Below the pieces are notes generated by a model that was not told the DNA's origin, made no database searches, and saw nothing but the letters and a program-made list of their open reading frames with translations. Of a stretch of DNA of 64,000 nt, positions 1 through 64,000 are shown in pieces. A program made the position numbers and the translations under genes. The stretch is taken from the sequence record NC_048195.1; one strand, given 5' to 3'. The first letter of the stretch is position 1, and the number at the start of each line of letters is the position of its first letter. The stretch is from Escherichia phage vB_EcoM_WFC.

Positions 1-34
1 GCTAGACGTTTCAACTTCCAACTGCACCATCGAT

Positions 35-286
35 TCACAGTTCATCTCCAGATTGCAAAATAAGACCCGCATAGAGGATTGCCAAAGCCAAAGGTGCACC
101 ACCACCAGCCTCTCTATTCTCTTTGATTTGAAGAGTATCCTTAAGGAATTGCAACTGAACGTTGAATTCATTTTCAATTCCAAGAACTCCAGCCAATTCT
201 TTTACAGAATCTGCATATGCCTTGTCTAGCAATTCTTTTGGTACTGTTAAAGTCAATTCATTTGCCATTTTCTTTCCACTCCACAA
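35..286 (-). CDS. hypothetical protein (83 aa)
   Basis: Minus-strand ORF at window start, co-directional with two neighbours; no recognisable motif. Confidence 0.3.
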   Translation of the reverse strand: MWSGKKMANELTLTVPKELLDKAYADSVKELAGVLGIENEFNVQLQFLKDTLQIKENREAGGGAPLALAILYAGLILQSGDEL

Positions 287-479
287 ATGTGCTGCCGCTT
301 GTTTCTCTATTTAGCAGGTATCTGCCGCGCATTCCATGAAGGCTGAATTCAACCGTCGATGGATTAGATTTTGAAAGCCATATAGGTTGTCCGTCGAATG
401 GACCGCCTATGCATGTGTATTTAGCTTTTGGCTCACTCCTTTTGGGCCGTTTTGCCCGCTCTTTGATTGATAGTCTCAT
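258..479 (-). CDS. hypothetical protein (73 aa)
   Basis: Minus-strand ORF; its stop region overlaps the next ORF by 29 nt, so the true start may be internal. Confidence 0.3.
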   Translation of the reverse strand: MRLSIKERAKRPKRSEPKAKYTCIGGPFDGQPIWLSKSNPSTVEFSLHGMRGRYLLNRETSGSTFVEWKENGK

Positions 480-694
480 CAGTCTTCACCTTGAGATTCC
501 AGACAAGTAAGGACAAGCCACGTCATCGGAAGAATCAAAACCAGAGAAATGAGGGACCAGATAGACCAGCACAAGATGACAGACTTGAATGTGTGAACGT
601 CGCCAAACGCAGCAGTAAAACAGAATCCCATCACAAATGCAATAGCGGTGGAATGGTTGTCTATGGCTTTTATGGCACGGTCGATGAGTTTCAT
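479..694 (-). CDS. small membrane protein, two predicted TM helices (holin-like topology)
   Basis: 71 aa with two hydrophobic stretches (AIAFVMGFCFTAAFG and ILCWSIWSLISLVLILPMTWLVL). Confidence 0.4.
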   Translation of the reverse strand: MKLIDRAIKAIDNHSTAIAFVMGFCFTAAFGDVHTFKSVILCWSIWSLISLVLILPMTWLVLTCLESQGED

Positions 695-768
695 ATTACC
701 TCCGGTTTTGAGTTAATATGATTATAACGCAGAGTCTCAGAAAGGCAAACTTTTTGTGAATTTTAATC

Positions 769-795
769 AAAAAAATGGCCAGAAAAAATCTGGCC
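769..795 (-). terminator. putative intrinsic terminator on the minus strand
   Basis: Inverted repeat GGCCAG/CTGGCC (777-782 / 790-795) with a 7-nt loop; the A-run at 769-775 is a U-run on the minus-strand transcript. Confidence 0.35.
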
Positions 796-841
796 GAAAG
801 ATCACCCTTTATCCACTACTAAGCTGGAATCATAATTTTAC

Positions 842-871
842 TTGATATAGCTTGTACAAGCAAACTATAAT
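842..871 (+). promoter_or_regulatory. sigma70-like promoter candidate upstream of the large terminase gene
   Basis: TTGATA (842-847), 18-nt spacer, TATAAT (866-871); the -10 abuts the ATG at 872, implying a leaderless start or a downstream start codon. Confidence 0.3.
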
Positions 872-2332
872 ATGAATAAAATATTAACACATAATTGGAA
901 ATTCATGTACCAGTTGAATCCTGCTTTAAAAGAAGTCTGGAAGACAAAAGCGCGATACAAAGTAATATACGGCGGTCGTGCATCTTCCAAATCGCATGAT
1001 GCCGCTGGTTTTGCTATTTATTTGGCGGCAAACTTCAAATTAAAATTCCTTTGCGTTCGACAATTCCAGAACAAGATTTCTGAATCTGTATATACTCTAT
1101 TAAAAGATAAAATAGAGATTTCTGATTTTAAAGATGAGTTCAATTTATTAAAGAACTCTATCGAGCATAAAAGAACTAAATCTGAATTTCTATTTTACGG
1201 TATCGCACGTAACGTTGATGAAATTAAATCAACGGAAGGTGTTGATGTTCTTTGGCTGGAAGAAGCGCACGCACTTACTGAAGAACAGTGGGACATTATT
1301 GAGCCGACAATCCGTAAAGAAGGGTCAGAAATATGGATCATCTTTAACCCTGATGAAGAGGCCGATTTCGTCTACCAAAACTTTGTTATGCGACCGCCGA
1401 AGAATGCCATAGTTAAAAAGATAAACTGGCAAGACAACCCATTCTTGTCGCAAACAATGCTGGATGTTATCGCAGGCATGTACGAGCGCGACCCGAAAAA
1501 GGCAGAGCACGTTTATGGCGGCGTGCCGAAGACTGGCGGCGATAAATCTGTAATCAACCGTGCATTCGTTAAGGCCGCTCTTAATCTCCACAAACACCCT
1601 ACGCTGGGCTGGAGTTTGTCAGGGTCTAACCGTATAGGCTTTGACGTAGCGGACGATGGCGACGACCTTAACGCCACTGCATTCGTCACAGGAAACGTAT
1701 TGCGCGGCATCAAGACGTGGGAAGGTCTGGAAGATGAATTGTTGAAATCGGCAAGCGGAGTTTGGAAAGATGCGCTTACATTTGGCGCTTCTATAACTTA
1801 TGACGCCATCGGTGTCGGCGCTTTTGCTGGTTCAAAATTTGATGAACTAAACGAGTATGCAATACATGAAAATCCATCATTTCCAAGAATCGAATTTAAT
1901 GCGTTCAACGCGCAAGGGTCTGTTGATGATCCTGATGACGTTTTTCTTGAGCTACCACACGTTGAAATACTCAATAAAGACCATTTCGCAAACATAAAAG
2001 CGCAAAAGTGGACTGAAATTGCAGAGAGATTCAGAAAGACATACGAATATGCAACTGGGCAAGCCGTATATCCGACTGATGAATTGATTTCAATCGACAC
2101 CGATGGTATACCGGAACTTGGGATTCCAGCTTGGACTACTGAAGAGATTGAGACGTTTCTTTTTGAGATGTCAGCGCCGCGCAAAGATACGTCTGTTCTT
2201 GGCAAGTTCAAAGTTGAATCTAAAAAGGATATGGCAAAGCGTGGAGTCAAATCACCTAACAAAGCGGACGCAGCAATCATGGCATTGATGAAACCAATCG
2301 TTGCAGCATCCGGCTTCTTCTCTAACCTTTAA
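872..2332 (+). CDS. terminase large subunit
   Basis: 486 aa; N-terminal Walker A-like GGRASSKS about 35 residues in, followed by a nuclease-like C-terminal half; first gene of the structural block. Start could instead be the ATG at 905. Confidence 0.9.
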   Translation: MNKILTHNWKFMYQLNPALKEVWKTKARYKVIYGGRASSKSHDAAGFAIYLAANFKLKFLCVRQFQNKISESVYTLLKDKIEISDFKDEFNLLKNSIEHKRTKSEFLFYGIARNVDEIKSTEGVDVLWLEEAHALTEEQWDIIEPTIRKEGSEIWIIFNPDEEADFVYQNFVMRPPKNAIVKKINWQDNPFLSQTMLDVIAGMYERDPKKAEHVYGGVPKTGGDKSVINRAFVKAALNLHKHPTLGWSLSGSNRIGFDVADDGDDLNATAFVTGNVLRGIKTWEGLEDELLKSASGVWKDALTFGASITYDAIGVGAFAGSKFDELNEYAIHENPSFPRIEFNAFNAQGSVDDPDDVFLELPHVEILNKDHFANIKAQKWTEIAERFRKTYEYATGQAVYPTDELISIDTDGIPELGIPAWTTEEIETFLFEMSAPRKDTSVLGKFKVESKKDMAKRGVKSPNKADAAIMALMKPIVAASGFFSNL

Positions 2333-2335
2333 CAA

Positions 2336-2575
2336 TTAAAGCATTCCGTGCTGAAGGTCTAGTTTTCTTGCAGCAAATGACCTGGCACGGAATCGCTTAC
2401 CCGCTCTTACTGCCTGCCGAATCTTCTTTTGCATACACTTACGGTCAAAATCGTTGCGGTCAACGGCTTCGAGCAAATCCCGACGCAAAGCACCTAGTGT
2501 CGCCTTTTCGGATAATTCTACGCCCAGCGCGGCTGCAACGTCTTTCAAAACATCGAGTTCGGTTAACGTTCTCAT
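2336..2575 (-). CDS. small basic protein with N-terminal helix-extension-helix (Rho_N/SAP-like) motif
   Basis: 79 aa; LTELDVLKDVAAALGVEL pattern then Arg/Lys-rich tail; second gene of a two-gene minus-strand unit inside the + strand structural block. Confidence 0.4.
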   Translation of the reverse strand: MRTLTELDVLKDVAAALGVELSEKATLGALRRDLLEAVDRNDFDRKCMQKKIRQAVRAGKRFRARSFAARKLDLQHGML

Positions 2576-2988
2576 TTGATGATCCCCTTGATGTCTGATT
2601 CTGCCATAAAGATTGGAGTGCCGCCGCCAGGAACAATCGAGCGCGTTACTTTGTCGAACATATCGTTCTCTTCAACTTGAATACGATAAAATTTATTTTT
2701 GGATGAAGATGGGCACAATCCAATAAATTTACCAATGCCGCGAACGCATTCATCTTCAAAGTATACTGTTTCACCTTGAATGGATTCGATGTTTTCAACC
2801 GGATACACCTTGCGACCTAAAAGCCATTCATCCATGGTCGCCTGCAACACGTTTCGCGCATCCAAAATCCAAGGGTCAACTGTGGCACCTTCATATCGCG
2901 CAGCAGTGGCTTTTGCCAGCTCTTCATATTCGCATACGTTTACTACTTCGCCTTGATGAAGGACGACAAATACAATTGTTGTGCTCAT
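2572..2988 (-). CDS. hypothetical protein (138 aa)
   Basis: Overlaps the downstream ORF by 4 nt (operon-like); AT-rich promoter-like region at 2989-3117. Confidence 0.4.
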   Translation of the reverse strand: MSTTIVFVVLHQGEVVNVCEYEELAKATAARYEGATVDPWILDARNVLQATMDEWLLGRKVYPVENIESIQGETVYFEDECVRGIGKFIGLCPSSSKNKFYRIQVEENDMFDKVTRSIVPGGGTPIFMAESDIKGIIK

Positions 2989-3150
2989 TTCAATCTCCTT
3001 TCGTTTGGTTAACTAAAATATAACTCAAAATGATACAAAAGCAAAATATTTTATGAACTATTTATGATTACTATACATATCATTTGCTTACAAACACATG
3101 AATATTTATAATATAGATTGATTCCCTTTCACTGTCAGGTGGCGTTAACA

Positions 3151-5526
3151 ATGAAAATTCTTGGCATAAAACTCTGGGAGAAGACGCAACCAGAAGCCGA
3201 ACCAGCGGAGATGCCGCCAGGCGACCCATTGGCACCGTTTGAACGCCTGGAAAGGCGCGGCAGCGGTCAACGCTGGGATAAGACCGAAAGCAACCGCCCG
3301 ACCTTTAAAACCGTTGATGACTTTCCTTTATATGAGCCTGATATCAACGGGGACGGTGTTGCAATCATCAAAGGTCGCTCAGTAGATTCAGCAACCGTAT
3401 CCAAAAAAGTTATGGATAATGCTTTGAAGAACATCAGTTCAGAAGGGCAGGTTAATCCATACACAGTACCTATTCAGTTGCAAAACTGGTACTTATCGCA
3501 ATCATTTATCGGATATCAAGCTTGCGCCATCATCGCGCAGCACTGGCTGGTGAACAAGGCTTGTTCCATGGTAGGCCGCGATGCGGTCCGTAAAGGCTGG
3601 GAAGTCAAATCCAGTTCTGAGTCCGAATTATCAGTGCAGGCCAGCGAACGCCTAAAGCAAATTGATAAAGAATTTAATATCAAAGAGCACTTAGTTGAAG
3701 CCGAACGATTCAAAAATATTTTTGGTATCCGCGTCATCATATTTGATGTGCGTAGCGATGACCCAGAATACTACAGTAAACCTTTTAACATTGATGGTGT
3801 GACAAAGGGGTCTTATAAGGGGATCATTCAGGTTGACCCTTATTGGATGATGCCATTTCTGACGTCTGAAAACACCGCCGACCCTGCTTCACAGCACTTT
3901 TATGATCCAGAATACTGGGTGATCAGCGGACAACGTTATCATCGCAGCCACCTCATCATATTGCGCAACGATGAGCCAGCTGATATTCTTAAGCCGACTT
4001 ACATCTACGGCGGCATTCCTCTAACTCAGCAGATTTATGAACGCATCTATGCCGCTGAACGTACCGCTAACGAAGCACCATTGTTGGCGATGTCTAAACG
4101 TACAACGACACTACGGACCGACGTTGACAAGGCGATTGCCAATGAGCGGTCTTTTGCCGAACGCCTGATGATGTGGATTAAGTACCGCGACAACTATGCT
4201 GTTAAGGTACTTGGCCAAAAAGAAGAAATGGACCAGTTCGACATCAACTTGTCAGACTTCGACAGCATCATCATGAACCAGTACCAGCTGGTGGCCGCAA
4301 TCGCAAAAGTTCCGTCGACCAAACTGCTTGGGACTTCGCCAAAAGGCTTTAACGCCACTGGTGAATTTGAGATGGTCAGCTATCACGAAGAGTTGGAAAC
4401 GTGCCAGCAGCATGACCTGACAAAAATTCTCGACCGCCATTACAAAATCCTTCTCAAATCAGAAGGGGTGGAAGTCGACGTTAAGGTTGCATGGGAACCA
4501 GTTGGCTCACTTACTGCTACTCAACTTGCAGAAATCAACGACAAGCGAGCTAACACTGGCAAAACTCTCATTGATGCTGGCGTCATTTCTCCTGATGAAG
4601 AGCGCGACCGCATCAAAGACGACAAAAACAGCGGTTACAACCGTCTGCCGGAAGATGCAGCAGAAGAAACCCCAGGGATGTCTCCAGAGAATATGGCATT
4701 GCTTGGCAAGTCTGCTGGTGAAGTCCTGCAAGGTAAGGCTGATATTGAACAGGCAAAAGCTGATGTCGTTAAGATGGGCGGCCAGTTCTATAGCGAGACT
4801 GGTATTATGCCAGAAGGTGCCGCGCGTGGTGAGTTGGCGGAAAACCCTGACAGAGCACCTGTCGAAATTAACATGGACGATACCGATGATGAATCAAACC
4901 ATCAGGTTGATGTCCTAACGCAGTTGAAAGAAGGTCTGGAGGGTATTGCGGATTACTACCTGAAAGAAGGTCAGGATGTGGATTTTGACCCTCAAAAAGA
5001 TTCACGGTCGGTGCAGCCGTCTACCCTTCCAAGCGTCAAAGGTAATGTCGTAAACTTACGACACAACGTTGGCGAGATGGACGCAGCATCATTACCTAAG
5101 ATGAAGTTGCACGGAATGATTCTTGGGATTGAGAATCCTCGCAACAGCATCCGTAGAGGAAATAGCCTTGACGGTGAATGGGCAGTCAAGATGCCGCACC
5201 ACTACGGATTCATCAAAGGCACCAAGGGCGCGGACGGCGATGAAGTCGACTGCTTTGTTGGCACAAATCTGAAGTCGCCGAAGGTCTTTATCGTGAACCA
5301 AAACGATAACTACTCTGGCGAGTTCGATGAACACAAGTGCATGCTTGGATTCGATTCAGCAGAAGAAGCAAAAGAAGCTTATCAGGCATCATTTGGTAAC
5401 GGTTGGAACGGATTCGACTCAATCCACGAATTAGATGTGAACTCATTCAAAGAGTGGTTGAAGGGTGATTGCTCTCAAGCATACGGAGCACTCAATAATC
5501 CTACTAATTCACCGAAGCAAGGTTGA
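3151..5526 (+). CDS. portal protein with C-terminal inorganic-pyrophosphatase-like domain
   Basis: About 790 aa immediately after the terminase gene; ATG at 3151 is preceded by AGGTGG (the ORF track starts at TTG 3118). The final ~120 aa contain HYGFIKGTKGADGDEVDCFVG, which fits the family I pyrophosphatase signature D-[SGDN]-D-[PE]-[LIVMF]-D-[LIVMGAC]. Confidence 0.65.
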   Translation: MKILGIKLWEKTQPEAEPAEMPPGDPLAPFERLERRGSGQRWDKTESNRPTFKTVDDFPLYEPDINGDGVAIIKGRSVDSATVSKKVMDNALKNISSEGQVNPYTVPIQLQNWYLSQSFIGYQACAIIAQHWLVNKACSMVGRDAVRKGWEVKSSSESELSVQASERLKQIDKEFNIKEHLVEAERFKNIFGIRVIIFDVRSDDPEYYSKPFNIDGVTKGSYKGIIQVDPYWMMPFLTSENTADPASQHFYDPEYWVISGQRYHRSHLIILRNDEPADILKPTYIYGGIPLTQQIYERIYAAERTANEAPLLAMSKRTTTLRTDVDKAIANERSFAERLMMWIKYRDNYAVKVLGQKEEMDQFDINLSDFDSIIMNQYQLVAAIAKVPSTKLLGTSPKGFNATGEFEMVSYHEELETCQQHDLTKILDRHYKILLKSEGVEVDVKVAWEPVGSLTATQLAEINDKRANTGKTLIDAGVISPDEERDRIKDDKNSGYNRLPEDAAEETPGMSPENMALLGKSAGEVLQGKADIEQAKADVVKMGGQFYSETGIMPEGAARGELAENPDRAPVEINMDDTDDESNHQVDVLTQLKEGLEGIADYYLKEGQDVDFDPQKDSRSVQPSTLPSVKGNVVNLRHNVGEMDAASLPKMKLHGMILGIENPRNSIRRGNSLDGEWAVKMPHHYGFIKGTKGADGDEVDCFVGTNLKSPKVFIVNQNDNYSGEFDEHKCMLGFDSAEEAKEAYQASFGNGWNGFDSIHELDVNSFKEWLKGDCSQAYGALNNPTNSPKQG

Positions 5527-5527
5527 T

Positions 5528-6379
5528 ATGGCTTTTAAAGCTTCGAAAAAACGTGAACGCCGCTCACCCGATAGAATCGGGCGCGGCAGTCCGATAATCC
5601 CATCAAACGCTATTGCGATGGCCTACCGTCGTGAGATGAAAGGTCTTTGCTATGCGATGATTGATGACTATCAGGCAGGCATTTCAGAATGGCTTGACAA
5701 GAAGCAGGTGCAGAAGTTTTTTGCGCAAGACTCTGCTGATTCGACATTCCAGACCCTTATGAAACGGCTGCAACTGAAATGGGCAAAGGCGTTTGCACGT
5801 GTTGGGTCGAAGATTGCCGCTGATTTTATCAAATCGGTCGAAAAGGGTGCCACTTCTGCTACATTCGCAAGCCTTAAGTCCGCAGGCATAGAAGCGCCAA
5901 AGGCCACATATAACAAATTCGTTGAGAACACTCTTAGAACAAGCGAGAAGTTTAACACGACTCTAGTGACTAAGGTCGGCGAGGATATTCACAACAGAGT
6001 GTACGAAGCAGTCATGCTTTCGCTGACTTCTCCCGACCCAGCCCAGCAAGGCACGTCAGGCATTCAGGCGGCATTGCGAAACGTAAAACACTTCTCTGCA
6101 AAGAGAGTCGACTTGATCGCTAAAGACCAGACAAGCAAATTGTATTGCGTTCTAAGCGATGAAAGGATGCGCCAGAATGGAGTCGAAGAATTTGAGTGGG
6201 CGCACTCAGGAGCAGGAAAGGAGCCGCGAATCTCTCATGAACACGTCGACGGAATGAGATTCAAACTTGATGACAAGCGCCTATGGGAAGTTGGCGGCGA
6301 ATTGAAGTTCAAAAAGGGTGACATCGGTCCTCCTGGATGGGCAATACACTGCAAGTGCAGAAAAATACCAATCATTTGA
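5528..6379 (+). CDS. head morphogenesis protein (Mu F / SPP1 gp7-like)
   Basis: 284 aa directly after the portal gene (ATG 5528 adjacent to the portal stop); sequence pattern remembered for minor head proteins of this family. Confidence 0.7.
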   Translation: MAFKASKKRERRSPDRIGRGSPIIPSNAIAMAYRREMKGLCYAMIDDYQAGISEWLDKKQVQKFFAQDSADSTFQTLMKRLQLKWAKAFARVGSKIAADFIKSVEKGATSATFASLKSAGIEAPKATYNKFVENTLRTSEKFNTTLVTKVGEDIHNRVYEAVMLSLTSPDPAQQGTSGIQAALRNVKHFSAKRVDLIAKDQTSKLYCVLSDERMRQNGVEEFEWAHSGAGKEPRISHEHVDGMRFKLDDKRLWEVGGELKFKKGDIGPPGWAIHCKCRKIPII

Positions 6380-6386
6380 GGTCATT

Positions 6387-7307
6387 ATGACGATACCAAT
6401 CAGCACGTTTCCTCTATCTGGACAAACGCCAGTATTGCCTGCTGTATATGCTAACGGTTTGGCGATTGTTTCAGAATTTACATCCGATAAAAACCTGATT
6501 GTTCCATTGAGTCCGCCATTGGCGTCTGGATACAATTCAGTTGGTCAATTCTTTATGATCGGTAATGATGGCGATTCTACCAGCAAGCCGAATCTGACAC
6601 TTTCAGTTCCCAAAATGAACATAACAGACGTGCAGACTGGTTTAACTGCATCTACAATCACCATCGCTTTTGGAGAAGCAGTGATTATAGGAATGGAGTC
6701 TGGAGGGTCAAAGAATGCTGTCGCCGTTAAAGTGGTCAAATCAAGCGGCAACCAATACACGTTACCAGCGGCAACGGCTTCTGTTCTCGGCGGCGTCAAA
6801 ATAGGAAGCGGAATAAGCGTCGCAGGTGACGGTACAATTAGCGTTACTCAATACTCATTGCCGATTGCGTCAGCATCTACTTTAGGCGGCGTAAAGGTCG
6901 GTACAACTCTATCAATTGATGGTTCCGGTGTGCTTAACGCAGCGGAAAGCACCGTCCAGAATGCCACGAACAGTGTTAGCAATCCTCCAACCACTTTGGT
7001 TAATCTGGCGACCTTAAACCTTCCTGCAGGAAAGTGGCTTGTGACGGCAAGTCAGTTGACTGTCGCGACAGCAGGAATTCAAGCGAATACCGGAATTACA
7101 GCCAAATTGTCAACAAGCGATTCAGATATTACGGATGATGCATTTACGATGTCAGCTGGCATTCGGGCTGCAGGTCGTTTCGGCGGCAATATTCCAACAA
7201 AGATAATCACTCTTGCCGCGCCTGGCAACGTGTATCTAAACTATCAATGCACAGAGGCGTTGACATCTACCGTTTACGGACAGATCACCGCAATCAAGCT
7301 GAACTAA
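6387..7307 (+). CDS. structural protein with tandem fibre-like repeats
   Basis: RBS GAGGT before ATG 6387; internal repeats TLPAATASVLGGVKIG / SLPIASASTLGGVKVG typical of phage fibre or decoration proteins. Confidence 0.55.
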   Translation: MTIPISTFPLSGQTPVLPAVYANGLAIVSEFTSDKNLIVPLSPPLASGYNSVGQFFMIGNDGDSTSKPNLTLSVPKMNITDVQTGLTASTITIAFGEAVIIGMESGGSKNAVAVKVVKSSGNQYTLPAATASVLGGVKIGSGISVAGDGTISVTQYSLPIASASTLGGVKVGTTLSIDGSGVLNAAESTVQNATNSVSNPPTTLVNLATLNLPAGKWLVTASQLTVATAGIQANTGITAKLSTSDSDITDDAFTMSAGIRAAGRFGGNIPTKIITLAAPGNVYLNYQCTEALTSTVYGQITAIKLN

Positions 7308-7317
7308 AGAGGAAGTT

Positions 7318-7455
7318 ATGCAAAAGATTATTCAGTCACGTTATGTTAAAGTGCGAAATATTAATTGCAACTCTTTGCTTTCTTGGAAATGGGCTGTTTA
7401 TGACTCAATGCTGATTGGCGTTTTAGTTGCAGGAGTGCTATTTAATATCCACTGA
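7318..7455 (+). CDS. small hydrophobic protein (45 aa)
   Basis: ATG 7318 preceded by AGAGGAAG RBS; C-terminal hydrophobic segment MLIGVLVAGVLF; not in the ORF track (below its size cutoff). Confidence 0.35.
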   Translation: MQKIIQSRYVKVRNINCNSLLSWKWAVYDSMLIGVLVAGVLFNIH

Positions 7456-7496
7456 ATTCATCGGCAAAGGATTGCCGCGAGTTTTATACGTATAAT

Positions 7497-7760
7497 GACG
7501 TATCATACGTATCAAGTAAGTTATTGTTTTCAAAAGAATCTTACGGATGATACGGATGATACGCGTTGCCGCCGTACTATATAGGAATTCAAATAAATTA
7601 ATTTAAAATTATATATCTAATTTAATTTTATTTTTTTATAAACTCTTATATATGAAAAGTATCCGTATCATCCGTATCATCCGTAGCACACCAGTGATAG
7701 CGCGGCTTATACACCGATACGGATAAAAATACGCCTCATTTTATCCGTATCATCCGTATC
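7497..7760. repeat. iteron-like CCGTATCAT repeats in both orientations flanking an AT-rich core (region A)
   Basis: ACGTATCATACGTATCA (7497-7516), CTTACGGATGATACGGATGATACG (7540-7563), ATCCGTATCATCCGTATCATCCGTA (7661-7685), TATCCGTATCATCCGTATC (7742-7760); AT-rich core about 7575-7650. Homologous to region B at 60018-60347. Confidence 0.6.
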
Positions 7761-7818
7761 ACACTAATAAAGGCGCGGCTATATCGGTTGTTATACATAT
7801 TCAAACCATAATTATTGT

Positions 7819-7847
7819 TTGCCTAAGTTTTTTTCATTAGATATAAT
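7819..7847 (+). promoter_or_regulatory. sigma70-like promoter upstream of the scaffold/capsid genes
   Basis: TTGCCT (7819-7824), 17-nt spacer, TATAAT (7842-7847), then GAGGGTGG RBS and ATG 7871. Confidence 0.45.
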
Positions 7848-7870
7848 ACACAATACTTATTTGAGGGTGG

Positions 7871-9289
7871 ATGCGAATGCAAACGGCACGCGAAATTGAC
7901 AAAAATGGATTCTTGACGATTATGGGTTGTCCAATTTCGTCATTTGGCATTTTTGATTATTCTGCTGGTCAAGTTGGTCTTGATGGTGATCCGAATCGCA
8001 TCGTAAAAGTCTATCGCCCTGAGTCAGCGGTGAAAGACCCCGAAGCGATAGATTCATTCAAAAATATCCCTTTCATCGACAATCACGAAATGCTTTCTGG
8101 ATTTGAAGGTGATGAGGATAACACAGCACCCGAAGAGTATGGAGTTGATGGCGTTCTGACTGGCAATGTTTATTATGACAAGCCATGGATGCGCGGCGAC
8201 CTTAAAGTGTTTAGCCGTCGTCTGAAGAAGGCCATTGATTCTGGAAAGGTTGACTTGTCTTTGGGCTATGACTGTGAATTCATCATACAGTCTGGAGAGT
8301 TTGACGGGCAGCCGTATGAAGTGGTGCAGACAACTCTTCGCGGCAACCACATTGCTCTCGTGGACGTTGGTCGAGTACCAGGTGCACGGGTGCTGGATGG
8401 TCGTTGCTTTGACCATCTTTGTTTGACGACTGTAACACCATCCAACGAGGATTTAGACATGCCAAAACCGTTAAAAGGTAAAGCGCGTGATAATGCTGTT
8501 GAACAGCTGAAATCACTGATCCCTGCGCTCGAACAATTTCTGAACGAAGAGAGTACTGAAGCTGCTCATCAGGATGAAGTTGAAGTGAAAGCAGAAGAGA
8601 AGGACTCAACCGAAAATCGTGAAGAAGTAATGGTTGATCCAGAAGTCAAGGCAGAAGCAGAAGAAACCCCAGAAGGTGAAGAGAAGTTTGAAGTTGAAAC
8701 TGAATCTCACGCTGGCGGCGAACTTCCGCAATTGATCAGCCAAATCGAAGCACTTATTGCAAAACTGAAAGGTGGCGCGGTAGGTGATGAAGAAGAAGTT
8801 GAAGCCGAAGTCAAAGACGAAGAAGTTGAAGTCAAGGCTGAAGATGTATCACCTTGCGACAAAGCTGAAGATGTGGTTAGCGGCCTGCAAAACAGCAACG
8901 TAAAGGGGGCTTCGGTCGAAAAAGATGACAAACCGACAAAAGCGGCGAAAGCGTCGCCAGGTCCAGCAAAAGGGGAACACTCAATGGCATCTGATTCAGC
9001 AGTTGCTGCTTTCTACGCTGATTCTGCTCGTAAGAATAGCCTCTACCAGCGCCTGTCTAAAGTTGTTGGTGCCTTTGATCATGCAACTATGGACTCCAAG
9101 TCCGTAGCGAAATATGGCGCTAAAAAGTTAGGCTTGAAGTGCGTTGATGGTGCTGAGTTTGACGTGGTGGATAATTATCTGCGCGGCGTTGAGCACGGTC
9201 AGAAACAGCGTGTAGTCGCAAAACAAAAGGCCGCTGCGGATTCTGCAGCAACTGACGAAGCATTTGAAGCTTGGTTGAAAGGGGAATAA
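7871..9289 (+). CDS. scaffolding-like protein (N-terminal domain plus acidic Glu/Lys-rich region)
   Basis: 472 aa; conserved-looking N-terminal 190 aa followed by long EVKAEE-type acidic low-complexity segment; sits between head morphogenesis and capsid genes. Confidence 0.55.
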   Translation: MRMQTAREIDKNGFLTIMGCPISSFGIFDYSAGQVGLDGDPNRIVKVYRPESAVKDPEAIDSFKNIPFIDNHEMLSGFEGDEDNTAPEEYGVDGVLTGNVYYDKPWMRGDLKVFSRRLKKAIDSGKVDLSLGYDCEFIIQSGEFDGQPYEVVQTTLRGNHIALVDVGRVPGARVLDGRCFDHLCLTTVTPSNEDLDMPKPLKGKARDNAVEQLKSLIPALEQFLNEESTEAAHQDEVEVKAEEKDSTENREEVMVDPEVKAEAEETPEGEEKFEVETESHAGGELPQLISQIEALIAKLKGGAVGDEEEVEAEVKDEEVEVKAEDVSPCDKAEDVVSGLQNSNVKGASVEKDDKPTKAAKASPGPAKGEHSMASDSAVAAFYADSARKNSLYQRLSKVVGAFDHATMDSKSVAKYGAKKLGLKCVDGAEFDVVDNYLRGVEHGQKQRVVAKQKAAADSAATDEAFEAWLKGE

Positions 9290-9291
9290 AC

Positions 9292-9909
9292 ATGACTTTC
9301 CAAACTAGTGTAGGCCGTCAATATACAACTGGCTTTCCTGGCGACATCGTTCGCGACGGCCCACAGCGTGGGAAGCCAGGCCGAATCGTTAGCGCCAACG
9401 ACGGTGCAAACGTAAACGCCATCAGCCGTGTGTTTGGTTTTAAAGCCGACGTATCATTAATGGGTACTGGCCAAACCAAAACCTTGGGCGCGCAGGACTT
9501 TGAAGTTGAACTGGGCGGCACCAATTACTATGGCATCCTTGGCAACAGCAAGCGTTACGCTCTGTATGGCAACTCTACTGGTCCTTTGGGTGCCAGCATG
9601 GTTCTGCCTCAATATAGCGAAGGCGAGTTCTATGATATGTGCACGGGCCTCGTAGTTGAAGTATTCAACCCAAGCACCAGTCCGCAGACGCTGAACTACG
9701 GCGACCTGCTCGCTTATGTACCTAAAGGCATTTCCAGCGGTAACAACCCGAACAACTTGCCTATCGGTGCAATTATCGCCTATACTGGCTCACTGCCAAC
9801 TGGCATGGTTGCCATTCCAGGCGGTATCGTGATTGACCCGACTGCTATTGCCCTTTCCGGCCCAAGCGTCCAGTCTTCCACTTATACCATTGTACAATTG
9901 ACTCGTTAA
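9292..9909 (+). CDS. structural protein (205 aa)
   Basis: ATG 9292 right after the scaffold stop; Gly/Pro-rich; lies between scaffold and capsid candidates. Confidence 0.5.
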   Translation: MTFQTSVGRQYTTGFPGDIVRDGPQRGKPGRIVSANDGANVNAISRVFGFKADVSLMGTGQTKTLGAQDFEVELGGTNYYGILGNSKRYALYGNSTGPLGASMVLPQYSEGEFYDMCTGLVVEVFNPSTSPQTLNYGDLLAYVPKGISSGNNPNNLPIGAIIAYTGSLPTGMVAIPGGIVIDPTAIALSGPSVQSSTYTIVQLTR

Positions 9910-9923
9910 TAGGCAGGTGAATA

Positions 9924-11063
9924 ATGACTCGCATTAGCCAAACACACTCTCGCCTCCCAGCGAGCAAGGTGCGCCCTTTTGATATGCAATCCGTTACTGA
10001 CGCGGCTGTTTCCCAGCTTGCTCGTATCGGTATTGTGTTTGATTCCGCGATTGTGCGTGATCAGATTGAGCACTTAAACCGTGCAGGCGCTTTCCGCGTA
10101 GGTGACGCCGCGTTTACTGCGCCGCAGACTACTCCGTCAATCCCGACCCCGTTGCAGTTCCTGCAGCAGTGGTTGCCTGGCTTCGTCAAAATCATGACCG
10201 CTGCTCGTAAAATCGACGAGCTGGTTGGTATTGATACCGTTGGTCAGTGGGAAGATGCAGAAATCGTTCAGGGCATCGTTGAACCAGCTGGCACCGCAGT
10301 TGAATATGGTGATTTCACCTCTATTCCTCTGGCAAGCTGGAACGTAAACTTTGAACGTCGTTCTATCGTTCGTGGCGAAATGGGCATGGCAGTTGGTATG
10401 CTGGAAGAAGGCCGCGCATCCGCTATGCGTCTGAACTCCGCAGAAACCAAGCGCCAGCAGGCTGCTGTATCTCTGGAAATCATGCGTAACGCAATCGGCT
10501 TCTATGGTTGGTACAACGGGAACAACCGCACATTCGGCTTCCTGAATGATCCAAACCTGCCAGCAGCGATGACTTCCAACACCACTTCCGGCTGGGCTAC
10601 TGCGACTTTCCAACAGGTAACTGCAGACATCCGTTTGATGGTTCGTCAAATTCGTGTGAACTCTCAGGACCAGATTGATCCAGAGAAAGTTGACATGACT
10701 CTGGCGCTGCCGACTAACTCTATCGATTGGCTGTCCAACACCACTGACTTCGGTATTTCTGTACGTGACTGGATCACCCAGACTTATCCGAAGATGAAGA
10801 TCAAATCTGCACCGGAACTCAACGGCGCACTTGGCAGTGACCCGACTTTCTTGAACGTGGCATACCTGTACGCCGATCACATCGATTCCTCAATCGATGG
10901 TTCAAGCGATGATGGTTCCGTATTCAGTCAGCTGGTTCAAACCAAGTTCATGACTCTGGGCGTTGAAAAGCGTGCTAAGAGCTACGTTGAAGACTACGCA
11001 AACGCAACAGCAGGCGTTCTGCTCAAGCGTCCGTTCGCAGTCGTCCGTATGACTGGTATTTAA
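9924..11063 (+). CDS. putative major capsid protein
   Basis: 379 aa; strong RBS AGGCAGGTGA; position after scaffold; followed by a stable hairpin. Family assignment is by gene order and memory, not a search. Confidence 0.6.
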
Positions 11064-11088
11064 TTGCTGTGATTACACAGTAAAACAC

Positions 11089-11118
11089 ATGGGGCGTGGT
11101 CGAAAGGCTTCGCCCCAT
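11089..11118 (+). terminator. GC-rich hairpin after the capsid gene
   Basis: ATGGGGCG ... CGCCCCAT 8-bp stem with 14-nt loop; no clean U-run, so it may be a processing or attenuation hairpin rather than a strong terminator. Confidence 0.35.
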
Positions 11119-11178
11119 ATCAATAGACCTCAAGGGCTGTAGGGGCTTATCTGAGGCTTATATAAATAGGACTACAAA

Positions 11179-11643
11179 ATGTCAAAATACATCGTTTCAA
11201 CTATGTCTATGTCAGTTAACTACACTTTCTATACGGAAGTGAAAGAAAACCCGAATGCAAAAGCTGGTTCAGGCGCTCTTCCAAATATTCGCAAACAGAT
11301 TCTAATCAAGGGCGGCGCTGGTCTTACTTCAGCAACTTCCGGCTTTGGTGAAATGGCAAAAGGCGCTGACGGTGCACCTTTGTGGACTCCTGAAGGAATC
11401 GTCACCGTTGTAAGCGATGCAGATTTTGAGCATCTGAAAGATCATCACGTGTTTAAGCAGCATCTTGAAAAAGGTTTGGTGAAAGTCGTAAATCACGACA
11501 TTGTTGGCAACCACAAAGCCGTCGCTAAAGAAGTTCGCGGCATGTCAGACGACCCGTTTGCGCCTATGACGCGTGAAACTGCTGACAAGCGCATCAAGGT
11601 AAAATTGAGCGGCGACCAAGACGATGATTTATTCCGCGTTTAA
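11179..11643 (+). CDS. hypothetical structural protein (154 aa)
   Basis: ORF in the co-directional late array. Confidence 0.5.
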   Translation: MSKYIVSTMSMSVNYTFYTEVKENPNAKAGSGALPNIRKQILIKGGAGLTSATSGFGEMAKGADGAPLWTPEGIVTVVSDADFEHLKDHHVFKQHLEKGLVKVVNHDIVGNHKAVAKEVRGMSDDPFAPMTRETADKRIKVKLSGDQDDDLFRV

Positions 11644-11657
11644 ATAAGGTGAATGCC

Positions 11658-12113
11658 ATGTCATTAGATTACGAAAAGTTCAGAATTAAATTTCCACAGT
11701 TTGCTGATCAGGTTAAATTTCCTGACACAACACTTCAAGTATTCTATGACATGGCATGTGAATTTATTGAATCACAAGACAGTCCTTGTCGTGTTTTAAA
11801 TGGCAGTAAATTGGAGCTGGCATTGGAATATATGACGGCTCATCTTTTATGCATAGCCGCAGACCAGCAAGTGTCTGTGTCTTCTGGTGACGGAGTTGAA
11901 CAAGGCGGCTTCGTGACTGGCGCAACAATTGGTGACATCACAGTGAACAAAGTTGCGCCGCCTGCGAGTGATGGCTGGGAATACTGGCTGTCAAGCACTC
12001 CTTATGGCATGGCGTTGTGGGCGCTTCTTCAAGCACTGGCCGTTGGCGGCTTGTCATTCGGTGGGCTTCCAGAGCGCGAAGGATTTCGTAAAATTGGTGG
12101 GGTATTCTGGTGA
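11658..12113 (+). CDS. hypothetical head-tail joining protein (151 aa)
   Basis: ATG 11658 preceded by AAGGTGA; position between capsid and tail genes. Confidence 0.5.
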   Translation: MSLDYEKFRIKFPQFADQVKFPDTTLQVFYDMACEFIESQDSPCRVLNGSKLELALEYMTAHLLCIAADQQVSVSSGDGVEQGGFVTGATIGDITVNKVAPPASDGWEYWLSSTPYGMALWALLQALAVGGLSFGGLPEREGFRKIGGVFW

Positions 12114-12496
12114 GGATTCCTGGCGTAAACTTATATCGAGTTGCGACAAAGGTCATCGGTCGCCAACCGATTCAATATTACATGTACAAGGGGCGCACCC
12201 TTGATAAGATGCGCAACTATGTAACTACATATGAAGAACCAATCACCTTACTTGCTTCGGTGCAGGCTGTACTTCGAAACCAATACGTTGAGCTTGGTTT
12301 AGAGCTTCAAAAGAACTATGTCAAAATCTGGGTGGACAAAGACATTGTTGACCTTGACCGCGACGCTTCCGGCGACTATTTTGTGTTTGGTGGCAAAACG
12401 TACAAGATGGAAGATGAAACGACATGGTTTGACCAAGATGGTTGGACGTCTTGCCTTGCCGTGGAAGTAAAACAAAGCTTTCCAGTGTCTACTTGA
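12110..12496 (+). CDS. hypothetical protein (128 aa)
   Basis: 4-nt overlap with the upstream gene; late array. Confidence 0.5.
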   Translation: MRIPGVNLYRVATKVIGRQPIQYYMYKGRTLDKMRNYVTTYEEPITLLASVQAVLRNQYVELGLELQKNYVKIWVDKDIVDLDRDASGDYFVFGGKTYKMEDETTWFDQDGWTSCLAVEVKQSFPVST

Positions 12497-12503
12497 GGTG
12501 TAT

Positions 12504-13079
12504 ATGACAGATGTCGACCTGATTGACATGCTGGCAACGCGAATTGAAGAAGGTCTGGCGGCGTATAGTCGTGCAGACCTTTCTGCTGTTCCGGTCCAGA
12601 AAAAATACCAACCGACTCAACAGGGCATTCCGACTGGTGATCAGATTTGGTTTAACCTTTTATTCTCAGTCCCATTCGGTTGGTCAATGAGAAAGAATGA
12701 ATTTGTCAATGATGAATCTCAATTCGTTAATGGCAAATTTAAAGATATTGAAGATCAGATATACGCAACACGTTTTCAAATTAGCGGCTTATTTCCAGAA
12801 GTTCCTGGCAATCCAGAAAAGCCTACGGCTAATGACGTTTTGACTTATTTAGCAAGATTCATAACCCACAAGGCTAATTTGAGGGATTGGTTTAAAAGGC
12901 ATCAAGCTTCAGTATATAGAGTCGACATGAACAACAATGAAAAGTTCTATGACGACATGTCTCAGTTTGAATCGTTTCCTTCTTTTGATTTGGTAATCCT
13001 TCACAGAAACGCAATTTCAATTTACACGCCTGCTGTTGCAAGAGCTGTTAATAACGATTTAGGCGATATTCCGGTGTGA
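12504..13079 (+). CDS. hypothetical protein (191 aa)
   Basis: ATG 12504 preceded by GAGGTG; late array. Confidence 0.5.
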   Translation: MTDVDLIDMLATRIEEGLAAYSRADLSAVPVQKKYQPTQQGIPTGDQIWFNLLFSVPFGWSMRKNEFVNDESQFVNGKFKDIEDQIYATRFQISGLFPEVPGNPEKPTANDVLTYLARFITHKANLRDWFKRHQASVYRVDMNNNEKFYDDMSQFESFPSFDLVILHRNAISIYTPAVARAVNNDLGDIPV

Positions 13080-13080
13080 T

Positions 13081-13566
13081 ATGACAAAATCAAAAATGAT
13101 AGAAAAACAGATAAAGGCGCTTCAATCGATGAAGGGTCTTACTGTTGAAGCAGGATGGTTTGATTCTACCAGATACCCTTCAGAAACTGGTGGGGAAGGC
13201 ATGTTGGTGTCAGAAGTCGCGCGGCTTAATGAATTTGGTCACATAGCCGTTTTGAACTTTGGGCAAGGGCCAGTCAGGGTAGAAGTGCCACCCAGACCAT
13301 TCATGAGATATGCCTATGAATTATTCGTTAGTGAGCGCAGTGAAATAGAGAATAAAATTGCTAAAAAGATTTTTTCCGGTAAAATAGACGCTAGACAGGC
13401 ATTAGGTCAGATTGGGCTTGCGATGGAAGCAAAGATTGTCGAATCAATTAAAAACGGACCTTGGCAAAGAAACGCCAGATATACCGTGCGTGTGAAAGGA
13501 TTCGACAAACCTTTAATTCACAGCAGCCTTATGTGGCAATCTGTCAACAGCCAAGTCATTAAATAA
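13081..13566 (+). CDS. hypothetical protein (161 aa), possible neck or tail-completion protein
   Basis: Position immediately upstream of the sheath gene. Confidence 0.5.
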   Translation: MTKSKMIEKQIKALQSMKGLTVEAGWFDSTRYPSETGGEGMLVSEVARLNEFGHIAVLNFGQGPVRVEVPPRPFMRYAYELFVSERSEIENKIAKKIFSGKIDARQALGQIGLAMEAKIVESIKNGPWQRNARYTVRVKGFDKPLIHSSLMWQSVNSQVIK

Positions 13567-13578
13567 GAGGACACCGAC

Positions 13579-15117
13579 GTGATCAGTCAATCTCGTTATA
13601 TTAAAATTGTATCAGGGGTCGGAGCAGGCGCGGCTGTTGCAGTTCGCAAACTGTCGCTTCGCATCATGACTTCCAATACAGTTCTGCCGCCAGGCATTGT
13701 AGCAGAATTTTCAACTGCTGATGCCGTTGGATCATATTTCGGTTTTTCTTCCGAAGAATACAAGCGTGCAGCACTGTATTTCGGATTCATCAGCAAGCAA
13801 ATCAACTCGCCTGATTCAATCAGCTTTTCTCGCGTTGTATCCACGGCGATTCCTGCAATGGTTATCGGCGACACTGAGCCTAAAACGCTTGCTACTTTCC
13901 AGGCATTCACTGGCGCTATCTTAAGCATCACTTATGACGGCACAGACTACCTGACTGACGCCATCAACCTTTCAGCGGCAACAAGTCTTGCCAACGTAGC
14001 GGAACTTTTGGAAACGGCAATCAACACCAAGTTTGCAGCAGAAGGTGGCACGTCGGTGCCTGCACTTGCTGATGCGGAAGTGTATTGGAATGCCAACACC
14101 CAGCAGTTCACTTTGGAAGCCGCTCCGTCGACCGCTGGTGCTGGAAACCTTTCGATTAACGTCACAGGTCAACCGACAGACCCATCTCAGGCGCTTGGTT
14201 GGACGACTACTGGCACCGTTACGGTTGCTGGACAGGGTGTAGCAAGTCCGGTAGAAGCCATCGCGGCATCTGTGGAGATTTCCAACAACTTTGGCTCATT
14301 CCTTTTCGCTGGAGCAGACCGAACGCTGGAAGAAATCACAGCCGTTGCAGCTTGGACTCACTCGCAGAACAACATGTACATGTATCTGTTCTCGACTGCA
14401 TTCGCCAACATCGGCTCATACTATACCGCGTTGAAAGGTTACTCAGGCGTTGGTATGATGATCCGTGCAACTAACCTCGCGAATGATTACATCGACCAGG
14501 CACCTGCTGAAATTCTTGCGGCGACAAACTATAACACTGTAAATGCAACTCAAAACTATATGTATTATCAGTTTGAAACGCGAAATGTAACCGTATCGAC
14601 TGATTCACGCGCAGATACTGCTGATCAAAACCGTGCAAACTATATCGGTGCGACTCAGCAAGCTGGTCAAACTCTCGCGTTCTTCCAGCGTGGTGTTCTG
14701 ATGGGCGGGTCTACCGCAGCAGTTGACATGAACACTTATGCCAACGAGATGTGGCTTAAATCTGCTATCACTTCTCAGCTGTTCAGCATGTTCTTGAATC
14801 TTGGTCGCGTGCCTGCAAACGAAGAAGGCAAAGCGACTGTCCAAGCCATGATTCAAGTTGCTGTTGACAATGCGAAGGTTAACGGCACCATCTCTGTCGG
14901 TAAGGCGCTGACGGAAATTCAGAAACAGTACATCACGCAAACCTCCGGTGACAACACTGCTTGGCGCCAGGTTGAGACTATCGGTTATTGGTTGACTGTC
15001 GATTTTGACACTGAAACCACTTCCGATAACCGCACCGAATACTATGCAACATACACGCTAATCTACTCTAAAGATGATGCTGTGCGTCGCGTTGAAGGTC
15101 GTGACGTTCTTATTTAA
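13579..15117 (+). CDS. tail sheath-like protein
   Basis: 512 aa, GTG start with AAGAGG RBS; immediately upstream of the tube gene; size and order typical of contractile-tail sheath. Confidence 0.6.
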   Translation: MISQSRYIKIVSGVGAGAAVAVRKLSLRIMTSNTVLPPGIVAEFSTADAVGSYFGFSSEEYKRAALYFGFISKQINSPDSISFSRVVSTAIPAMVIGDTEPKTLATFQAFTGAILSITYDGTDYLTDAINLSAATSLANVAELLETAINTKFAAEGGTSVPALADAEVYWNANTQQFTLEAAPSTAGAGNLSINVTGQPTDPSQALGWTTTGTVTVAGQGVASPVEAIAASVEISNNFGSFLFAGADRTLEEITAVAAWTHSQNNMYMYLFSTAFANIGSYYTALKGYSGVGMMIRATNLANDYIDQAPAEILAATNYNTVNATQNYMYYQFETRNVTVSTDSRADTADQNRANYIGATQQAGQTLAFFQRGVLMGGSTAAVDMNTYANEMWLKSAITSQLFSMFLNLGRVPANEEGKATVQAMIQVAVDNAKVNGTISVGKALTEIQKQYITQTSGDNTAWRQVETIGYWLTVDFDTETTSDNRTEYYATYTLIYSKDDAVRRVEGRDVLI

Positions 15118-15164
15118 ATAATTGCCGCCGTAAATGGCGGCCATCTCTCTGAGAGGAATCTGTA

Positions 15165-15632
15165 ATGATTAACGTTTCCGGTTTTGGCGCTTCGATTCGT
15201 TTGGTAGCATCAAACACTTTTCCGAATGGTGTGACTCTTTCTGATTTTGCAGATGATGCTGATCCGATTGACGCGCCGGACCTGCAAATTTCTGAGGCTG
15301 CAATGGGCCTTAACGGTGACTTAGTAGTATGGAACCGTGCAAACCCGCTTGAAGTAGGTGTGAACATCATCCCTACTTCTGAAAGTGATGTCAACTTGGA
15401 CGTTCTTGCAGCTGCAAACCGCGTAGGCAAGCGTAAGAACTCTGCAAAAGACGTGATCACACTTGTGCTGACTTATCCTTCTGGAATGGTTATCACGCTA
15501 AACAAAGGCACCTTGACAACTGGTTCAGTAATTCCTGGCATCCAGTCTCAAGGTCGTGTGAAAACACGTCAATATCGCTTCAAGTTTGAGAACGTAGTCA
15601 AAACTGGCGTGAGCAACCAAGAGATTTTATAA
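15165..15632 (+). CDS. tail tube protein (paralog 1)
   Basis: 155 aa; N-terminus MINVSGFGASIRLVA and overall pattern shared with the ORF at 16583. Confidence 0.6.
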   Translation: MINVSGFGASIRLVASNTFPNGVTLSDFADDADPIDAPDLQISEAAMGLNGDLVVWNRANPLEVGVNIIPTSESDVNLDVLAAANRVGKRKNSAKDVITLVLTYPSGMVITLNKGTLTTGSVIPGIQSQGRVKTRQYRFKFENVVKTGVSNQEIL

Positions 15633-15961
15633 TGTATCAAATACCACTTGACAGCGTACCTAACCAGAATATCAGCTTTAACGTTGACGGTGCATATTGG
15701 CAGTTGCACATTTTTGCCGCTATCGAGCACATGTGCGCCGACGTATACCGCAACGGTGAACTTTTGATTCAAGGGGTGCGCTGTTTTGGTGGTATCCCAA
15801 TGGTGCCTTATAAGTATCTCATGATTGGGTACGGTAATTTCATTTTCGACAGCGTACCTGATTATGAAAGTTTTAACTCTGGCGGCTGTAATCTATATTA
15901 CATGTCAGAATCTGAGTTGGCTGAATTCCAGGCCACTGCTGAAGCGGAGTTTGCAATTTGA
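15632..15961 (+). CDS. hypothetical protein (109 aa)
   Basis: Tightly packed in the tail gene array. Confidence 0.45.
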   Translation: MYQIPLDSVPNQNISFNVDGAYWQLHIFAAIEHMCADVYRNGELLIQGVRCFGGIPMVPYKYLMIGYGNFIFDSVPDYESFNSGGCNLYYMSESELAEFQATAEAEFAI

Positions 15962-16314
15962 CAACTCTAACCATTGAAGTGAACGAAAATAATGACCTTT
16001 TTCTACCTGATGGAAGAAACTTAAATATTCTTTCAGGAGAAAAAGCGATGGTGCAAGTAATCAAGGCCGCGCACCAGATGCGACTTGGCGAGGACTTGTA
16101 CGATATAGAAAACGGTGTCGATTATTTGGGGACCGTTTTCAAGTCGCCCGTTGACGAAGACGGTGCGCGAAAGTCGATTGCAGATGCTATTCTGAAGAAA
16201 GCAGACGTTGCCGGAATCGACTCATTGACTGTCACCATCCAAAACGGTATCCTTGGATTCACTGCAGAAGTGGTGACTATTTATGGCGAACGTATAAAGG
16301 TGAGTAATCAATAA
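15958..16314 (+). CDS. hypothetical protein (118 aa)
   Basis: TTG start in the ORF track; an internal ATG exists, so the start is uncertain. Confidence 0.4.
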   Translation: MTTLTIEVNENNDLFLPDGRNLNILSGEKAMVQVIKAAHQMRLGEDLYDIENGVDYLGTVFKSPVDEDGARKSIADAILKKADVAGIDSLTVTIQNGILGFTAEVVTIYGERIKVSNQ

Positions 16315-16580
16315 TGGCACAAGTAATTCATTTTGCAAATGGCGTCATGAAATTTGGCGAAAAATTTGAAGACGCATCAGAGCTGTTTAATAAGAAGGTT
16401 GAGCCTGTTGCAGAAATCAAAGAGCAGGTCGAAGAAAAATCCGTTGAACAAAAACTAGATTTTGATTCCATGAGCGTTTCAGAATTGAAGTCTTATGCTA
16501 AAGAAAATGGCATTGACATCAAGGGTCTTTCTTATAAGGATGAAATTCTTGCTGCAGTTAAATCTGCATCTGCGGAGTAA
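16314..16580 (+). CDS. small protein with C-terminal helix-extension-helix (Rho_N/SAP-like) motif
   Basis: 88 aa; MSVSELKSYAKENGIDIKGLSYKDEILAAVK. Confidence 0.45.
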   Translation: MAQVIHFANGVMKFGEKFEDASELFNKKVEPVAEIKEQVEEKSVEQKLDFDSMSVSELKSYAKENGIDIKGLSYKDEILAAVKSASAE

Positions 16581-16582
16581 AC

Positions 16583-17080
16583 ATGGTCAATATTAGTGGA
16601 TTTGGCACAAGCATTAGAATTGTCGCTCTTCAATCTTTTCCTGTTGGGCTGAATATCAGTTCTTTGTCTGATGACCAGGATTCGCTAATTATTGAGGAAG
16701 TTGAATCAGTAGGTTATCAACTTACTTACGACGGCGGCATTTGCATATACGACAAAGCCGCCGTCGTTCGCGTATCCATTGCGGTCATTCCAAACACTGA
16801 AGACGACATAAATCTTAAGCTTTTATTATCTGCCCGTAAAGGTGGATTCAAGTGGTTGCCAATTCAGGATGTGACATCGATGCTCATTACATATCCTGAC
16901 GGTGGAAGGGTGGCATTCTCTAACGGAACGATAATCAGCGGTCCGCTTGGCGACTCCATAGAGCAATCAGGCCGTCGCAAGACAAACCGATACACATTTG
17001 TGTTTGCCAGCTACGGTGGCGCACAGAGCACGTCTCAAATTGCCAAGGGCGTGGTGCAGAGCATATTGGGGTCCATTTAA
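16583..17080 (+). CDS. tail tube protein (paralog 2)
   Basis: 165 aa; MVNISGFGTSIRIVA and the ITYPDGG / GRRKTNRYTF segments align with the 15165 protein. Confidence 0.6.
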   Translation: MVNISGFGTSIRIVALQSFPVGLNISSLSDDQDSLIIEEVESVGYQLTYDGGICIYDKAAVVRVSIAVIPNTEDDINLKLLLSARKGGFKWLPIQDVTSMLITYPDGGRVAFSNGTIISGPLGDSIEQSGRRKTNRYTFVFASYGGAQSTSQIAKGVVQSILGSI

Positions 17081-17613
17081 TGGCTATCGATTTACTGTCA
17101 TATAGTCTATCAAACAGAAGCTTCACGATAAAGAGCTTCAACCTTGGAGAAGTATCCACGCTTGGATGGGCCATAGTCAACGTCAAAATAAGACTCCAAG
17201 CGAAGATATTCAAAAACCAAAGGGAAGACGGCAGCTATATTGTCGATGGCAGAGTAAAGATGCCGCGAATACTCACTGTCACCGTGATAGCTCAGACGAA
17301 AAGCGCATCAGATGCAATAGCTAAGATGTTGCAAAACAGGTCGACTATATACACAATTAATTCCCGTGGTCTAATATTCGAACGTATGGTGCTGCAAAAT
17401 AACAACTTCAGCCAGGACGCTGACAATATAACGTCTCAGCCCATACAATTGGTCTTCCATGAGATATTAACACAGCAGGATGTGTCTATTCAAACAGCGC
17501 AGGCAGGCGACTCAACAGTAATAGAGCGCGGCATTGCATACATAAAAGAAACTTCTGCCAGCGTCACTGGCGTCGCTACAAAGGTGATGAATGGTATCAA
17601 GGGGATGTTCTGA
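17080..17613 (+). CDS. hypothetical tail protein (177 aa)
   Basis: Start overlaps the upstream stop; tail array. Confidence 0.45.
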   Translation: MAIDLLSYSLSNRSFTIKSFNLGEVSTLGWAIVNVKIRLQAKIFKNQREDGSYIVDGRVKMPRILTVTVIAQTKSASDAIAKMLQNRSTIYTINSRGLIFERMVLQNNNFSQDADNITSQPIQLVFHEILTQQDVSIQTAQAGDSTVIERGIAYIKETSASVTGVATKVMNGIKGMF

Positions 17614-18173
17614 TGGACTTCGTTTCGATTCTGCTTTCTGGTCAATCTTTGGCCATAACGAATGAGTCAACAGGTCTTCCTGTCTGGACAAGGCTTTCAC
17701 CTGTTTCTGCAGAAATAACATCCCCAGCAGAAACAACTCAATTCCCTCTTGCTGGTACAGCCATGCAGGTTGTCGAAGTATCAAGCACGTCATCAGTAAG
17801 CAATTTACAGGCGGCAAAGGTTGTAATGCCAGCCCATATGGCGTTAAACGTAATTTGCAATGACCAGTCTACAATTGAAAATATCATAAATTCATTTGAT
17901 GATGACGAAGTCACATTTTCAATAACTTCTCGAAGCATCATTGCCAGTAAAATGTCGATGTCCGACGTTGAAATAACCCAGTCAGAAGAAAACTTGAATG
18001 GAGTCTCAATAGTAATAACTTTCGAGCAAACGTCATTTAGCATTCAAGGAAGCTTCGACCCTAAACAATCTGCAGACGAATCATCAAATGGTGTTGCCAT
18101 TAAAGAACCAGTCAGTTTGACTACAACTGTGAGTTCGTTATATAATAAAATAAAATCAACAGTAGGAATATAA
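17613..18173 (+). CDS. hypothetical tail protein (186 aa)
   Basis: Start overlaps the upstream stop; tail array. Confidence 0.45.
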   Translation: MDFVSILLSGQSLAITNESTGLPVWTRLSPVSAEITSPAETTQFPLAGTAMQVVEVSSTSSVSNLQAAKVVMPAHMALNVICNDQSTIENIINSFDDDEVTFSITSRSIIASKMSMSDVEITQSEENLNGVSIVITFEQTSFSIQGSFDPKQSADESSNGVAIKEPVSLTTTVSSLYNKIKSTVGI

Positions 18174-18174
18174 A

Positions 18175-18591
18175 ATGAAGATCACCAACAAACAAACTGG
18201 TCGTACAGTAGAAATTAAAATCAGCAAAATGACTGCGATGGAAGGCTGGAATATTCAGCGTCGATTCGTAGAATTTGCAATGTCGAAAGACCCTGCTTTT
18301 CGTTCAGAGTATACGATGGAAGTGTTGAGCTTTGCAAAAGTCGAGCTTGACGTGGGACAAGAAATCCCATTAAGCACTGGTGCACTAATTGACAACCATC
18401 TTGGTGACTGGGAAAACCTTAAAGAAGTATTTGAAGCAGTTCTCATGGAGAACGGTATAAACCCAGACACCCACGCCGAGCGTGAAGGCTACTGGGAACA
18501 AGCTGGCGGCGAAATGGCTGCAGCATTCATCGGCGAATCGATGCGATTAATCGCGCCATTCCTCAGCGGCGAGACTCCAAACAAGGGGTAA
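18175..18591 (+). CDS. putative tail assembly chaperone (138 aa)
   Basis: Position immediately upstream of the tape measure gene; no motif evidence. Confidence 0.4.
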   Translation: MKITNKQTGRTVEIKISKMTAMEGWNIQRRFVEFAMSKDPAFRSEYTMEVLSFAKVELDVGQEIPLSTGALIDNHLGDWENLKEVFEAVLMENGINPDTHAEREGYWEQAGGEMAAAFIGESMRLIAPFLSGETPNKG

Positions 18592-18594
18592 ACT

Positions 18595-20775
18595 GTGTCT
18601 GACTCATTAGAAAAATTTGTGCTTCAATATACGGTGGACTTGAAAGAGTCCATCAATCGTCTTGAGCAATTGCAAGATAAGGTTGATCAGACAAACAAAA
18701 AGGCAAAATCCGCTGGCAAAGATTTCTCTGGAGCATTCAAAGATGTTTTTGGCGAGCTAAAGCCGCTTACTGGTGAGCTAGGGTCAATTGACGGAATACT
18801 TGCGCGACTGACATATCGTTTTGCCGCGCTCGTTCCTGTTGTCGCAGGATTGGCCGTCGTCGTCAAATCCATCGTTGATGTTCGAAAAGAATACGAAGCG
18901 CAAAGAAAGCTTGGTTTTGAAGCCGGACTCTCTCCAATGGGTGTCGAGCAACTACAACGACAGTTGAATGAAAGTTCAGGCGGCATCCTTGGCGCACAGG
19001 GGTCGCGAGATTTAATCAGCAAAGCTTCTAATCTGGCATTCAATGCATACACCAACCCCGATGTGATGAACAAGGACAACTTGTTGTTGAACAAGATGGG
19101 GACAAGTCCTTTCAACAGTAACGGCGGCATCAAAGACACGAATCAGCTGCTTGATGAAATTGGAACAAAGCTGAGAAGTGTTAATGAGCAAACCGCTCGT
19201 GCCATTGGTGCTCTGGCAGGTTTTACCGCCGATGAAGTCCGCGCCCTTCGCGAGCGCAACCAGTCTGTGAAAGAAAGCACACGCATAAGCGATGAGGAAA
19301 CGGCAAAGCTGCAGCGCCAACAAGCTGCTCTTGAGACTATACGAAATAGTATGGGGCAAATTCAAGAAGATTGGCGACGTATTGAATTGGTCATCGGTGA
19401 AAACGTTATGCCTGCATTCTCGACGCTTGTCAGCAAAACCGCCGATACAGTCGAAGGATTCCAGATGATGTTCCAAAGAATGTCTGACGGATGGAGCGAA
19501 TTTGTCGACAATTTCATTGCTGACTTGAAACACCCGTTTGATAAACAGGCGGCTGTTAACGAGCGTCACGAGCGTGCCGTTGATAGATGGATCACGCAGA
19601 TGGCCGAAGGCGATGTGAAACGCCAGAGGAACCAGGAGCAAAACGCAGCTGAACAACGTTCTGCGCAAGCACTTTTCACTCGCGATATAAACCTGTTTTC
19701 AAGCGCCGTTTCAACATTTGCTGGCGTCATTGATGAGCGACAAGCATGGGCTGCATGGGCTGGTGAAATAGGACGAAGCGCAGGTCAATCTGCCATGCCT
19801 GGAACACCAGCACTAAGTACTGGCGCGACCGTAGGCAACAACTTGGGATCAGGCAATCCGACCGCTTACGACTCAATATATGAGGAAGCATCCAAGCGTT
19901 ATGGAATCCCTGTTGCGATGATGAAGGCCGTAACAGAAGTCGAATCTGGATTCAACCCCAATGCCGTAAGCGGAGCAGGTGCGACCGGACTGATGCAAAT
20001 CATGCCTTCCAACTTCAAGGGTCTTGGTATCACAGACGGCAACGACCCTAGACAAAACATTATGGGCGGTGCTCAACTGTTGAAAGAGTATTTAAACGCT
20101 GCCAACGGCGATTGGAATCTTGCGCTGACGATGTATCACGGCGGCTACGACCGCAGCGGCTGGGGCAAGAATACACGCGCTTATCCTGGAAAGGTCATGG
20201 CCGCTCTCGACCGACAATCCAATGGTGAGTATGCCACGGCAGCGCCGCAAGGTGCACCAGTTGCTCCAGTACTTAGCGGTAGCGGAGCGGAAGCACCAAA
20301 GGGCAGCTATGCACCAGTACAAGGCCAATCGCGCCAAACGGTGCAATACAGGCAATTGCAAGAAGCCATTGCAGGATACCTGAACGTACCAGTTGAGCAG
20401 TTGATGCAGGGACAAGTAAACAAAGGTGATATTGACTTTGCTCAAACTTACCTTAAGCTTGGAACGCAAAGGGATTATATTAAAAATATGCAGCTGGCTT
20501 CAACTCCAGGTGTAAGACCGAACATTCAAGCCGAAGCGATGAAAAACGCTCGTCTTGCTGCATTCCAACTTGAAGCATTCCAGAAATATGGCGGCGACCT
20601 TTCCGCGAATAGTCGACCTGGTGGGCGTGATATTACTATGGGTCAGAAAAACGTTGTCATCAACGTCAACGGCGCTCAAGACCCACGCAGCACGGCGTTC
20701 GAAACGAAACGGGTGCTTGAACAAGATGATATCAACGACATAAACAACCTTACTGCTACACCTTTGAAGTGGTGA
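18595..20775 (+). CDS. tape measure protein with soluble lytic transglycosylase (SLT) domain
   Basis: 726 aa, GTG start; coiled-coil N-terminal part, hydrophobic segment, and an SLT-like block (EVESGFNPNAVSGAGATGLMQIMPSNF ... YHGG). Confidence 0.7.
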   Translation: MSDSLEKFVLQYTVDLKESINRLEQLQDKVDQTNKKAKSAGKDFSGAFKDVFGELKPLTGELGSIDGILARLTYRFAALVPVVAGLAVVVKSIVDVRKEYEAQRKLGFEAGLSPMGVEQLQRQLNESSGGILGAQGSRDLISKASNLAFNAYTNPDVMNKDNLLLNKMGTSPFNSNGGIKDTNQLLDEIGTKLRSVNEQTARAIGALAGFTADEVRALRERNQSVKESTRISDEETAKLQRQQAALETIRNSMGQIQEDWRRIELVIGENVMPAFSTLVSKTADTVEGFQMMFQRMSDGWSEFVDNFIADLKHPFDKQAAVNERHERAVDRWITQMAEGDVKRQRNQEQNAAEQRSAQALFTRDINLFSSAVSTFAGVIDERQAWAAWAGEIGRSAGQSAMPGTPALSTGATVGNNLGSGNPTAYDSIYEEASKRYGIPVAMMKAVTEVESGFNPNAVSGAGATGLMQIMPSNFKGLGITDGNDPRQNIMGGAQLLKEYLNAANGDWNLALTMYHGGYDRSGWGKNTRAYPGKVMAALDRQSNGEYATAAPQGAPVAPVLSGSGAEAPKGSYAPVQGQSRQTVQYRQLQEAIAGYLNVPVEQLMQGQVNKGDIDFAQTYLKLGTQRDYIKNMQLASTPGVRPNIQAEAMKNARLAAFQLEAFQKYGGDLSANSRPGGRDITMGQKNVVINVNGAQDPRSTAFETKRVLEQDDINDINNLTATPLKW

Positions 20776-20779
20776 TAAT

Positions 20780-21652
20780 TTGAAAAAGAGAATCCTTAAA
20801 GTCACCTTATCTATGCCGGATGGCACAAGCCAAGTGCTTGATGAAGGATTGATGCTTAGATGCCGAATCAAAAAGGCAGCACTTTCCGTGCAAAATAAGG
20901 CCACAATCGAAGTCGCAGGATTGACAGGGTACTTGAGAGAGTACCTGCTTTCCAACTTCACCGCATTCAACAAACGTCTGCGTGATCAAGGCCAATTGGC
21001 GGCGAATCACGTCAACGTAACAATTGAAGCTGGATATAGAGAAGGCAACGTTGTTAGCAGCAACTTAGTCTACAAGGGGCAAGTCACAACGGTCGAGATA
21101 ACAGCGCCGCCGCCGAACATCGTCATACGCATCACTTGCTACACCAACCAGATAAACAGGACTAAGTTCATCACTCAAGCTGCACCGTCAAACCCAACAT
21201 TCAAAGAGTTTGTGGAGTGGTCGGCAAAGCAAATGGATATTGATACTGTTATATGCGATACTTCGATTAACAATCAGCGTCTTGTTAACCCAGGCCGCAC
21301 AACATATGTTGCAGCCGCCTTGCTGCTTGAGATTCAGAACTATCAAAGGAACTCTATTGCGGCATATATCGATGATGATACGCTCATCGTCAAGGATAAA
21401 GACAAAATTCTGAATCCAGAACAGATAACGGTGATTGAGGAATTTGTCGGAATACCGATGTGGAACGAGTGGGGTGCTGACTTCACTTGCATGTATAACG
21501 CGGATTTGAAGCTTGCCCAAGGTGTGAAATTCAAATCAGTCTTAAACCCAAGCTTGAACGACACCACATTCGTCATCATGCAACTTGAATATGATTTAGC
21601 AAGTCGTGATGACATATTTACGGTGACGGGCGGCGTTGCACCATCGGCCTAA
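20780..21652 (+). CDS. hypothetical baseplate/tail protein (290 aa)
   Basis: Follows the tape measure gene; TTG start in the ORF track, first ATG at 20813. Confidence 0.45.
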   Translation: MKKRILKVTLSMPDGTSQVLDEGLMLRCRIKKAALSVQNKATIEVAGLTGYLREYLLSNFTAFNKRLRDQGQLAANHVNVTIEAGYREGNVVSSNLVYKGQVTTVEITAPPPNIVIRITCYTNQINRTKFITQAAPSNPTFKEFVEWSAKQMDIDTVICDTSINNQRLVNPGRTTYVAAALLLEIQNYQRNSIAAYIDDDTLIVKDKDKILNPEQITVIEEFVGIPMWNEWGADFTCMYNADLKLAQGVKFKSVLNPSLNDTTFVIMQLEYDLASRDDIFTVTGGVAPSA

Positions 21653-21654
21653 AT

Positions 21655-22176
21655 ATGAGAAAGAATAAAGTAATTGAGTTGTTTGGAGTTACTTATGAAA
21701 TACATCAATTCAGCGCAATAGATGCGTTTGAAATGGTTGATGCGATAAGCATATTAACTCCACTTGAATTATTAAGTGAATGTCATGTTATTAAATATGA
21801 CGGAACTAAAGTCAGGCTGAATTCTGAGAAGGCCATCAGTGAAGAAGTGAAAAGTGTGCCAAATCACTTGCCGCCCAACCTTGTATTGAAAGTTCTAATG
21901 GAAGCGGTAAAGAAGCACAATTTTGGATTCCTCAGTGATTGGAAAGGCACTAAGATTCCAAATAGATTCTTGGCTGACGTTCCGACCGTGGAGCCTAATT
22001 ATCTTGAGCCGATGGTTGCAAGCCTAATAAACAATGGTCTTGCTTCGTTAAAAGAATTGGAAGAATATTATTCATTGCGTGATGCATTCGCCATGTTTGA
22101 TGGACTAATAGCAAAATCACTTAATGAAGCCTACTCAAACGAAGCTGCCATTAAAGAATCAAAGTCAAATCGCTAA
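21655..22176 (+). CDS. hypothetical protein (173 aa)
   Basis: Baseplate region of the late array. Confidence 0.45.
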   Translation: MRKNKVIELFGVTYEIHQFSAIDAFEMVDAISILTPLELLSECHVIKYDGTKVRLNSEKAISEEVKSVPNHLPPNLVLKVLMEAVKKHNFGFLSDWKGTKIPNRFLADVPTVEPNYLEPMVASLINNGLASLKELEEYYSLRDAFAMFDGLIAKSLNEAYSNEAAIKESKSNR

Positions 22177-22233
22177 AATATTGCTTATAGACTCCTTATA
22201 GATTATAATTTGTTGATCAGATATAAGGAGTCT

Positions 22234-22962
22234 ATGATGGCAGAAAAGTTAACCCAACTTACAAGCCCCAACCAAACTGACAAATCAAGTATGTTTGCCG
22301 CGCTGCAGGGAATGCTGGACCGTGGCAAGTATACCACTGACGGCATGATTCCTGCACAAGTAATATCTTATGACCGCAAACAGAATTTAGCAGTCATAAA
22401 GCCTGTTATTCATTTCGTAAGTCTTGATGATAGACCAGTGGAGCGTCAACCACTGGTGTCAATTCCTGTATTGGCAATCGGCGGCGGCGGCTTCGTAATC
22501 AACTTTCCTCTGAAAGAGGGTGATTTGGGCTGGATATTCGCTGGCGACCGCGAGTTGTCGACATTCCTTGAAGAATTGAAGCCGACCGCGCCTACCAATG
22601 GCCGCGCGAAAACTTTCGCTGATGGACTGTTCATACCGGATGTATTTAGAAAATACACCATAAGCGGAGAGGATGCAGGCTCAATGGTAATCCAGTCACT
22701 CAGCGGCGCTGTCCGCATTGCATTAAGTGATGACTCGATAAACATAACTGCATCGGCTGGAGTAAATGTGAAAACACCAATAACCACTATCGACCAACAA
22801 TTGATAGTTAATGGAAAGGCAACGTTCAATGGTGGTATAGAAGGGAAAGAAGGAACGACGGCAACGCTTCCGACTGGCACAACAATCGGCGGCACAAATG
22901 TATCCACTCACGGTCACATAGGTAACGGACCTGGAAACAGAACTGGGGATATGATAGAATGA
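22234..22962 (+). CDS. putative baseplate central spike-like protein
   Basis: AAGGAG RBS before ATG 22234; Gly-rich C-terminal end with HGH motif (STHGHIGNGPGN); position before the baseplate J-like gene. Confidence 0.4.
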   Translation: MMAEKLTQLTSPNQTDKSSMFAALQGMLDRGKYTTDGMIPAQVISYDRKQNLAVIKPVIHFVSLDDRPVERQPLVSIPVLAIGGGGFVINFPLKEGDLGWIFAGDRELSTFLEELKPTAPTNGRAKTFADGLFIPDVFRKYTISGEDAGSMVIQSLSGAVRIALSDDSINITASAGVNVKTPITTIDQQLIVNGKATFNGGIEGKEGTTATLPTGTTIGGTNVSTHGHIGNGPGNRTGDMIE

Positions 22963-24230
22963 GTGCACAATATTCTTACATAGTAAGCACTGGTGTAATA
23001 ACCATCGACACAGCCGATTTGCTGGCTGACGTTCAAAGTGAATGGATTGAGTCATTAGGGGTCGGGCTTGACGTTGATGCCTCGACACCGCAAGGCACCC
23101 TAATCGCGACAGAGACTTTGGCAAGAACTTCAGTCATGAAGAACAATGCCGAGCTGGGAAGTCTCATCAACCCTAATTATTCATATGGCGTATACCTTGA
23201 TGCCATCGCGGCGTTGCTTGGTATTGAGCGAACGAAAAACATCAGCACGATGTTGAAAGGAATTACCGCAGAAGGAACGCCGCTGTTGGAAATTCCTGCT
23301 GGAAGTTTGCTGACGGATTCAAACGGTACATACTGGTATGTTCTTGAAGACGTTCAAATCACTTCGACTGGCAAGACAGGCAATATGACTCTTGCATCAA
23401 AAGAGTATGGCTCATTTACTGTTGCGCCTGATGAAGAGTTTACCGTGGTGCAAGGATATGACGTCATCGGATGGTCAAGAACGTATTCAACATCAGCAAC
23501 GACGACCGTACCAGGTACGCAATACATGGGCGACGGAGCGTTAAAGGCCGCTCGCGTTAAGCGCCTTTACCAGCAGGGAATTGCATCGCTTGGTGCTATT
23601 CGCGCTCGCGCCATGTCGGTCGACGGCGTGGAATCGGTGATGGTCGTGGAGAACGACACGGGATTGCCTGGAACGGTGCGCGGCATCACCTTTTCAACGC
23701 CTAACGGTGTCTGGGTGTGCGCAAGCGGAACGTTCGATAAGCAAGTTTTTGCTGAGACTATTTTCAAGGCAAAGATGGGTGGCCAGCCGTGGGACTTTGG
23801 TGCTACCAACCAGGGTGATCCAGTCAACTCGCCTGATGGAATAGAAGTTGTCGACGAAGAATCGCAACTGTCTTATTTCGTAAAGTTCAACACTGCTGTC
23901 ATATATGACTTGTATGTCGACATTACTGTTGTAAGAGGCACCGCAACCGCCGATGCCGAATCTATTATTGCCGCTGTGTTGAATTACGGTAATGGAAATT
24001 TTAACGGCGAGCAAGGATATGCAGTGGGCCAATCTCAATCTTCTTTTGAGATTGCTTCAGCAGTGTCTTGCGAGTATCCAGGTCTGTACATTAAAGATTG
24101 CAAAATTGCAGCAGTAAAAAGCGGACAGGCAGCGCCAAATTATCCATCCGATTACGGCAGCGAGTGGATTGCCAATCCTTGGGATAAGGCTAATACTATG
24201 CGCGGCTTCATCAACGTTAAATTTGTGTGA
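22959..24230 (+). CDS. baseplate J-like protein
   Basis: 423 aa; size and position typical of baseplate wedge proteins; assignment from memory. Confidence 0.5.
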   Translation: MSAQYSYIVSTGVITIDTADLLADVQSEWIESLGVGLDVDASTPQGTLIATETLARTSVMKNNAELGSLINPNYSYGVYLDAIAALLGIERTKNISTMLKGITAEGTPLLEIPAGSLLTDSNGTYWYVLEDVQITSTGKTGNMTLASKEYGSFTVAPDEEFTVVQGYDVIGWSRTYSTSATTTVPGTQYMGDGALKAARVKRLYQQGIASLGAIRARAMSVDGVESVMVVENDTGLPGTVRGITFSTPNGVWVCASGTFDKQVFAETIFKAKMGGQPWDFGATNQGDPVNSPDGIEVVDEESQLSYFVKFNTAVIYDLYVDITVVRGTATADAESIIAAVLNYGNGNFNGEQGYAVGQSQSSFEIASAVSCEYPGLYIKDCKIAAVKSGQAAPNYPSDYGSEWIANPWDKANTMRGFINVKFV

Positions 24231-24236
24231 GGAACT

Positions 24237-24509
24237 ATGCAAAAGTTTGACACAAACCTGTTGCAAAACCTTAAGTGGATGCAGAACAATGCGCCAAACA
24301 TCACATCTTTGGTGCAAAAGAAAAGTGACTGGTATGAAAGATACCAAGATCAGTTTTGGACTGACTGGTACAATAACATTTTTAACATTGACACTTGTGA
24401 TGCAATGGGCATTTATATTTGGTGCGACATTCTTTGCATACCAAGAGACTTTGTGGACTTAAGCAATTATGAGCACAACTGGGCGTTTGGACCGACGCGA
24501 CAACTTTGA
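24237..24509 (+). CDS. hypothetical protein / possible N-terminal fragment of a frame-shifted fibre or wedge gene
   Basis: 90 aa ORF followed by two further ORFs in the other two frames within 400 nt. Confidence 0.35.
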   Translation: MQKFDTNLLQNLKWMQNNAPNITSLVQKKSDWYERYQDQFWTDWYNNIFNIDTCDAMGIYIWCDILCIPRDFVDLSNYEHNWAFGPTRQL

Positions 24510-24616
24510 AGGTGCGGACAACATCGGCGGCAACTTCTTTGGTGCTGGCGGGAAGGTTGTAAAGAATATCGAAGAAGCACGCATACTTCTTAAGCTTCGT
24601 TATCTGACGCTCACAA

Positions 24617-26974
24617 GTGATGGCCGCATCGAAAGTATCAACCGCATGCTTAAGTGGATTTTCAACCGTGGAGAGGCTTGGGATTACTCTTCATCACGCT
24701 ACGCATACGTGGACCGACAACACTCAAGGCGCAGTATCTTCATCTGAATCAACAAATGGATCATTCCTTCTATACGACTGGCAGGGGTCAACTGAGATTC
24801 AGCACGATTATAAGCAGATACTTTTAAGCCATGGCAACAACGCCGGACTGACTATCAGCGGAGTGTCAGGCACCGTGTCACGGATGGCGCATCCAGATTG
24901 GTACTCATGGGGGAATGGTTCCGGCACAGGTCTTGTCGGCGGCGACACAAGACAGTATGGCGGCCCTGATTACTATGGGCAGTTGTGTGGCGATTACCCA
25001 GGTGAGGCAATAGAGAATTTTGCCAACGCAGTAAGGGTCGTCAAGACGGCTTCAAGCGGTGAGCCTGTGTATTCTTTGGCCAATAATCCAAGCGCACAGT
25101 CAATTGCCCTTCCTTCGCAGGCTGGCGTTAACGTTTGCTATAGCTTCTACATAAAGGTGCTTTCTGAAAACGTCGCTTCTGTTTCTGTTACAGAGAATAG
25201 TGATGCATCGAGTAATGGAAAGCTGTTTGACCCCGTCACTGGCCAGTTCAACTTGGACCCGTCATTGAGCTATTTCATCAAAGGTAAATTCGATGGAGTA
25301 AGAAGGGAATCAAACCGTGGTGGCATAAAAGCAATTGGCGGCGATTGGTATCGAATCTGGATTGTAGAGCAGACGGCAACCGCTGCTTCTGGAGTAAGTA
25401 CCAGCTTTTCAATAGAGTTGAAGGCGACTGCCGCTGGATCAACTCAAACTCGTGAATTGCCTGAAGGGTCTGATGCTCTTTTGTTTGGATACTCGATTTG
25501 CGTCTGCGACCCTGTTCAGAATCCAAATGGACCTGAGCCTTATTTTTATGGAACGCAAAACCCTCCTTCTGACGGAACAGCAATCCTGTCTGTAACGGCG
25601 GGAACGCTCAATAACATCTCCTGTGCAAACGGACCGCTGACGACAAGAAACGGTGTAGTTGGCGAGTCATTCATGCAACCTGGCTCATCACTTGCATACT
25701 CTGGCTCAATCGGTGGCTACCCGTACCCAGGGAACGCCACGCTGATTGCAGAGACTGATGGAATCAGACGCTCATGGAACGTTAGCAGGCTGGATGGAGT
25801 ACCGCCGCCGCCGACCGCCGACTATTACATGGAATACGTCATCGGACCTTATTTCGCCAACAACCTGTCTGACAACTTTAAGACGCTAGTTGGCGACAGG
25901 AATGAAGGATTCTTGCCAGCAAATGCCGGAATACGCTGGCAGCTTTACCAAGAAGTCGCAGACTTATCTGATATCGATTTGACTGTCAACGACATAACAG
26001 ACACGCGCGTAGGATTTGAAACGGAAGGTGTTGCGTGGATTAACACTGACGGTATCATTAGAGTTGGCGGCATCAACGAGTGGCCGCTGAACAACTTCAA
26101 CGGTGTGATACGCCAGCTTGAATCTTTGAAAGGTGTAAACCAGGTCGTCGACGGCGCACTTGTCAACGACTATTCAATCTCAAAAGCATCAAGAGATGAC
26201 TTTGGTCGTGAAATACCACGCGCGGCAATCACTAACTATTGGCGCTACACACAGCCAAACGACGGTACATCTTTTGGCAATATCATTGAGGATGGCGCAA
26301 ACACTGTCACAGCTACGCCAATCAGCGGTGTGCCCAACCAGTTCCCATCATTCAAGCTTTCCGCTACAATAGGGACTGTGCCAGCGTCCGGTTATGCACG
26401 CGCTGTACTTGCTACTAAATACACTGGCACCCTGACTGGCCCTTTGTCATTTATCGCAATAGTCAAAAACAACACGGTTAACGGTCAAAAACTTTTTGTA
26501 ACTGTACCGGATGGGATGGGTGGCTATATCCCTAAATTCTACAACATAGGCGCAGGTGATTTGCAACGTATCGAAATTGACCTTGCCGCTGAGATTGTTG
26601 AAGGCGCTACCTGGGATGGATCAACAGGCGGCATCAGCATCGGTTTGATATCAGGGAAAGACTTGCCGACCGAAGTTGGTACGACTCTTGAACTTGATAT
26701 TTTAAGCTTGATGCTTGTGTCTGGTAGTACGATGAATGCGCTTGCAATTTCAACAAGCGAAGATTTCGCAAAGAAAACTGCGACTTCTATATACATCAAA
26801 AACCCAGGATCACTTGCCACTGGAGTTCAACTGATTGCTTCTAATGGTGATGTTGTAGCAACAGTAAACTTTCCGAGAAGTGCTGCTGGTGGTTATGTTT
26901 CAAGCATGAACATAACTGACTTAACTGGTGATTGGGCAACAACCCTTTTGTCAAAAATTAAATACATCGTGTAG
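24617..26974 (+). CDS. tail fibre protein
   Basis: 785 aa, Gly/Ser/Thr-rich, downstream of baseplate genes. Start is uncertain because an upstream reading frame continues into this gene. Confidence 0.55.
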   Translation: MMAASKVSTACLSGFSTVERLGITLHHATHTWTDNTQGAVSSSESTNGSFLLYDWQGSTEIQHDYKQILLSHGNNAGLTISGVSGTVSRMAHPDWYSWGNGSGTGLVGGDTRQYGGPDYYGQLCGDYPGEAIENFANAVRVVKTASSGEPVYSLANNPSAQSIALPSQAGVNVCYSFYIKVLSENVASVSVTENSDASSNGKLFDPVTGQFNLDPSLSYFIKGKFDGVRRESNRGGIKAIGGDWYRIWIVEQTATAASGVSTSFSIELKATAAGSTQTRELPEGSDALLFGYSICVCDPVQNPNGPEPYFYGTQNPPSDGTAILSVTAGTLNNISCANGPLTTRNGVVGESFMQPGSSLAYSGSIGGYPYPGNATLIAETDGIRRSWNVSRLDGVPPPPTADYYMEYVIGPYFANNLSDNFKTLVGDRNEGFLPANAGIRWQLYQEVADLSDIDLTVNDITDTRVGFETEGVAWINTDGIIRVGGINEWPLNNFNGVIRQLESLKGVNQVVDGALVNDYSISKASRDDFGREIPRAAITNYWRYTQPNDGTSFGNIIEDGANTVTATPISGVPNQFPSFKLSATIGTVPASGYARAVLATKYTGTLTGPLSFIAIVKNNTVNGQKLFVTVPDGMGGYIPKFYNIGAGDLQRIEIDLAAEIVEGATWDGSTGGISIGLISGKDLPTEVGTTLELDILSLMLVSGSTMNALAISTSEDFAKKTATSIYIKNPGSLATGVQLIASNGDVVATVNFPRSAAGGYVSSMNITDLTGDWATTLLSKIKYIV

Positions 26975-26984
26975 AGGAACGGCA

Positions 26985-28769
26985 ATGCCAACACTTATTA
27001 ACAGACCTTTCGCGCAAAGCGGTGATGTATCCGTGGTGCCGGATGCAAGTCCAAGCGGTTATGTGAACTTCCAGCGCGGCTACACCCCTGACTATGCACT
27101 TGCGCTGGAAGCCGGAAACGTCGCCGCGAAAGCAGTTGAACGTGAGTCGATGAACTGGTTGCTGAATCTGATCACCGACAACCTTATGTTCATCCAGGAC
27201 CACGGCGCTCAACAGTATTTCTCGTCTGACTTGAAGCCAGATGGATACCCGAAAAATGCCATCGTTGTCAGCAACTCCGGCACCCCTTCAGCGCCTGAAT
27301 GGCGCATTTTCCAGAGTGTGGTAGACGGCAACACCAGCGCAGTCCCAGCTAACGGCGAAACGGAATCTTGGCAGGAATTGACGCTGCCTAGCGAAGCGCG
27401 AAAATATATTCCTATGCCTGCTGGCGGCGATGCGCAAAACCCGTATTTTGTTCGCGGACTGATTTCAAACTTTGTGGACTTTGATAATATCACGACTTCC
27501 ACAACTATTGTTATTCAATCTGACGCAGTCGCCGCTCTCTGCTCTAACATCCCGAACGCGGTTGGTGCGACGAAGGTTGCAGGTCGTCTCCAGGTTTGCG
27601 CTTGGCAGGTTAATGCGCAGACTTTCGCCCTGCAACAATACACGTCAATGAACGGATATGTTTTCACCCGCTCTTATACTTCTGGTGCCTGGAGTGCCTG
27701 GATTCAAAATGCTACTGTTCAAGACGTGCAAATTGGAACGCCGAATCTTGCATCAGGTAAAGGCGCACAAGATATAATCCTTACCGTTCCAGCAGGTTAT
27801 TCATGGCCTCCGTCAGCAGGTAGTCGCCTGACCATCATTAATGATGTCACGACCACCGGACCTGTCACCGTGACCATTGGTGCAAACAAAGTTGCAGTCC
27901 TTGGATTCGACGGCGGCGAGCTGCCAGCAGGGTCCATCGTCGGGCTTCTTCCTTTTACTATTATTTATGACGGCACCGTTTGGCGTCTTCTTCAAGCATT
28001 CGGCGCGGCGCAAATCGGTGTCGATGCTAGTGAGCCGCAACAGTTTGTTACAAAGCGCCAACTCGATGCTTTGGCCGCGAAGTTGATCACTATGGGTGAT
28101 GTGTTCGAAGTCGGTGAGACTCGATTCTTGACTAATGGCACCAACCCAAATACTAAACTGGGCGCTTACGGTCAGGTATGGACCAGGTTGCCTGATAACA
28201 TGGTCATCAGGACGTCTGGCACGGCAAGAAACGGTCTTGACACTGGAGGTGCAGACTCTGTTACTCTTACCGCCGCCATGCTTCCTCTCCACAATCACAG
28301 CGTGGACATCACTACGCGACAAAGTGGTCCATGGTCCAATACCACTGGAGACGCAGGCAACCATAACCACACAGGCGATACTAGTCAGAACGGTGCTCAC
28401 GTGCACGGAATGGATGCCGCTGGTAATCATTATCACGACAGTGGCTGGGGTGAGGCTTATGCAGACCAGGCTAGATACGGGGTATATGATGGCACGCACA
28501 ATAACCTTGGAAGTGCAAGATCTGATTATGACAACTATAAATACAACACCTCAACTAACGGCAACCACGTTCACAATATTCAATCTTCTGGGTCACACAC
28601 TCATGGGTTGAATATAAATTACGCTGGCAATCACAGCCATGGATATACCCTCCCCGCTCACACTCACGATGTGGTCGGTAACACTGGCGATGCAGGGCAG
28701 TCCGTCCCAACGGCTGTTTCAACTCTGCCGCGATATGTCGTCTTGAACGGCTGGTACAGAAGCGCATAA
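26985..28769 (+). CDS. tail fibre protein with C-terminal HxH metal-binding repeats (receptor-binding tip)
   Basis: GAGGAAC RBS before ATG 26985; eight His-x-His motifs in the last ~130 aa (HNH, HNH, HVH, HYH, HVH, HTH, HSH, HTH). Confidence 0.65.
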   Translation: MPTLINRPFAQSGDVSVVPDASPSGYVNFQRGYTPDYALALEAGNVAAKAVERESMNWLLNLITDNLMFIQDHGAQQYFSSDLKPDGYPKNAIVVSNSGTPSAPEWRIFQSVVDGNTSAVPANGETESWQELTLPSEARKYIPMPAGGDAQNPYFVRGLISNFVDFDNITTSTTIVIQSDAVAALCSNIPNAVGATKVAGRLQVCAWQVNAQTFALQQYTSMNGYVFTRSYTSGAWSAWIQNATVQDVQIGTPNLASGKGAQDIILTVPAGYSWPPSAGSRLTIINDVTTTGPVTVTIGANKVAVLGFDGGELPAGSIVGLLPFTIIYDGTVWRLLQAFGAAQIGVDASEPQQFVTKRQLDALAAKLITMGDVFEVGETRFLTNGTNPNTKLGAYGQVWTRLPDNMVIRTSGTARNGLDTGGADSVTLTAAMLPLHNHSVDITTRQSGPWSNTTGDAGNHNHTGDTSQNGAHVHGMDAAGNHYHDSGWGEAYADQARYGVYDGTHNNLGSARSDYDNYKYNTSTNGNHVHNIQSSGSHTHGLNINYAGNHSHGYTLPAHTHDVVGNTGDAGQSVPTAVSTLPRYVVLNGWYRSA

Positions 28770-28777
28770 GGTGATTT

Positions 28778-29422
28778 ATGATTAATGCAAACGTAATATC
28801 TAAAGGGACCGGATGCAGCATGGATGTTGCTGAAAAATGGGTCGACCCCTTCAAGCAGGCTTGTGAGCACTACGGAATCAAAAGCAAGAATGCCATCGCG
28901 GCGCTGCTTGCAAACGTAGGAGTGGAAACAGGCAGCCTGAAGACCTTTGTGGAAAACCTGAATTATTCCGCTCAAGGTCTTGCTAATACGTGGCCTAGCC
29001 GTTACAGCGCCAGCGGTCGTTTCGGTGGCGCACCAAACTCCTTGGCATTGTCGATTGCCCGTAAACCAATGGAAATCGCCAATAATACATATGCAAACCG
29101 AATGGGAAATGGTTCGGTAGCATCTGGCGACGGTTGGAAGTACCGTGGCCGTGGTGCCATTCAGCTGACTGGAAAGGCTAACTATGCAGAGTATTCAAAG
29201 CAATCAGGGTATGACGCATTGAATAACCCTGACATTTTGACTGAGCCGAAATACATCGCTGACAGCGCGGCGTGGTTCTTCAAGAACAGCGGTTGCATTC
29301 CACTTGCCGATGCGGGTGCATTTGATTCGACCGTGAAGCGGATTAACGGGGCCGCGCCGAATACGGCTAACCATGGGGATTTGCGACGGAAGCGTTACAA
29401 GGATGTACTAGCAGTCATGTAA
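28778..29422 (+). CDS. endolysin, glycoside hydrolase family 19 (chitinase-like)
   Basis: 214 aa; AAGGTGA RBS; GDGWKYRGRGAIQLTGKANY block typical of GH19 lysozymes; no signal peptide or TM segment. Confidence 0.8.
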   Translation: MINANVISKGTGCSMDVAEKWVDPFKQACEHYGIKSKNAIAALLANVGVETGSLKTFVENLNYSAQGLANTWPSRYSASGRFGGAPNSLALSIARKPMEIANNTYANRMGNGSVASGDGWKYRGRGAIQLTGKANYAEYSKQSGYDALNNPDILTEPKYIADSAAWFFKNSGCIPLADAGAFDSTVKRINGAAPNTANHGDLRRKRYKDVLAVM

Positions 29423-29423
29423 G

Positions 29424-29454
29424 AAAAAGGCCCATATGGGCCTTTGTTTATTTT
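29424..29454. terminator. bidirectional intrinsic terminator between convergent genes
   Basis: AAAGGCCC ATAT GGGCCTTT hairpin flanked by A-run upstream and T-run downstream. Confidence 0.65.
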
Positions 29455-29678
29455 ACGGCTTCAACCTGGACAGGCGGCGCGGAACTTGTATCAATGTCTG
29501 GCAAGTCGAAGTAATACCCCGCCATGCCAATCACGCCAACAATCGCGGCCCGTGCCACCTTGTTGCTAATTGACTCCCCAATAAGCTTTACCAACAGGGA
29601 CAAGATTTGAGACGTCAAAGCCTTTTTCAGCCTTTTGTTTTCTTCCAAATCTTTCTGCATAACTACCACCCATGTCAA
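29448..29678 (-). CDS. small membrane protein (one TM helix), possible holin or antiholin
   Basis: 76 aa with hydrophobic segment VARAAIVGVIGMAGYYF; convergent with the endolysin gene. Confidence 0.4.
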   Translation of the reverse strand: MTWVVVMQKDLEENKRLKKALTSQILSLLVKLIGESISNKVARAAIVGVIGMAGYYFDLPDIDTSSAPPVQVEAVK

Positions 29679-30217
29679 CGCACATCCTGTGTCTTAACAT
29701 TACCTGAAGCATCTCTTAAGGGCAGTGGATAGTAGGCCATTTGGTAGTCTGATACGCCTTCAACATGATAAAACACGATTACGTCTTTGCTGTTGATGAG
29801 CATGTTAACGACATCTGATTTATCTTCTGGAGTGAGTATGAGTGCGCCGCCTGTCCTGCTGTCTACTGCAACAGGGTATGTCTTGTCGACAAGGCCGCTG
29901 TCCAATGTATTATACCTGACAACGATTTCAGCGGCATCAACTTTTGCAATTGACATTCCGAACACAAACGAAACGACTTGGCGACCGCGATCATTCATTA
30001 CGCACATCTTTTCCTTATCAAACCTTTTCTTTATCACATCATATTTGTTCCAGCAAAATTCGAACGATTGGCCGTTGTTAAAATATCTCGTTAACACTTT
30101 GGCATTACTATTTGGCGGCGTAAACATACTTTCAGCCGCTGCACTTTTGGTGAAGAACAAGACTGTCAGCATAGCCATGATGGTGATCAAAACAATCTTT
30201 AAAGTTTTCGATTTCAT
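29675..30217 (-). CDS. secreted protein with N-terminal signal peptide
   Basis: 180 aa; MKSKTLKIVLITIMAMLTVLFFTKSAAA then polar mature part. Confidence 0.45.
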   Translation of the reverse strand: MKSKTLKIVLITIMAMLTVLFFTKSAAAESMFTPPNSNAKVLTRYFNNGQSFEFCWNKYDVIKKRFDKEKMCVMNDRGRQVVSFVFGMSIAKVDAAEIVVRYNTLDSGLVDKTYPVAVDSRTGGALILTPEDKSDVVNMLINSKDVIVFYHVEGVSDYQMAYYPLPLRDASGNVKTQDVR

Positions 30218-30393
30218 TATAATTCACCTTTTGATTACGAATATTAATAGTATAGGCCGAAGGTTTTGAAAGTAAATAAGGCGAAAGGTAAATAAAAGAA
30301 AAGCCGGAGATTTCCGGCTTTATGTATACACTGTATATTAAATTCTATAAAACGACGCGATAGATTATCCGCACCAATTATTTATCTAGTGTC

Positions 30394-31356
30394 TTAAAAA
30401 TACTCCATATCGGTAATATCACGGAAGCATTTATACAAAGCAGAGCGCGGCACGTCGACGATGCCAAAGTTAAAGAATTTATACGTTAGGTATTTATCGC
30501 GATAGTTCTCGCGATTCTCCCAAAGCATTTTACGCTCTGCCATAGGCATTGAACCAGCGGAGACGCGGAAAGGAATCATTTCACCTTTCTCATCCACATA
30601 TTTTGGATTGACGACTACGAATGAGCCAAGGTATCCTTTCGCAACTAAACCTTCAGCCTCTTTTGAACGCTTGGTGCGACCCAATTCGTCAATGAATGCT
30701 TCGTTGTTATTCTCCATCATCTCAACGAAGTCTATGATCAACCCTTCTTCATCGGTCCACGGCTTGTCCTTCCACACATCACGTGACTTCGGCGTCGCGC
30801 GCCCATGCTTATATTTGCCCGTCCAAGACTTGCCATACAAGCCTTCATATCCAAGCTGGTCTGCTTCGATTTGCATCGCCGCGTACTGTTCCATATTTTC
30901 GATGTTTCGATATTCGAGAGCGCGAAGGAATGGGCGTCGACCATGGTTGATGAGATGTTGATTAACTTCAGCAACTCTAGCTCGATAGTTTGCATAACGC
31001 TTTTCAAAAGGCAGATCAGGGTCGCTGAAGTCATCAAACACCCACCATGTAAAGTTAGTGATTGCATCAGTATTCATGCATGCAGTATAGGCCTGTTGCA
31101 TGACGTTCTTATCATTTGGATTGCCGTCGATTAGCTCTCCATCAAGTCCGTGAATTAGTTCACCCAAAAAGAGGAACTCTTTTTTGATTTGAACGTTGCG
31201 CAACGGCATGCCGGAAGTGCCCATTGGCAAGTTGTCATACGCCATTGCACGTATGCCATCGACCTTGAATGACAGTCCGCAAGGCAGCGGCACGTCCTCG
31301 CCGCGCTCGATAATCTGCTTACGTTGGCAACCCTTCATTGGTTTTAATGCTGTCAT
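30394..31356 (-). CDS. ATP-dependent DNA ligase
   Basis: 320 aa; nucleotidyltransferase motif I FKVDGIRAM (KxDG) and motif IV-like EGLVAKG. Confidence 0.8.
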   Translation of the reverse strand: MTALKPMKGCQRKQIIERGEDVPLPCGLSFKVDGIRAMAYDNLPMGTSGMPLRNVQIKKEFLFLGELIHGLDGELIDGNPNDKNVMQQAYTACMNTDAITNFTWWVFDDFSDPDLPFEKRYANYRARVAEVNQHLINHGRRPFLRALEYRNIENMEQYAAMQIEADQLGYEGLYGKSWTGKYKHGRATPKSRDVWKDKPWTDEEGLIIDFVEMMENNNEAFIDELGRTKRSKEAEGLVAKGYLGSFVVVNPKYVDEKGEMIPFRVSAGSMPMAERKMLWENRENYRDKYLTYKFFNFGIVDVPRSALYKCFRDITDMEYF

Positions 31357-31358
31357 AA

Positions 31359-31982
31359 TTATTGTCCTGTAACTTCTCTGATCACACGGTCTTCAAGTTC
31401 CAGCTTCTTTACCATTTTGCAGGAGTGCTCATAAGCGGGATCAGTAGATTTGATGAACGTTCCGTTGTACATGACACCTTTGCGGTCCTTGATGTCTTCG
31501 TAGGCCGCTTGCGCACAGTCGGATAAGCGAAGGCCATAATCATGAGCTACGCCGGAAAGGTAATCGACTGCGGCCATGATGGTGACGTCAATATCCATGG
31601 TCTGATTCTTAGCAATAGCATCACCAAGCCGTCCAAGGGTCTTTGCCAGGCGAAGGATGAATGAATGAGGGTGAGCGCCTTTATCAGCGCAACCGCCGCC
31701 ATTAATGTTTTCGATTTCAGTACCGTTTTGCGCCGCCAGGATGGTCAACACAACAAGACAATCGCCAATGTCGTCCTTGATTGCAGCTTGCAAGTCACAG
31801 ATGGCCTGCTCTGTATATCCAATTTCAGGGTCGAAGAACACAAGGTCATGGAGTTGATCAACGTGGTCGGTTAACTCCCCAAACTCGCTGATAAGCTTCG
31901 GGTATTGGTCCTTAAGGTCGCAACCTTGGATGATGTTACGGTCAGAAGCCCACTGGCGAATGTTTGCATAAATCTGTTTCAT
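31359..31982 (-). CDS. MazG-like nucleotide pyrophosphohydrolase (putative)
   Basis: 207 aa; all-alpha pattern with EFGELTDH and DIGDCLVVL acidic motifs resembling MazG/HisE-type NTP pyrophosphatases. Confidence 0.5.
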   Translation of the reverse strand: MKQIYANIRQWASDRNIIQGCDLKDQYPKLISEFGELTDHVDQLHDLVFFDPEIGYTEQAICDLQAAIKDDIGDCLVVLTILAAQNGTEIENINGGGCADKGAHPHSFILRLAKTLGRLGDAIAKNQTMDIDVTIMAAVDYLSGVAHDYGLRLSDCAQAAYEDIKDRKGVMYNGTFIKSTDPAYEHSCKMVKKLELEDRVIREVTGQ

Positions 31983-32498
31983 CTATTTTTCCTTTGATGC
32001 ATTGAATTGATCGATTTTTATTTTAGCCTGATTATAAGTATCAATCAAGCTATTAACTTTCTCTTTTAATCGATTTGTTTCTGCGGCGAACTGAACAAGA
32101 AATCTGACATCCTCTTCTGATAGTCCACAGTTTCCTTCTGGGATAGAGAGGCGTCCAGTGGTCGCAGAGTCGGGCACACTCCTGAGTAACTCACGGGAGC
32201 AGCTGAGTTGCTCGCGCAACTTGACATTCCCAGACTTGTAACGAGCAATAGTGTCATCAGCAACCAGTTGCGCTTCCTGGCGACCCTTCTCATATGCCGA
32301 TGCCGATTCAACCTGTAAAGTTGCAATTTGCTCTTCGAGTGCATTTATCTTGTCCTTACGCTCATTAAGCGATGTCAGATATTGATTATCCTTGGCCAGT
32401 GATGCGTTGGTTTGCTGCAGGTCTTCAACGTATGATCCAGCGGCAAACGCGCCAACAAGGGCCAGAATCTTCAGGAGCGGTACAATTCTTTCTATCAT
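31983..32498 (-). CDS. i-spanin (Rz-like)
   Basis: 171 aa; N-terminal TM segment (IVPLLKILALVGAFAAGSYV), long coiled-coil periplasmic part, and an embedded lipoprotein ORF in another frame. Confidence 0.5.
   Translation of the reverse strand: MIERIVPLLKILALVGAFAAGSYVEDLQQTNASLAKDNQYLTSLNERKDKINALEEQIATLQVESASAYEKGRQEAQLVADDTIARYKSGNVKLREQLSCSRELLRSVPDSATTGRLSIPEGNCGLSEEDVRFLVQFAAETNRLKEKVNSLIDTYNQAKIKIDQFNASKEK
32066..32293 (-). CDS. o-spanin (Rz1-like) embedded in the i-spanin gene
   Basis: Out-of-frame ORF wholly inside 31983-32498; MRRVARKRNWLLMTLLLVTSLGMSSC lipoprotein-like signal with Cys, followed by a short Pro-containing mature peptide. Confidence 0.45.
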   Translation of the reverse strand: MRRVARKRNWLLMTLLLVTSLGMSSCASNSAAPVSYSGVCPTLRPLDASLSQKETVDYQKRMSDFLFSSPQKQID

Positions 32499-32555
32499 GA
32501 TGCACCAGATAAATAAAAGGCCGCCAAACGGCAGCCTTGTTGATTTGATTGTCGA

Positions 32556-33416
32556 TTAAAACTCTTCTGCGTCGGTCGGAGTTTCATTGACAGGACCAGC
32601 GGCACCGCTTGCTTCTTCCTGCTTGCTGCGGTCGATGTTAACGTTACCGCCAACTACGTCGTTGTGGAATGCCTTGGCGACTTCGTACAGGCCTTTGTCC
32701 TGCACCAGACCTTCCAGCTCAAACTTCAGAACAGACCAGGTGTTGCCGTCTTTGGACTGGGATGCAGTACCCATGCGAACGATGTTCATAAAGGTCGGCG
32801 GCGTTTTCAGACCCTGCGGAGTCTGAACTTTCTTCTGCTGCAGAGCGGTCATCAGCATGCGAGACGGCTTGATCATGGAAGAAGTCAGAGACAGCATTGC
32901 GCTACCAAATTCACCAGTTTCTTCGTTCAACAGAATTACGAAGTGGTTGCGTGTATCTGCGTAGTAAGGAGATTTCTTCTCGTGCACCTTGCCGTTTTCG
33001 TCCGGCACGAATACCTTACCGTTGATCTCAACAGCGCGGCCTGCCGCGACTTCTGCATCAACGTGCTCTTTGGTGAATTCACCTTTAAAGCCTTTATCGT
33101 CGGACTCGCGACCGCCCCAAAGAATGAAGGTGCGTTTGAATGCGCAAGGGATGATTTGCACGCCTTTCTTGCCGTCATACAACTCACCAGTAACGGTGTT
33201 GTAAAGCATGCCAGCTTTTGCGCCAGGAACGTGTTTTGGATCATCTTCGTCGACCATAGGAGACATCTTCTGCAGTACGACGATAAAAGGAATGGCATAC
33301 GCATCGGCATCGGCACCTTCAAAACCAGCGCCAAAATCGGTCATGTCGACAAAATCAGCCATAGCGGACATCTGGGTGTTTTTCACTGCAACTTCGGTGG
33401 TTTCTTTCTTAGACAT
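32556..33416 (-). CDS. putative ssDNA-binding or annealing protein
   Basis: 286 aa; acidic C-terminal tail ending in Phe (TDAEEF), as in T7 gp2.5-type SSBs; position within the replication module. Confidence 0.4.
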   Translation of the reverse strand: MSKKETTEVAVKNTQMSAMADFVDMTDFGAGFEGADADAYAIPFIVVLQKMSPMVDEDDPKHVPGAKAGMLYNTVTGELYDGKKGVQIIPCAFKRTFILWGGRESDDKGFKGEFTKEHVDAEVAAGRAVEINGKVFVPDENGKVHEKKSPYYADTRNHFVILLNEETGEFGSAMLSLTSSMIKPSRMLMTALQQKKVQTPQGLKTPPTFMNIVRMGTASQSKDGNTWSVLKFELEGLVQDKGLYEVAKAFHNDVVGGNVNIDRSKQEEASGAAGPVNETPTDAEEF

Positions 33417-33475
33417 TTGATATTTTCCTATAGTATCAAGTTTCGTGGCAACCTGATTTCAAGATAAAGGTTAAA

Positions 33476-34033
33476 TTACTTTTTGCTTTTAGGCAAGGTT
33501 ATTTTAGCTTCTTTGTATTCAAAAACGCTAATATCTTCACTAACTGGATTGCCCGCTTCCAGCTGTTCTTTTACAAACGACTTCAGTGTAGCAGAATGAA
33601 CGCCTTGTTTCAACGTGGCTTCAACACCATCTTCACGCAGCGCAGCAACAATCTCTTGCGCCTGTTCGATTTCTTCGCGACCGAACTCAGCCGTGACGCT
33701 GGACTTGATCAAGCCGCCGTAACCGTTGTTGACAAGCCAATCGAAAACTTTTAATTCGTTTTCTTTCTTGATTGAAGCGTTCACCCTGGACTCGACCTTG
33801 ATTTTGGTCTTGTCCTCAAGCTTGATTTCGGACACGCCAAGCTCATCCATAACGCCAGGAAGCAGAACAGTTTTGATTTCACTGATGCGCTGCTTTTGCA
33901 TATCAGCTTCATCTTCAAGCTCTGTCAAAGCTTCTTGTCGTTCTGCCAGTTCAGACACTAAGCGCGCAAGGCGCTCTTGAATGCTCTCAGGAGCAACCTG
34001 CGGCAAATCATCTTCCCAATTAATATTGCTCAT
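33476..34033 (-). CDS. hypothetical protein (185 aa), acidic coiled-coil N-terminus
   Basis: Replication-module ORF; no recognisable motif. Confidence 0.45.
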   Translation of the reverse strand: MSNINWEDDLPQVAPESIQERLARLVSELAERQEALTELEDEADMQKQRISEIKTVLLPGVMDELGVSEIKLEDKTKIKVESRVNASIKKENELKVFDWLVNNGYGGLIKSSVTAEFGREEIEQAQEIVAALREDGVEATLKQGVHSATLKSFVKEQLEAGNPVSEDISVFEYKEAKITLPKSKK

Positions 34034-34293
34034 ATTTTACCTTCTTGCATTAGCCCTTCAACACGGGTCATTTGATAACGTTCAGGTTTCCAAGCCGCCA
34101 AAGCCTTCTCAGCGCCTTTCAAGGTTTTATATGCCTTGATGCCAGGCATAATAACGGTATTCACCCCAGCACCGTTGCCATAATCAAACTCTTTAACAAC
34201 GCGGAACATCCCGTCAATTTCTTTGACCAAAAGACGTTTGAAAGCGATTGCGCCAGTAGCTTCATTTTTGTAACGTTCAAGGATGCGTACCAT
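34030..34293 (-). CDS. hypothetical protein (87 aa)
   Basis: 4-nt overlap with the downstream gene. Confidence 0.4.
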   Translation of the reverse strand: MVRILERYKNEATGAIAFKRLLVKEIDGMFRVVKEFDYGNGAGVNTVIMPGIKAYKTLKGAEKALAAWKPERYQMTRVEGLMQEGKI

Positions 34294-34367
34294 TTTGTGT
34301 TCCTCTGTTTCGTTTCGATGAAGTAATTATGACTCATCTTCCATGACAAGTCAAATTATTTTTGATA

Positions 34368-35891
34368 TTAATTCATCTTTTTGCCGTCGAGGATGTGATC
34401 AGCAAGCATAGATTTCATGCTCAGTGAACGCTGAATTTCTTCGTCGATGGTATCAACGCCAATAAAATCAACATACAACACGCTTGATTTGGTGCCGATG
34501 CGGTGATTTCGGTCTTCGGATTGCTTGCGCAACTCGTTGTCATAGTTGCAAGAATAATAGATTGCCAAGTCGGCGGCTGTAAGCGTGATTCCGATGCCTG
34601 CCGCTGCAGCGTGGCAAACCAAGACTTGTGTTCCACCGTTCTCGACTGTGTTTTTCTGGAAGTCATCAATCAAGAACTCTCGCTGCTCTTTTGACGTTTC
34701 ACCGTTGTATACACCAGTGACCACGCCTTCAGACTCAAGCCAATCCTTAATCTGGTTCATCTCTTCCTTGAAGATGGCCCAAACAATGAATTTGCGCCCT
34801 GGGTCGTCTTCCAGCACCCCTTCCACATAATCCTTAAAGGCCGTGAATCGTGGGTTGTCTTCCATGTAGACCATCTCATCATACACCTTAACAAAGCCTG
34901 ATGTCACCTGCTTCATCTTAGTGCGAGATGCGATCATCTCAAACTTAACGTTTTCTTCTTCGCCTTTGTACTCCATCAGATAGTTGTACTCATTCTTGAG
35001 TTCATCGTAGACATCGCGCTGCTTAGGCGACAACTCGAAGTCGATAAACTTGTACACCTTCTCTGGAAGGTCCGGCAAGTATTCCGCTTTTGTCGCGCGG
35101 AAATAGTGCGGCTCCATCAGCCGGATAAGCTTGTCAAGGTTTTTGTACATCGGTCGACCAAACTGGTCTTTGCGCGGCACTTGCGGAATGCCATAACCGT
35201 TGCCGCCGATTTTCTTGAGAATGGCCTGCATCTCTGGGTCGTGCGCTTCAAGTAGCACTGTGAATTCAGAGTTGAATGCACGGAACGATTTGGTGCCGAG
35301 CAATCCTGCTTCAAGGAAGTGGTATTGCATGTAAATATCCGCAGGGGAGCGCGGCAACGGCGTGCCAGAAAGGATTCGACGGGCCTTGGCCAGCCGTCCC
35401 AATTCCACAACCTTGATGGAGCGTTTGGCTGTGTTATTCTTGATGCGCGTTGATTCGTCGATGATCATCAGGCAGCGGTACTTCTTCAAGACCGACTCGA
35501 TGTGTTGATAACCTACTGGTGTGTTGACGGTATCGATGTTGAATGAGAAGATGCGCGCAGGCACTTCACCTTCAGGGTAGTGATCAGCAAACATCTTCTC
35601 CCAAAGCGCCTTGCCCTTTTTAGTTTTCATCTTATCGTTGCCGCGCCAGTAGTGCCCAATCCACTTGATGGAAAGGTGCTCTGGTGCTTCACGACGAATC
35701 CAGTTTGAGTGGACCCCGTTTGGAGCGATAACGACCATGGCGTCGAACGCGCCAGCGGTGAAGTGCTTTTCAAACTCTGCCAAAGCGGTCCAAGTTTTAC
35801 CAAGACCCTGTTCCATGAAATAGGCAAAGTATTTTCTGCGGCCTGCTTTATCAAGCGCCAGAAGCTGGTGGCGCATCCCTTGTGTTTTCAT
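34368..35891 (-). CDS. SNF2-family (DEAD/DEAH-box) helicase
   Basis: 507 aa; Walker A GLGKT, DEST(R) box, LSGTPL motif. Confidence 0.8.
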   Translation of the reverse strand: MKTQGMRHQLLALDKAGRRKYFAYFMEQGLGKTWTALAEFEKHFTAGAFDAMVVIAPNGVHSNWIRREAPEHLSIKWIGHYWRGNDKMKTKKGKALWEKMFADHYPEGEVPARIFSFNIDTVNTPVGYQHIESVLKKYRCLMIIDESTRIKNNTAKRSIKVVELGRLAKARRILSGTPLPRSPADIYMQYHFLEAGLLGTKSFRAFNSEFTVLLEAHDPEMQAILKKIGGNGYGIPQVPRKDQFGRPMYKNLDKLIRLMEPHYFRATKAEYLPDLPEKVYKFIDFELSPKQRDVYDELKNEYNYLMEYKGEEENVKFEMIASRTKMKQVTSGFVKVYDEMVYMEDNPRFTAFKDYVEGVLEDDPGRKFIVWAIFKEEMNQIKDWLESEGVVTGVYNGETSKEQREFLIDDFQKNTVENGGTQVLVCHAAAAGIGITLTAADLAIYYSCNYDNELRKQSEDRNHRIGTKSSVLYVDFIGVDTIDEEIQRSLSMKSMLADHILDGKKMN

Positions 35892-36310
35892 GACAATTCC
35901 TCTAAATACTTGATGATGTGGTGAATAGTTCCCTTCACGATTATCTCACGTTGAACGTCTGCAATATTATAACGCTTTAATTCAATCGAAGGGTGGACTA
36001 AATAAAACATCTTCTCAGAATCGACTTTAAGCAAAACAAATGATGGGTATTTCCAATCATTCCACGAAGAAAGAAAGCTGCACTGGCCTTTCTCAAATGC
36101 ATTTCTGAAAGGTGCAGTGGTGGCCCTTGCAGGCCACGATTCAAAGAACTTCATTTCAAGCCAAAAGCCGCGACCTTTCCGGTTGGTGCCGATTACGTCC
36201 GGCACACCATCACCCGTCATGGATTCGATTCTTTGAAGCTTCAATACTGATTCTGAATGCTTCTTCAGAGGCACAAAAATGTATTTTTGTTCACGGTTGT
36301 TTGTTGCCAT
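35888..36310 (-). CDS. VRR-NUC domain nuclease
   Basis: GVPDVIG ... WLEMKF fits a PD-(D/E)xK core; start set at the internal ATG 36310 because the ORF-track start would overlap the polymerase gene by 70 nt. Confidence 0.6.
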   Translation of the reverse strand: MATNNREQKYIFVPLKKHSESVLKLQRIESMTGDGVPDVIGTNRKGRGFWLEMKFFESWPARATTAPFRNAFEKGQCSFLSSWNDWKYPSFVLLKVDSEKMFYLVHPSIELKRYNIADVQREIIVKGTIHHIIKYLEELS

Positions 36311-39194
36311 CTGGATACACCTGTTTGATAACGTCGACGATGAACATATCAATGCCTTCAAGCTTGCGGCCTTTCATCAGGAAGAATGCACCGTTCCCGA
36401 CGTTCTCTGCGATGTACTTCCCGTATTTCTGGAACTTCTCTGGGCGAATCCTGAAGCGCATTGGCGAGTCGGTTGAGTCATCCTTGCACATAAGGTCGAT
36501 GAACTGAGTCTCAAGCTTGTTTCCATACTGGTCAAACTCTGCGTAGCGACCATCAGCTTGAAGACCCTTTTTAAGTTTGCCGTGCTTTGTGTAAATGCCG
36601 CGCTCAAGACGTTTACGGATGCGTGTTGCTTCGTTCTCGTCTGCCAGCACTTTCTTGGTCAGTTTGCCGATTACTATTGCACGCTCATCATCGCCTACTT
36701 CCTTCATCTGGCGTATTGAAGCGCCGGAAGTGACGCCAATAAGATATGGGTCATTATATGCCCAGCCGAACTTGGTGTGCATCTCTGTAAGGTCGCCGTA
36801 TTTGACTTCAGCATTGGCCAATGCATCCTTCTGCTTTTGCGTTAAGGTTCCGGCTTCACGTGCTTCGATGTACTTCATCGCCTTCACCATTCCGTACCCT
36901 TTAGCGTTCATGATGCCGCCGATTAGCTTTCCGTTAGCGATGGTCCAGTTCATTGAAGAGTGATCAGGGTCGATTGGCACATAATCCACGCCTTCCTTCG
37001 CAAGTTCACGTAATATCGCAATCGTCTGGTCTTCGTCCTTAGCAGCGCGTAAGCAAGCAGCGGCAAATTCCAACGGGTAGTGTCGTTTAAGCCACAAGGT
37101 CCAGTAGGTCACGACCGCGTATGACACGGAGTGTGACTTGTTAAAGCCCCATGACCCGAACGTCGCCATCGCCTGCCAAAGCTTTCTTGCATCCGCTTCC
37201 GGTACGCCATTATTTATTGCGCCTGCAACGAAGTCTTCGCCAAGCTTGTTAAAGTATTCCTCACCCTTACGGCCTGACATCGCCTTACGTACAGCGGATG
37301 TTTTCGCCCAGTCAAATGAACCAATCTCTTTAACCACGGCCATGATTTGCTCTTGGTAAAGAAACACGCCGTAAGTCTCTTTTAAGTACGGCTCAAGCTG
37401 CGGCACATCATACTCAATCGGTGCACGCCCTGCCGCGCGTTCGATGTATTTCTGGGCCATACCGGATGACAACGGGCCAGGTCGACCAAGTGCTGTCAGG
37501 TTATCGATTTTGTTAAAGTTATCAACGTGCACAAAGTTGGTTACTGAGCGTACAGCGTCACCTTCAAACTGGAAGATGCCTGACATTTTGTTTTCGTTAA
37601 GGATGTCAAGGACGCTTTGATCATCAAGCTTGATTCCGTACAGCGTTTCAGCATCTATCACGCCAGTATCAGAAATGATGCCGAGGGTACGAAGGCCCAA
37701 CGCATCAAGCTTCAAAAGGTTAAGGTATTCGCTGTCAGGCTTATCAATTTGCGCAATCCCTTCTGCAGTTACAGTACAGTAATCAGAGATTGGGTCATTA
37801 CACACAATGATTCCCGCTGCGTGAACACCTGTGTGAGACGGGTGAATCTCAAGGTCACCCATGCAACGCGCGGCGTCAGGATATTTCGCCACGAACTCTT
37901 GACCCGTGGTCGTTGTTGCAAAGGTATCCTCCAGGCCGTGACCATAACGGGCGTCACCGGATGAGTATTCAAGCAGTGCGTTTTTAATGTTGGCCGTTTC
38001 GTGGTATCCAATGTTGAACTTCTTACCAACCTGCGCCATTACTGAGTTGGCCTTAAGCGTGTTGATGTTGCCAAGCTTTGCAACGTTCATTTCGCCGTAT
38101 TTCTCTTTAAGATAATCAAACACCATATAGCGTTTGGTATCTTCAAAGTCGATGTCGATGTCAGGAAGGTCGGCGCGGCTTACGTCGATGAATCGGGCAA
38201 ACAGCAGCTTATACGGTATTGGGTCCACTTCCGTGATGCCGAGGCAATAGCAAACAAGTGAACCAGCCGATGAGCCGCGTGCAGGACCGACAAGCATTTT
38301 TGTTTTTGCGAATCGTACAAGGTCGGCTACTACCAGAAAGTATGAGTCGAAATCTTTCAGCTGAATCTGGTGAATTTCTTCGTTGAAGCGGTCCTCATAT
38401 TCCTGAGTCCATTCTTTGATGTGACCTGCTTTTAGACGGTACTCCATCCCCTCGCGAGCAAGCTTTACCATGTCACCAGCAAGGTGAATAATCGGTGCCT
38501 TACGCAATTTCAAGTCAAGTCCGACTATGCCGTTTGCTATGTCAACAGCATTGGCCGTTGCCTGATTGAGCTCATCTTCAGTCAAGATGCCTTTAAGCTG
38601 TTTGCGCAAGTCTTCCACGTCAACGATGCAATGCGGCTTCACAGTGTCGCGAACTTCCCAAGCATAAGCGAAGTCAACGTGCTCAGGAGAAGGCATGTGA
38701 TTGTATCCGGTTAAAACCAGCGGCCTTCCACCGCTACGATGAGCCAATGCCTGGCGCTTTGCCAAAAGGAACGATGATGGGTTGACGTCTATATAGTCGT
38801 AGTCCTCTGGCCGCAGCAGCTCCACGGCACCGCCACAGAATTTAACGACGCCATCGAGCGCCCCGAACTCTGCACGGGTAAGTCCACCGCGCTGCGTTGC
38901 AAGTGTTGTAGCGTTGTAAAAAGATTTTAAGTCAAGGGCCAATATCCAAGCCTTCGGTTTGAATCCCTTTTTCGGGTCCGCATCAGGGTCGATGATTGGA
39001 ATCTCCATCCCAAACATAGGCTTAATATCATTTTTCTGGCATTCCTTTTCCCAGCGAACGTGACCCCATGTATTGTTATCAACTAATGCCGCGACTTCGC
39101 AGCCCAACTCTTTGAGCCGTGCTATAATTTCAGGATGCCGTCCATAAACTTCTTTGAACGTGTAACCGCTGCGAACTCTCAATTGTGGAAACAT
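36291..39194 (-). CDS. DNA polymerase III alpha-like (DnaE-type) replicative polymerase
   Basis: 967 aa; N-terminal PHP-like domain (LRVRSGYTFKEVYG ... IKPMFGMEI) followed by polymerase core. Confidence 0.85.
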   Translation of the reverse strand: MFPQLRVRSGYTFKEVYGRHPEIIARLKELGCEVAALVDNNTWGHVRWEKECQKNDIKPMFGMEIPIIDPDADPKKGFKPKAWILALDLKSFYNATTLATQRGGLTRAEFGALDGVVKFCGGAVELLRPEDYDYIDVNPSSFLLAKRQALAHRSGGRPLVLTGYNHMPSPEHVDFAYAWEVRDTVKPHCIVDVEDLRKQLKGILTEDELNQATANAVDIANGIVGLDLKLRKAPIIHLAGDMVKLAREGMEYRLKAGHIKEWTQEYEDRFNEEIHQIQLKDFDSYFLVVADLVRFAKTKMLVGPARGSSAGSLVCYCLGITEVDPIPYKLLFARFIDVSRADLPDIDIDFEDTKRYMVFDYLKEKYGEMNVAKLGNINTLKANSVMAQVGKKFNIGYHETANIKNALLEYSSGDARYGHGLEDTFATTTTGQEFVAKYPDAARCMGDLEIHPSHTGVHAAGIIVCNDPISDYCTVTAEGIAQIDKPDSEYLNLLKLDALGLRTLGIISDTGVIDAETLYGIKLDDQSVLDILNENKMSGIFQFEGDAVRSVTNFVHVDNFNKIDNLTALGRPGPLSSGMAQKYIERAAGRAPIEYDVPQLEPYLKETYGVFLYQEQIMAVVKEIGSFDWAKTSAVRKAMSGRKGEEYFNKLGEDFVAGAINNGVPEADARKLWQAMATFGSWGFNKSHSVSYAVVTYWTLWLKRHYPLEFAAACLRAAKDEDQTIAILRELAKEGVDYVPIDPDHSSMNWTIANGKLIGGIMNAKGYGMVKAMKYIEAREAGTLTQKQKDALANAEVKYGDLTEMHTKFGWAYNDPYLIGVTSGASIRQMKEVGDDERAIVIGKLTKKVLADENEATRIRKRLERGIYTKHGKLKKGLQADGRYAEFDQYGNKLETQFIDLMCKDDSTDSPMRFRIRPEKFQKYGKYIAENVGNGAFFLMKGRKLEGIDMFIVDVIKQVYPDGNKQP

Positions 39195-39736
39195 TATTTA
39201 CTCCAGATGTCATATACGCCAATTTGTTGGCAGACTTTGTGCAGTAATATTACGTCGTCTAATGCACGGTGCTTCTGTTCATATTTTCCGAAATATAATT
39301 CATACAGCTCTTGAAGCTTAACTCTTCGGCCAAAAATAGGCAAGGTTTGCTCAACTGTACATATGTTTATTTCTGGAAAATTAACATCATCAAGCGTAAG
39401 TCCTTCGCGCTGTAGTGCATAATCAAGAATGTTTTTATCGAACGCATGGTTGTGCGCGATAGTTGCATCAGTCTTCTTGAAGATTTCTTTTAGCTGCGGG
39501 ACGAAATTGATGAACGGTGGATTGCACTCAAGATCTTCATTTGTTAATCCGGTAATCTTTGTGATAATTTCTTCAATCACGATTTCAGGATTAATTATGA
39601 ATTCAAACGTTTCAAGAATCTCTTTGCCGTCTGTCAGCAAGCCTGCAAATTCAATAGGGCGCGGCTGCATCCCAAGCGGCGCTTTCGGGTGCACGGTCAA
39701 TCCGGTTGTTTCGAAGTCATAAGGGAGAAATAACAC
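39194..39736 (-). CDS. DnaQ-like 3'-5' exonuclease (proofreading subunit)
   Basis: 180 aa; Exo I YDFETTGL, Exo II HNHAFD, Exo III HRALDD. Confidence 0.85.
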   Translation of the reverse strand: MLFLPYDFETTGLTVHPKAPLGMQPRPIEFAGLLTDGKEILETFEFIINPEIVIEEIITKITGLTNEDLECNPPFINFVPQLKEIFKKTDATIAHNHAFDKNILDYALQREGLTLDDVNFPEINICTVEQTLPIFGRRVKLQELYELYFGKYEQKHRALDDVILLHKVCQQIGVYDIWSK

Positions 39737-39790
39737 ATTAGCCTCCTACAAAAAGGCCGCCCATTAGGACGGCCACAGATTCACGATTCG

Positions 39791-40342
39791 TTATACAGTG
39801 TACGGAGTACCGTCTTGATTCAAGCGCACGATAAACTTCAAATCAACGCCGATGATTTCACGCGTATCAAAGATCACATAGTTGTAACGACGTTGACCAG
39901 CAATGTTTGGGTTGGTGTGAGAGTCGGTCACAACTTCCTGCGCAACCTGAATGCCTTCTTCTTTAAAGAACTTGCGCCATTCAGCAAGTTCAGCGGCAGT
40001 CACGTGCATACCAAGATGGCTAACCTGATTGTCGTGCGCATCGATGTATTCGATGTTTTCGTGAATCCAGTTGCAACCTTTTGTATAGTCAAGAATTTCA
40101 AGCTCAAGAGGCTTACCAGCGCCGCCATCGGTGCCGTTGCCAGCCTGATAGTTGAAGCGCAAGTCAGCTTCGTTGGTGCAATCGCCGCGCTGACCCTTAA
40201 AGACATCAGCTTCAAATACGCGACCAGTAGCAACAACGTGATCATGGAACCATTCTGTCAGGCCGATTTTAGCCAGGAAATTCTGTGCGCGCTGAGCACC
40301 TGGAATTGACAGGGCGATTTGTTCAATTTTAAAATGTGGCAT
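39791..40342 (-). CDS. hypothetical protein (183 aa), possibly glyoxalase/VOC-like fold
   Basis: Weak His/Glu pattern only; low-confidence fold guess. Confidence 0.4.
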   Translation of the reverse strand: MPHFKIEQIALSIPGAQRAQNFLAKIGLTEWFHDHVVATGRVFEADVFKGQRGDCTNEADLRFNYQAGNGTDGGAGKPLELEILDYTKGCNWIHENIEYIDAHDNQVSHLGMHVTAAELAEWRKFFKEEGIQVAQEVVTDSHTNPNIAGQRRYNYVIFDTREIIGVDLKFIVRLNQDGTPYTV

Positions 40343-40438
40343 TTTGTTTCCTTAATTAAATATTATTGATTAATTACTGTGTTGTCTTCGTCCTGTTTCT
40401 TTTCAGGAGCGGGTGTGACAACTTCAAATGTTCGTGAT

Positions 40439-41122
40439 TTATTTACCAAATGGAATATCAGTGCCAGACATAAAGCGCCATGCGCCCGTAATTAAGATAT
40501 GGCGAATGAAGTCAGCAATTACTTGCGGCTCAGTCTCCAATCCATTCATCAATGCCTTTTTCTGGTATTCAGCGGCGTATTCAGGAGTCCAGCCGCGAGT
40601 CGCGCAAACGGCATCTTCAATCTGTTTAGACATGCCAGTGCCGCGCAACTTGTTAGGACTAATAGAGAATACCGTGATGCCGTACTTAGGCGTAAGTTCG
40701 TGAGCCATCTGCTTGCTGATCATAAGCGCAGCAGCCTTGGATGCATTATAACATAAGCTGGACGTCATAGGAATATGCGCAGCGTTGGAAACGATGTTGA
40801 TCACAAAGCCTTTGTTGTCGATAAGACTTTTCAGCGCAGCCTGAGTCGTGTTAACGAAAGAGAATGCGTTGGTGTGCATAACGCGGTTAAACTCTTCATA
40901 GTTTACATCTTCAAACCAATTGTTAGAGTTGACACCAGCACAGTTGATCAAGCCTTCAACATCATATGGGCTTAAAATTTCTTTCATCTGTTTAGCATCG
41001 CGGACGTCATATCCGTATGCTGAATCGATGCCAAGCACGTTATGACCGTAAGCGCCAAGGGTGTCAAAAATAGATTTACCAAGACCGGAATTGGAACCTG
41101 TTACAACAATTACTTTTTTCAT
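40439..41122 (-). CDS. short-chain dehydrogenase/reductase (SDR) family oxidoreductase
   Basis: 227 aa; TGSNSGLG cofactor-binding motif and YNASK catalytic YxxxK. Confidence 0.8.
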   Translation of the reverse strand: MKKVIVVTGSNSGLGKSIFDTLGAYGHNVLGIDSAYGYDVRDAKQMKEILSPYDVEGLINCAGVNSNNWFEDVNYEEFNRVMHTNAFSFVNTTQAALKSLIDNKGFVINIVSNAAHIPMTSSLCYNASKAAALMISKQMAHELTPKYGITVFSISPNKLRGTGMSKQIEDAVCATRGWTPEYAAEYQKKALMNGLETEPQVIADFIRHILITGAWRFMSGTDIPFGK

Positions 41123-41188
41123 TTATTTATCCTTTTTTGGACTTCGTTTCGATGAGGTAAATATAACTCATCGAAACGCACAAGTAAA

Positions 41189-42064
41189 CTATTTATTGAA
41201 ATTAATATTATGGGTGTTGACAAGACGTTCACACATGGCGCTATAAACACCATCATCGTGTATCGAGTCTTCATGCTTCAGGCCGCTGATTGCGAAGCGT
41301 GTAAGCTTGACAATCTTAAGCTCGAACAGGTGCCACATGTGGTAGTCTTCCGGTGTCTTCAACGTTACGCCATTAGGGAACAACACCTGCATAACCTGAC
41401 CTACCATCACAGCGTTATCGCCATAAACGGCATTGCGCTCACGGAAGGTCGCGGCCATCGCATCAAGAATATCAGCAGCGGTTGCTGGGGCTTGTTGTTC
41501 AACTTCAACAAGTTTAGTCTCTTCTTTCCCTGTTGCACTTGGATCAACTGCTAATTGTTGCACCACTTCACCTGCCTTGCAAAGATTAAATGTAAAGGCG
41601 ATTTTATTTTGCGCCATGGAATTATAATGCAAAGCTTCTTCTTGCATCCGCGCGAGTACGTCTTGTCTATCTTCAAATACGTTGATTATTCGATAATCGC
41701 CGTGTCGCAATACATACGATAACCATGCAGATTTCATAACAGTTGATGGACGCTTGTCGCCATGTTCTCTCATCTTGATTGTGAATTCATCAAAAGGGAA
41801 AACGTTGTCCAGACGTTCAAAAGTGACTTGTCTGTATTTTTCTGGTCTTGCAGTCCAATATTCAACCGCCTCACCGCGAAGTGATGCCGTCTCTACTGCT
41901 GACGCAATGTTAGGATAGAACTGATCATAACCAATGCCGCTGTGGTAATCATCATAGTCGGACAACGGGCCTGCCACCCTGATACGGTCTAAGCGCCAAC
42001 GGTCATCAAACAGAGTTCCGTCAAGGTCGAATACGTTTAAGATTTGGTTATTTTTGATACTCAT
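41189..42064 (-). CDS. HAD-superfamily phosphatase fused to an unknown C-terminal domain
   Basis: 291 aa; N-terminal FDLDGTLFDD (DxDxT) motif; C-terminal ~130 aa unassigned. Confidence 0.65.
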   Translation of the reverse strand: MSIKNNQILNVFDLDGTLFDDRWRLDRIRVAGPLSDYDDYHSGIGYDQFYPNIASAVETASLRGEAVEYWTARPEKYRQVTFERLDNVFPFDEFTIKMREHGDKRPSTVMKSAWLSYVLRHGDYRIINVFEDRQDVLARMQEEALHYNSMAQNKIAFTFNLCKAGEVVQQLAVDPSATGKEETKLVEVEQQAPATAADILDAMAATFRERNAVYGDNAVMVGQVMQVLFPNGVTLKTPEDYHMWHLFELKIVKLTRFAISGLKHEDSIHDDGVYSAMCERLVNTHNINFNK

Positions 42065-42864
42065 CCTTTTGATACTCCATCTTTGGCAACTGGATTATTG
42101 GTGATTGGCATCGCATCCCAAAACTGGATGCGCAACTCTTCTTGCTGTGCAGTGGTATCCATCCAATCACGATACCATGGGCAATGGGCCTTACCGTGAC
42201 GAGGAAATGCGCACTTACCCATACCGATGCACTGCGGCTGTAGTAAAGGATTGGCCCACGGGTGCACCTTAAGGACTTCCGCAACCATTGCACGGAATAC
42301 TTCTTGATACTCGCCTTGAGTACGCGTGCACAAGCGGTTAGAGGCCATTTGTTGTAGAGTGCGCAAGTTGAACTTTGCCATGATATGCGTTTGCATATTA
42401 GAAGGCAACACGGCACGTGCATCTTGAATCTCTGCGCCAGCCGCGCGAAGTTCTTGGTATAGGGCGTCAATGGTTGCCATTGCATCATCCCATTTCTCTG
42501 CCAGTTCAGCAGCCTTCTCGTCATGACGAGTCCATCCCTTTGGATCATCCTCTGGGTAAGTAAATTTGGCAGGACGAATCGCATCAAACGCTGATGACTC
42601 TTGAGCGCGGCTTGTGCGTTCTTGATATGCACCTGTTCGTGTGCGCACCATCTGATGAGTCATATTCTTTGATACATCAGTGATGTCAAAGATATAGTCA
42701 ACAAAGTCGAAAGGTGACTTGATGGTGTCAAGCATGTAGCGCCAGTGCTCTTGCTTCTCTGATTCTGTCATCTCAGAGACGGGCTTGCCAGTCATGCGCG
42801 TGTTCTTTGTTTCCAGCAAAAGGTCAAGTGCATCTTGGGTGTATCGAATTAATTCAACTTTCAT
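42061..42864 (-). CDS. flavin-dependent thymidylate synthase (ThyX)-like protein with divergent signature motif
   Basis: 267 aa; SPFDFVDYIFDI ... VRTRTGAYQERTSR parallels the ThyX region around the RHRxxxxxxxS motif, but His is replaced (RTR) and the distal residues differ. Confidence 0.6.
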   Translation of the reverse strand: MKVELIRYTQDALDLLLETKNTRMTGKPVSEMTESEKQEHWRYMLDTIKSPFDFVDYIFDITDVSKNMTHQMVRTRTGAYQERTSRAQESSAFDAIRPAKFTYPEDDPKGWTRHDEKAAELAEKWDDAMATIDALYQELRAAGAEIQDARAVLPSNMQTHIMAKFNLRTLQQMASNRLCTRTQGEYQEVFRAMVAEVLKVHPWANPLLQPQCIGMGKCAFPRHGKAHCPWYRDWMDTTAQQEELRIQFWDAMPITNNPVAKDGVSKG

Positions 42865-42877
42865 TTTAATTATCCTA

Positions 42878-43324
42878 TTAACGGTAGTTAACTAGTTGCT
42901 GATCACCAGAGAAGGTGCAATGATAAACGAATTGTGCGTTATAAAGCAACTGAAAACTTTTCTTTGGTTCATTATTAGAACTCATTGATGTAAAGATTTC
43001 TGCACCAGAACGGTTTTCACCAATAAGGTTGATAAAGCCGCCAGTTGAACGAGGTTGGACGAAAGTGAAACGTTGCATCCACGGAGTGCGGTTGGCACCT
43101 TTCCCTGTGAATCCCTGAATCTGAATATTCAGACCTTCTTGCTCGTTCACACCGATGTAAGTGGTAATTGTTGCGCCAGTCGTCGCTGCAGTCTTGCCGT
43201 CCATCGCTTCGCAATCGTAAACAGCGATTGAATCGGAAGTACGGACAGCGGCTTCAGTCGCTTCCATATACATGGTTCCGAGAATAGCAGTTGCGGCAAG
43301 CGCGATTCCAGTGATGCGTTTCAT
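42878..43324 (-). CDS. secreted protein with N-terminal signal peptide
   Basis: 148 aa; MKRITGIALAATAILGTMYMEA then polar mature part. Confidence 0.45.
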   Translation of the reverse strand: MKRITGIALAATAILGTMYMEATEAAVRTSDSIAVYDCEAMDGKTAATTGATITTYIGVNEQEGLNIQIQGFTGKGANRTPWMQRFTFVQPRSTGGFINLIGENRSGAEIFTSMSSNNEPKKSFQLLYNAQFVYHCTFSGDQQLVNYR

Positions 43325-43389
43325 TTTCGTTTCCTCTATGAGTTCTGCTTCAATGATTAAAGTATACGCCCATTGAAGCAGAAAGCAAA

Positions 43390-44385
43390 TTATTTATTAG
43401 CAATATAAGCAAATTTTTGATAGTTATTTGCTTTGATGAGTTTTTCAACTTCAGCAAGGTCATGGGCGACGTCATCAAGCAAAATGTTTCGCCAAGTAGC
43501 GAATCGACCGACACTAAATACGTTCAAATCCATGGTCAGTTGCAGGAGTAGGGCGTGTCGTAAGTCTTTCGGAATGTCGACAATCTTGCCATACTTCTGG
43601 TCAACCTTTTCAACTTCTTCAAGAGCGATGTCACTCCATGAGAGGCCAAAAGCCGTCAATACTTCGTCAACTTCTGCACGCAACTTAATGTCACGGTAAC
43701 GAGTAATGCCGCCAGCGGCTTCAACTGCGGCTTCACTTACGCTAACCAAAGGAATTGTTTCAATGATCAGCGTGTCACCAGTGATTGATGCGCGGTAAGT
43801 TCTGACGGAGTAGTCAGGAAAGTAAATGGTTTGATACAGTTCACACTTGCGTTTAATCTTAAAGCGGTAAACACGAATGTTTGCCTTATCGAATGAGAAA
43901 TCAATCTTTTGATCAATCCCAGCAAGCTTCATCATGACTGGCAGCGGCGATGTGTTGATGATTGGCGTCTCGCTATAGCCGCAAAGCGTGTCGACCGGAG
44001 TATTAAAGAATATACGGTCACCCAGTTTATCGACAAGCTGATCATAAAAGTCATCAGGCGCAATATAACGCGTTGCAGTTTTAAGCTTCATGATTGAACG
44101 GCTGCCAAACTGATTGGTGACCTTCATGGAATACATATTGGCAAGGTTGATTGGGCAATGGTCGTGATAGTAGTTACCGCGAAAATACACAGCCTTGTCA
44201 ACTGTCACGGCCTTAAAAGGGATTCCGGTAATACGGCTTACTTCTTCGCCGCGAAAGCGTAGCAGTGCCTTGTGCTGTGGCGCTCGCTCCCCTGCTTCGT
44301 ACACAATAGAGTTCGGGAAGTGACACGCGGTAATAAGTCCTGCCAAACCGCCGCCGATAATCATTACAGGTTGTTTCATGTTCAT
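43390..44385 (-). CDS. FAD/NAD(P)-binding oxidoreductase
   Basis: 331 aa; N-terminal dinucleotide-binding motif VMIIGGGLAGL. Confidence 0.7.
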   Translation of the reverse strand: MNMKQPVMIIGGGLAGLITACHFPNSIVYEAGERAPQHKALLRFRGEEVSRITGIPFKAVTVDKAVYFRGNYYHDHCPINLANMYSMKVTNQFGSRSIMKLKTATRYIAPDDFYDQLVDKLGDRIFFNTPVDTLCGYSETPIINTSPLPVMMKLAGIDQKIDFSFDKANIRVYRFKIKRKCELYQTIYFPDYSVRTYRASITGDTLIIETIPLVSVSEAAVEAAGGITRYRDIKLRAEVDEVLTAFGLSWSDIALEEVEKVDQKYGKIVDIPKDLRHALLLQLTMDLNVFSVGRFATWRNILLDDVAHDLAEVEKLIKANNYQKFAYIANK

Positions 44386-44519
44386 TTGTCCTTTGTGGGT
44401 GATATGAGAAGTATAATAGCTAAATTATTTTACAGCAACAAGTCATTTCTATTTAGTACAGACGAAAAAAGACCCACAACAAGTGTGGGTCAATTACCGC
44501 TATATAACCGTCCTACAGG

Positions 44520-45365
44520 TTATTCCGCTTGATCACCGTCTTCAGCATCGTCGTTGGATTCAACATCGACAAACTCGATGTGGCCCATCTCTTCCAGCTT
44601 GCTCAGGTAGGAGCGAACGGAAGCGCCAAACAGTTGATCTTTAACTTTTTCGCCCAGCTCATCGATAGACTGTGCCACACCAACTTCGCCTTCTTTGATC
44701 GCCGCCAGAACGCGTCCACGGGTGGAATGCTCTTGCGGCTGGCTCAGGCCATTGCCAGTGTAGATGAAGTGAGTGGCTTTTGCACGACGCTGACCGTTTG
44801 CCTTTTTAGCAGCCTTACGTTCTGCGATGGCTTTGCGACGTTCTTCAGCTTCTTTCTTACGCTGTTCTTTCTGCTGTTCTGCAGCTTCTTTCGCCGCAAT
44901 CTTAGCAGCTTCACGCTCTGCCTTGCGTTTCGCTTTAGCTTCTTCTTTGGCCTTCTCTTTTTCGGCCTTCGCTGCAGCACGGGCTTGATCACGCTCTGCT
45001 TTCTTGGCCGCAGCCTGCTCAGCTTTCAGGCGCTTGGCTTCTTCTTTAGCCTTTGCCTTTTCGATTTCTTTTGCTGCTTTAGCGGCTTCACGCTCTGCTT
45101 TCTTAGCAGCAGCCTTTTCTGCACGCTCTTTAGCTTTCTTAGCTGCTTCTTCAGCACGCTTCTGAGCCTTCTCATCAGCAGCCTGCTTGCGTTTCAGCGC
45201 AGCTTCTTCACGCTTGGCTTGTTTTTCCTGCTCACGCTTCTGGCGTTTTTCTTCGGCTTCTTTCTTTTTAGCCAGGCGTTTTTCTTCAGCCACGCGACGA
45301 CGTTCTGCTGCGGCTGCTTGTTTTTCTTCTTTAGATAATACTTTGATTGCTTCGGCCATATTCAC
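44520..45365 (-). CDS. highly charged Lys/Glu/Ala-rich protein (predicted long single alpha-helix) with small C-terminal domain
   Basis: 281 aa; about 200 residues of KAEKEAAKKA-type low complexity, then an ~80 aa globular tail and acidic end. Confidence 0.55.
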   Translation of the reverse strand: MNMAEAIKVLSKEEKQAAAAERRRVAEEKRLAKKKEAEEKRQKREQEKQAKREEAALKRKQAADEKAQKRAEEAAKKAKERAEKAAAKKAEREAAKAAKEIEKAKAKEEAKRLKAEQAAAKKAERDQARAAAKAEKEKAKEEAKAKRKAEREAAKIAAKEAAEQQKEQRKKEAEERRKAIAERKAAKKANGQRRAKATHFIYTGNGLSQPQEHSTRGRVLAAIKEGEVGVAQSIDELGEKVKDQLFGASVRSYLSKLEEMGHIEFVDVESNDDAEDGDQAE

Positions 45366-45518
45366 AGTCCTTAAATAAATTAGTTTATTTTATATTCCCC
45401 GTTTGGGATAACTTAATTATGCCTTCAGTCGCCGCCAGTAGCAACTAAAAACTATGGCGGCAATGCCACTTTAATTAAACTGATTTTCAGTTTTATTTTT
45501 CGTAAATTTACGTCAACA

Positions 45519-46703
45519 TTAACGCGCTTTCAAATCACGGTACACGGTCAGATTCTTCTTAGCGCGGGTGATTGCGGTGTACATCATCTTGGAGTACGGG
45601 ACGCCGCGCAAGATTTCTTCCAGCACGCACACATTATCCCACTCGCTGCCTTGCGATTTGTGCACCGTGATTACATAGCCATAGTCCATCCCGCCAACAG
45701 CGCGTTGCGCTTCTTTGCGCACTTCCTGATCAGTAGAGAAGGAAAGAGGATTGATCTTCACCTTTATATCTTTACCATCAGTTAATGAACGCAAGTTGAC
45801 ATACATTATTTCATTCGACTCGTCTTCATCCCTTTCAAAGTCCGGCACTGGTTCATAGCTAATAACAATCCCTTGCTCGCCATTACAGAATCCTGGCCCG
45901 TGCTGGTTGAAGGTGCAAATAACTTTCTCGCCGATTCCTGGCATTGGCGTTATACGTCCGCTCACTTGCCGTAATAATGAATTCCATTTATCTTTGGTGC
46001 TATTATAGGAGCAAATAATTTGATCATCTTCGCCCATGAATTTCTTCAATGCAGTAACGCGCGGCGATTCTGCCAATACTTTGACGTCATCGTATTCACG
46101 CGGAGGAAGGCGGTTGCCTTGGCGCACGAAGAAGGAGGCGCGGATTATATTGGACTCTTTCCCTTGCCGCATGATTTCGGTTAACAGCACGTCAACGGCA
46201 TCTTCAGTAAAGTAGGCGGCGGCTTTTACCGGAGGGACTTGTCCAATGTCGCCTAATGCCAGGACAGGGATGCGGTGATCAAGAAGGCGCTCTGTGTCCC
46301 ACTCGCCAACCATCGACGCTTCATCGAGTACAACAAGGTGCGGCCTTTCATCCAGCTTTGACTTTCTCGAAAAGATTGGCTCATTGTCGTCATTTACGCC
46401 GCGCACGTTATAGATGAACTGGTGAAGGGTCTTAGCGCCACGACAGCCTTTTTGCTTTAATCGGCTTGCAGCCTTTCCGGTCGGCGCAATATAGATAGCG
46501 CCGTACTCACCGACACAGCGGCGCACAATCTCACGAGCAATAGAGGTTTTACCAGTCCCTGCATAGCCAGCAATGAAAAACACACGCTTCGTCGTTTTAC
46601 CGTCCTGCAATCGCTTGTACCATGCAACGGCCTTCTCGATGGCATCGATTTGTTGCGCGTTAAACTGAATAACTGGCTCATCATTAAATTCTGGAATGTT
46701 CAT
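45519..46703 (-). CDS. SF1 DNA helicase (Dda/RecD-like)
   Basis: 394 aa; Walker A GYAGTGKTS, Walker B VVLDEASM, C-terminal VHKSQGSEWD motif. Confidence 0.8.
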   Translation of the reverse strand: MNIPEFNDEPVIQFNAQQIDAIEKAVAWYKRLQDGKTTKRVFFIAGYAGTGKTSIAREIVRRCVGEYGAIYIAPTGKAASRLKQKGCRGAKTLHQFIYNVRGVNDDNEPIFSRKSKLDERPHLVVLDEASMVGEWDTERLLDHRIPVLALGDIGQVPPVKAAAYFTEDAVDVLLTEIMRQGKESNIIRASFFVRQGNRLPPREYDDVKVLAESPRVTALKKFMGEDDQIICSYNSTKDKWNSLLRQVSGRITPMPGIGEKVICTFNQHGPGFCNGEQGIVISYEPVPDFERDEDESNEIMYVNLRSLTDGKDIKVKINPLSFSTDQEVRKEAQRAVGGMDYGYVITVHKSQGSEWDNVCVLEEILRGVPYSKMMYTAITRAKKNLTVYRDLKAR

Positions 46704-47029
46704 TATAACTCCACTACGCTGTCAAGGTCCAGATATACTGGAATAAAATGGCAATCTTCTTTTCGTTCAAACATCTCACCATCAACATGGCTGAAGAAAA
46801 CAGTTGTGTTTGGTATCTTCCATCCTTTCTCGTCGCGCACTAAGTACGCCATGGATTCAACAGGGATGTACAGCGATACCGGATTTGCGGCAAAAATAAA
46901 TTTGATTCTGTCTGGTTGACCCAGGAATCGCATGATTGTTAGGCTTGAATTCAATCTTGTATTAAGGAAGGACTCAACGATTCCGACGTGTGTTGCACGT
47001 TCGCGTTGCTTCGTCTCTTTTTCGTTCAT
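46703..47029 (-). CDS. hypothetical protein (108 aa)
   Basis: First gene of the minus-strand module; start overlaps the helicase gene end. Confidence 0.45.
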   Translation of the reverse strand: MNEKETKQRERATHVGIVESFLNTRLNSSLTIMRFLGQPDRIKFIFAANPVSLYIPVESMAYLVRDEKGWKIPNTTVFFSHVDGEMFERKEDCHFIPVYLDLDSVVEL

Positions 47030-47132
47030 TTCAGGCGACCTTTGTTAGTGCGGAAATATTTTTTGATAGTATAATTGCAGATATAGTATAAAGCAAAGTA
47101 AATCGAAATTGTGAACTAAATGGTAAATATTG

Positions 47133-47160
47133 TTGACTTTGTATCACTCAATATTATACT
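47133..47160 (+). promoter_or_regulatory. sigma70-like promoter for the + strand early/replication operon
   Basis: TTGACT (47133-47138), 16-nt spacer, TATACT (47155-47160), in the divergent intergenic region 47030-47189. Confidence 0.5.
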
Positions 47161-47189
47161 GCAGGTATTGATCACCGAAGGAAAGAAAG

Positions 47190-48272
47190 ATGGCTAGTTT
47201 AAGAGAAGAAGCAAAAATAATTGAAGAGTTTTTAACAGAACTCCAAAGAGGCATTCCAGAAGATGAGCGCGTCATGACGGTGTTTGCTCCTGAAGCAACG
47301 GTACAGACCGACGAGCGCGGCAAGAAGATTAACAGCAGCTTCTGGCCTAAGCCTTGGAAGTTGGGCAAGCCGCTCATGCAGCACCAAAACGGCTATGCTT
47401 GCATCAGTTCAATGCGTAAGTCTCCCAACCCAAAGACGGGTGAGATGCGATACTGGCGTACAGAGTCTGCCTTTGGTCACGGCATGGCGATGATGGTTGA
47501 TGACATCGGTCACGGTAAAGGGTCCAAAGGTGATTTAGATTTGGAATTCTTTTTCGAGCGACTGAAGCCGACTGTCATCGTCGAGACTTCACCGAACAAC
47601 CACCAGCTTTGGTACTTCTTTAAAGAACCGATTGACCATCTTATTCAGTTCAAAGCGTTCCTTGGGTCTTTCGTTAACATGGTACTCAAGAAGGGCGGCG
47701 ACAACACGATTAAAGACGTAACGCGCGTGGGTCGTGTTCCTGGGTGCATCAATAACAAGCGTGTGACTCACGACGGCCCCTATAAATATGTCGATGAGAA
47801 CGGCGACCCGTTCCGCTGCCGACTTGTCCATGCAGACTACTCCTTGCGCTACACCATCGAAGACATTTGTCAGGCATTTGGCTTTCACGTCGTCATGCCG
47901 CAAAAGCGTGAGATTCAAATTGACGTCGATGAATACAAGTATGATGCTGTTTGGTATAAAATAGCCCAGCAGATTCTAGCGCGCAACAAGATGGGTGAAG
48001 GGTCTGATGGCGACGTCATCGAGAATATGTCAGGCAAGTGTCGCATAATCTGTCCTTGGGGTGAAGAGCACACCAACGGCGACCCGTATGGCGCTTACTT
48101 TCGCGGCCCTATCCCTGGTGCAGAACATGAATTTGTGTTCGGTTGCGCCCACGACTGCCACCGGAAAGGGGAAGGCAAGAAAGGTTGGACTGCTTTTGTT
48201 GAAGCAATCGTCATGCCTTATATTGAGAATCAACTTGACATGATAAATCGTCGTGCAGGTGGCATAAAATAG
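47190..48272 (+). CDS. DNA primase-like protein (archaeo-eukaryotic primase / Prim-Pol-like) with C-terminal Cys/His cluster
   Basis: 360 aa; acidic MMVDDIGHG and ETSPNNHQLWYFF resemble AEP motifs; C-terminal CPWGEEH ... CAHDCH zinc-binding-like cluster. Confidence 0.55.
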   Translation: MASLREEAKIIEEFLTELQRGIPEDERVMTVFAPEATVQTDERGKKINSSFWPKPWKLGKPLMQHQNGYACISSMRKSPNPKTGEMRYWRTESAFGHGMAMMVDDIGHGKGSKGDLDLEFFFERLKPTVIVETSPNNHQLWYFFKEPIDHLIQFKAFLGSFVNMVLKKGGDNTIKDVTRVGRVPGCINNKRVTHDGPYKYVDENGDPFRCRLVHADYSLRYTIEDICQAFGFHVVMPQKREIQIDVDEYKYDAVWYKIAQQILARNKMGEGSDGDVIENMSGKCRIICPWGEEHTNGDPYGAYFRGPIPGAEHEFVFGCAHDCHRKGEGKKGWTAFVEAIVMPYIENQLDMINRRAGGIK

Positions 48273-48273
48273 T

Positions 48274-48301
48274 TTGCTTTTATTTTCATAGCAACTATAA
48301 T
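48274..48301 (+). promoter_or_regulatory. sigma70-like promoter candidate
   Basis: TTGCTT (48274-48279), 16-nt spacer, TATAAT (48296-48301). Confidence 0.4.
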
Positions 48302-48330
48302 CATTTTATGAACTGAAGCAGAGGTGATTC

Positions 48331-48477
48331 ATGCAAAGCGAAGAATTGAACATCGAGGTTGAATGTCTGTTAAAGTCGTTAGAACCTAAACCAGCAGAGC
48401 TTCCGACCCTTCAAGGAGTCATGGCTCACCATCAAGCGGCTGCGGCCAAACACTACTCTGAATTTGTTAAGGAATAA
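48331..48477 (+). CDS. small hypothetical protein (48 aa)
   Basis: GAGGTG RBS before ATG 48331; below the ORF-track size cutoff. Confidence 0.35.
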   Translation: MQSEELNIEVECLLKSLEPKPAELPTLQGVMAHHQAAAAKHYSEFVKE

Positions 48478-48479
48478 AA

Positions 48480-48770
48480 ATGAACGAACCAAAAATGATG
48501 ACCGTTGAAGAAGCACAAAAGCTTCGTGTTGAAAACGAGCTTAAGCTTGTCAACCAGATTCTCCCCTTGTTTGCAGGCTACGCAGTGGAGGAAGTTGTTG
48601 GGGCAATCCTTAACGTATCCACGCATGTCGCTATGAATCTTCAGGCAGAGCGATTCAACACGCTGCTGACTATTAAAGACCTTACAGTCAGTGCAACGTT
48701 CACCGTTGAGCCAGTCAATTTTGACGAAGCTTCAGCCGCGATTCAACAGCAAAGAGATCAAGAGGTGTAG
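48480..48770 (+). CDS. hypothetical protein (96 aa)
   Basis: Co-directional early array. Confidence 0.45.
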   Translation: MNEPKMMTVEEAQKLRVENELKLVNQILPLFAGYAVEEVVGAILNVSTHVAMNLQAERFNTLLTIKDLTVSATFTVEPVNFDEASAAIQQQRDQEV

Positions 48771-48771
48771 C

Positions 48772-49035
48772 ATGGGCGCTTTCCGTAACGAGTTCACCTG
48801 GAACGTTACCAGCAATCTCTCGACTTGTCCTAACTGTGCAAGCGATGTTATCAAGGTGCGGCAGCATCGCAACGCGGAGGAAGGTGCCTGGGAAGATGGC
48901 GACCTTGTAGAGTGCCAGTGCTGTTCTCATGAAGGTGTTGTTGAGCTTCAAGCTGGCGAAGGTTGTCCACCAGCAGAACGTACAGCACGCGTTGAATGGG
49001 ATGCAACAGACTCCATTGGTGATCCTCAACAGTAA
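48772..49035 (+). CDS. small zinc-ribbon protein (87 aa)
   Basis: CPNC ... CQCC Cys pairs; ATG 48772 just after the upstream stop. Confidence 0.45.
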   Translation: MGAFRNEFTWNVTSNLSTCPNCASDVIKVRQHRNAEEGAWEDGDLVECQCCSHEGVVELQAGEGCPPAERTARVEWDATDSIGDPQQ

Positions 49036-49053
49036 ATTTAGGTATAGATACTT

Positions 49054-49158
49054 ATGAAAGCCGTAAAGAAATACACATTAATCATTTCCCTTGTCATCAT
49101 CCTGGGGCTATTATATGTATTGGATATGGCATATTATTTGGCAGGGGTGAGTGGATGA
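49054..49158 (+). CDS. small hydrophobic peptide (34 aa)
   Basis: MKAVKKYTLIISLVIILGLLYVLDMAYYLAGVSG; its stop overlaps the next start (ATGA coupling). Confidence 0.35.
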   Translation: MKAVKKYTLIISLVIILGLLYVLDMAYYLAGVSG

Positions 49159-49445
49159 ATATTGTAATTCTTTATGGTGAAAATATCAGCGATGACGACA
49201 TCGAAGTTGCCGTTGATGTTTACGGTATCGATGAGGTGAAACGTGTTGAAGAAATTAGTGGCGCAAATCTCAATGAGATTGTCAAAGAAGCTGGCTGCCC
49301 TTCGGAAGAGATTCTGGTGGTTACTAACGATGACCTGTCTTCTATGGATCATTTGCGCCGCATCTTCACCGATTGCCAATACCTTCATGCTGTTCAATCA
49401 GTAAACAAATTGAGAAAGGCATACGCCAACCAATTTCCTTGCTGA
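49155..49445 (+). CDS. hypothetical protein (96 aa)
   Basis: Co-directional early array. Confidence 0.45.
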   Translation: MNIVILYGENISDDDIEVAVDVYGIDEVKRVEEISGANLNEIVKEAGCPSEEILVVTNDDLSSMDHLRRIFTDCQYLHAVQSVNKLRKAYANQFPC

Positions 49446-49495
49446 TAGTTCACCAGTTATATTGCTTTAAATTGAGTTTTACTATATTAATATAC

Positions 49496-49520
49496 AACGC
49501 CAGATTTCTGGCGTTTATTT
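49496..49520 (+). terminator. intrinsic terminator or attenuator
   Basis: AACGCCAG ATTT CTGGCGTT hairpin followed by TTTATTT. Confidence 0.55.
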
Positions 49521-49581
49521 ACCGCACCCTGAAAGGATATATCCATGCAACAATATAACAAAGCCGTATCAGGAGGATTAA

Positions 49582-51252
49582 ATGTCAATTAATAATGACA
49601 ATCTTCCAGAGGATACAGGTGATGAATTTGGTGCAATCTTTGACGAAATTCAAGATGCAGGCGTTTCGGAAGAAATGCAGGCAGCAGAGCAGCAAGGCAC
49701 CAGAGCTAAAATCAGCCTTCAACATAAAGCTGTTGAAAAAGATTCAGAGCGCATGGAATGCTACGGTGAAGAAGACTTGGTTGAAAGAGCACGCTTGCTC
49801 GCCTCACTTCAGGTAATCAAGTTCCCTCACTACAAGCCTACCAAAGATGACTTCGTTCTACAGGCAGACCGGACGAGTGACATGAACCGTTATGCGGTTT
49901 TCGACGCGTTGTTTGATAAGGGAAGTGGCGTTGTTCCATTCCCTCACAAAGATACTTTTCGTGGGCGCTTAGTCGACCATCGCGGCGAAACATTCACTGA
50001 CCGTACCTTGGAAGTCACAGAGATAGTTGCCGCTGTCGACGCAGCAGGGTTGTCCAACCCAAACTCACGTCAGGTCGCTCAATCCTATAAGGAATGGGCC
50101 ATGCGTTATCAGCGCGACGACCTGATGGACTTCTTCTACAAGAAGCTGCCTGAATGGGACGGTACTGCGCGCATCGAGAAATACCTTATCGAGCTATTCC
50201 GACCGTTCGATACAGAGTTAAACCGACAAATCGGTGTGTATTTTTGGCTATCGCTCTACAACCGCCTGACCAACCCTGGCTGTCAAGCGCCAATCTCCAT
50301 CGCGCTCATCGGCGGCCAGAACGCAGGGAAGAGTTATTTTAGCAAGCTGCTTTGCGAAGCTATTATGAACGACCGCCACGCAACACCGATTCCGTTGAAC
50401 TTAGCCGCGCAAAACTTCAACCCGTTCTTGCGAGCTATCACGGGTCGCTCGATTATCGCGAACGTCGGCGAGATGACAGGCTTTAAAAAGGCCGACATCG
50501 AAAACATGAAAGCATTCCTGACTAAGACGGAAGATGACCTGGACTTCAAATTTGAAGATACGCAGGTTAAACCACGCCAGTGGATTGCTATCATGGACGG
50601 CAACGAATACGCAGGCATGCAGCGTGATGACACGGGCAACCGTCGTGTGTATCCTATCTTTGTTGGCCAACTCGCTGACAAGGACGGGCAACCGAACTGG
50701 TCGAAAGACTTCCAAGCTGACCTTTCCACTTTGAAAGAAGACGTTTGGCAGCTTATGGCTGAGTGCGCTGCGTGGATGGAGAAGCACGGCGAAGCAGGCT
50801 ATAACGCGTTTGTTGGTGAAACATCTCGCATGCTTACTGAGTTCAGTAAAAACGAAATGGAACGCGCTCGCGGCGTTATCCGTGATGAGATGGTTGATAA
50901 CGACCTTGTTGAAGTCGTCATCACCGCGCCTTATGACCGACATCACAGCGGACGCTGGCACATCACCAGTGGTGCTATTGCTATGGGATTCAGAGCGAAG
51001 TGCGGCAAGTCGCCTTTCTCTCGTACCCTTGCGCCACACATGTCGAAGCTTGGTTTTGAGCCTGCGACCTATCGCAACCAGCGCGGTTACTTTACGCCGC
51101 TGATTAAGAATGAAGCAGGGGAATACATTTCTGATTTGATGACCATCTTAGCGTATCTTATCCGCGATGAGTCTGACCCTGAAGATATTGAATTCTTGAA
51201 GAAGGTTATTGAGCGTAAACGTTCTTTGGGAAGAGATAAGGATGAATTCTGA
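49582..51252 (+). CDS. VirE-family P-loop NTPase (primase-associated helicase-like)
   Basis: 556 aa; Walker A IGGQNAGKS; AGGAGG RBS; position next to the primase gene. Confidence 0.7.
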   Translation: MSINNDNLPEDTGDEFGAIFDEIQDAGVSEEMQAAEQQGTRAKISLQHKAVEKDSERMECYGEEDLVERARLLASLQVIKFPHYKPTKDDFVLQADRTSDMNRYAVFDALFDKGSGVVPFPHKDTFRGRLVDHRGETFTDRTLEVTEIVAAVDAAGLSNPNSRQVAQSYKEWAMRYQRDDLMDFFYKKLPEWDGTARIEKYLIELFRPFDTELNRQIGVYFWLSLYNRLTNPGCQAPISIALIGGQNAGKSYFSKLLCEAIMNDRHATPIPLNLAAQNFNPFLRAITGRSIIANVGEMTGFKKADIENMKAFLTKTEDDLDFKFEDTQVKPRQWIAIMDGNEYAGMQRDDTGNRRVYPIFVGQLADKDGQPNWSKDFQADLSTLKEDVWQLMAECAAWMEKHGEAGYNAFVGETSRMLTEFSKNEMERARGVIRDEMVDNDLVEVVITAPYDRHHSGRWHITSGAIAMGFRAKCGKSPFSRTLAPHMSKLGFEPATYRNQRGYFTPLIKNEAGEYISDLMTILAYLIRDESDPEDIEFLKKVIERKRSLGRDKDEF

Positions 51253-51899
51253 TGAATAAAGCAATCAACATCGCTAAATTCTTTCAACATCTTGGTGAAC
51301 TGAACAAAGAGAGTGACGTTCACGGAGAAGAAATGAACCGGATGATTTCAACCGTGTTGCGTGGCTTTGGTTATGATAAGGACTCCATCACTTGCAAGCG
51401 CACAAAGCTTGTCGATGAGTCTTATCTTTACTACGTAGAGCTGCGCATTGGTAAAGATGTAATGATCATTGACCCTAAACTGGAAGGTGCGCACTGTTTT
51501 GGCGCTCATCCTCGTGCGAGTGAATTCAAGGGTCGCGGTCGCAACCGAATCCAGAAACTTGATGACGCAGGCGACTTGAACATTGCCATGTTCCTTAAAG
51601 AGTTCCTTGCGCTACCGAAGGTTGCATCATCCACTGGTCGTGATGACCCTTGCAAGATTGGATTCCGAACTAAAGATTTGCGCAATGCGCTACGCAAGAA
51701 GGGATTTGTGCCTTCTTATGACAATGTCGCCGCGCTGATGGCTTCAATGGAGGAAGCTGAAGCGATGGACAAGGTGCGCGGCTATTTCCTGAATACAGGC
51801 TTCACCATGTATGAATGGCACACGAAGGGATTGACTGTCGCCGACTTCATCTATTCATTAGAGCAGAAGTATGTACGCAATATGCAGGCCACAGGATAA
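51252..51899 (+). CDS. hypothetical protein (215 aa)
   Basis: Start overlaps the upstream stop. Confidence 0.45.
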   Translation: MNKAINIAKFFQHLGELNKESDVHGEEMNRMISTVLRGFGYDKDSITCKRTKLVDESYLYYVELRIGKDVMIIDPKLEGAHCFGAHPRASEFKGRGRNRIQKLDDAGDLNIAMFLKEFLALPKVASSTGRDDPCKIGFRTKDLRNALRKKGFVPSYDNVAALMASMEEAEAMDKVRGYFLNTGFTMYEWHTKGLTVADFIYSLEQKYVRNMQATG

Positions 51900-51938
51900 T
51901 TATCATCAAAATATTTGCTTTTCTGACGAGGTGATATT

Positions 51939-52163
51939 ATGATTAATTTAGACAGGATTGAGTTAGCACTTAGTACCTTAATCAAATATTACCAGTTTGC
52001 GTTTAAGGCTAGTTTGTTTGGCTTGTTCAATCCTCATCAAGCAGCAAAGGCGAGAAGCAATGCCAACCGCCTGCGCTGTACTGGTATAGTTATCCATGAC
52101 CGGATATTGACAGAGGGTAGATTCAGCCATGAATACACAGGGGAGAATAACAAATCAACGTAG
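51939..52163 (+). CDS. hypothetical protein (74 aa)
   Basis: GAGGTG RBS; early array. Confidence 0.4.
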   Translation: MINLDRIELALSTLIKYYQFAFKASLFGLFNPHQAAKARSNANRLRCTGIVIHDRILTEGRFSHEYTGENNKST

Positions 52164-52338
52164 GGCTTTACAAGTCCTCATCCACTACCTGTCACGCCTT
52201 TATCCAACGGCGCACGAGCAGAATCCAGCAACTGGTCATCTGTTTAAGCGCCGTAACCTTTCGCTAAAAACATTCGCTTTAATCCAATATGACCGCTACC
52301 TGGACGGGCGCTACTGCGGCCCGAAGGATTCTCTATGA
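52129..52338 (+). CDS. hypothetical protein (69 aa)
   Basis: Early array; overlaps upstream ORF by 35 nt, so the start is uncertain. Confidence 0.35.
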   Translation: MNTQGRITNQRRALQVLIHYLSRLYPTAHEQNPATGHLFKRRNLSLKTFALIQYDRYLDGRYCGPKDSL

Positions 52339-52613
52339 TTAATACATACAAAGTATTCTTTGTCAAGTGCACATCATCTATTGATGACCAATTTACTGCT
52401 GGCAAGAATTATCCCGTGATTTCTGAGTCAAGGCTAGATATAATCTTGAATGATCATGAAATCTATGAGCCGATGCCAGCGACTGCGTTTGATGTTATCG
52501 GTCACGTTCGGATTAAGACTAATGTTGATACGATGCATGATCCGTTGTTCAAGAAGCAAATCAAGAATGCCATGCAAGACTTTTGCGCGGCTATGTTTAA
52601 ATATTATAAGTGA
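52335..52613 (+). CDS. hypothetical protein (92 aa)
   Basis: ATGA start/stop coupling with the upstream ORF. Confidence 0.45.
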   Translation: MINTYKVFFVKCTSSIDDQFTAGKNYPVISESRLDIILNDHEIYEPMPATAFDVIGHVRIKTNVDTMHDPLFKKQIKNAMQDFCAAMFKYYK

Positions 52614-52620
52614 GTTGAAG

Positions 52621-52842
52621 ATGAGCAAGAAAACCCTTAAGGCTGGCGACCGTATCCGTTGGATGTCAGGACAGAATATGCGCGCAGGCACCATCCTTGA
52701 GCTGGATGAATACCTTACCGATTCGCGCGGTCGCAATCATTACCGTGTCAGAATCGATACAGTAAAAGAAGATGACAAGTCACTTGTTGGTGAAGTGGTC
52801 ATCGTTACTCCACGTCAAATCAAGGCGGCTTGTGAAGCATGA
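52621..52842 (+). CDS. hypothetical protein (73 aa)
   Basis: Internal ATG 52621 chosen because the ORF-track start would lie inside the previous gene. Confidence 0.4.
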   Translation: MSKKTLKAGDRIRWMSGQNMRAGTILELDEYLTDSRGRNHYRVRIDTVKEDDKSLVGEVVIVTPRQIKAACEA

Positions 52843-52994
52843 ATAAATTTCAGTTCAACGATAACAAGATCAGTAAAGCAGACGCAATCAAGCAGCTTCG
52901 TCGCGTACTTGAAGCCAGTGGCCATACGAAAGAGCGTGCACGCGTCTTGGCCAAAGAACATTATAAACGTTTTGTGTCACAAATCAGAGGTTAA
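52839..52994 (+). CDS. small hypothetical protein (51 aa)
   Basis: ATGA coupling with the upstream stop; below the ORF-track cutoff. Confidence 0.35.
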   Translation: MNKFQFNDNKISKADAIKQLRRVLEASGHTKERARVLAKEHYKRFVSQIRG

Positions 52995-52996
52995 TT

Positions 52997-53491
52997 ATGA
53001 TCATCCATCGCCCTTTAATGTTAAAGAAAGAAGAGTGTGAAGAAATCTTACACGCATTGAGACGTGCAGAAGCAGATGTTAACCTTCGAATAAAGGTAAG
53101 AGACTTCATTATGAAGCAGTTCGAAAATGATGATGTTGACTATGCCATTGATGAATTGCTGAATCGCAACGTCAAAGGCGCAACAAGACCCATTTGCCAT
53201 CAATCACGTTGCGCAAGAGTCCCTATTCAAAATTATGTTCATAAAAAGCCGCGCCTTAAACCTGTTCCGGCTGATAAAATAGAAGTCGGTGATGTTATCG
53301 TCTGCGTCTATTACGGCAGTCAGATTTTCAATGCCGTTGTGGTAAGGCGATACAGCATAAACGGTTGCCAATACATGGAAGTGACAAACGCAAAGAAAGA
53401 ACCTGGCAGCTTGAACGTGGCTTACGCATTAAGGGAATTCAGCAGTCCTTCTTGCATTCTTTATAAGGTACTCGACCATGGCTCATGTTAA
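52997..53491 (+). CDS. hypothetical protein (164 aa)
   Basis: Early array. Confidence 0.45.
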   Translation: MIIHRPLMLKKEECEEILHALRRAEADVNLRIKVRDFIMKQFENDDVDYAIDELLNRNVKGATRPICHQSRCARVPIQNYVHKKPRLKPVPADKIEVGDVIVCVYYGSQIFNAVVVRRYSINGCQYMEVTNAKKEPGSLNVAYALREFSSPSCILYKVLDHGSC

Positions 53492-53825
53492 AGACGAAGT
53501 GCTGTTTGGCGCAGAGATTAAGAAACGTGTCAGAGAAATGGCAGGAGAAGAAAGAATGAAGCCGTTGCGAAAAGGTTTTGATCACATCAATGGCGTATCC
53601 GGCACGAAGGAGATGGGCGTGTTGGTGAAAGACATCCGCGTTGGCGATGTCATGGTCATCGACCGACAAGCGCGAGTCGTTATCCAGGTGCAACCTAACG
53701 ATGATGAAGGATGTGTCCTATTGAAGCTGAAGAAGCTTTCATCCAGCCCAGCGAAAGCAGTCATCAAGAAGGTGTGGCCTGAAGGATTACGCAAACTCAT
53801 CCGTCGACCCGTGGAGAATGCATGA
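53478..53825 (+). CDS. hypothetical protein (115 aa)
   Basis: Early array. Confidence 0.45.
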   Translation: MAHVKDEVLFGAEIKKRVREMAGEERMKPLRKGFDHINGVSGTKEMGVLVKDIRVGDVMVIDRQARVVIQVQPNDDEGCVLLKLKKLSSSPAKAVIKKVWPEGLRKLIRRPVENA

Positions 53826-54061
53826 TGGAAGATTATATTAACGCGATGTATATGGCATTCTATGTCGTGCAACTTCCCAATGGCGCGGTATTTTATGGCG
53901 AGTATACCTTTGACGTTCAATACGACGTTTCAGAGCGTACAGTGTTGACAAGGGAGTTGATTGCGGACCTTAAGGACGACATCAAACGCGTCGCGCGGCA
54001 GCAGTTCAATTTGGATGACACAGTCATCGTTCGAATTACCGGAATAACAGAGGTGCAGTGA
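53822..54061 (+). CDS. hypothetical protein (79 aa)
   Basis: Start/stop overlap with neighbours. Confidence 0.45.
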   Translation: MMEDYINAMYMAFYVVQLPNGAVFYGEYTFDVQYDVSERTVLTRELIADLKDDIKRVARQQFNLDDTVIVRITGITEVQ

Positions 54062-54390
54062 TGACCCGTGATCAGATACTCGCCGCGCATGAGCGTGAGA
54101 AGGTGAAAGAGATTTGTAAAAGGCACAAATCATTTGCTGACTCTTATGTGTTCTTAAAGTCTTGCATCAAACAAAACGCAAGGATGGATAACACTGTATT
54201 GACATTCAACCTTTTGTCTAACGGAGCAAAGCTTGATGCGATATGCGGGTGCAGAATTGCCAGCATGACGTTTGAACGAGGTGCTCACAAAGACTCTTTC
54301 TTCTATCAATTCTCCCATCGGACGGGTGATACAAAGATAACAAGGACGCGGCACGAGATAGAGATTGACCTGCTCCACTATGTAAAATGA
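54058..54390 (+). CDS. hypothetical protein (110 aa)
   Basis: Start/stop overlap with neighbours. Confidence 0.45.
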   Translation: MMTRDQILAAHEREKVKEICKRHKSFADSYVFLKSCIKQNARMDNTVLTFNLLSNGAKLDAICGCRIASMTFERGAHKDSFFYQFSHRTGDTKITRTRHEIEIDLLHYVK

Positions 54391-54408
54391 ATATCAAAAA
54401 GGTGATTT

Positions 54409-54603
54409 ATGAGTGTTAAACTAGACATACAGAAAACCCTTGACAAAGCTGCTGCAATAAAGAACTTCATGGATTGTTACGCCAGTTGCACGCTTTATGG
54501 AAGCGTTCCAAACGGTGATGTGAGACCGGAAAGCATGCTTGAGTGGCTTGTTGAGCACCGTTACATAATCGACATAGTTGATGAATACATAAAGCAGAAA
54601 TGA
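54409..54603 (+). CDS. hypothetical protein (64 aa)
   Basis: AAGGTGA RBS before the ATG. Confidence 0.45.
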   Translation: MSVKLDIQKTLDKAAAIKNFMDCYASCTLYGSVPNGDVRPESMLEWLVEHRYIIDIVDEYIKQK

Positions 54604-54611
54604 ATATCAAA

Positions 54612-54656
54612 AAGGTGAGCTAAATGCTTGCCTTTTCTTTTATCAATACTTATACT
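54612..54656 (+). promoter_or_regulatory. hairpin-plus-promoter cassette (copy 1)
   Basis: Hairpin AAGGTGAGC/TAAAT/GCTTGCCTT (54612-54634) with T-run; TTGCCT (54628-54633), 17-nt spacer, TATACT (54651-54656). Confidence 0.45.
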
Positions 54657-54688
54657 CTTTTCATCAAGACGAACAAGTGAGGTGAATT

Positions 54689-55006
54689 ATGATTTACTTA
54701 GGAATGGACGAAGATGCGCACAAAGACCTTTCAAGGGTGCCAAACGTTAAGTTAGACACAGCTGTACACATCAAGCCTTGGCCAATCGCCCACCCTGACG
54801 TAGTTGTACCAGTCGCGCCTGGCACGCGTTACGTGGCCATTGATGACGACGGAGTAATTCACTGTTATTCGGAAAAACCAAAGTATATAAAGCAATATCA
54901 CGGTTGGTTTTTGGACGAGCGTGCAATGGCGCGTTACTGCGGCGAAGTCGGTCTGGAAGGTTGGAGCTTCAAGGCTAGTGAATCGTGTGTCGAGGTGCAA
55001 TTATGA
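54689..55006 (+). CDS. hypothetical protein (105 aa)
   Basis: GTGAGGTGA RBS; early array. Confidence 0.45.
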   Translation: MIYLGMDEDAHKDLSRVPNVKLDTAVHIKPWPIAHPDVVVPVAPGTRYVAIDDDGVIHCYSEKPKYIKQYHGWFLDERAMARYCGEVGLEGWSFKASESCVEVQL

Positions 55007-55221
55007 ATGCCGCGCTGGGTAAGTTGTCTTTCAATAAACGCAACGAGCTGCGCATGGTGTCGCGCTTTCAACAAACGTATTCATCACTAATAAAGATTAC
55101 AAATAAGGCCGACTCTAGAGCTTGCCCTAAAGAAGAATGGGAAGCATTGAACGAGCGTCGTAAACAATTACAACATGCTGCATTCAAGCTGCAGCAATAT
55201 GCTATGGAGTATGCAAAATGA
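55003..55221 (+). CDS. hypothetical protein (72 aa)
   Basis: ATG 55003 preceded by GAGGTG. Confidence 0.4.
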   Translation: MNAALGKLSFNKRNELRMVSRFQQTYSSLIKITNKADSRACPKEEWEALNERRKQLQHAAFKLQQYAMEYAK

Positions 55222-55502
55222 AGATGCAAAGATGTCCCCATTGCTTGTCCACGATGCGGCTTACTGCTGAAGAATATTTACATCACGTTAACGTTTGTGA
55301 GGCTAATCCTGAAAACTCGACGCGTTACTATTATCATTATCACGCAGAAGCGGAAGATGGATCAGGCGCAACAGGCATCGTCACCACTAAAGAAATGGTG
55401 ATAACTAAAAAGGCATATGAAAGCTTGCTGGAGACGATTAAAGAAGTTTCTGGCAAAGAAATCACCTGTATTAAATCTTTATCTTTCTTGCACGAGGTAT
55501 AA
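55218..55502 (+). CDS. small Cys/His zinc-finger-like protein (paralog a)
   Basis: 94 aa; N-terminus MKMQRCPHCLSTMRLTAEEYLHHVNVCEANPENS. Confidence 0.45.
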   Translation: MKMQRCPHCLSTMRLTAEEYLHHVNVCEANPENSTRYYYHYHAEAEDGSGATGIVTTKEMVITKKAYESLLETIKEVSGKEITCIKSLSFLHEV

Positions 55503-55503
55503 A

Positions 55504-55887
55504 ATGAGAATGAAGCGTTGCCCTTACTGCCACGATGTGGTGCACCTTCCACACGAAGAGTTTGTGCACCACATGACTAACTGTGATAAGAATCCTAATA
55601 GCGAAAGCCAACTTGAAGAAAGAATGTTCTTGGTGTCATTCAAAGCTTCTGCTTATGAAGTGCAACGTTCTTACGGCGCACCAAGTACGATTTACTGTCC
55701 AACAACATTGAGAAGCGACATCGACTCAATTCAGCTTGCGGCCTGGATTAACGTTAAGGAAGGAATCACGCCGCACTTTATTGCGCGCATCCAATCTCAG
55801 ATTCTACAAATCAAGCGCGAATACAACCGTGACATCACTGAAGTGAAGGTGTTGTCTATCACACCGATGAATAAGGAGTTGCCGTGA
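55504..55887 (+). CDS. small Cys/His zinc-finger-like protein (paralog b)
   Basis: 127 aa from ATG 55504; N-terminus MRMKRCPYCHDVVHLPHEEFVHHMTNCDKNPNSES matches the adjacent paralog. Confidence 0.45.
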   Translation: MRMKRCPYCHDVVHLPHEEFVHHMTNCDKNPNSESQLEERMFLVSFKASAYEVQRSYGAPSTIYCPTTLRSDIDSIQLAAWINVKEGITPHFIARIQSQILQIKREYNRDITEVKVLSITPMNKELP

Positions 55888-56144
55888 ACAAGGGTCCGAT
55901 GACTAAGTTAGCCGTTGCCGCGCGGAAGCTTCGACAAGCCGTTAATGGGTCGCGGCCCGTGGTGTTAACACTCGACGATGCAAAGGCACTGGTAGAGCTA
56001 CTCGACGAGCACAACCGACGCAAGAATCTGGAGAACACATTACGCTGGCGCGTTACTCCGAAAGGGCGGGAGAGCGAGAAGAAAGCTTACTTGCGACGCA
56101 AACTAAGGTCAGTCGGCCTCCACGAAGAGGCGAAGAATATTTAA
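55884..56144 (+). CDS. hypothetical protein (86 aa)
   Basis: GTG start preceded by AAGGAG. Confidence 0.4.
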   Translation: MNKGPMTKLAVAARKLRQAVNGSRPVVLTLDDAKALVELLDEHNRRKNLENTLRWRVTPKGRESEKKAYLRRKLRSVGLHEEAKNI

Positions 56145-56150
56145 TTCAAA

Positions 56151-56194
56151 AAGGTGAGCTAAATGCTTGCCTTTTTATTTGCCTGTATTATACT
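56151..56194 (+). promoter_or_regulatory. hairpin-plus-promoter cassette (copy 2)
   Basis: Same hairpin as copy 1 (56151-56173); TTGCCT (56167-56172), 16-nt spacer, TATACT (56189-56194). Confidence 0.45.
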
Positions 56195-56215
56195 TAGTTC
56201 ATCAAGCAAAGGAGA

Positions 56216-56524
56216 ATGATTATGAGTTACGACGAAAGGTTTGGCAGAAGCGGATTATTTCATGACGCTGTACACAAAGACAGCAAAGATGTTGTCTGCG
56301 CATTCAAGGTTGATTCTTACGGTACACTGAAACCTTTTAAGGTCGGCGAAACATACAAGCTGTTTCACGGCTGGTTGACGCGTCGCAACAACTTGCCTGA
56401 CATGGAAGTCTGGTGGATAGAATACAAGGGTCAGGCTCATCGTTGCAAGGTTGTAGAGGTGCGCGGCGTGGAATACTATCAATCTGTTATCAGCGGCTTT
56501 GTTTTTAAAGAGGGTGAGCTATGA
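56216..56524 (+). CDS. hypothetical protein (102 aa)
   Basis: AAGGAG RBS; early array. Confidence 0.45.
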   Translation: MIMSYDERFGRSGLFHDAVHKDSKDVVCAFKVDSYGTLKPFKVGETYKLFHGWLTRRNNLPDMEVWWIEYKGQAHRCKVVEVRGVEYYQSVISGFVFKEGEL

Positions 56525-56826
56525 GTACAGAAGCGATGAAGAAAAAGATTTTGAACGCTTTGCAAGAAGCCGTGAACTGTGGTGCAATTAAAACCTTTAC
56601 TGAAAGGCAAGTCGGTGAGGTGACGGTGCACGGATTCAATAATAACAAAAACGGAATTGCTGCCATAATGCTGTTGAAGAACAGCGATGACACATTCATC
56701 ATTTACGTCGGCGGATATGAGCTTATCGTTGATGATTTGTTCATCACTTGCGCTGACGGCCTTAACCCAATGTTAACGTTCGAGCGGCGCGGCATCCGTG
56801 TTGCAACGTTTGGAGGGAAGTTATGA
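56521..56826 (+). CDS. hypothetical protein (101 aa)
   Basis: AGGGTGAG RBS; N-terminal AVNCGAI segment shared with the 57004 protein. Confidence 0.45.
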   Translation: MSTEAMKKKILNALQEAVNCGAIKTFTERQVGEVTVHGFNNNKNGIAAIMLLKNSDDTFIIYVGGYELIVDDLFITCADGLNPMLTFERRGIRVATFGGKL

Positions 56827-56987
56827 CATCAAATCTTAAAGCCCGTTTATTATTCATCAAGCCGCATGTGCCGTATAAGATTAGTAAGCGCACCTGGCTT
56901 AACATTTACAACCGCAGCGGCGACCGTTGTTTGTACAAGGCAAAGCGGCGCAAGAAGGTATATTCTTACACAACATCAATCAAATAA
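56823..56987 (+). CDS. small basic protein (54 aa)
   Basis: ATGA coupling with the upstream stop; Lys/Arg-rich. Confidence 0.35.
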   Translation: MTSNLKARLLFIKPHVPYKISKRTWLNIYNRSGDRCLYKAKRRKKVYSYTTSIK

Positions 56988-57003
56988 ATAGGATAAGACA
57001 ACA

Positions 57004-57507
57004 ATGAAAATCGAACAACTCGAAGCAGTACTGGAAATGGCTGTAAAGGCTGGCGCAATCAGAAGCTATAGCCGCGAGAAGTCGGAAAACGATATGGTGT
57101 TTTGTCGCAACTTCTATATCGTCGGCAACCTTAACGACCACTACACCATCGAGTGGTATATTAACATGATGACGCTTAAGTCGCGCACCATGGAGCTTTG
57201 GTGCGATGACATTTGCTTATCCAACACCCATCCATCCTACGACGTTGCATTGGCATTCTATTACGGAAGCCGTCAACCTGTCGCCCACATCGGTGAGAAG
57301 CATGAGCATCTTAAGGCGCGACCAGAGGAATCAATGGAAGGCTGGATTGAATGGGCTGGAGGAAAGAATCCGGTGCCTGGTAAGAAGGTCATGTTGATGT
57401 GGAGGAATGAAGAAAAGTCGTCGTATTCGTCCAATTCAGAGGGATGGCTATGGCATCACAACGGAAGCGTTTATGACATCATAAAGTATCGCGTCGTGGA
57501 GGAATGA
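57004..57507 (+). CDS. hypothetical protein (167 aa) with C-terminal WxGGxNPVPGK module
   Basis: C-terminal EGWIEWAGGKNPVPGKKV ... YRVVEE shared with the 58791 protein. Confidence 0.45.
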   Translation: MKIEQLEAVLEMAVKAGAIRSYSREKSENDMVFCRNFYIVGNLNDHYTIEWYINMMTLKSRTMELWCDDICLSNTHPSYDVALAFYYGSRQPVAHIGEKHEHLKARPEESMEGWIEWAGGKNPVPGKKVMLMWRNEEKSSYSSNSEGWLWHHNGSVYDIIKYRVVEE

Positions 57508-57848
57508 TGGAAGAACAAGAAGGCCGTGAGCTGACATTCGATGAACAGATGGCCGAACTTCAGCGCACATCGCCGCTGCGCGGTAAGGTTGTTGACATTG
57601 AGGCGAGCGAATCCAATCTCACCAAGTGGCGGCTCAAGTGCACCAGCACAAGCAAGGATATGTTAAGCTTCAAAGTCGGTCAGACTTATTTGCTTTATGA
57701 GGCAAAAGGACTTATTATTGATGGAAGGCAAATTGTCTTCACGGTTGTCAACGGCATGCGTTGGTTCGTGAAGCGTGATGTCGAGGGACGTGACATGTTT
57801 GTCGCAGGCTTTCCAGAAGCAAGATTCCAATTGGAGAAGGTTAAATGA
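57504..57848 (+). CDS. hypothetical protein (114 aa)
   Basis: Start overlaps the upstream stop. Confidence 0.45.
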   Translation: MMEEQEGRELTFDEQMAELQRTSPLRGKVVDIEASESNLTKWRLKCTSTSKDMLSFKVGQTYLLYEAKGLIIDGRQIVFTVVNGMRWFVKRDVEGRDMFVAGFPEARFQLEKVK

Positions 57849-58171
57849 AATTGAAATGGTACGTGGACCCTGAGCCGACAGGCTCATACAGGTCATTCCA
57901 ACGTCGCGGCTGGCCGATTTGTTACAGCGGCAATCCCGATAAAGAAGACTGCGAGATGATCGCCGCGATAGTAAGTCTTAACCATGACGGCTATGAAGGC
58001 CACTACGCGAGAGCAACCAACCTTCGGCTCAAGGTGCGCATCCATTTCAAGGTCGCAGGCAAGGACCGCACCGGACTCTCCAAGGAAGAGTTCAGCAGCA
58101 TTGCCGAAGCAAAGGCATGGCTCAAGGCATTCTACAAGGCCAATCCTAAATTTTATCCAGTCAAGGAATAA
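57845..58171 (+). CDS. hypothetical protein (108 aa)
   Basis: Start overlaps the upstream stop. Confidence 0.45.
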   Translation: MKLKWYVDPEPTGSYRSFQRRGWPICYSGNPDKEDCEMIAAIVSLNHDGYEGHYARATNLRLKVRIHFKVAGKDRTGLSKEEFSSIAEAKAWLKAFYKANPKFYPVKE

Positions 58172-58174
58172 GTG

Positions 58175-58579
58175 ATGAATCAACATAAAGAACGTTTAGA
58201 AGAACTGGTGCGCGGCGAGCTTTACGGCGGCGATGACTCACTGTTCAAGTTAAGCGATGCGGTTGTCAACGAGTACGTGCACGGACTGGTCGACCCGCAA
58301 GGCCGTTTCCCTTATCCGCGAGATTACTGCAACGACATCACAGCAGCTTGGCCCGTGATGCTTGCCAATGATGTCAGCGTCGTGCGAAACTGCGGCAACA
58401 AAGAACCAAACCGTGACTACTCGGCTTACGTCGCGTTGGACGCCATGGACATTGCATCATTTAAATGCAGCGGCAGCCACGACAACCCGTTACGCGCCGC
58501 TATGCATGTAATCATTAAGTTGCACGTGAGCAAGGGCGAAGGTGCAGTGGCAACCGTTTATGAGAAGGTGAAATTATGA
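58175..58579 (+). CDS. hypothetical protein (134 aa)
   Basis: First ATG taken (ORF track starts at GTG 58172). Confidence 0.45.
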   Translation: MNQHKERLEELVRGELYGGDDSLFKLSDAVVNEYVHGLVDPQGRFPYPRDYCNDITAAWPVMLANDVSVVRNCGNKEPNRDYSAYVALDAMDIASFKCSGSHDNPLRAAMHVIIKLHVSKGEGAVATVYEKVKL

Positions 58580-58794
58580 CCGATAAACAATACGCAGTCG
58601 GGCAACGTGACATCGAGCAACTCGACGAGGGCGGCTATTATACTCGCCACATCTATGCAATGACGCATGAAGGACTCTACAGCAAGTCGGACATTGCCGC
58701 TGAACTGGCCCATCGTGACTTGCAAATTGACCTTCTCAAGATAGAAGTGCAAAACTTACGCAACACCCTGTTAAATACCTGGAGCTTAAAATGA
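58576..58794 (+). CDS. hypothetical protein (72 aa)
   Basis: GAAGGTG RBS. Confidence 0.45.
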   Translation: MTDKQYAVGQRDIEQLDEGGYYTRHIYAMTHEGLYSKSDIAAELAHRDLQIDLLKIEVQNLRNTLLNTWSLK

Positions 58795-59192
58795 TCAATC
58801 GATTTAACTGCATCGTCAACAAGGGGATGGCGGTCAATGAGGATGGTCCTTGGATTCACTATGAGGACTATGAATCACTGCTCAAGCTTAATGAGTCGCT
58901 AACAAAAGAGATTGAGCAATACCGCGAGCGCATCAAAGCCGCTGAAGATGTTATCAAGCTTTTTAGCGAGGCTGTTGAGAAATACAAGGAGCGCAACGTA
59001 CCGATTAAGGAGGAAGCGTGGACCGTGTGGTTTGGTGGTGAGAATCCGGTGCCTGGGAAGATGGTTGAGTTTGAATTACTCAACGGTTATAAATCAAAAG
59101 GTGCTGTTCCTTCGGATAGTTTGACATGGGATAAAGTCACAAGCCCGACTGGTGCAAAGATTGTTGCTTATCGGGTCGTTAAGGAGGGGTGA
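58791..59192 (+). CDS. hypothetical protein (133 aa) with C-terminal WxGGxNPVPGK module
   Basis: GGAG RBS; C-terminal WTVWFGGENPVPGKMV ... YRVVKEG. Confidence 0.45.
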   Translation: MINRFNCIVNKGMAVNEDGPWIHYEDYESLLKLNESLTKEIEQYRERIKAAEDVIKLFSEAVEKYKERNVPIKEEAWTVWFGGENPVPGKMVEFELLNGYKSKGAVPSDSLTWDKVTSPTGAKIVAYRVVKEG

Positions 59193-59725
59193 TGGGTAAC
59201 GATGCAGGATGGGGCAAGCCGCGATACTCAAAACTTGCCCACTACTTTGACAACGGCGAGCAAATCAGCTTGTGCGGTAAATTCAACAAAGGCAATACAG
59301 AGTTGACCGATGCTCAAGAAATGGAATCAAGTTTTACAATTGGTGATTGCTCTAAGTGCAGAAAGGCATTATATGAGTTATTAACTCTAAGGGGATTGAA
59401 AGCGGCAAAATCAAGGGATGAATGGGTCATCAACGTCTGTGAAGGGAATCCAGAATTAATGGATGAATTGCTGAAAACAGATGCCGTTAATGCCATTTTT
59501 AAAAGGCATTATAAAACTTGTATGCGTTACAAGATGAATGATAATATTATTTTTATGGTATTATCTTATTCAAGGAGCACAATGGACGTCAAAAAGCTTC
59601 GACAATATCGTCACAAGGTAATGTGTGAATTGCGCCGTTTAGGAGTGACTGTTGATAATAATGTCATTAAAACGGAGTTAAAGAAGCGTGATAAAAGGAA
59701 TGGTGACTGGAAGGTCAGCAGATAA
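59192..59725 (+). CDS. hypothetical protein (177 aa)
   Basis: AAGGAGG RBS; last gene of the early array. Confidence 0.45.
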   Translation: MGNDAGWGKPRYSKLAHYFDNGEQISLCGKFNKGNTELTDAQEMESSFTIGDCSKCRKALYELLTLRGLKAAKSRDEWVINVCEGNPELMDELLKTDAVNAIFKRHYKTCMRYKMNDNIIFMVLSYSRSTMDVKKLRQYRHKVMCELRRLGVTVDNNVIKTELKKRDKRNGDWKVSR

Positions 59726-60017
59726 AGAACGTTGATTTGTGTGTTTTGAAGAATGGAATGTGTGCAATGGGTCGCTTTATGCGGCCTTTTGTTGTTTGGG
59801 TCGTGTTTTGCGATGGAATAATTATGAGGTTGTGTTTTATTTATTAATTGTGCGGAAATATTTAGAAATATATATAAACAGGATTGTTAATATTTTAATA
59901 GTGTATGGCTATTGGTCCGTGGTGTTCGTTAGATTCTATCTATGGATTGGATTTTCTTGGGTCGTGAAACGTGGTTTTGAACACATTTGATACGCCTAAA
60001 ATACGGTTAAAAATTAA

Positions 60018-60347
60018 GCGTATCATGGCTGCAGGCCGCGCCGTTCCTGGATTCCTATTTTCAAAAGTGGTACACCCTTACGTCATGATACGTCATGGTT
60101 TTCTATCCGTAAGAGTGTACAGCCCTTGCCGCGCCTGGCTTGTACATTAATCTTACGGATGATACGGATAAAACTGAGCATCGTTATATATAGAATTCGA
60201 AAAATTAATTAACTCCATTTTAAAAACATTTATATTAATTTTTTTCATATCCTCATACTTATGTTAATTTATATATTTAACGTATTATCCGTAAGATATA
60301 AGTAAAAACAAAGACTTGCGGCAATACGGATGATACGTCATGATACG
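60018..60347. repeat. iteron-like TACGGATGATACG repeats flanking an AT-rich core (region B)
   Basis: CGTCATGATACGTCATG (about 60080-60097), CTTACGGATGATACGGATA (60152-60170), ATCCGTAAG copies near 60104 and 60287, AATACGGATGATACGTCATGATACG (60323-60347); AT-rich core 60180-60280. Confidence 0.6.
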
Positions 60348-60512
60348 CTTCGACCAGCCAGCAGCGGCTAAGTCATTGATTTGCATAACAAGCGGCAAAA
60401 GGGATGGATTTCTTTTATACGTATCAAACAGTACACCACGCACCACGGTCCGCAATCCACGCAGCATTATGATTTGTGTACTTTTATAGCCATAATGAAC
60501 ATCAATCTGCAC

Positions 60513-60541
60513 TTGAATATAATGTCCATCCATTGTATAAT
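60513..60541 (+). promoter_or_regulatory. sigma70-like promoter upstream of the TerS-like gene
   Basis: TTGAAT (60513-60518), 17-nt spacer, TATAAT (60536-60541). Confidence 0.45.
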
Positions 60542-60561
60542 TCACACTATTAATTTGCACT

Positions 60562-61050
60562 ATGGGATTTTGCACTATGAGTCAAGATTATGTAGCGATG
60601 CCTGAAGACTTTGAAGACCCGCGATTCGCAGAGCACAATCAGGCTTTATTCGATGAGTTCATTGACCTTGTTATTCAGGGCCATGACATGCGCGCAGCTT
60701 TTGCACTAGTATTTGGAATGGAAGTTGCAACGGATAACTACACTGGCCAGCGAATCCTTTGCACGCAACGCAATCCATACTACAAGATGCGCTTCAAAAA
60801 GCGTATGGAAGAGATGCCACTCAAGGATTTGTGGAGCGTAAAAGGTGCAATTCACAATTTGGTCAAGCTTGTGCGTGATCCAGAAGTCGCGGCGTCAGCC
60901 AAGCTTAATGCTATTCGTGAACTGAATATCATCTACGGCATCACGATGATTGATGAAAACGGCAATAGTAAAATGGGCCGTTCCATGGACGATTTCTACA
61001 AGGATTTCGGAGAGGCGGCCAAAGAAGGCGAGCAATTTTCCCGCCACTAG
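60562..61050 (+). CDS. putative terminase small subunit (HTH-type)
   Basis: 162 aa; GHDMRAAFALVFGME ... QRILCTQRNPYYKMRFKKRMEE and later KLNAIRELNIIYGI resemble small-terminase patterns from memory; alternative ATG at 60577. Confidence 0.45.
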   Translation: MGFCTMSQDYVAMPEDFEDPRFAEHNQALFDEFIDLVIQGHDMRAAFALVFGMEVATDNYTGQRILCTQRNPYYKMRFKKRMEEMPLKDLWSVKGAIHNLVKLVRDPEVAASAKLNAIRELNIIYGITMIDENGNSKMGRSMDDFYKDFGEAAKEGEQFSRH

Positions 61051-61052
61051 CC

Positions 61053-61448
61053 AATTTGCACTATAAAACGGCCCTAGAACACATTTTCTCCACTTCTAGG
61101 GCCATCGGTAATACGACGGGGAAGGTTGCAACCATAAACGCGTTAGAAAGTGTATTATTATAAGTCATCTTTTAGTCACTTTACGTAACAATTTACGACC
61201 TTCAACCGTCCAATCGAACGACTCCACCAGCAGATTCGCACTATAACCTAAGACGATGCGCCCTTTCTCGTTATCGACCCGCCAACAAGTCTCGAATAGC
61301 ATTCGATTTGCACTATTAACTATTGCCGCAACTCGCGTAGGATAAGCGCAATTTGCACTATGGTCGTAAAGGGATAAGGTGCGACCACTTCCGATGGACA
61401 ACGTAGCGATGAGAATAAGCGTATTCATAAGCCACCAATTTGCACTAT
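61053..61448 (+). repeat. array of same-orientation (A)ATTTGCACTAT motifs
   Basis: Copies at 61053-61064, 61233-61244 (TTCGCACTAT variant), 61305-61316, 61350-61361, 61437-61448; further copies at 60552-60563, 60569-60578, 61734-61745, 61748-61759, 62021-62032. Confidence 0.6.
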
Positions 61449-61478
61449 GAAAAGCGACCCCGAAGGGCCGCCATTCGA

Positions 61479-62105
61479 TTAGATAATCTGGAAGGTATAG
61501 GACTTGTTGCCGAACTCGAAGTTCAAGCGTCCAGCTTCTTTAAGCTTCATGCGGAAGCGAATGTGCTTGCTATCCGGTAAGCCCAGCGCGGCGAACGCTA
61601 CGCGGACCGATTTGAACTCGCCTACACCCTCGACCATAACGCCGTTACGGGTAAGACGCTTTTGCGCCACTTCCTTATTATCCCAACTTTTTGCAATGCC
61701 TTCGCTATTCGAACGGCGATGGGAAGGAGTTCCATTTTGCACTACGCAATTTGCACTATCGTTTAAACCGCTCTTAACGAAGGCTTCATACTCTTCGTCG
61801 GTCATCGCGTCGAGTTCTTCCTGCGTCGGCTCGGCCTTTTTAACGACCGCACGCGCCTTATGCGTTTTTACATCGCTGGACACTTCCTCGCGAGACTTCG
61901 CGTCGGGGATGGGCGATTCGTTGGACGGCTCATCGAGCGCGTTTAAGGACTCGATTAACGCTATTACGCGAGTCTCGGCGGTCCGGCGGTCCGCAAATTT
62001 TTTAATCGGCTTCGAACCGGAATTTGCATTATAAAATGCAACGAGGTCGGCGGTCTTAGTTGCGATAACGTCGCCGCTAGTCGAGAAACGATTTAAGCTA
62101 ACCAT
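61479..62105 (-). CDS. hypothetical protein (208 aa)
   Basis: Minus-strand ORF in the CpG-rich block; second gene of an operon driven from about 62570. Confidence 0.45.
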   Translation of the reverse strand: MVSLNRFSTSGDVIATKTADLVAFYNANSGSKPIKKFADRRTAETRVIALIESLNALDEPSNESPIPDAKSREEVSSDVKTHKARAVVKKAEPTQEELDAMTDEEYEAFVKSGLNDSANCVVQNGTPSHRRSNSEGIAKSWDNKEVAQKRLTRNGVMVEGVGEFKSVRVAFAALGLPDSKHIRFRMKLKEAGRLNFEFGNKSYTFQII

Positions 62106-62185
62106 AATGAACTCCTATTTGTTAGGGCGCTAGGCGCGAAAGAATTTTATTAAAGCGCCGCGCACGACGCTCTAAAAATCCTCTC

Positions 62186-62500
62186 TTACTCTTCGTCATC
62201 TTCGATTAATTCGAGGGCGAAGGCGTAAGCTTTGCTATCGTAATTAACTAAAACGGCGAGTTCGAACTCGTTAATAAACGCCGTTTTACCGCATAAATTT
62301 AATTCCGCATCGACTTCGAAGAATCCGTTTTCGTCGCGCTCTAAGCGAGAAGCAGCGAGTTGCTCGATTACCGTCGCGTCGTTAATTTCTTCGCCTAAGC
62401 GAACGCCGGAGAATTTCGCGAGAATTTCGCCGTAAGTAAGCGTAACGCCCTGGACTTCGGCGGTTGCGTTTTCGAGGGTAAAGCGGGTAACGATAGCCAT
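62186..62500 (-). CDS. hypothetical acidic protein (104 aa)
   Basis: AGGAG RBS upstream on the minus strand; CpG-rich codon usage. Confidence 0.45.
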   Translation of the reverse strand: MAIVTRFTLENATAEVQGVTLTYGEILAKFSGVRLGEEINDATVIEQLAASRLERDENGFFEVDAELNLCGKTAFINEFELAVLVNYDSKAYAFALELIEDDEE

Positions 62501-62568
62501 AATAAACTCCTAGTTGGGAGAGGCGTTAACGACCTATTCGTTAACTCATCCCGTCCCGATATGAGTAC

Positions 62569-62596
62569 ATTATAATATAGTGTAGAAAAAAGTAAA
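62569..62596 (-). promoter_or_regulatory. sigma70-like promoter (family copy 1, minus strand)
   Basis: On the minus strand: AAAAAGTGC TTTACT, 16-nt spacer containing TACACT, TATAAT. Confidence 0.5.
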
Positions 62597-62640
62597 GCAC
62601 TTTTTCGATAAAAATGCGATAAATTATTTTATCTTTTTTC

Positions 62641-62668
62641 TTTACTTCTTCGTACACTCGCGTATACT
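62641..62668 (+). promoter_or_regulatory. sigma70-like promoter (family copy 2)
   Basis: TTTACT (62641-62646), 16-nt spacer TCTTCGTACACTCGCG, TATACT (62663-62668). Confidence 0.5.
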
Positions 62669-62724
62669 TGTTTATATCGAGACGGGCGATGGCCCTTTCT
62701 TCTACTAGCATCGGGAGCTTTATT

Positions 62725-63027
62725 ATGACTACTTTAATCTCTTCCATCCTTACTTACGACGAAGACCGCTTAACCGTTCGCTCTCTTATCGCCGCCGTTA
62801 ACGCGGAACTAGAATCTAGCGCCATTAAGGTCCGCGCGGTCGCCTTCATCGGCCTTTCCTTCGACGATATGAAGTATGCCGAACGTAGCGCCATCCGCTT
62901 CGCGAAGACCGACGACGAAGCCGTTACCCTTATCGAGACGGTTACGCCGCGCGGCGAAGCGTTAATTATCGTCGAGTATATCGACGTAGAAGGCGATAAA
63001 TCTTATAAACATTTTATCGCAGAATAA
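62725..63027 (+). CDS. hypothetical protein (100 aa)
   Basis: ATG 62725 preceded by GGGAG; the ORF-track TTG start at 62668 lies inside the promoter; CpG-rich. Confidence 0.45.
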   Translation: MTTLISSILTYDEDRLTVRSLIAAVNAELESSAIKVRAVAFIGLSFDDMKYAERSAIRFAKTDDEAVTLIETVTPRGEALIIVEYIDVEGDKSYKHFIAE

Positions 63028-63039
63028 CGAAAAAAGTGC

Positions 63040-63068
63040 TTTACTTCTTCGTACACTAAGACTATAAT
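63040..63068 (+). promoter_or_regulatory. sigma70-like promoter (family copy 3)
   Basis: AAAAAGTGC TTTACT (63040-63045), 17-nt spacer TCTTCGTACACTAAGAC, TATAAT (63063-63068). Confidence 0.5.
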
Positions 63069-63135
63069 GTTTTATATCGAGAGGGGATGAGGTAGCGAAT
63101 AGGTCGCTACCCTCCCGACTAACTAGGAGAATATT

Positions 63136-63426
63136 ATGATTACTTTAGCCGCTATCCGTTCCGCTCGCGTCGAAACTTCCGAAAACTCTAACGTATTTGG
63201 CGAAAAACTTAAAAACGTTTATCTTTTTAACGTAGATGCGACTATCGAGGAGCTTCATAGTCCTATCGATTTTAGCGAATTTACGGAACTCGAAGAGGAA
63301 GATATTTCTACCTTCCGCGTTACTATCGAAGGCAAGGTTTATTTTGCTACGGAGTTCGGCGGCGAATATCTCGCGGTATCCGAAGGCGAAGGCCGTTACT
63401 CTTTCTTTAAAATCGTTTCCTTATAA
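63136..63426 (+). CDS. hypothetical acidic protein (96 aa)
   Basis: AGGAG RBS; CpG-rich; followed by a terminator. Confidence 0.45.
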   Translation: MITLAAIRSARVETSENSNVFGEKLKNVYLFNVDATIEELHSPIDFSEFTELEEEDISTFRVTIEGKVYFATEFGGEYLAVSEGEGRYSFFKIVSL

Positions 63427-63446
63427 TACCCATCCGTTACTAATAG

Positions 63447-63470
63447 GCCGCGCTTAGTCGCGGCTTTTCT
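63447..63470 (+). terminator. intrinsic terminator
   Basis: GCCGCG CTTAGT CGCGGC hairpin followed by TTTTCTT. Confidence 0.6.
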
Positions 63471-63592
63471 TCGTCCCTATCTCGATGCGCTTCTCCGCGA
63501 AAACTCCTTTATCCTTCCCTTCGTCGTCGCATAATCTTCGTCGAGATGCGCCTTAGTTCGCATAACAGGTATTACGTTAAATGGAGAACATC

Positions 63593-63668
63593 GCGTAAGT
63601 CGTTGTTTTATATAGACACCTATATCGGACCGTTAGCGAGGGTCGCGTAAGTCGTTGTTTTATAAAGG
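63593..63668. repeat. direct repeat ATCGCGTAAGTCGTTGTTTTATA (2 copies)
   Basis: Two copies about 53 nt apart in a ~550-nt stretch with no convincing ORF; further short direct repeats (AATCATTAGCYTTCGAAT) near 63789-63854. Confidence 0.4.
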
Positions 63669-64000
63669 CGCAAAACTTTCCCTTCGTTCCGAACTAAAAC
63701 GAGGAATATGCCGACCCTTCGCCCGAAAATAGTACGCATGCGATATTACCGACATCTAGAATAATCCCTCCCGATATTATTACGCGCTCAATCATTAGCT
63801 TTCGAATCATTATGCTGCATACTATTATGCGCCAAATCATTAGCCTTCGAATTGTAACGCTGGAAACTGTAACGTCGATTGATTATTGCGTTCGTGTGGT
63901 TTTTAGGACATGGGTCTTTTGGTGCGTTTTGCTACTTGATGGAATTTGCAGTACACTAATCAAAATACGACACATTTGGTCCACTAACTTTTCAAAGAAA

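What the first reader, a model, noticed from the sequence alone, without database searches (positions are those of the whole stretch)
34368..39736. Self-contained replisome: DnaE-type polymerase with separate DnaQ exonuclease, SNF2 and Dda-like helicases, VRR-NUC nuclease, ligase, primase-like protein and VirE-like NTPase
The phage encodes a bacterial-type PHP-domain Pol III alpha homolog with a separately encoded proofreading exonuclease, rather than a family A or B polymerase. The VRR-NUC gene overlaps the polymerase gene end by about 20 nt. The set is notable for its completeness.
Basis: partly seen in the sequence, partly recalled or inferred. Interest (0 to 1): 0.4.

Follow-up and report, generated by a model that had tools for sequence, protein, structure and literature searches.

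The report
Known Wifcevirus phage DNA replication genes

Summary
The window is a Wifcevirus-type E. coli myophage. The region is 95-97% identical in DNA to EC150, vB_Eco4M-7, FEC19, WFH and BASEL phages Bas98-101, where these genes are already annotated.

Coordinates 34368-39736 hold four overlapping minus-strand genes:
- a DEDDh DnaQ-like exonuclease (180 aa)
- a DnaE-type C-family polymerase (967 aa)
- a 140-aa PD-(D/E)xK nuclease
- an SNF2 helicase (507 aa)

The ligase, Dda-like helicase, RepB-type primase and VapE-like NTPase are real but lie outside those coordinates.

- The small nuclease does not reach Pfam VRR_NUC. Its model resembles the Holliday-junction resolvases RecU and Hjc more than VRR-Nuc.
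- "Self-contained" is overstated. No clamp, clamp loader, SSB, primer-removal nuclease or topoisomerase was recognisable.
- The polymerase has a degenerate PHP metal site, no canonical clamp-binding motif and no tau-binding domain. It ends in an OB fold.

A rough tree puts the polymerase in a phage lineage with PB1-like phages and some actinophages. It is not nested within its host's DnaE. Verdict: real, correctly recognised in outline, already known, low interest.

The parts
39755..39774 (-). GC-rich hairpin (8 bp, 7 G-C) followed by TTTTT. It sits in the intergenic gap just upstream of the dnaQ ribosome-binding site. It is terminator-like and marks the upstream edge of the four-gene block.
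   Evidence: scan; sequence. The count of terminator-like sites in the region is no higher than in shuffles, so only its placement supports it.
39194..39736 (-). DnaQ-like DEDDh 3'-5' exonuclease, 180 aa, GTG start after a GGAGG site. Predicted proofreading subunit. It consists of the exonuclease domain only, with no epsilon-type C-terminal tail.
   Evidence: Pfam RNase_T 9.6e-22. PHROG 192 'DNA polymerase exonuclease subunit' 2.3e-37. Best PDB match is 2p1j, a PolC-type exonuclease, E 4e-6. Motifs found: ExoI D7-x-E9, ExoII HNHAFD (D100), ExoIII H156-x4-D161. Its stop codon overlaps the polymerase ATG by 1 nt (TAATG).
36291..39194 (-). DnaE-type C-family DNA polymerase, 967 aa. Domain order: degenerate PHP (about 1-240), palm/thumb/fingers (about 241-780), a shortened helix-hairpin-helix region (about 740-820), and a C-terminal OB fold (about 838-960). 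No tau-binding domain.
35888..36310 (-). 140-aa PD-(D/E)xK nuclease with a Holliday-junction-resolvase fold (RecU/Hjc/VRR-Nuc-like). Its start overlaps the polymerase 3' end by 20 nt.
34368..35891 (-). SNF2-family helicase/translocase, 507 aa. Its ATG overlaps the nuclease stop codon (ATGA).
   Evidence: Pfam SNF2-rel_dom 8.6e-22 and Helicase_C 2.6e-11. PHROG 62 at 8.6e-107. Walker A GLGKT at residue 29. Junction sequence.
30394..31356 (-). Minimal ATP-dependent DNA ligase, 320 aa. Outside the finding's coordinates.
   Evidence: PDB 7obn DNA ligase E 4.9e-33; Chlorella virus ligase E about 2e-24. PHROG 114 at 2.3e-42. Pfam matches are below threshold only.
45519..46703 (-). Dda-like SF1B helicase, 394 aa. 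Outside the finding's coordinates.
   Evidence: Pfam AAA_30 1.9e-22 and UvrD_C_2 6.2e-13. PHROG 325 'Dda-like helicase' 1.4e-99.
47190..48272 (+). RepB-type (archaeo-eukaryotic primase superfamily) primase, 360 aa. Outside the finding's coordinates.
   Evidence: Pfam RepB_primase 4.5e-36. PHROG 4861 'DNA primase' 9e-198.
49582..51252 (+). VapE/VirE-like P-loop NTPase, 556 aa. It is the candidate replicative (SF3/D5-type) helicase partner of the primase. Outside the finding's coordinates.
   Evidence: Pfam VapE-like_dom 1.6e-28 and DUF5906 2.6e-4. PHROG 4630 at 4e-254 and PHROG 256 'DNA helicase' 6.9e-36.

Best explanation
This is the conserved DNA-replication module of a Wifcevirus-type lytic E. 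coli myophage.

**Core operon.** Four genes have overlapping start and stop codons, which suggests translational coupling: dnaQ-like exonuclease, dnaE-like polymerase, a small nuclease and an SNF2 helicase.

**Polymerase and proofreading.** The polymerase is the phage's only DNA polymerase and most likely its replicase. Its PHP domain has lost the metal ligands, so it cannot proofread. Proofreading is supplied in trans by the co-translated DEDDh exonuclease. This is the same division of labour as E. coli alpha/epsilon. The shown parts are domain content, catalytic motifs and PHP degeneracy. The physical complex and the activity are inferred.

**Nuclease and SNF2 protein.** The small nuclease has a Holliday-junction-resolvase fold. 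Together with the SNF2 translocase it probably remodels and cuts branched replication or recombination intermediates (inferred).

**Other replication genes nearby.** Priming and unwinding are provided by a RepB-type primase and a VapE/D5-like NTPase encoded nearby. A Dda-like helicase and an ATP-dependent ligase are also present.

**What is missing.** The set is not complete. No clamp, clamp loader, SSB, primer-removal nuclease or topoisomerase is recognisable. The polymerase lacks a canonical beta-clamp motif and the tau-binding domain. These functions must therefore come from the host or from unrecognised phage proteins, or the enzyme works without them.

**Origin.** The polymerase belongs to a phage-borne DnaE lineage shared with PB1-like phages and some actinophages. 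It is not a recent copy of the host gene.
For: **Identity of the phage**
- The 5.4-kb region matches 27 phage records over at least 80% of its length, at 90-99% identity. All but one are named Escherichia or Shigella phages; the other is listed as Wifcevirus WFH. The same four genes are annotated there (Bas101).

**Conservation of gene order**
- The same order, with the same overlaps, occurs in Pbunavirus DL68 (1-nt, 8-nt and 4-nt overlaps). The same order occurs in BcepF1.

**Polymerase**
- Pfam palm and fingers domains.
- NCBIfam Pol III alpha superfamily cut-off passed. The DnaE model scores 496 bits, DnaE2 331 bits and PolC 45 bits.
- PDB DnaE structures match at E about 1e-85.
- The catalytic motifs PDIDIDF (344) and KLDALGL (495) are present.

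**PHP domain**
- The nine metal-ligand positions read R, R, E, N/gap, E, gap, G, H (D in most relatives), P. The consensus is H, H, D, H, E, H, C, D, H (consensus from PMC3666897 Table 1).

**Exonuclease**
- All DEDDh motifs are present.

**Polymerase C-terminus**
- It is an OB fold with nothing after it.

**Nuclease**
- D38, E52, K54 and Q76 are invariant. RecU and Hjc are the top structural matches.

**Missing components**
- None is annotated in Bas101. None is found by Pfam in 20 early-region ORFs or in the unknown proteins of the module.
- No clamp-motif match was found in the polymerase.

**Lineage**
- The best bacterial DnaE genes among 185,579 species genomes are only 28-37% identical and come from many phyla.
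- In a neighbour-joining tree the PB1-like clade is monophyletic (100/100). It is sister to Gordonia and Mycobacterium phage DnaE (100/100) and lies outside the gammaproteobacterial DnaE1 group.
Against: - No experiment on this polymerase family was found in the literature searched, so replicase function, the exonuclease-polymerase complex and nuclease specificity are all inferences.
- The domain architecture without a tau-binding domain is also that of DnaE2 and some DnaE3 enzymes (PMC3919608). Some GenBank records label PB1-like homologs 'dnaE2'.
- Absence of a clamp or SSB rests on profile searches. About 60 small phage proteins remain unassigned, so a divergent SSB or processivity factor could be hidden among them.
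- The clamp-motif test is a simple pattern search. Non-canonical motifs would be missed.
- The tree is neighbour-joining on one alignment, without DnaE2 or PolC references. The deep grouping of all phage sequences has low support (28-38/100), and long-branch attraction is possible.
Confidence: 0.85

Rival explanations
1. The replisome really is self-contained. A phage sliding clamp or other processivity factor, an SSB and a primer-removal nuclease are present but too divergent to recognise. Candidates are the conserved unknown proteins of the module (183, 148, 331, 281, 108, 87 aa) or the roughly 40 small early genes.
For: - Several unknown proteins are conserved across Wifcevirus and Pbunavirus and sit inside the replication module.
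- The 281-aa protein has a long charged region, a small globular C-terminal domain and an acidic tail.
- The polymerase lacks the motifs needed to use the host clamp and tau.
- Very fast infection cycles have been reported for this genus (PMC11990801).
Against: - No Pfam, PHROG, NCBIfam or PDB-sequence signal for a clamp, clamp loader, SSB, RNase H or FEN in any of these proteins.
- Homologs of the 331-aa protein are annotated by others as an oxidoreductase or a polysaccharide deacetylase, which suggests an enzyme.
- Homologs of the 281-aa protein are annotated as a virion structural protein in several PB1-like phages.
Confidence: 0.15
2. The 967-aa enzyme is a DnaE2-like error-prone or repair polymerase, and the host Pol III replicates the phage genome.
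For: - The architecture lacks the tau-binding C-terminal domain, as in all DnaE2 (PMC3919608).
- Some depositors annotate PB1-like homologs as 'dnaE2: error-prone DNA polymerase' (H109 and H112).
Against: - It scores higher against the DnaE model (496 bits) than the DnaE2 model (331 bits).
- It is co-translated with an intact proofreading exonuclease.
- It is the only polymerase in the genome and sits with a primase, helicases and a ligase.
- No ImuA/ImuB-type partners were seen.
Confidence: 0.05
3. The 140-aa protein is a true member of the VRR-NUC family, merely too divergent for the Pfam model.
For: - The family profile hits the VRR-Nuc structure 4qbo at E 8.2e-4, and the alignment covers GxPD...ExK...Q.
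- 5 of 144 homologs touch Pfam VRR_NUC weakly (best E 0.0027).
- VRR_NUC 4qbn appears in both fold searches.
[quoted passage not shown] This agrees with the model's secondary structure.
Against: - The protein gives no Pfam VRR_NUC match even at E<10.
- RecU matches the profile slightly better (E 5.7e-4).
Confidence: 0.3
4. The polymerase gene is a recent capture of the enterobacterial host's dnaE.
For: Its best-scoring NCBIfam model is the general DnaE equivalog PRK05673.
Against: - Only 33% identical to E. coli DnaE.
- Equally distant (28-37%) from DnaE of many phyla.
- 56-68% identical over the full length to polymerases of Pseudomonas, Burkholderia, Pantoea and Luteibacter phages.
- It clusters with phage enzymes in the tree, apart from the E. 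coli/Idiomarina group.
Confidence: 0.02

Closest known systems
Replication module of Wifcevirus phages (EC150, vB_Eco4M-7, FEC19, WFH, BASEL Bas98-101)
   Same: 95-97% DNA identity over the whole 5.4-kb block. Same four genes in the same order and on the same strand. Same flanking ligase, MazG, ThyX, Dda-like helicase and two 'primase' genes.
   Different: Only small sequence differences. For example, the polymerase is 967 aa here and 965 aa in Bas101 and P0001, which makes the overlap with the nuclease gene 20 nt instead of 14 nt.
Replication module of Pbunavirus (PB1-like Pseudomonas phages, e.g. DL68) and Bcepfunavirus BcepF1
   Same: Same order of exonuclease, DnaE, small nuclease and SNF2, with overlapping stop and start codons. 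ThyX, polynucleotide kinase/phosphatase-like, Dda-like helicase and ligase genes lie nearby. The polymerases are 56-61% identical over the full length and 62-68% identical in the core.
   Different: Different hosts. The PB1-like polymerase is longer (about 1035 aa). BcepF1 has a small extra ORF between the exonuclease and the polymerase.
E. coli Pol III core (alpha = DnaE, epsilon = DnaQ)
   Same: C-family palm, thumb and fingers with the same catalytic aspartates. A variant PHP domain that has lost metal ligands. Proofreading by a separately encoded DEDDh exonuclease. An OB domain after the fingers.
   Different: - 33% identity.
- The PHP domain is shorter and more degenerate: the only canonical ligand clearly retained is the glutamate (plus an aspartate in most relatives), against four in E. 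coli.
- About 65 residues of the beta-binding region, including QADMF, are absent.
- There is no tau-binding domain.
- The exonuclease has no C-terminal alpha-binding tail.
- No theta, clamp or clamp loader is encoded.
DnaE-like polymerases of actinobacteriophages (e.g. Gordonia phage Marietta, Mycobacterium phage Prager)
   Same: Phage-borne DnaE enzymes. They are sister to the PB1-like clade in the neighbour-joining tree (100/100). In Prager the gene also neighbours a FabG-like reductase and ThyX.
   Different: 36-38% identity in the core. The proteins are longer (about 1080-1100 aa). The surrounding genes differ, and no adjacent DnaQ gene was seen in the stretches fetched.
RecU, Hjc and VRR-Nuc Holliday-junction resolvases (PD-(D/E)xK superfamily)
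   Same: Same core fold in the model and the same D...ExK...Q catalytic signature. Standalone VRR-Nuc proteins are dimeric four-way-junction cutters (PMC4103454).
   Different: No Pfam family threshold is reached. Sequence identity to any solved member is 9-19%. The activity is untested.

Membership tests
C-family DNA polymerase, DnaE type | Pol III alpha palm domain with the three catalytic aspartates | tested here: met
   Pfam PF07733 at 3e-63. PDIDIDF at residue 344 and KLDALGL at residue 495 align with the E. coli D401/D403/D555 region.
C-family DNA polymerase, DnaE type | Fingers domain | tested here: met
   Pfam PF17657 at 1e-37. Aligned with T. aquaticus and E. coli DnaE through residue about 784-798.
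C-family DNA polymerase, DnaE type | Curated family score cut-offs | tested here: inconclusive
   Passes the superfamily model TIGR00594 (475.2 bits against 434.35). Fails every equivalog cut-off, for example PRK05673 at 496 bits against 1002. It is therefore a family member but not an equivalog of bacterial DnaE.
C-family DNA polymerase, DnaE type | N-terminal PHP domain with nine metal ligands (needed for intrinsic exonuclease activity) | tested here: not met
   The domain is present but weak (Pfam 26.6 bits against a cut-off of 26.4). The ligand positions read R6, R8, E15, N40/gap, E64, gap, G122, H166, P168. The consensus is H H D H E H C D H (PMC3666897).
C-family DNA polymerase, DnaE type | Internal beta-clamp-binding motif (E. 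coli QADMF) in the (HhH)2 / beta-binding domain | tested here: not met
   By alignment, E. coli residues about 873-960 have only about 26 counterpart residues. No Q-x-x-[LIM]-x-F or Q[LIVMA]x[LIM]F match in the polymerase. No Pfam HHH_6 hit.
C-family DNA polymerase, DnaE type | OB domain after the fingers | tested here: met
DnaE1 (replicative, tau-coupled) | C-terminal tau-binding domain | tested here: not met
   The protein ends 7-10 residues after the OB fold. E. coli residues 1073-1160 have no counterpart.
PolC | DEDDh exonuclease inserted in the PHP domain, with N-terminal NTD and OB domains | tested here: not met
   PolC models score only 41-45 bits, on short stretches. The exonuclease is a separate gene.
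DnaQ / DEDDh exonuclease | Exo I, II and III motifs and the Pfam RNase_T threshold | tested here: met
   78.7 bits against a cut-off of 24. D7, E9, D100, H156 and D161 are present.
Pol III epsilon (E. coli type) | C-terminal segment that binds the alpha PHP domain, and a clamp-binding motif | tested here: not met
   The protein is 180 aa and ends with the exonuclease domain. Its alignment with E. coli epsilon stops at residue 174 of 243. It has no canonical clamp motif.
VRR-NUC (Pfam PF08774) | Match to the family model at its gathering score | tested here: not met
   No match even at E<10. Only 5 of 144 homologs match, and only weakly (best E 0.0027).
VRR-NUC (Pfam PF08774) | PD-(D/E)xK core fold with the GxPD...ExK...Q signature | tested here: inconclusive
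RecU / Hjc Holliday-junction resolvases | Fold similarity, and dimeric cleavage of four-way junctions | tested here: inconclusive
   Fold similarity is met on a predicted model. The protein itself gives no Pfam hit, RecU and Hjc included, and only 1 of 144 homologs touches each of RecU and Hjc. Dimerisation and cleavage are not testable with these tools.
SNF2 helicase | SNF2 N-terminal domain plus Helicase_C at Pfam thresholds | tested here: met
   78 bits against 24.9, and 44.2 bits against 23.5.
Genus Wifcevirus | High nucleotide identity to recognised members | tested here: met
   95-97% identity over 5.4 kb to WFH, FEC19, vB_Eco4M-7 and Bas98-101. Whole-genome identity was not computed.

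The most novel reading that the evidence does not exclude
The PB1-like/Wifcevirus DnaE replicase works without the bacterial clamp/tau system. It lacks the clamp motif and the tau-binding domain, and the phage encodes no recognisable clamp. It would then get its processivity from an unrecognised phage factor or from its own OB domain and exonuclease partner. In addition, the adjacent gene cluster may supply a modified nucleotide that this dedicated polymerase incorporates. That cluster comprises ThyX, an SDR reductase, a HAD phosphatase, a VOC-like protein, a 331-aa unknown protein and MazG. A modified nucleotide would explain the unexplained insensitivity of Wifcevirus phages to the tested restriction-modification systems other than EcoP1_I.
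Probability: 0.1. Interest if true: 0.5.

Novelty: already known. Interest (0 to 1): 0.1.

Why it matters
It matters little as a discovery. The genes are deposited and named in dozens of near-identical phage genomes. Phage-encoded DnaE polymerases are a documented class, though the rarest of the three phage polymerase families (947 of 18,382 genomes in PMC11348598). The check still yields practical points:
- The small gene after the polymerase is annotated as 'DNA helicase' in public records, through PHROG 2165, but it is a resolvase-fold nuclease.
- The module should not be described as a complete replisome.
- This polymerase lineage is an untested case of a C-family enzyme that lacks the usual clamp and tau contacts. 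It comes from a phage genus reported to replicate unusually fast and to resist restriction by an unknown mechanism.

Tried and rejected
- **Pfam VRR_NUC for the 140-aa protein.** No hit even at E<10. A single-sequence PDB search gave only noise.
- **Word-indexed homolog search for the nuclease.** It found only 6 close relatives. The exhaustive profile search was needed to reach 311.
- **Clamp, clamp loader, SSB, RNase H and topoisomerase.** Nothing in Pfam, PHROG or NCBIfam scans of the module's unknown proteins. Nothing in Pfam scans of 20 early-region ORFs. Nothing in the Bas101 annotation.
- **Clamp-binding motif patterns.** Only two chance-like 'QIGVY' matches, inside the folded parts of DnaQ and VapE.
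- **PDB sequence searches of the 331-aa and 183-aa neighbours.** Nothing significant.
- **RNA and repeat scans.** Rfam, tRNA and repeat scans of the window or region found nothing. Antisense ORFs inside the polymerase gene have no support.
- **Promoter and terminator counts.** They do not exceed shuffled controls. Only the hairpin at 39774-39755 is well placed.
- **Host-capture origin of the polymerase.** Rejected.
- **Rejected readings of the 967-aa protein.** PolC type and a non-polymerase PHP protein were both rejected.
Full report
**What the window is.** The 5.4-kb finding matches 33 phage records by megablast. Of these, 27 match over at least 80% of its length, at 90-99% identity. They include Escherichia phages EC150, vB_Eco4M-7, FEC19 and WFH, the BASEL phages Bas98-101, and one Shigella phage, that is, the genus Wifcevirus. 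In the curated Bas101 genome the same stretch is annotated as 'DNA polymerase exonuclease subunit', 'DNA polymerase', 'DNA helicase' and 'DNA helicase'. A ligase, MazG, ThyX, a Dda-like helicase and two 'DNA primase' genes lie around it. The BASEL paper describes Wifcevirus as 66-72-kb myoviruses distantly related to Pbunavirus (PMC11990801).

**Checking the observation.** On the minus strand the ORFs are 39194-39736 (180 aa, GTG), 36291-39194 (967 aa), 35888-36361 and 34368-35891 (507 aa).

- Pfam assigns the 967-aa protein to DNA_pol3_alpha (3e-63), DNA_pol3_finger (1e-37) and, marginally, PHP.
- Pfam assigns the 180-aa protein to RNase_T.
- Pfam assigns the 507-aa protein to SNF2-rel_dom plus Helicase_C.
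- The small gene most likely starts at ATG 36310 (MATNNREQ...), as in relatives. This gives 140 aa and an overlap of exactly 20 nt with the polymerase gene.
- The exonuclease stop and polymerase start share one base (TAATG).
- The nuclease stop and SNF2 start share four bases (ATGA).
- A GC-rich hairpin with a T-run lies just upstream of the exonuclease gene. A promoter-like site follows the SNF2 gene. Neither class of site is enriched over shuffles.

- Ligase at 30394-31356: PDB 7obn E 5e-33, Chlorella virus ligase E 2e-24.
- Dda-like helicase at 45519-46703.
- RepB-type primase at 47190-48272.
- VapE-like NTPase at 49582-51252.

**The polymerase.** It is a DnaE-type C-family enzyme.

- It passes the NCBIfam Pol III alpha superfamily cut-off. 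It scores 496 bits on the DnaE model, 331 on the DnaE2 model and about 45 on PolC models. It reaches no equivalog cut-off.
- It aligns with T. aquaticus, E. coli and M. tuberculosis DnaE structures at E 1e-78 to 1e-85 over residues about 241-798.
- It is 33% identical to E. coli DnaE.
- The catalytic PDIDIDF and KLDALGL motifs are present.

Three features differ from the host enzyme.

- *PHP domain.* The nine PHP metal-ligand positions defined in PMC3666897 are almost all replaced: R, R, E, N/gap, E, gap, G, H (D in most relatives), P. The PHP domain therefore cannot be an exonuclease. [quoted passage not shown]
- *Beta-binding region.* By alignment, most of the E. coli beta-binding region (about 873-960, including QADMF) has no counterpart. 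No clamp-motif pattern occurs in the protein.

**The exonuclease.** It has all DEDDh motifs (D7, E9, D100, H156, D161). It is most like PolC-type exonuclease domains. It is only the catalytic domain, without the C-terminal tail by which E. coli epsilon binds alpha. How it binds the polymerase, if it does, could not be tested.

**The small nuclease.**

- Pfam gives nothing, even at E<10.
- PHROG 2165 matches at 6e-35 but is named 'DNA helicase'. That name has been carried into GenBank annotations.
- An exhaustive profile search found 311 relatives. In an alignment of 144 of them, D38, E52, K54 and Q76 are invariant.
- Only 5 of the 144 touch Pfam VRR_NUC weakly. One touches RecU and one touches Hjc.
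- The family profile hits RecU (E 5.7e-4) and the VRR-Nuc structure 4qbo (E 8.2e-4) about equally, across the GxPD...ExK...Q signature.

All of these are Holliday-junction-resolving PD-(D/E)xK enzymes. Standalone VRR-Nuc proteins are dimeric junction cutters (PMC4103454). I therefore call it a resolvase-fold nuclease. The VRR-NUC label is not established. No other resolvase is annotated in Bas101, which fits this role.

**Completeness.** No sliding clamp, clamp loader, SSB, RNase H/flap nuclease or topoisomerase appears in the full Bas101 annotation. None appears in Pfam, PHROG or NCBIfam scans of the unknown proteins of the module. None appears in Pfam scans of 20 early-region ORFs. 'Self-contained' is therefore not supported by any recognisable gene. 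Many small proteins remain unassigned, so hidden factors cannot be excluded.

**How common, and where it comes from.**

- The four-gene order with overlapping junctions recurs in Pbunavirus DL68 and in BcepF1.
- Homologs of the polymerase occur in 1412 of 50,697 phage records. Of these, 375 are full-length, essentially the PB1-like supergroup. The rest are mostly actinophages and Bacillus phages.
- A survey of 18,382 Caudoviricetes genomes counted 947 C-family polymerases (PMC11348598).
- In 185,579 species-representative bacterial genomes, the best matches are ordinary dnaE genes of many phyla at 28-37% identity. There are no close prophage copies.
- I built a neighbour-joining tree of the polymerase core (42 sequences, 507 columns, 100 bootstraps). 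The PB1-like clade is monophyletic (100). It is sister to Gordonia phage Marietta and Mycobacterium phage Prager (100). It lies outside the E. coli/Idiomarina/gammaproteobacterial group. Deeper nodes are unresolved (28-38).
- This is a rough tree without DnaE2 or PolC references.

**Mechanism proposed.**

- *Shown:* gene content, overlaps, catalytic motifs, degenerate PHP, missing clamp and tau elements, OB terminus, resolvase-like fold, and conservation across phage genera.
- *Inferred:* the exonuclease and polymerase are made together and act as a proofreading replicase. The RepB-type primase and the VapE/D5-like NTPase prime and unwind. The ligase seals. The SNF2 protein and the nuclease process branched intermediates. 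Clamp, SSB and primer removal are borrowed from the host, provided by unknown phage proteins, or dispensable.

**Verdict.** However, the module is the standard, already annotated replication cassette of a known phage genus, and it is less complete than claimed. Nothing else was found in the region: no Rfam families, tRNAs or meaningful repeats.

Noticed in passing
window 39791-44385 (-) and 31359-31982 (-): A nucleotide-metabolism cluster sits directly upstream of the polymerase operon. It comprises a 183-aa protein (weak VOC/glyoxalase hint), a FabG-like SDR, a HAD/PNKP-like phosphatase, ThyX, a 148-aa unknown and a 331-aa unknown. Homologs of the 331-aa protein are annotated elsewhere as 'oxidoreductase' or 'polysaccharide deacetylase'. 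A MazG-like protein lies further downstream. [quoted passage not shown] A DNA modification pathway is a possible link.
   Followed up: partly
window 35888-36310 (-): Public annotations call this resolvase-fold nuclease a 'DNA helicase'. This applies to PHROG 2165, Bas98-101 and BcepF1 gp79. It is an annotation error that propagates through pharokka-type pipelines.
   Followed up: yes
window 44520-45365 (-): This 281-aa protein has about 190 residues of Lys/Glu/Ala-rich low-complexity sequence. A conserved globular C-terminal domain of about 90 aa and an acidic tail follow. Only the C-terminal domain is conserved in PB1-like phages. It is variously annotated 'TolA protein' or 'structural protein'. 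Function unknown.
   Followed up: partly
homologs P0115, P0095, P0103: Some polymerases of this family are 1036-1232 aa long and cover only 71-83% of the query in one piece. P0115 carries a Pfam intein-splicing domain (PF14890). This suggests inteins inserted in the DnaE gene of some relatives.
   Followed up: no
L089 (Mycobacterium phage Prager) 1-4725: A FabG-like reductase, a DnaE-like polymerase and ThyX are neighbours in an actinophage too. The same trio occurs in the window. The recurrent SDR-ThyX pairing may reflect a folate or flavin-related reductase serving ThyX.
   Followed up: no
window 32556-34033 (-): Two genes just downstream of the SNF2 helicase match Pfam families named after cyanophage Pam3: Pam3_Gp34 at 4e-86 and DUF7307/gp33-like at 7e-37. 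The corresponding BcepF1 genes are noted as similar to phiJL001 gp10 and gp11. This is a widely conserved pair of unknown function inside replication modules.
   Followed up: no
Genome-contig scan: No bacterial genome among 185,579 species representatives carries a polymerase more than 37% identical to this one. This is consistent with the phage group being strictly lytic, with no prophage copies.
   Followed up: partly
window 36291-36310: The length of the polymerase C-terminus varies among near-identical phages: 967 aa ending ...DGNKQP here and in P0002, 965 aa in P0001 and Bas101. This changes the overlap with the nuclease gene from 20 nt to 14 nt.
   Followed up: partly
window 31983-32498 (-) with nested 32066-32344 (-): A spanin pair with the o-spanin embedded in the i-spanin gene (annotated in Bas101) sits between MazG and the Pam3-like genes. 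These are lysis genes interleaved with replication genes on the same strand.
   Followed up: no
L094 (Escherichia phage CMS-2020a, 109-kb circular record): An unannotated E. coli 'phage' record carries a different DnaE homolog, 33% identical in the core. In the tree it groups with Rhizobium phage RHEph10, not with Wifcevirus. E. coli phages therefore carry at least two unrelated DnaE lineages.
   Followed up: no

Follow-up and report, generated by a model that had tools for sequence, protein, structure and literature searches.

A terminator-bracketed Wifcevirus cassette with a divergent ThyX and a UGM-like flavoprotein as a candidate thymidine hypermodification module

The six-gene cassette described here, with genes denoted A to F (Table 1), is the best candidate for a DNA hypermodification pathway without assigned genes, because its F–D–C trio is common to Pbunavirus relatives that carry sugar-decorated thymidine. 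From its gene content, folds, synteny and co-occurrence, and because no known hypermodification enzyme was detected, we give an even chance to the reading that it is a new type of thymidine hypermodification module; that these genes cause the modification, that the Wifcevirus phage has one, and all of the chemical steps are what we infer.

Layout and genomic context of the cassette

The window, i.e. the whole 64-kb stretch of DNA that was analysed, is from a Wifcevirus and has 99% identity to vB_Eco4M-7. The six minus-strand open reading frames that the initial annotation had placed at 39791-44385 were all found, with exact coordinates, and two strong minus-strand hairpins enclose exactly these six genes, the upstream hairpin being the 5′ limit of the cassette and the downstream hairpin its 3′ limit; the annotation of phage Mansfield has terminators at places equivalent to both. 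The grouping is not due to chance, because of this enclosure and because the gene order is kept in very distant viral contigs, where the F–D–C block is syntenic with the DnaE-type polymerase/DEDDh exonuclease pair. A MazG-like gene reported outside the cassette was confirmed by its PHROG match, and its product may serve in dNMP supply or dNTP exclusion. If MazG and the proteins of replication and lysis are set aside, all recognisable small-molecule enzymes of the window are encoded in the cassette. Scans of the 64 kb agreed with the initial annotation in finding no ThyA-like sequence, ribonucleotide reductase or dCMP deaminase, the last two of which are also missing from the annotations of near-identical genomes.

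Table 1. Features of the cassette and its surroundings (positions in the window)
Feature	Position	Strand	Remarks
Upstream terminator-like hairpin	44471..44491	-	8-bp stem, T-run; between a Lys/Ala/Glu-rich gene and F
F, FAD-binding protein, 331 aa, UGM/amine-oxidase fold	43390..44385	-	phrog_4828
E, 148 aa, Sec signal-peptide-like N-terminus (by inspection)	42878..43324	-	no family match
D, ThyX-family protein, 267 aa	42061..42864	-	Pfam Thy1
C, 291 aa, phosphatase fused to C-terminal domain	41189-42064	-	HAD_PNKP
C, N-terminal domain: capless HAD phosphatase, DLDGT motif	41540..42064	-	without kinase domain
C, C-terminal domain: four-helix, DUF6378-like	41192..41479	-	13/16 members
B, classical SDR, 227 aa	40439..41122	-	TGxxxGxG, YxxxK; Pfam adh_short E 2.6e-31
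A, VOC/glyoxalase-like (weak), 183 aa	39791..40342	-	Pfam Glyoxalase_4 E 0.09
Downstream terminator-like hairpin	39755..39774	-	8-bp stem, 7 G-C pairs, T-run; just 3′ of A
DEDDh exonuclease (context)	39194-39736	-	with DnaE-type polymerase spans 36291..39736
DnaE-type DNA polymerase (context)	36291-39194	-	adjoins DEDDh exonuclease
MazG-like pyrophosphohydrolase	31359..31982	-	PHROG 3e-62; outside cassette

The encoded enzymes and the conservation of the F–D–C core

F had been called an FAD/NAD(P)-binding oxidoreductase, in keeping with its N-terminal GxGxxG-Glu FAD motif and with an AlphaFold model (pLDDT 88) that matches FAD enzymes, with UDP-galactopyranose mutases (UGMs) ranked first (E 1.6e-10, TM 0.65, identity 13%) and monoamine oxidases, protoporphyrinogen oxidase and renalase close behind. 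F has no Pfam match, GLF included, and the predicted resemblance to UGMs is at the level of the fold only: UGMs (Glf) are 367-510 aa long compared to 331 aa for F, hhalign of F with E. coli Glf aligns just 21 N-terminal residues, and F is unaccompanied by sugar-nucleotide or glycosyltransferase genes. At its C-terminus, a GRFATWRN-LLDD motif presumably resembles the GR..Y.Y..MD motif of UGMs.

The ThyX fold of D was borne out by profile search of 42061-42864, in which Pfam Thy1 spans residues 5-203 (E 1.2e-30, 107 bits, above the Pfam threshold); the score against the curated thyX equivalog TIGR02170, 83.1 bits, is just below the cutoff of 87.9. The signature region, already noted as divergent, reads VRTRTGAYQERTSRAQ, and its RTR motif is conserved in 118 of the 120 closest D homologues, but the change of H to T in RHR is not diagnostic alone, as this position varies between T, H, S, Q and N inside a large ThyX clade. 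The clade is better marked by QGEY in place of QWEI and by loss of the equivalents of T. maritima His53, His59 and Tyr91, which we take to be residues of the folate/flavin pocket and which are Ile, Phe and Ala in D. The dUMP-contacting Arg/Gln residues are all retained (equivalents of Gln75, Arg78, Arg80, Arg90, Arg147 and Arg174), a four-cysteine site (C179, C212, C218, C228) co-varies, and a C-terminal Cx5Cx9C insert co-varies with the RLC cysteine. Compared to T. maritima ThyX TM0449 (PDB 1O26), D shares the Thy1 domain, the dUMP-binding Gln/Arg set and the overall RxR...(S/T)xR signature, and differs in the Thr for the RHR His, the Ile/Phe/Ala and QGEY replacements, the cysteine insert and the score under the TIGR02170 cutoff; unlike canonical ThyX, it is also obligately linked to a second flavoprotein, F.

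C had been described as a HAD phosphatase with an unassigned domain. The fusion was confirmed, with 30.8 bits against HAD_PNKP (cutoff 27.6), T4 Pnkp 3′-phosphatase and class B/C acid phosphatases as the structures nearest to the HAD domain, and a C-terminal part that is DUF6378-like in most members; across loci, identity in this part reaches 74%, versus about 30% in the HAD domain. The SDR call for B also stands, without a specific SDR subfamily, while the VOC-like call for A is a weak one: 8/10 members of its family match Glyoxalase_4 (best E 1.2e-4), and the match of A itself is poor. About 60% of F-bearing loci have B, and A accompanies it. E, whose N-terminus does resemble the signal peptide previously claimed for it, occurs at only three Wifcevirus-like loci among the 80 viral loci with F (E 95-96% and F 97-98% identical) and is probably an inserted passenger and not a pathway member.

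Beside the DnaE-type polymerase, F, D and C make up an ancient synteny block that is almost confined to viruses. In IMG/VR, D is within 10 kb of F in 75/80 viral loci, and the other five have little or no sequence on the side where D is expected. Among 185,579 cellular species genomes, D was near F in all six matches, each of them a MAG contig with phage synteny, with F identity as low as 29-37%. The F family is virus-restricted and nearly always adjoins a D-type ThyX, a linkage that extends to 206-kb Rhizobium phages and to a Cronobacter podophage of 42 kb whose F and D genes overlap. In Pbunavirus, D (about 49% identity), F (about 39-40%) and C lie between the exonuclease and a Dda-like helicase, in the same order as in Wifcevirus. 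The view of all six genes as one conserved unit had to be given up, with E confined to Wifcevirus and A and B missing from Pseudomonas Pbunavirus, leaving F–D–C as the core.

Modified thymidine in relatives and comparison with known systems

Yee et al. (bioRxiv 2025.03.31.646159 / PMC12191111) found sugar-derived hypermodified thymidine in TG context in the virion DNA of Pbunavirus F8 and 14-1. The nucleosides are novel thymidine derivatives with masses of 362 and 390 Da, take the place of about a quarter of T and were read as tetrose-alcohol and cyclised-pentose derivatives; the preprint names no biosynthetic genes, and F8 DNA was cleaved by EcoRI (PMC12191111). The TG specificity implies a DNA-level, sequence-reading enzyme, a role that is unlikely for a ThyX tetramer. 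The adducts of F8 and 14-1 differ although their D and F proteins are 94% and 97% identical, so the adduct-determining gene may be elsewhere.

F8 and 14-1 are myoviruses related to Wifcevirus, share its replication-module order and encode D, F and C homologues, and Wifcevirus too evades restriction with no mechanism known: the phage's close relatives within Wifcevirus, Bas98-101, are reported to resist the RM systems tested except EcoP1_I. The RM systems of the BASEL panel used on them reportedly include EcoRI. RM sites are not depleted in the window, which has 20 EcoRI, 5 EcoRV and 6 EcoKI sites. The modification has been measured in Pbunavirus only, with no modified base reported for any Wifcevirus, and Pseudomonas Pbunavirus lacks the SDR and VOC genes of the cassette. 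As the restriction patterns of F8 and Bas98-101 differ, any Wifcevirus adduct may differ in nature or sequence context. The pyrimidine hypermodification route suggested in the initial annotation gains support from the Pbunavirus thymidine and from the RM resistance of Wifcevirus relatives, and the link from genes to modification is one that we infer.

Replacement of part of the T by a bulky, nuclease-blocking derivative substituted at the C5-methyl would be an outcome shared with phages M6, ViI, SP10, PhiW-14 and PaMx11 (Lee et al. 2018; 2021, PMC8989533), and the cassette pathway, like theirs, would begin with thymidylate-synthase-family chemistry at the C5 of dUMP. However, those phages use a ThyA-family dUMP hydroxymethylase, where the cassette has a ThyX-type member, with a 5-hmU DNA kinase and aGPT-Pplase-type transferases, none of which was detected in the 64 of about 68 kb covered, and their groups are derived from amino acids or polyamines whereas the Pbunavirus adducts are derived from sugars. 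Base J and the products of phage 5mYOX T-dioxygenases (PMC13229309), which arise by T oxidation after replication and subsequent glycosylation, and the arabinosyl-5-hydroxycytosine of RB69 and DLP3 (PMC13326640), are likewise sequence-specific sugar-bearing DNA pyrimidines, and phage sugar-donor pathways also combine sugar-tailoring enzymes with a HAD phosphatase, which acts in the arabinosyl-5hoC pathway (PMC13326640). In contrast to the cassette, these systems depend on either a ThyA homologue or a TET/JBP dioxygenase, as well as on DNA glycosyltransferases and a nucleotidyltransferase; no TET/JBP dioxygenase, ParB or glycosyltransferase was detected in the same 64 of about 68 kb, and no nucleotidyltransferase in the window.

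Competing explanations and the proposed pathway

Hypermodification is favoured because the cassette is a discrete terminator-bracketed unit, because the F–D linkage extends far past the Wifcevirus/Pbunavirus lineage, because D departs from ThyX at His53/His59/Tyr91 yet keeps its dUMP-binding residues, because a UGM-like fold, an SDR and a HAD phosphatase suit the sugar-derived Pbunavirus bases, because Wifcevirus relatives are RM-resistant in spite of the sites present and, by elimination, because no known hypermodification enzyme is detectable. Against it, the restriction resistance could be explained by an anti-restriction protein, A and B are missing in the sole lineage with a measured modification, and the conservation of F–D–C with the replicase over very different hosts would also fit housekeeping nucleotide supply.

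This last point leads to the main rival, an explanation that is unlikely but far from negligible: D would be a genuine dTMP synthase, flavin-dependent and from a divergent viral clade, as is possible because every dUMP-contacting residue is kept and the Pfam threshold passed, and any DNA modification would be made by other genes. F would be its dedicated flavoprotein partner, e.g. an NAD(P)H-linked reductase or one-carbon donor enzyme replacing the functions of His53/His59, and C a nucleotide phosphatase or pyrophosphatase feeding or balancing the dUMP/dTMP pool, in line with the likeness of its HAD domain to nucleotidases and the T4 Pnkp phosphatase. The window has no other thymidylate synthase, the trio accompanies the replicase like a core replication accessory, a stoichiometric F–D pair is suggested by the frequent overlap of the two genes, and the F8 and 14-1 adducts differ while D and F are nearly identical. 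Plain T also makes up about three quarters of Pbunavirus T (PMC12191111). The explanation nevertheless leaves the Pbunavirus hypermodification without any recognisable enzyme and gives no role to the SDR and VOC genes, which share the bracketed unit at about 60% of loci; D scores under the curated thyX cutoff, and a UGM/amine-oxidase fold would be unusual for a flavin reductase. Characterised ThyX enzymes carry out NAD(P)H oxidation on their own and are not known to require a partner.

It is improbable that the cassette and MazG only remodel the dNTP pool, with nothing installed in DNA. The targets could be, for instance, host or non-canonical nucleotides, which would be dephosphorylated or degraded, or signalling nucleotides of defence systems, which would be removed. 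Such auxiliary enzymes are common in phages, the window does encode a pyrophosphohydrolase and a nucleotidase-like HAD domain, and no function is known for DUF6378, but the obligate F–D pairing, the SDR/VOC pair and the modified thymidine of relatives with the same core would all go unexplained. Very improbable, in our view, is a pathway in which F acts as a genuine NDP-sugar pyranose-furanose mutase and, with the SDR, VOC, phosphatase and E, modifies host surface glycans or virion proteins, ThyX being a mere neighbour. Structurally, F is best matched by UGMs, the Mansfield annotation names its gene UDP-galactopyranose mutase, O-antigen is the receptor on which Wifcevirus depends and E has its signal-peptide-like N-terminus; yet no nucleotidyltransferase or glycosyltransferase was found in the window, the sequence match of F to Glf is limited to the N-terminal dinucleotide-binding motif, E is restricted to Wifcevirus while F–D–C is ancient, and F is linked to the replicase and ThyX rather than to genes for structure or lysis.

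In the hypermodification reading, the core module would comprise the UGM-like flavoprotein F, the divergent ‘type-3’ ThyX D and the PNKP-like HAD phosphatase–DUF6378 fusion C, extended in Wifcevirus by B and A, with E as a passenger. D would perform flavin-dependent one-carbon chemistry at the C5 of dUMP, giving dTMP or a 5-methylene/5-hydroxymethyl handle, and F may apply flavin-N5 chemistry to a sugar or to the thymine methyl group in DNA. C could strip phosphate from the attached sugar phosphate or from a nucleotide intermediate, and B and A may tailor the sugar through reduction and epimerisation/isomerisation. The module would thereby make, or assist in making, a sugar-derived thymidine hypermodification of the phage’s own DNA, related in Wifcevirus to the 362-Da and 390-Da derivatives of F8 and 14-1, which would shield the genome against restriction.

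A bracketed cassette and its conserved core

Six minus-strand ORFs, here called A to F, were found at exactly the coordinates given in the initial annotation, and the window that carries them represents about 64 of the approximately 68 kb of a Wifcevirus genome. Strong terminator-like hairpins enclose exactly these six genes and no other, and terminators are annotated at both equivalent places in phage Mansfield, so the block can be regarded as a discrete cassette, which, given the bracketing hairpins, looks like one transcription unit. Upstream of F there is a weak promoter-like match alone (44451-44424), and the 96-nt gap between A and B (40343-40438) is where an extra 71-aa gene is annotated in Mansfield. 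Between positions 39000 and 45500 the window shares 99.2% identity with Escherichia phage vB_Eco4M-7 and 93-97% with the rest of the genus, among them the BASEL phages Bas98-101.

Features of the cassette and of neighbouring genes (window positions unless stated otherwise)
Feature	Coordinates	Strand	Description
Hairpin	39774-39755	minus	strong, terminator-like; downstream cassette boundary
A	39791-40342	minus	VOC-like, weak
B	40439-41122	minus	classical SDR, adh_short E 2.6e-31
C	41189-42064	minus	HAD_PNKP 30.8 bits vs 27.6 cutoff
C-terminal domain of C	41192-41479	minus	four-helix, last ~100 residues
D	42061-42864	minus	ThyX family, Thy1 (Pfam PF02511) E 1.2e-30
E	42878-43324	minus	signal-peptide-like N-terminus, no family match
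F	43390-44385	minus	PHROG 4828, function not annotated
Hairpin	44491-44471	minus	strong, terminator-like; upstream cassette boundary
Lys/Ala/Glu-rich protein	44520-45365		281 aa, pI 9.6, annotated 'TolA'
MazG-like protein	31359-31982		
Pam3_Gp34 protein	32556-33416		Pfam E 4e-86
DUF7307 / Pam3 gp33-like protein	33476-34033		Pfam E 7e-37
ORF70 of Pbunavirus	2928-4232 (14-1), 13894-15090 (F8)		numbering of compared stretches

The most informative computed result of our analysis is the conservation of these genes across viruses. A tblastn search of 50,697 phage records detected the flavoprotein F in 360 and the ThyX protein D in 496, the two sets overlapping in Pbunavirus (292 Pseudomonas phages), Wifcevirus and Serratia, Xanthomonas, Pantoea, Rhizobium and other phages. 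The order in the window is matched by that in the Pseudomonas phages PB1, F8 and 14-1, where polymerase and exonuclease are followed by C, one small ORF, D, another five small ORFs, F, a Lys/Ala/Glu-rich protein and a Dda-like helicase. The ThyX gene of the 42-kb Cronobacter podophage Ss1 is overlapped at its start by F, and Rhizobium phages of 206 kb have F, D and a C-like protein all within 6 kb. Of the 80 loci that the F profile retrieved from IMG/VR, 75 have D no more than 10 kb from F, and in the other five the retrieved sequence has little or nothing on the side where D is expected; 67 of the 80 carry the C-terminal domain of C, 51 carry B, 48 carry A and three carry E, these three all being Wifcevirus. 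Scanning one genome per species for 185,579 bacterial and archaeal species yielded six F homologues only, each on a MAG contig with the order F-D-C(-B-A)-exonuclease-polymerase, even at 29-37% F identity. Together, the IMG/VR loci and the cellular scan indicate that F is essentially virus-restricted and tied to D-type ThyX.

As far as gene content and order indicate, F-D-C is the ancient core, and it adjoins a DnaE-type replicase. A and B, which are absent from Pseudomonas Pbunavirus, form a frequent extension elsewhere, and E is a local insertion. The interval between D and F holds E in Wifcevirus only and five small ORFs in Pbunavirus, and for that reason looks like an insertion hotspot. The Lys/Ala/Glu-rich protein, mostly low-complexity with a short globular C-terminus, keeps its place next to F in 33 of the 80 viral loci and also in Pbunavirus, where it is ORF66.

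Enzyme families of the cassette

The placing of D in the ThyX family by the initial annotation is upheld by a Thy1 score of 107.1 bits against a gathering score of 24.8 (residues 5-203); for TIGR02170, the NCBIfam thyX equivalog, D reaches 83.1 bits, just under the curated cutoff of 87.9. The protein is alignable to Thermotoga maritima ThyX across the core. Where the canonical signature is RHRxxxxxxxS and then RY, D reads RTRTGAYQERTSRA, the changes being His to Thr, Ser to Thr and Tyr to Ala, and it carries VRTRTGAYQERTSRA; RTR occurs in 118 of 120 close homologues. We searched 1.8 billion cluster representatives for homologues and aligned 117 full-length matches. The equivalents of T. maritima Gln75, Arg78, Arg80, Arg90, Arg147 and Arg174, which we take to be its dUMP-contacting residues, are the identical residues in D, none of them being conserved in fewer than 111 of the 117 representatives, while His53 and His59, presumably the folate/flavin-pocket histidines, and Tyr91 correspond in D to Ile48, Phe54 and Ala87, the clade consensus being Ile, Phe and Val/Thr/Ile/Ala, with QWEI changed to QGEY. 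Judged from this alignment, D belongs to a large ThyX clade that keeps the dUMP-contacting residues, and its putative activity may be the conversion of dUMP, CH2-THF and NAD(P)H to dTMP. The departure from RHR to which the annotation had drawn attention is real in D, but it is not diagnostic on its own, since the histidine position varies inside the clade (T in 65, H in 28, S in 7, Q in 7 and N in 6); histidine loss was rejected as a marker accordingly.

D also contains four cysteines, namely C179 in an RLC motif beside the Arg174 equivalent and C212, C218 and C228 in a C-terminal Cx5Cx9C insert, and their co-variation is near perfect, with all four present in 60 of the 117 ThyX representatives, none in 53 and a mixture in four. 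This pattern suggests a Cys4 metal site (Zn or Fe-S) that has no counterpart in T. maritima ThyX. The four cysteines also occur in some viral ThyX proteins with canonical motifs and are missing from the F-linked ThyX of Cronobacter phage Ss1 and the Rhizobium phages. ThyX-like proteins of actinophages (Mycobacterium, Gordonia) represent a third motif type, R[QS]R...S[TM]R[FA], e.g. RQR...STRF, with QFEW in the Gordonia and Erk16 genes and QWEI in Aikoy; like D they are without equivalents of His53 and His59, and no F homologue was found in the genomes of these actinophages in the phage-collection search.

Gene F had been described as an FAD/NAD(P)-binding oxidoreductase, a call which is borne out as to the FAD motif and an FAD-enzyme fold, and which can be refined in that the nearest fold is that of UDP-galactopyranose mutase (UGM). 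FAD binding is indicated by the GxGxxG motif (IIGGGLAGL, with G11, G13 and G16 invariant in 41-44 sequences), the invariant Glu30 that follows and a C-terminal GRFATW motif. Apart from the N-terminal FAD motif, F has no Pfam, NCBIfam or PDB sequence match, and single-sequence and profile searches against solved structures returned that motif only. A model built from a 41-homologue alignment (pLDDT 88.4, pTM 0.85) was compared with the PDB by Foldseek, which placed UGMs first (E 1.6e-10, TM 0.65, 13% identity, rmsd ~7 A), with MAO, PPOX and renalase close behind (TMq 0.55-0.64). On this predicted structure F is probably an FAD enzyme of the UGM/amine-oxidase fold, nearest to UGM and not a demonstrable UGM; membership by sequence is not claimable, as an hhalign comparison of E. 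coli Glf with the F family gave a probability of 3.6% over 21 columns, all in the N-terminal residues. For a UGM, which interconverts UDP-Galp and UDP-Galf, a galactofuranosyltransferase would be the expected companion; neither a glycosyltransferase nor a nucleotidyltransferase was found in the window.

Gene C begins straight at the HAD motif DLDGT (residues 13-17), and the best structural matches of its model (pLDDT 87.5) are the 3'-phosphatase of T4 Pnkp and class B/C acid phosphatases. It differs from a T4-type polynucleotide kinase/phosphatase in having the HAD 3'-phosphatase domain without the P-loop 5'-kinase domain, the remainder being DUF6378-like and helical, so the database name 'polynucleotide kinase/phosphorylase' is misleading and was rejected. 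The unassigned second domain noticed earlier is indeed present, being DUF6378-like in 13 of 16 family members, and it is far better conserved across viral loci than the HAD domain (up to 74% versus ~30% identity). Sequence and profile searches of C against solved structures gave nothing, the fold search of the two-domain model was dominated by HAD and produced no DUF6378 assignment, and a literature search returned no function for DUF6378 or DUF3310. The two domains of C are set apart in Pbunavirus by a linker of acidic low-complexity sequence, and the gene that follows ThyX in Cronobacter phage Ss1 has a DUF3310 domain instead.

Of the remaining genes, B has the Rossmann motif VTGSNSGLG (TGxxxGxG) and the catalytic YNASK (YxxxK) expected of the SDR protein it was said to be. 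It scores far below every specific NCBIfam cutoff (FabG, glucose dehydrogenase, DhbA), e.g. 74.7 against 222 bits, so a FabG identity was rejected in favour of general membership of the superfamily. The VOC-like suggestion for A is partly sustained: the Glyoxalase_4 match is weak in A itself (E 0.09, 13.5 bits against a threshold of 27) and is shared by eight of ten relatives (best E 1.2e-4), and sequence and profile searches against solved structures gave no match. The N-terminus of E is signal-peptide-like, as annotated, and its occurrence in Wifcevirus only led us to reject it as a pathway member.

Sugar-derived thymidine and a possible role of the cassette

A 2025 preprint reported that Pbunavirus DNA, previously thought unmodified, resists enzymes with TG-containing sites, and that digests of F8 and 14-1 yield previously unseen nucleosides (362 and 390 Da), which replace about one quarter of T and were read as tetrose sugar-alcohol and cyclised aldopentose derivatives of thymidine (PMC12191111). 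Biosynthetic genes for these adducts are named neither there nor in the later literature that we searched, and our search found no report of DNA modification or restriction digests for any Wifcevirus. In the window 26.7% of T precedes G, which is of the same order as the reported modified fraction; TA is under-represented (observed/expected 0.69), with TG (1.14) and CA (1.16) slightly over-represented. Site avoidance is not the explanation for the restriction resistance reported for close Wifcevirus relatives, for which sensitivity to EcoP1_I (AGACC) is also on record, since 20 EcoRI, five EcoRV and six EcoKI sites are present in the window. Counted over enzymes with differing T contexts (EcoRI, EcoRV, NdeI, ApaLI, FspI, DraI and HindIII), it contains between 5 and 55 sites for each.

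Two routes to hypermodified thymidine are known, one using a ThyA-type hydroxymethylase, a 5-hmU DNA kinase and transferases (PMC8989533), the other TET/JBP-type T-dioxygenases and glycosyltransferases (PMC13229309). Our scan covered ten larger non-structural ORFs and 39 mostly smaller ones (six shared; Pfam E<=0.01 for the 39). E. coli ThyA gave no tblastn match in the window and no dUMP hydroxymethylase of its family is annotated in relatives; neither a 5-hmU DNA kinase nor aGPT-Pplase transferases appeared in Pfam/PHROG scans of the remaining non-structural ORFs, from which very divergent members could escape; and no TET/JBP Fe(II)/2OG dioxygenase, ParB or glycosyltransferase was seen in the ORFs scanned. 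The cassette therefore differs from the pathways of Lee et al. (2018/2021), sharing none of their enzymes detectably, and from the 5mYOX (TET/JBP) route, whose dioxygenase and glycosyltransferase were not found. Non-canonical thymidine, the product of the former pathways, is reported in Pbunavirus relatives only. As initially stated, ThyA, ribonucleotide reductase and dCMP deaminase are lacking from window scans, the ThyA tblastn and relatives' annotations, and the nearby MazG-like gene is real by PHROG/Pfam scan.

Considering these results together, we put at even chances the view that the cassette is the best candidate for a new type of thymidine hypermodification pathway. The pyrimidine hypermodification raised in the initial annotation gains from the finding that relatives sharing F, D and C carry sugar-derived thymidine adducts, from the absence of any known pathway enzyme, and from the position of these genes as the sole recognisable small-molecule enzymes of the genome beyond replication, lysis and MazG; what stays conjectural is the assignment of steps. 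The enzyme types (two flavoenzymes, one acting on pyrimidine C5 and one sugar-mutase-like, together with a phosphatase, a reductase and possibly an epimerase) also fit pyrimidine C5 chemistry and sugar-phosphate handling. D would act at the nucleotide level to give dTMP or a 5-methylene/5-hydroxymethyl handle, the target of F would be either the sugar or the thymine of DNA, C would take off a phosphate, and B and A might tailor the sugar. There are real weak points: the modified thymidine was reported for Pbunavirus relatives and not for Wifcevirus, an enzyme that reads DNA would be needed for the TG specificity seen in Pbunavirus and none was identified, and the F8 and 14-1 adducts differ though D (94% identity) and F (97%) hardly do, C being 85% identical. 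D also appears to retain all that is needed for dUMP binding, as would be expected if it were simply the thymidylate synthase of the phage with F as its obligate flavoprotein partner. Such a partner would itself be unusual for ThyX, and we hold this explanation, the main rival, to be rather unlikely.

A bolder form of the hypermodification reading, which we consider distinctly improbable, is that D and F are a two-flavoprotein machine installing a sugar-derived side chain at pyrimidine C5 without glycosyltransferase, hydroxymethylase or DNA kinase. Covalent catalysis by way of iminium adducts at flavin N5 is known from both the ThyX (CH2=N5) and the UGM (sugar-C1=N5) family, which makes direct joining of a sugar phosphate possible: one of its carbons would be linked straight to C5 of dUMP, or else to the 5-methylene intermediate, C would then dephosphorylate, and the product would serve a DnaE-type polymerase that has co-evolved. 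By our arithmetic 362 Da equals dU plus a C5H11O4 chain, or 5-hmdU plus tetritol minus water, and 390 Da equals dU plus C6H11O5, or 5-hmdU plus pentose minus water, so the reported masses fit either linkage, direct to C5 or via a 5-methylene. Should this prove true, it would reveal a new enzymatic logic for the hypermodification of DNA as well as a type of reaction new to either flavoenzyme family.

Genes outside the cassette also deserve mention. Within ORF54-73, the stretch compared between F8 and 14-1 for an adduct-determining gene, ORF70 is the most divergent protein (62% identity, central segment replaced; most neighbours 93-99%). The protein combines coiled coils with a zinc-ribbon-like, CxxC-rich motif and shows no enzyme features; F8 and 14-1, the pair in which it diverges, also differ in their thymidine adducts. 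The Pam3_Gp34 and DUF7307 proteins, both of families named after Pseudomonas phage Pam3, sit as a conserved pair inside the replication module and could be candidates for the missing DNA-level step. The MazG-like protein may be two-domain, as its C-terminal half matches PHROG 'DNA binding protein' families (phrog_1994, 1.2e-17).

Meaning for phage DNA modification

Pbunavirus is among the Pseudomonas phages most used in therapy. Whether a phage can be stopped by restriction enzymes, type IV nucleases and CRISPR depends on the hypermodification of its DNA, which for that reason matters for the choice and engineering of therapeutic phages. Thymidine hypermodification is an established type of system in phages, and the adducts of Pbunavirus had been reported before; what is new is a candidate gene set for the modification that shares no enzyme with the known routes, a ThyX subfamily defined by obligate pairing with a UGM-like flavoprotein, and the prediction of a related modification in Wifcevirus, an experimentally tractable coliphage genus. 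Wifcevirus coliphages can be grown on E. coli K-12 derivatives, and vB_Eco4M-7 has been rebooted from synthetic DNA (PMC11074155).

Were the pathway refuted, a ThyX subfamily with an obligate second flavoprotein would still be defined, which is of interest for flavin-dependent thymidylate synthesis. If confirmed, it would represent a new biosynthetic logic built from a ThyX-type enzyme and a mutase-like flavoprotein, would account for an unexplained restriction-resistance phenotype, and would make the F-D-C block a genomic marker predicting modified DNA in hundreds of viral contigs.

Follow-up and report, generated by a model that had tools for sequence, protein, structure and literature searches.

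The gene described here lies on the minus strand of Escherichia phage vB_EcoM_WFC (NC_048195.1), within the 64,000-nucleotide stretch of DNA that was analysed (the window), and is referred to as the helix-WH gene (44520-45359), its product being the helix-WH protein. Over 1.3 kb at this locus the sequence is 99.8% identical to that of Escherichia phage vB_Eco4M-7; 26 further records match it at 97-99% identity, and all of them belong to Wifcevirus-type E. coli/Shigella myophages of ~68 kb. The features of the gene and of its flanks are collected in Table 1.

Table 1. Features of the helix-WH locus, with positions counted from the first letter of the window
Feature	Position	Strand	Remarks
Coding sequence	44520..45359	-	279 aa + stop; member of PHROG 4765 (unknown function)
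Shine-Dalgarno AAGGA	45368..45372	-	8 nt before ATG 45359; read from sequence
Predicted sigma70-like promoter	45416..45444	-	-35 TTGCTA, 17-nt spacer, -10 CATAAT; consensus scan
Rho-independent terminator	44461..44491	-	GACCCACA-CTTGT-TGTGGGTC then TTTTTT, 29 nt past stop codon
N-terminal peptide MAEAIKVL and helix N-cap box (L8-S9-K-E-E12-K13)	45321..45359	-	motif recurs in homologues
Predicted uninterrupted alpha-helix, residues 10-185, ~176 residues, ~26 nm	44805..45332	-	AlphaFold2 (AF2), pLDDT 80-96
Helix-breaking linker KANGQ and basic arm RRAKATH, residues 186-196	44772..44804	-	R192/R193 (nearly) invariant
Orphan winged-helix (WH) domain, residues 197-264, b-H1-b-H2-H3-b	44568..44771	-	recognition-type helix VRSYLSKLEE
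Disordered acidic tail DVESNDDAEDGDQAE, residues 265-279	44523..44567	-	residues 263-279 net -8
Antisense ORF, 269 aa	44529..45338	+	not a gene; codon register shared with the helix-WH gene

The initial annotation had reported an open reading frame at 44520-45365 and left its strand unstated; the frame itself stands, on the minus strand, but its GTG start does not. Translation likely begins at the ATG at 45359, since the Shine-Dalgarno sequence is suitably placed for this codon and the GTG at 45365 would follow it by just 2 nt. A ribosome binding site is annotated at the equivalent position in phage Mansfield, and the coding sequence measures 840 nt in seven annotated GenBank records (Bas99, Mansfield, Ro157lw, ECO71P1, RCIP0319, WFH and AV128). 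The PHROG 4765 profile matches the helix-WH protein with an E value of 2.4e-84, aligning residues 1-279 with profile positions 14-271 of 294.

A comparison of 11 Wifcevirus alleles, each exactly 840 nt long and free of indels, gave 68 variable sites, 64 of which fall at codon position 3. The synonymous sites number 63 and the non-synonymous ones 5, the latter changes being K/Q at codons 162 and 169, P/S at 268 and D/E at 270; the helix-WH gene is under strong purifying selection. The same sites bear on the long antisense frame, which had been taken for a composition artefact: 59 of the 68 are non-synonymous in that frame, and an extra stop interrupts it in phage Mansfield, so that it is rejected as a gene and the earlier reading is borne out. 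The frame stays open because the sense strand holds a single TTA/CTA/TCA codon (codon 8). No Rfam family was matched on either strand, in or around the helix-WH gene.

The charged helix and the C-terminal domain

The composition of the 279-residue protein is dominated by Ala (65), Lys (51), Glu (50), Arg (25) and Gln (17). Residues 11-197 are 94% K/E/R/A/Q/D with a net charge of +27, and residues 10-185, which are 94-95% K/E/R/A/Q/D, 60% charged (65 K/R against 40 E/D) and 31% Ala, contain neither Gly nor Pro. In an AF2 model built from an alignment of 11 sequences, this segment forms one continuous helix, in agreement with the single long alpha-helix that had been predicted from the letters; the K/E/A/R/Q-rich run was also described correctly, except that its length of about 200 consecutive residues should read about 180. 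In many homologues the helix opens with an N-cap motif of the form hydrophobic-[ST]-x-[EA]-[EQ]-K.

The initial annotation had further described irregular KAEKEAAKKA-like repeats. Tandem Repeats Finder returned a single 15-nt x2 unit and no other tandem repeats at the DNA level, and the repetitiveness is therefore compositional and periodic, not the trace of recently duplicated units. A canonical left-handed coiled coil, for which a prediction had been proposed as a check, is unlikely, because large apolar residues are few in the helix (8 of 176) and the heptad seam of apolar a/d positions is absent (apolar power 0.17 at P=3.5).

The periodicity that does emerge is one of charge. At 3.67 residues (11/3) its power reaches 18.8, against a shuffle maximum of 4.2+-1.4 and with none of 300 shuffles attaining the observed value, and a peak at 3.66-3.70 recurs in 14 of 16 homologues whose helix sequences can otherwise barely be aligned. 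The resultants of K/R and of E/D point about 180 degrees apart, which places a ridge of K/R opposite a face of E/D; Ala lies on the acidic side in most homologues, and its resultant in the helix-WH protein itself is 0.01 at P=11/3. When residues are counted back from the RRxKATH anchor that precedes the C-terminal domain, 31 homologues share a conserved K/R ridge phase (circular R 0.82-0.86, taken over stretches of 44-110 residues), with a few outliers offset by about one residue's worth of angle; shared ancestry contributes to the agreement near the anchor. Pairs of opposite charge are in modest excess at i+4 (36 observed, 28.4+-4.0 in shuffled sequences, z 1.9) and at i+3 (z 1.5), and these signals are exceeded both by same-sign pairs at i+7 and by the 3.67-residue periodicity.

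The distance from cap to anchor varies among homologues from 121 to 188 residues, with short forms of ~50-60. The idea that these lengths differ by multiples of 11 was unsupported, as they show no preferred residue modulo 11. Judged from these sequence comparisons, the charge layout of the helix, namely an 11/3 ridge in fixed register with the WH domain, is under selection and is not a matter of mere composition.

The small C-terminal domain and the acidic tail that had been noted earlier both appear in the AF2 model, and the domain, previously unrecognised, is predicted to be a winged helix. Its elements comprise a strand (197-200), a helix (213-222), a strand (229-231), two helices (232-238 and 248-257) and a final strand (261-264), after which the chain becomes disordered. 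The H1-b-H2-H3-b topology of the model and its structural matches to known WH domains (BlaI/MecI, Fur/PerR, ArsR, SelB WH, PriA WH, RPA32C, ORC2, ScpB and MotA) both agree with membership of the winged helix-turn-helix class. The composition of residues 198-262 is ordinary and the domain carries a net charge of -3. Sequence and profile searches of PDB, Pfam and NCBIfam gave no relative of the domain, and the complete protein had no Pfam match at E<=0.1. With the full-length model, a Foldseek search of the PDB yielded nothing significant (best E 0.24, a MetAP insert), and the matches of a fold search of BFVD were members of the protein's own family only.

The residues that are invariant, or nearly so, in both the long-helix group and the more distant group of relatives are R192, R193, G204, S212, R214, R249, K254, L255 and H260, with R192 and R193 being kept even in the distant relatives that lack the long helix. 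The conserved Arg, Lys, Ser and His residues sit on helix 3, on the N-terminus of helix 1 and on the basic arm. From this arrangement we infer that the domain may bind nucleic acid through helix 3 and the wing or arm; WH folds can also bind protein. The acidic tail, in which residues 269-279 have pLDDT values below 50, has counterparts in most homologues.

Distribution, genomic setting and expression

A tblastn search with the C-terminal 95 residues retrieved 355 phage records, which comprise Wifcevirus, approximately 290 Pseudomonas Pbunavirus (54% identity), and Serratia, Salmonella, Pantoea, Xanthomonas, Burkholderia and Aeromonas phages, and in which the product is annotated as hypothetical, 'TolA' or 'putative structural protein'. 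The C-terminal part, whose conservation in related phages had been suggested as worth checking, is thus widely kept; the domain shows 50-64% identity and is about as conserved as the helicase. An exhaustive profile search (273 positions, helix columns included) found just 49 proteins among 1.84 billion representatives, and a word-indexed protein search with the C-terminal domain alone found just 4 matches.

The placement of the gene inside the replication module holds, as it sits between a Dda-like helicase gene and genes for ThyX, PNK and DNA polymerase. The order Dda-like helicase, helix-WH gene, UGM-like flavoprotein (phrog_4828) is found at essentially every locus with enough flanking sequence, and both synteny and architecture are shared with Pbunavirus and related myoviruses. 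A distant group retains the WH signature RR...G.S.PQ..S.RG.V...R.[YF].QKL.E.GH with an unrelated N-terminal region in place of the long helix. One such relative (P0050) was unmatched in the phage collection and, as a single query, in IMG/VR, where an alignment query succeeded. At one IMG/VR locus (L046), a helix-less WH relative fills the same slot directly upstream of phrog_4828, which is followed by a PNK/phosphorylase, a FabG-like reductase and a pyrophosphatase; no helicase turned up in 2.7 kb of upstream sequence. As the helix-less relatives keep the WH signature, and the one at L046 the slot as well, the WH domain is the conserved core of the family and the helix a lineage-specific elaboration. 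The Bas99 genome has no annotated SSB or histone-like protein, and papers on JG024, KT28, FoX and other phages contain nothing specific on the homologue.

The gene appears to form a self-contained expression cassette, with a predicted sigma70-like promoter and a terminator of its own. The -10 element ends 56 nt upstream of the ATG, and 11 of 12 diverse homologue loci that otherwise differ in sequence carry the pattern TTGCYW-17-[CGT]ATAAT at a distance of 48-65 nt upstream of the ATG. The terminator is annotated in phages Mansfield, WFH and LBL3, and a GC hairpin with a T-run, unrelated in sequence, follows the gene at nearly every distinct homologue locus. Codon usage is strongly biased: with E. 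coli-optimal codons the gene has an Fop of 0.65 (median 0.47), which ranks it third among 49 long ORFs in the window and just behind the major head protein, and all 25 of its Arg codons are CGT or CGC.

The reservation that the region might not be translated fails, since peptides of the 99.8%-identical vB_Eco4M-7 gene product have been found by mass spectrometry (MS). This near-identical counterpart, vB_Eco4M-7_83 ('TolA protein', 31.1 kDa), was seen in CsCl gradient-purified phage with 7 peptides, 25.8% coverage and a score of 1197.6, the sixth highest of 33 proteins and above those of the portal, major capsid and sheath proteins (Necel et al., PMC7048862). The product was also detected, more weakly, in ECML-117. 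The vB_Eco4M-7 preparation held non-structural proteins as well, including a glyoxalase-like protein, a helicase and a 3-oxoacyl reductase (PMC7048862). The non-structural proteins detected are those with the highest codon optimisation (32556-33416, 39791-40342 and the helix-WH gene), which suggests a carry-over of abundant proteins. Because the helix is so rich in K/R, digestion with trypsin should leave only very small peptides from it, and the coverage therefore probably stems mostly from the C-terminal third of the protein. Combined, codon bias and peptide detection point to a very highly expressed gene whose product would be one of the lineage's most abundant proteins.

Possible roles of the protein

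The ORF and its peptides are already on record; what is new here is that the C-terminal domain is a predicted winged helix, that the TolA label is wrong, that the gene appears to form a self-contained expression cassette and that the 11/3 charge ridge is conserved. Very probably, this is a genuine, independently transcribed and very highly expressed middle-region gene of a Wifcevirus myophage whose product combines a helix of ~26 nm bearing an 11/3 cationic ridge with a basic arm, a WH domain and an acidic tail. The function that the initial annotation had offered was a generic one, a possible rigid spacer or a module that interacts with nucleic acid or membranes. As the likeliest role we tentatively propose, at a probability of roughly 0.4, that the helix-WH protein may have an architectural role in the replication and nucleotide-metabolism module, as a nucleic-acid-associated, non-enzymatic protein present in abundant, stoichiometric amounts. 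This proposal draws on the conserved basic or phosphate-contacting residues, the cationic ridge, the abundance of the product and the absence of an annotated SSB or histone-like protein.

In such a role, the WH domain and basic arm would anchor the protein on phage DNA, as suggested by conserved residues that are almost all of basic or phosphate-contacting types (R192, R193, S212, R214, R249, K254 and H260). The rigid helix, its register fixed to the anchor, would offer the K/R ridge to that same polyanion or to one close by; it might instead zip laterally onto the E/A face of other copies and thereby extend or bridge a coat. The acidic tail could compete with nucleic acid for the ridge or attract protein partners, in the manner of the acidic tails of HMGB1 and of the phage SSBs gp32 and gp2.5. 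The presence of the protein in CsCl-purified phage would then reflect its abundance, its association with DNA or genuine packaging.

Several observations weigh against an architectural role. The WH domain has a net negative charge, the complete protein is close to neutral or negatively charged in most homologues, and the net charge of the helix is just +6 to +11 outside Wifcevirus, unlike that of polycationic histone-like proteins. A straight helix cannot track the groove of DNA. Additionally, the MS scores from CsCl-purified particles and the 'putative structural protein' labels in Pbunavirus fit a role in the virion at least equally well.

A stronger version of the architectural reading is doubtful, though specific: the proteins would constitute a viral chromatin-like family in which a WH anchor carries a rigid helix of 18-29 nm, and copies that zip side by side through its conserved cationic ridge and the opposite anionic/Ala face, along or between DNA duplexes, would coat or bundle the replicating genome and possibly be packaged with it. 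If true, this would concern the Pbunavirus-like myoviruses, including widely used therapeutic phages.

Of the alternatives, a true virion component fares best, although we consider it unlikely. The product might reside inside the head, having been packaged together with the DNA or ahead of it, and might be ejected into the host, or else it might be a flexible fibre or decoration hidden from symmetrised cryo-EM maps. Its MS score in the gradient-purified particles speaks for this, as do the labels 'putative structural protein' or 'structural protein' in LBL3, JG024, KPP12, phiKT28, tabernarius and others, which reportedly go back to the PB1-like virion proteome published by Ceyssens et al. in 2009. 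The homologue is missing from the 31-protein MS list of DNA-emptied ghosts of the Pbunavirus SCUT-S1, which includes the adjacent helicase; this absence, for which the ORF number of the homologue was deduced from gene order and protein masses, would fit an internal protein associated with DNA. However, the gene lies in the replication and nucleotide-metabolism block, far from the head and tail genes and on the opposite strand, and its predicted promoter is sigma70-like. The carry-over suggested by the clearly non-structural, highly codon-optimised proteins of the same preparation also tells against a virion component, and the homologue is not among the virion proteins listed as unaccounted for in the main text of the cryo-EM atlas of Pbunavirus Pa193.

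Somewhat less probable is a replisome or recombination accessory, in which the WH domain, the acidic tail or both would bind phage replication proteins, for instance the neighbouring Dda-like helicase or the polymerase, and the helix would act as a rigid 26-nm spacer or tether, or the protein would substitute for an SSB-type organiser. The AF2 model has no OB fold, and the N-terminal end offers no conserved domain to be spaced, since it consists here of 9 residues and in other members of a variable, His-rich stretch. The variable length of the helix among homologues, down to the short forms, is a further argument against a spacer, and at the helix-less IMG/VR locus the linkage is kept to the downstream flavoprotein/PNK module, the 2.7 kb upstream having yielded no helicase.

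A role as a sequence-specific transcription factor, perhaps activating non-sigma70 middle or late promoters such as those known in Pbunavirus 14-1, is improbable. Expression and codon bias close to those of the major capsid protein are atypical for a regulator, and we know of no precedent for a 176-residue charged helix in such transcription factors. A TolA homologue acting in the cell envelope is rejected, despite the 'TolA protein' annotation in vB_Eco4M-7, FEC19, ECML-117, Ro157lw, Epa7/39, MTx and BcepF1 and a similar A/K/E composition, because BLASTP against E. coli K-12 TolA gives E=0.17 (compositional adjustment) in the low-complexity region only, a transmembrane anchor is lacking (maximum 19-residue Kyte-Doolittle hydropathy 0.61, against 2.45 at residue 14 of E. 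coli TolA), the Pfam and NCBIfam TolA models are unmatched, the C-terminal domain is a winged helix instead of the TolA domain III fold, and domain II of E. coli TolA has no 3.67-residue charge periodicity (power 0.2).

Many phages used in therapy and biocontrol come from the lineage concerned, which consists of Wifcevirus, Pbunavirus and related phages of Serratia, Pantoea, Xanthomonas, Burkholderia and Aeromonas, and the 'TolA' and 'structural protein' labels on this family are misleading. Knowledge of what the helix-WH protein binds would inform replication and genome organisation in phages without an annotated SSB or histone-like protein. An 11/3 ridge that keeps its register with a folded domain across a stretch of >100 poorly conserved residues would amount to selection on the geometry of 'low-complexity' sequence, and a helix of this kind could interest protein engineers who use rigid helical linkers.

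Comparison with known systems

Domain II of E. coli TolA resembles the helix-WH protein in being a long helical region rich in Ala, Lys and Glu, whereas homology, membrane anchor, TolA C-terminal domain and shared periodicity are all wanting, as set out above. Winged helix-turn-helix proteins of the MarR, ArsR, BlaI-MecI and Fur types and the WH-like insert of MetAP2/Ebp1 are the nearest counterparts of the C-terminal domain in fold, but no relationship in sequence between the domain and a Pfam, NCBIfam or PDB family could be detected. The domain differs from these proteins in that the third strand of its sheet is supplied by the segment that follows the basic arm on the N-terminal side and not by a wing hairpin, and in being net acidic and without a repressor-type dimerisation domain.

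Linker histone H1, which joins a WH domain to a Lys/Ala-rich tail, and TF1 of phage SPO1, both abundant DNA-coating proteins, offer a likeness in the combination of a small globular domain of DNA-binding type with a long Lys/Ala-rich extension and in very high expression. The tails of H1 and of bacterial H1-like proteins are polycationic and poor in acidic residues, whereas the present helix mixes its 65 K/R with 40 E/D and has a net charge of +6 to +11 in most homologues. The phage SSBs T4 gp32 and T7 gp2.5 resemble the helix-WH protein in being highly expressed, in being encoded next to a Dda-type helicase within the replication module and in ending in an acidic, disordered tail; they differ in their OB-fold core, as the AF2 model consists of a helix and a WH domain with no beta-barrel.

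The 11/3 periodicity and the A/K/E-rich composition recall the 11-mer amphipathic helices of group 3 LEA proteins, apolipoproteins and alpha-synuclein, from which the helix-WH protein departs in having no apolar face (8 large hydrophobic residues in 176), no match to the LEA_4 Pfam model and no exact repeat unit. The closest parallel to the helix itself is given by the ER/K-type single alpha-helix (SAH) domains of myosin VI/X, caldesmon and MAP7 and by the engineered, rigid A(EAAAK)nA linkers, with which it shares a long E/K/R/A/Q run, no hydrophobic seam, no Gly or Pro and a predicted isolated helix of tens of nanometres. SAHs usually bridge two domains, whereas one end of the present helix is free, and they typically show E4K4-like charge mixing, whereas here only ~60% of residues are charged, 31% are Ala, and K/R and E/D are segregated to opposite faces at 11/3. 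Overall, residues 10-185 constitute an E/K/R-rich segment without Gly, Pro or a heptad seam, as is expected of an SAH, and are predicted to form an SAH-like isolated helix.

Gene set 3' of the helix-encoding gene

The gene for the long charged helix and winged-helix domain is followed on the minus strand by a gene set spanning window positions 39791-44385, whose counterpart lies at 3480-7852 in L046, a distant high-GC phage contig where the same downstream genes are again grouped beside the winged-helix gene. A MazG-like pyrophosphatase is encoded immediately after the SDR gene in L046 and farther down the same strand block in the related Wifcevirus phage Bas99. As a whole, the recurring set resembles a nucleotide or DNA-modification pathway more than mere dNTP supply. 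Within this nucleotide-metabolism block, a 148-aa ORF begins with a signal-peptide-like segment, MKRITGIALAATAILGTMYMEA, and had no match in Pfam and PHROG searches; its product may be secreted or belong to the envelope.

Features of the window discussed in this section
Feature	Position	Strand	Remark
Weak hairpin and T-run, GTGGCATTGCCGC...AGTTTTT	45454-45469	-	between Dda-like helicase stop codon and promoter of the helix-encoding gene
Leader motif, CCCAAACGGGG	45397-45407		counterpart of homologue leader motif
phrog_4828 UGM-like flavoprotein	43390-44385	-	member of recurring set
148-aa ORF	42878-43324	-	downstream of flavoprotein gene
ThyX	within 39791-44385	-	member of recurring set
PNK/HAD phosphatase	within 39791-44385	-	member of recurring set
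FabG-like SDR	40439-41122	-	member of recurring set
Glyoxalase-like protein	39791-40342	-	member of recurring set; Fop 0.65
Codon-optimised ORF	32556-33416	-	non-structural; Fop 0.68

Promoter and leader elements

Directly 3' of the -10 element, many homologues carry TCACAGGC, after which comes a short GC palindrome (e.g., GGCCAATAAGCC and GGCCGATTGGCC), as seen in the leaders of LBL3 (L003), Gekk3-15 (L004), and the homologue loci L009, L016 and L021; a counterpart is present in the window. Such a stem-loop at the 5' end could make the mRNA more stable. The weak hairpin upstream of the promoter of the helix-encoding gene may be a leaky terminator of the helicase transcript.

Variation among the homologues

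In one homologue clade (loci L015, L020, L021, L026-L028 and L032; proteins P0008-P0012 and P0021), the helix is preceded by a His-rich N-terminal extension such as MSHGHHHH or MSHAHGHHHNHEHH, which suggests metal binding; the window protein is without this extension. Upstream of the homologue in this His-rich clade (L015, L021 and L026), a conserved ACTGAACACT motif takes the place of the -35 hexamer, approximately 23 nt upstream of a TATAAT or TAAAAT -10 element; it may serve as a promoter element specific to the phage or as a site for an activator. The helix region is out of frame in L022 (IMGVR_UViG_2974715105_000001, a Pbunavirus-like contig) at approximately 3530-4000, probably through a sequencing frameshift, and its upstream part translates as a P/R/K/S-rich peptide, showing that alternative frames remain open in this low-complexity region.

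Codon-optimised non-structural ORFs

The extreme codon optimisation of the helix-encoding gene is shared by two further non-structural ORFs, which correspond in size and position to vB_Eco4M-7 _70 (a 31.2-kDa unknown; Fop 0.68 in the window) and _77 (the glyoxalase-like protein). Both vB_Eco4M-7 proteins were likewise found by MS in CsCl-purified phage (PMC7048862), being either packaged or carried over as the most abundant intracellular phage proteins.
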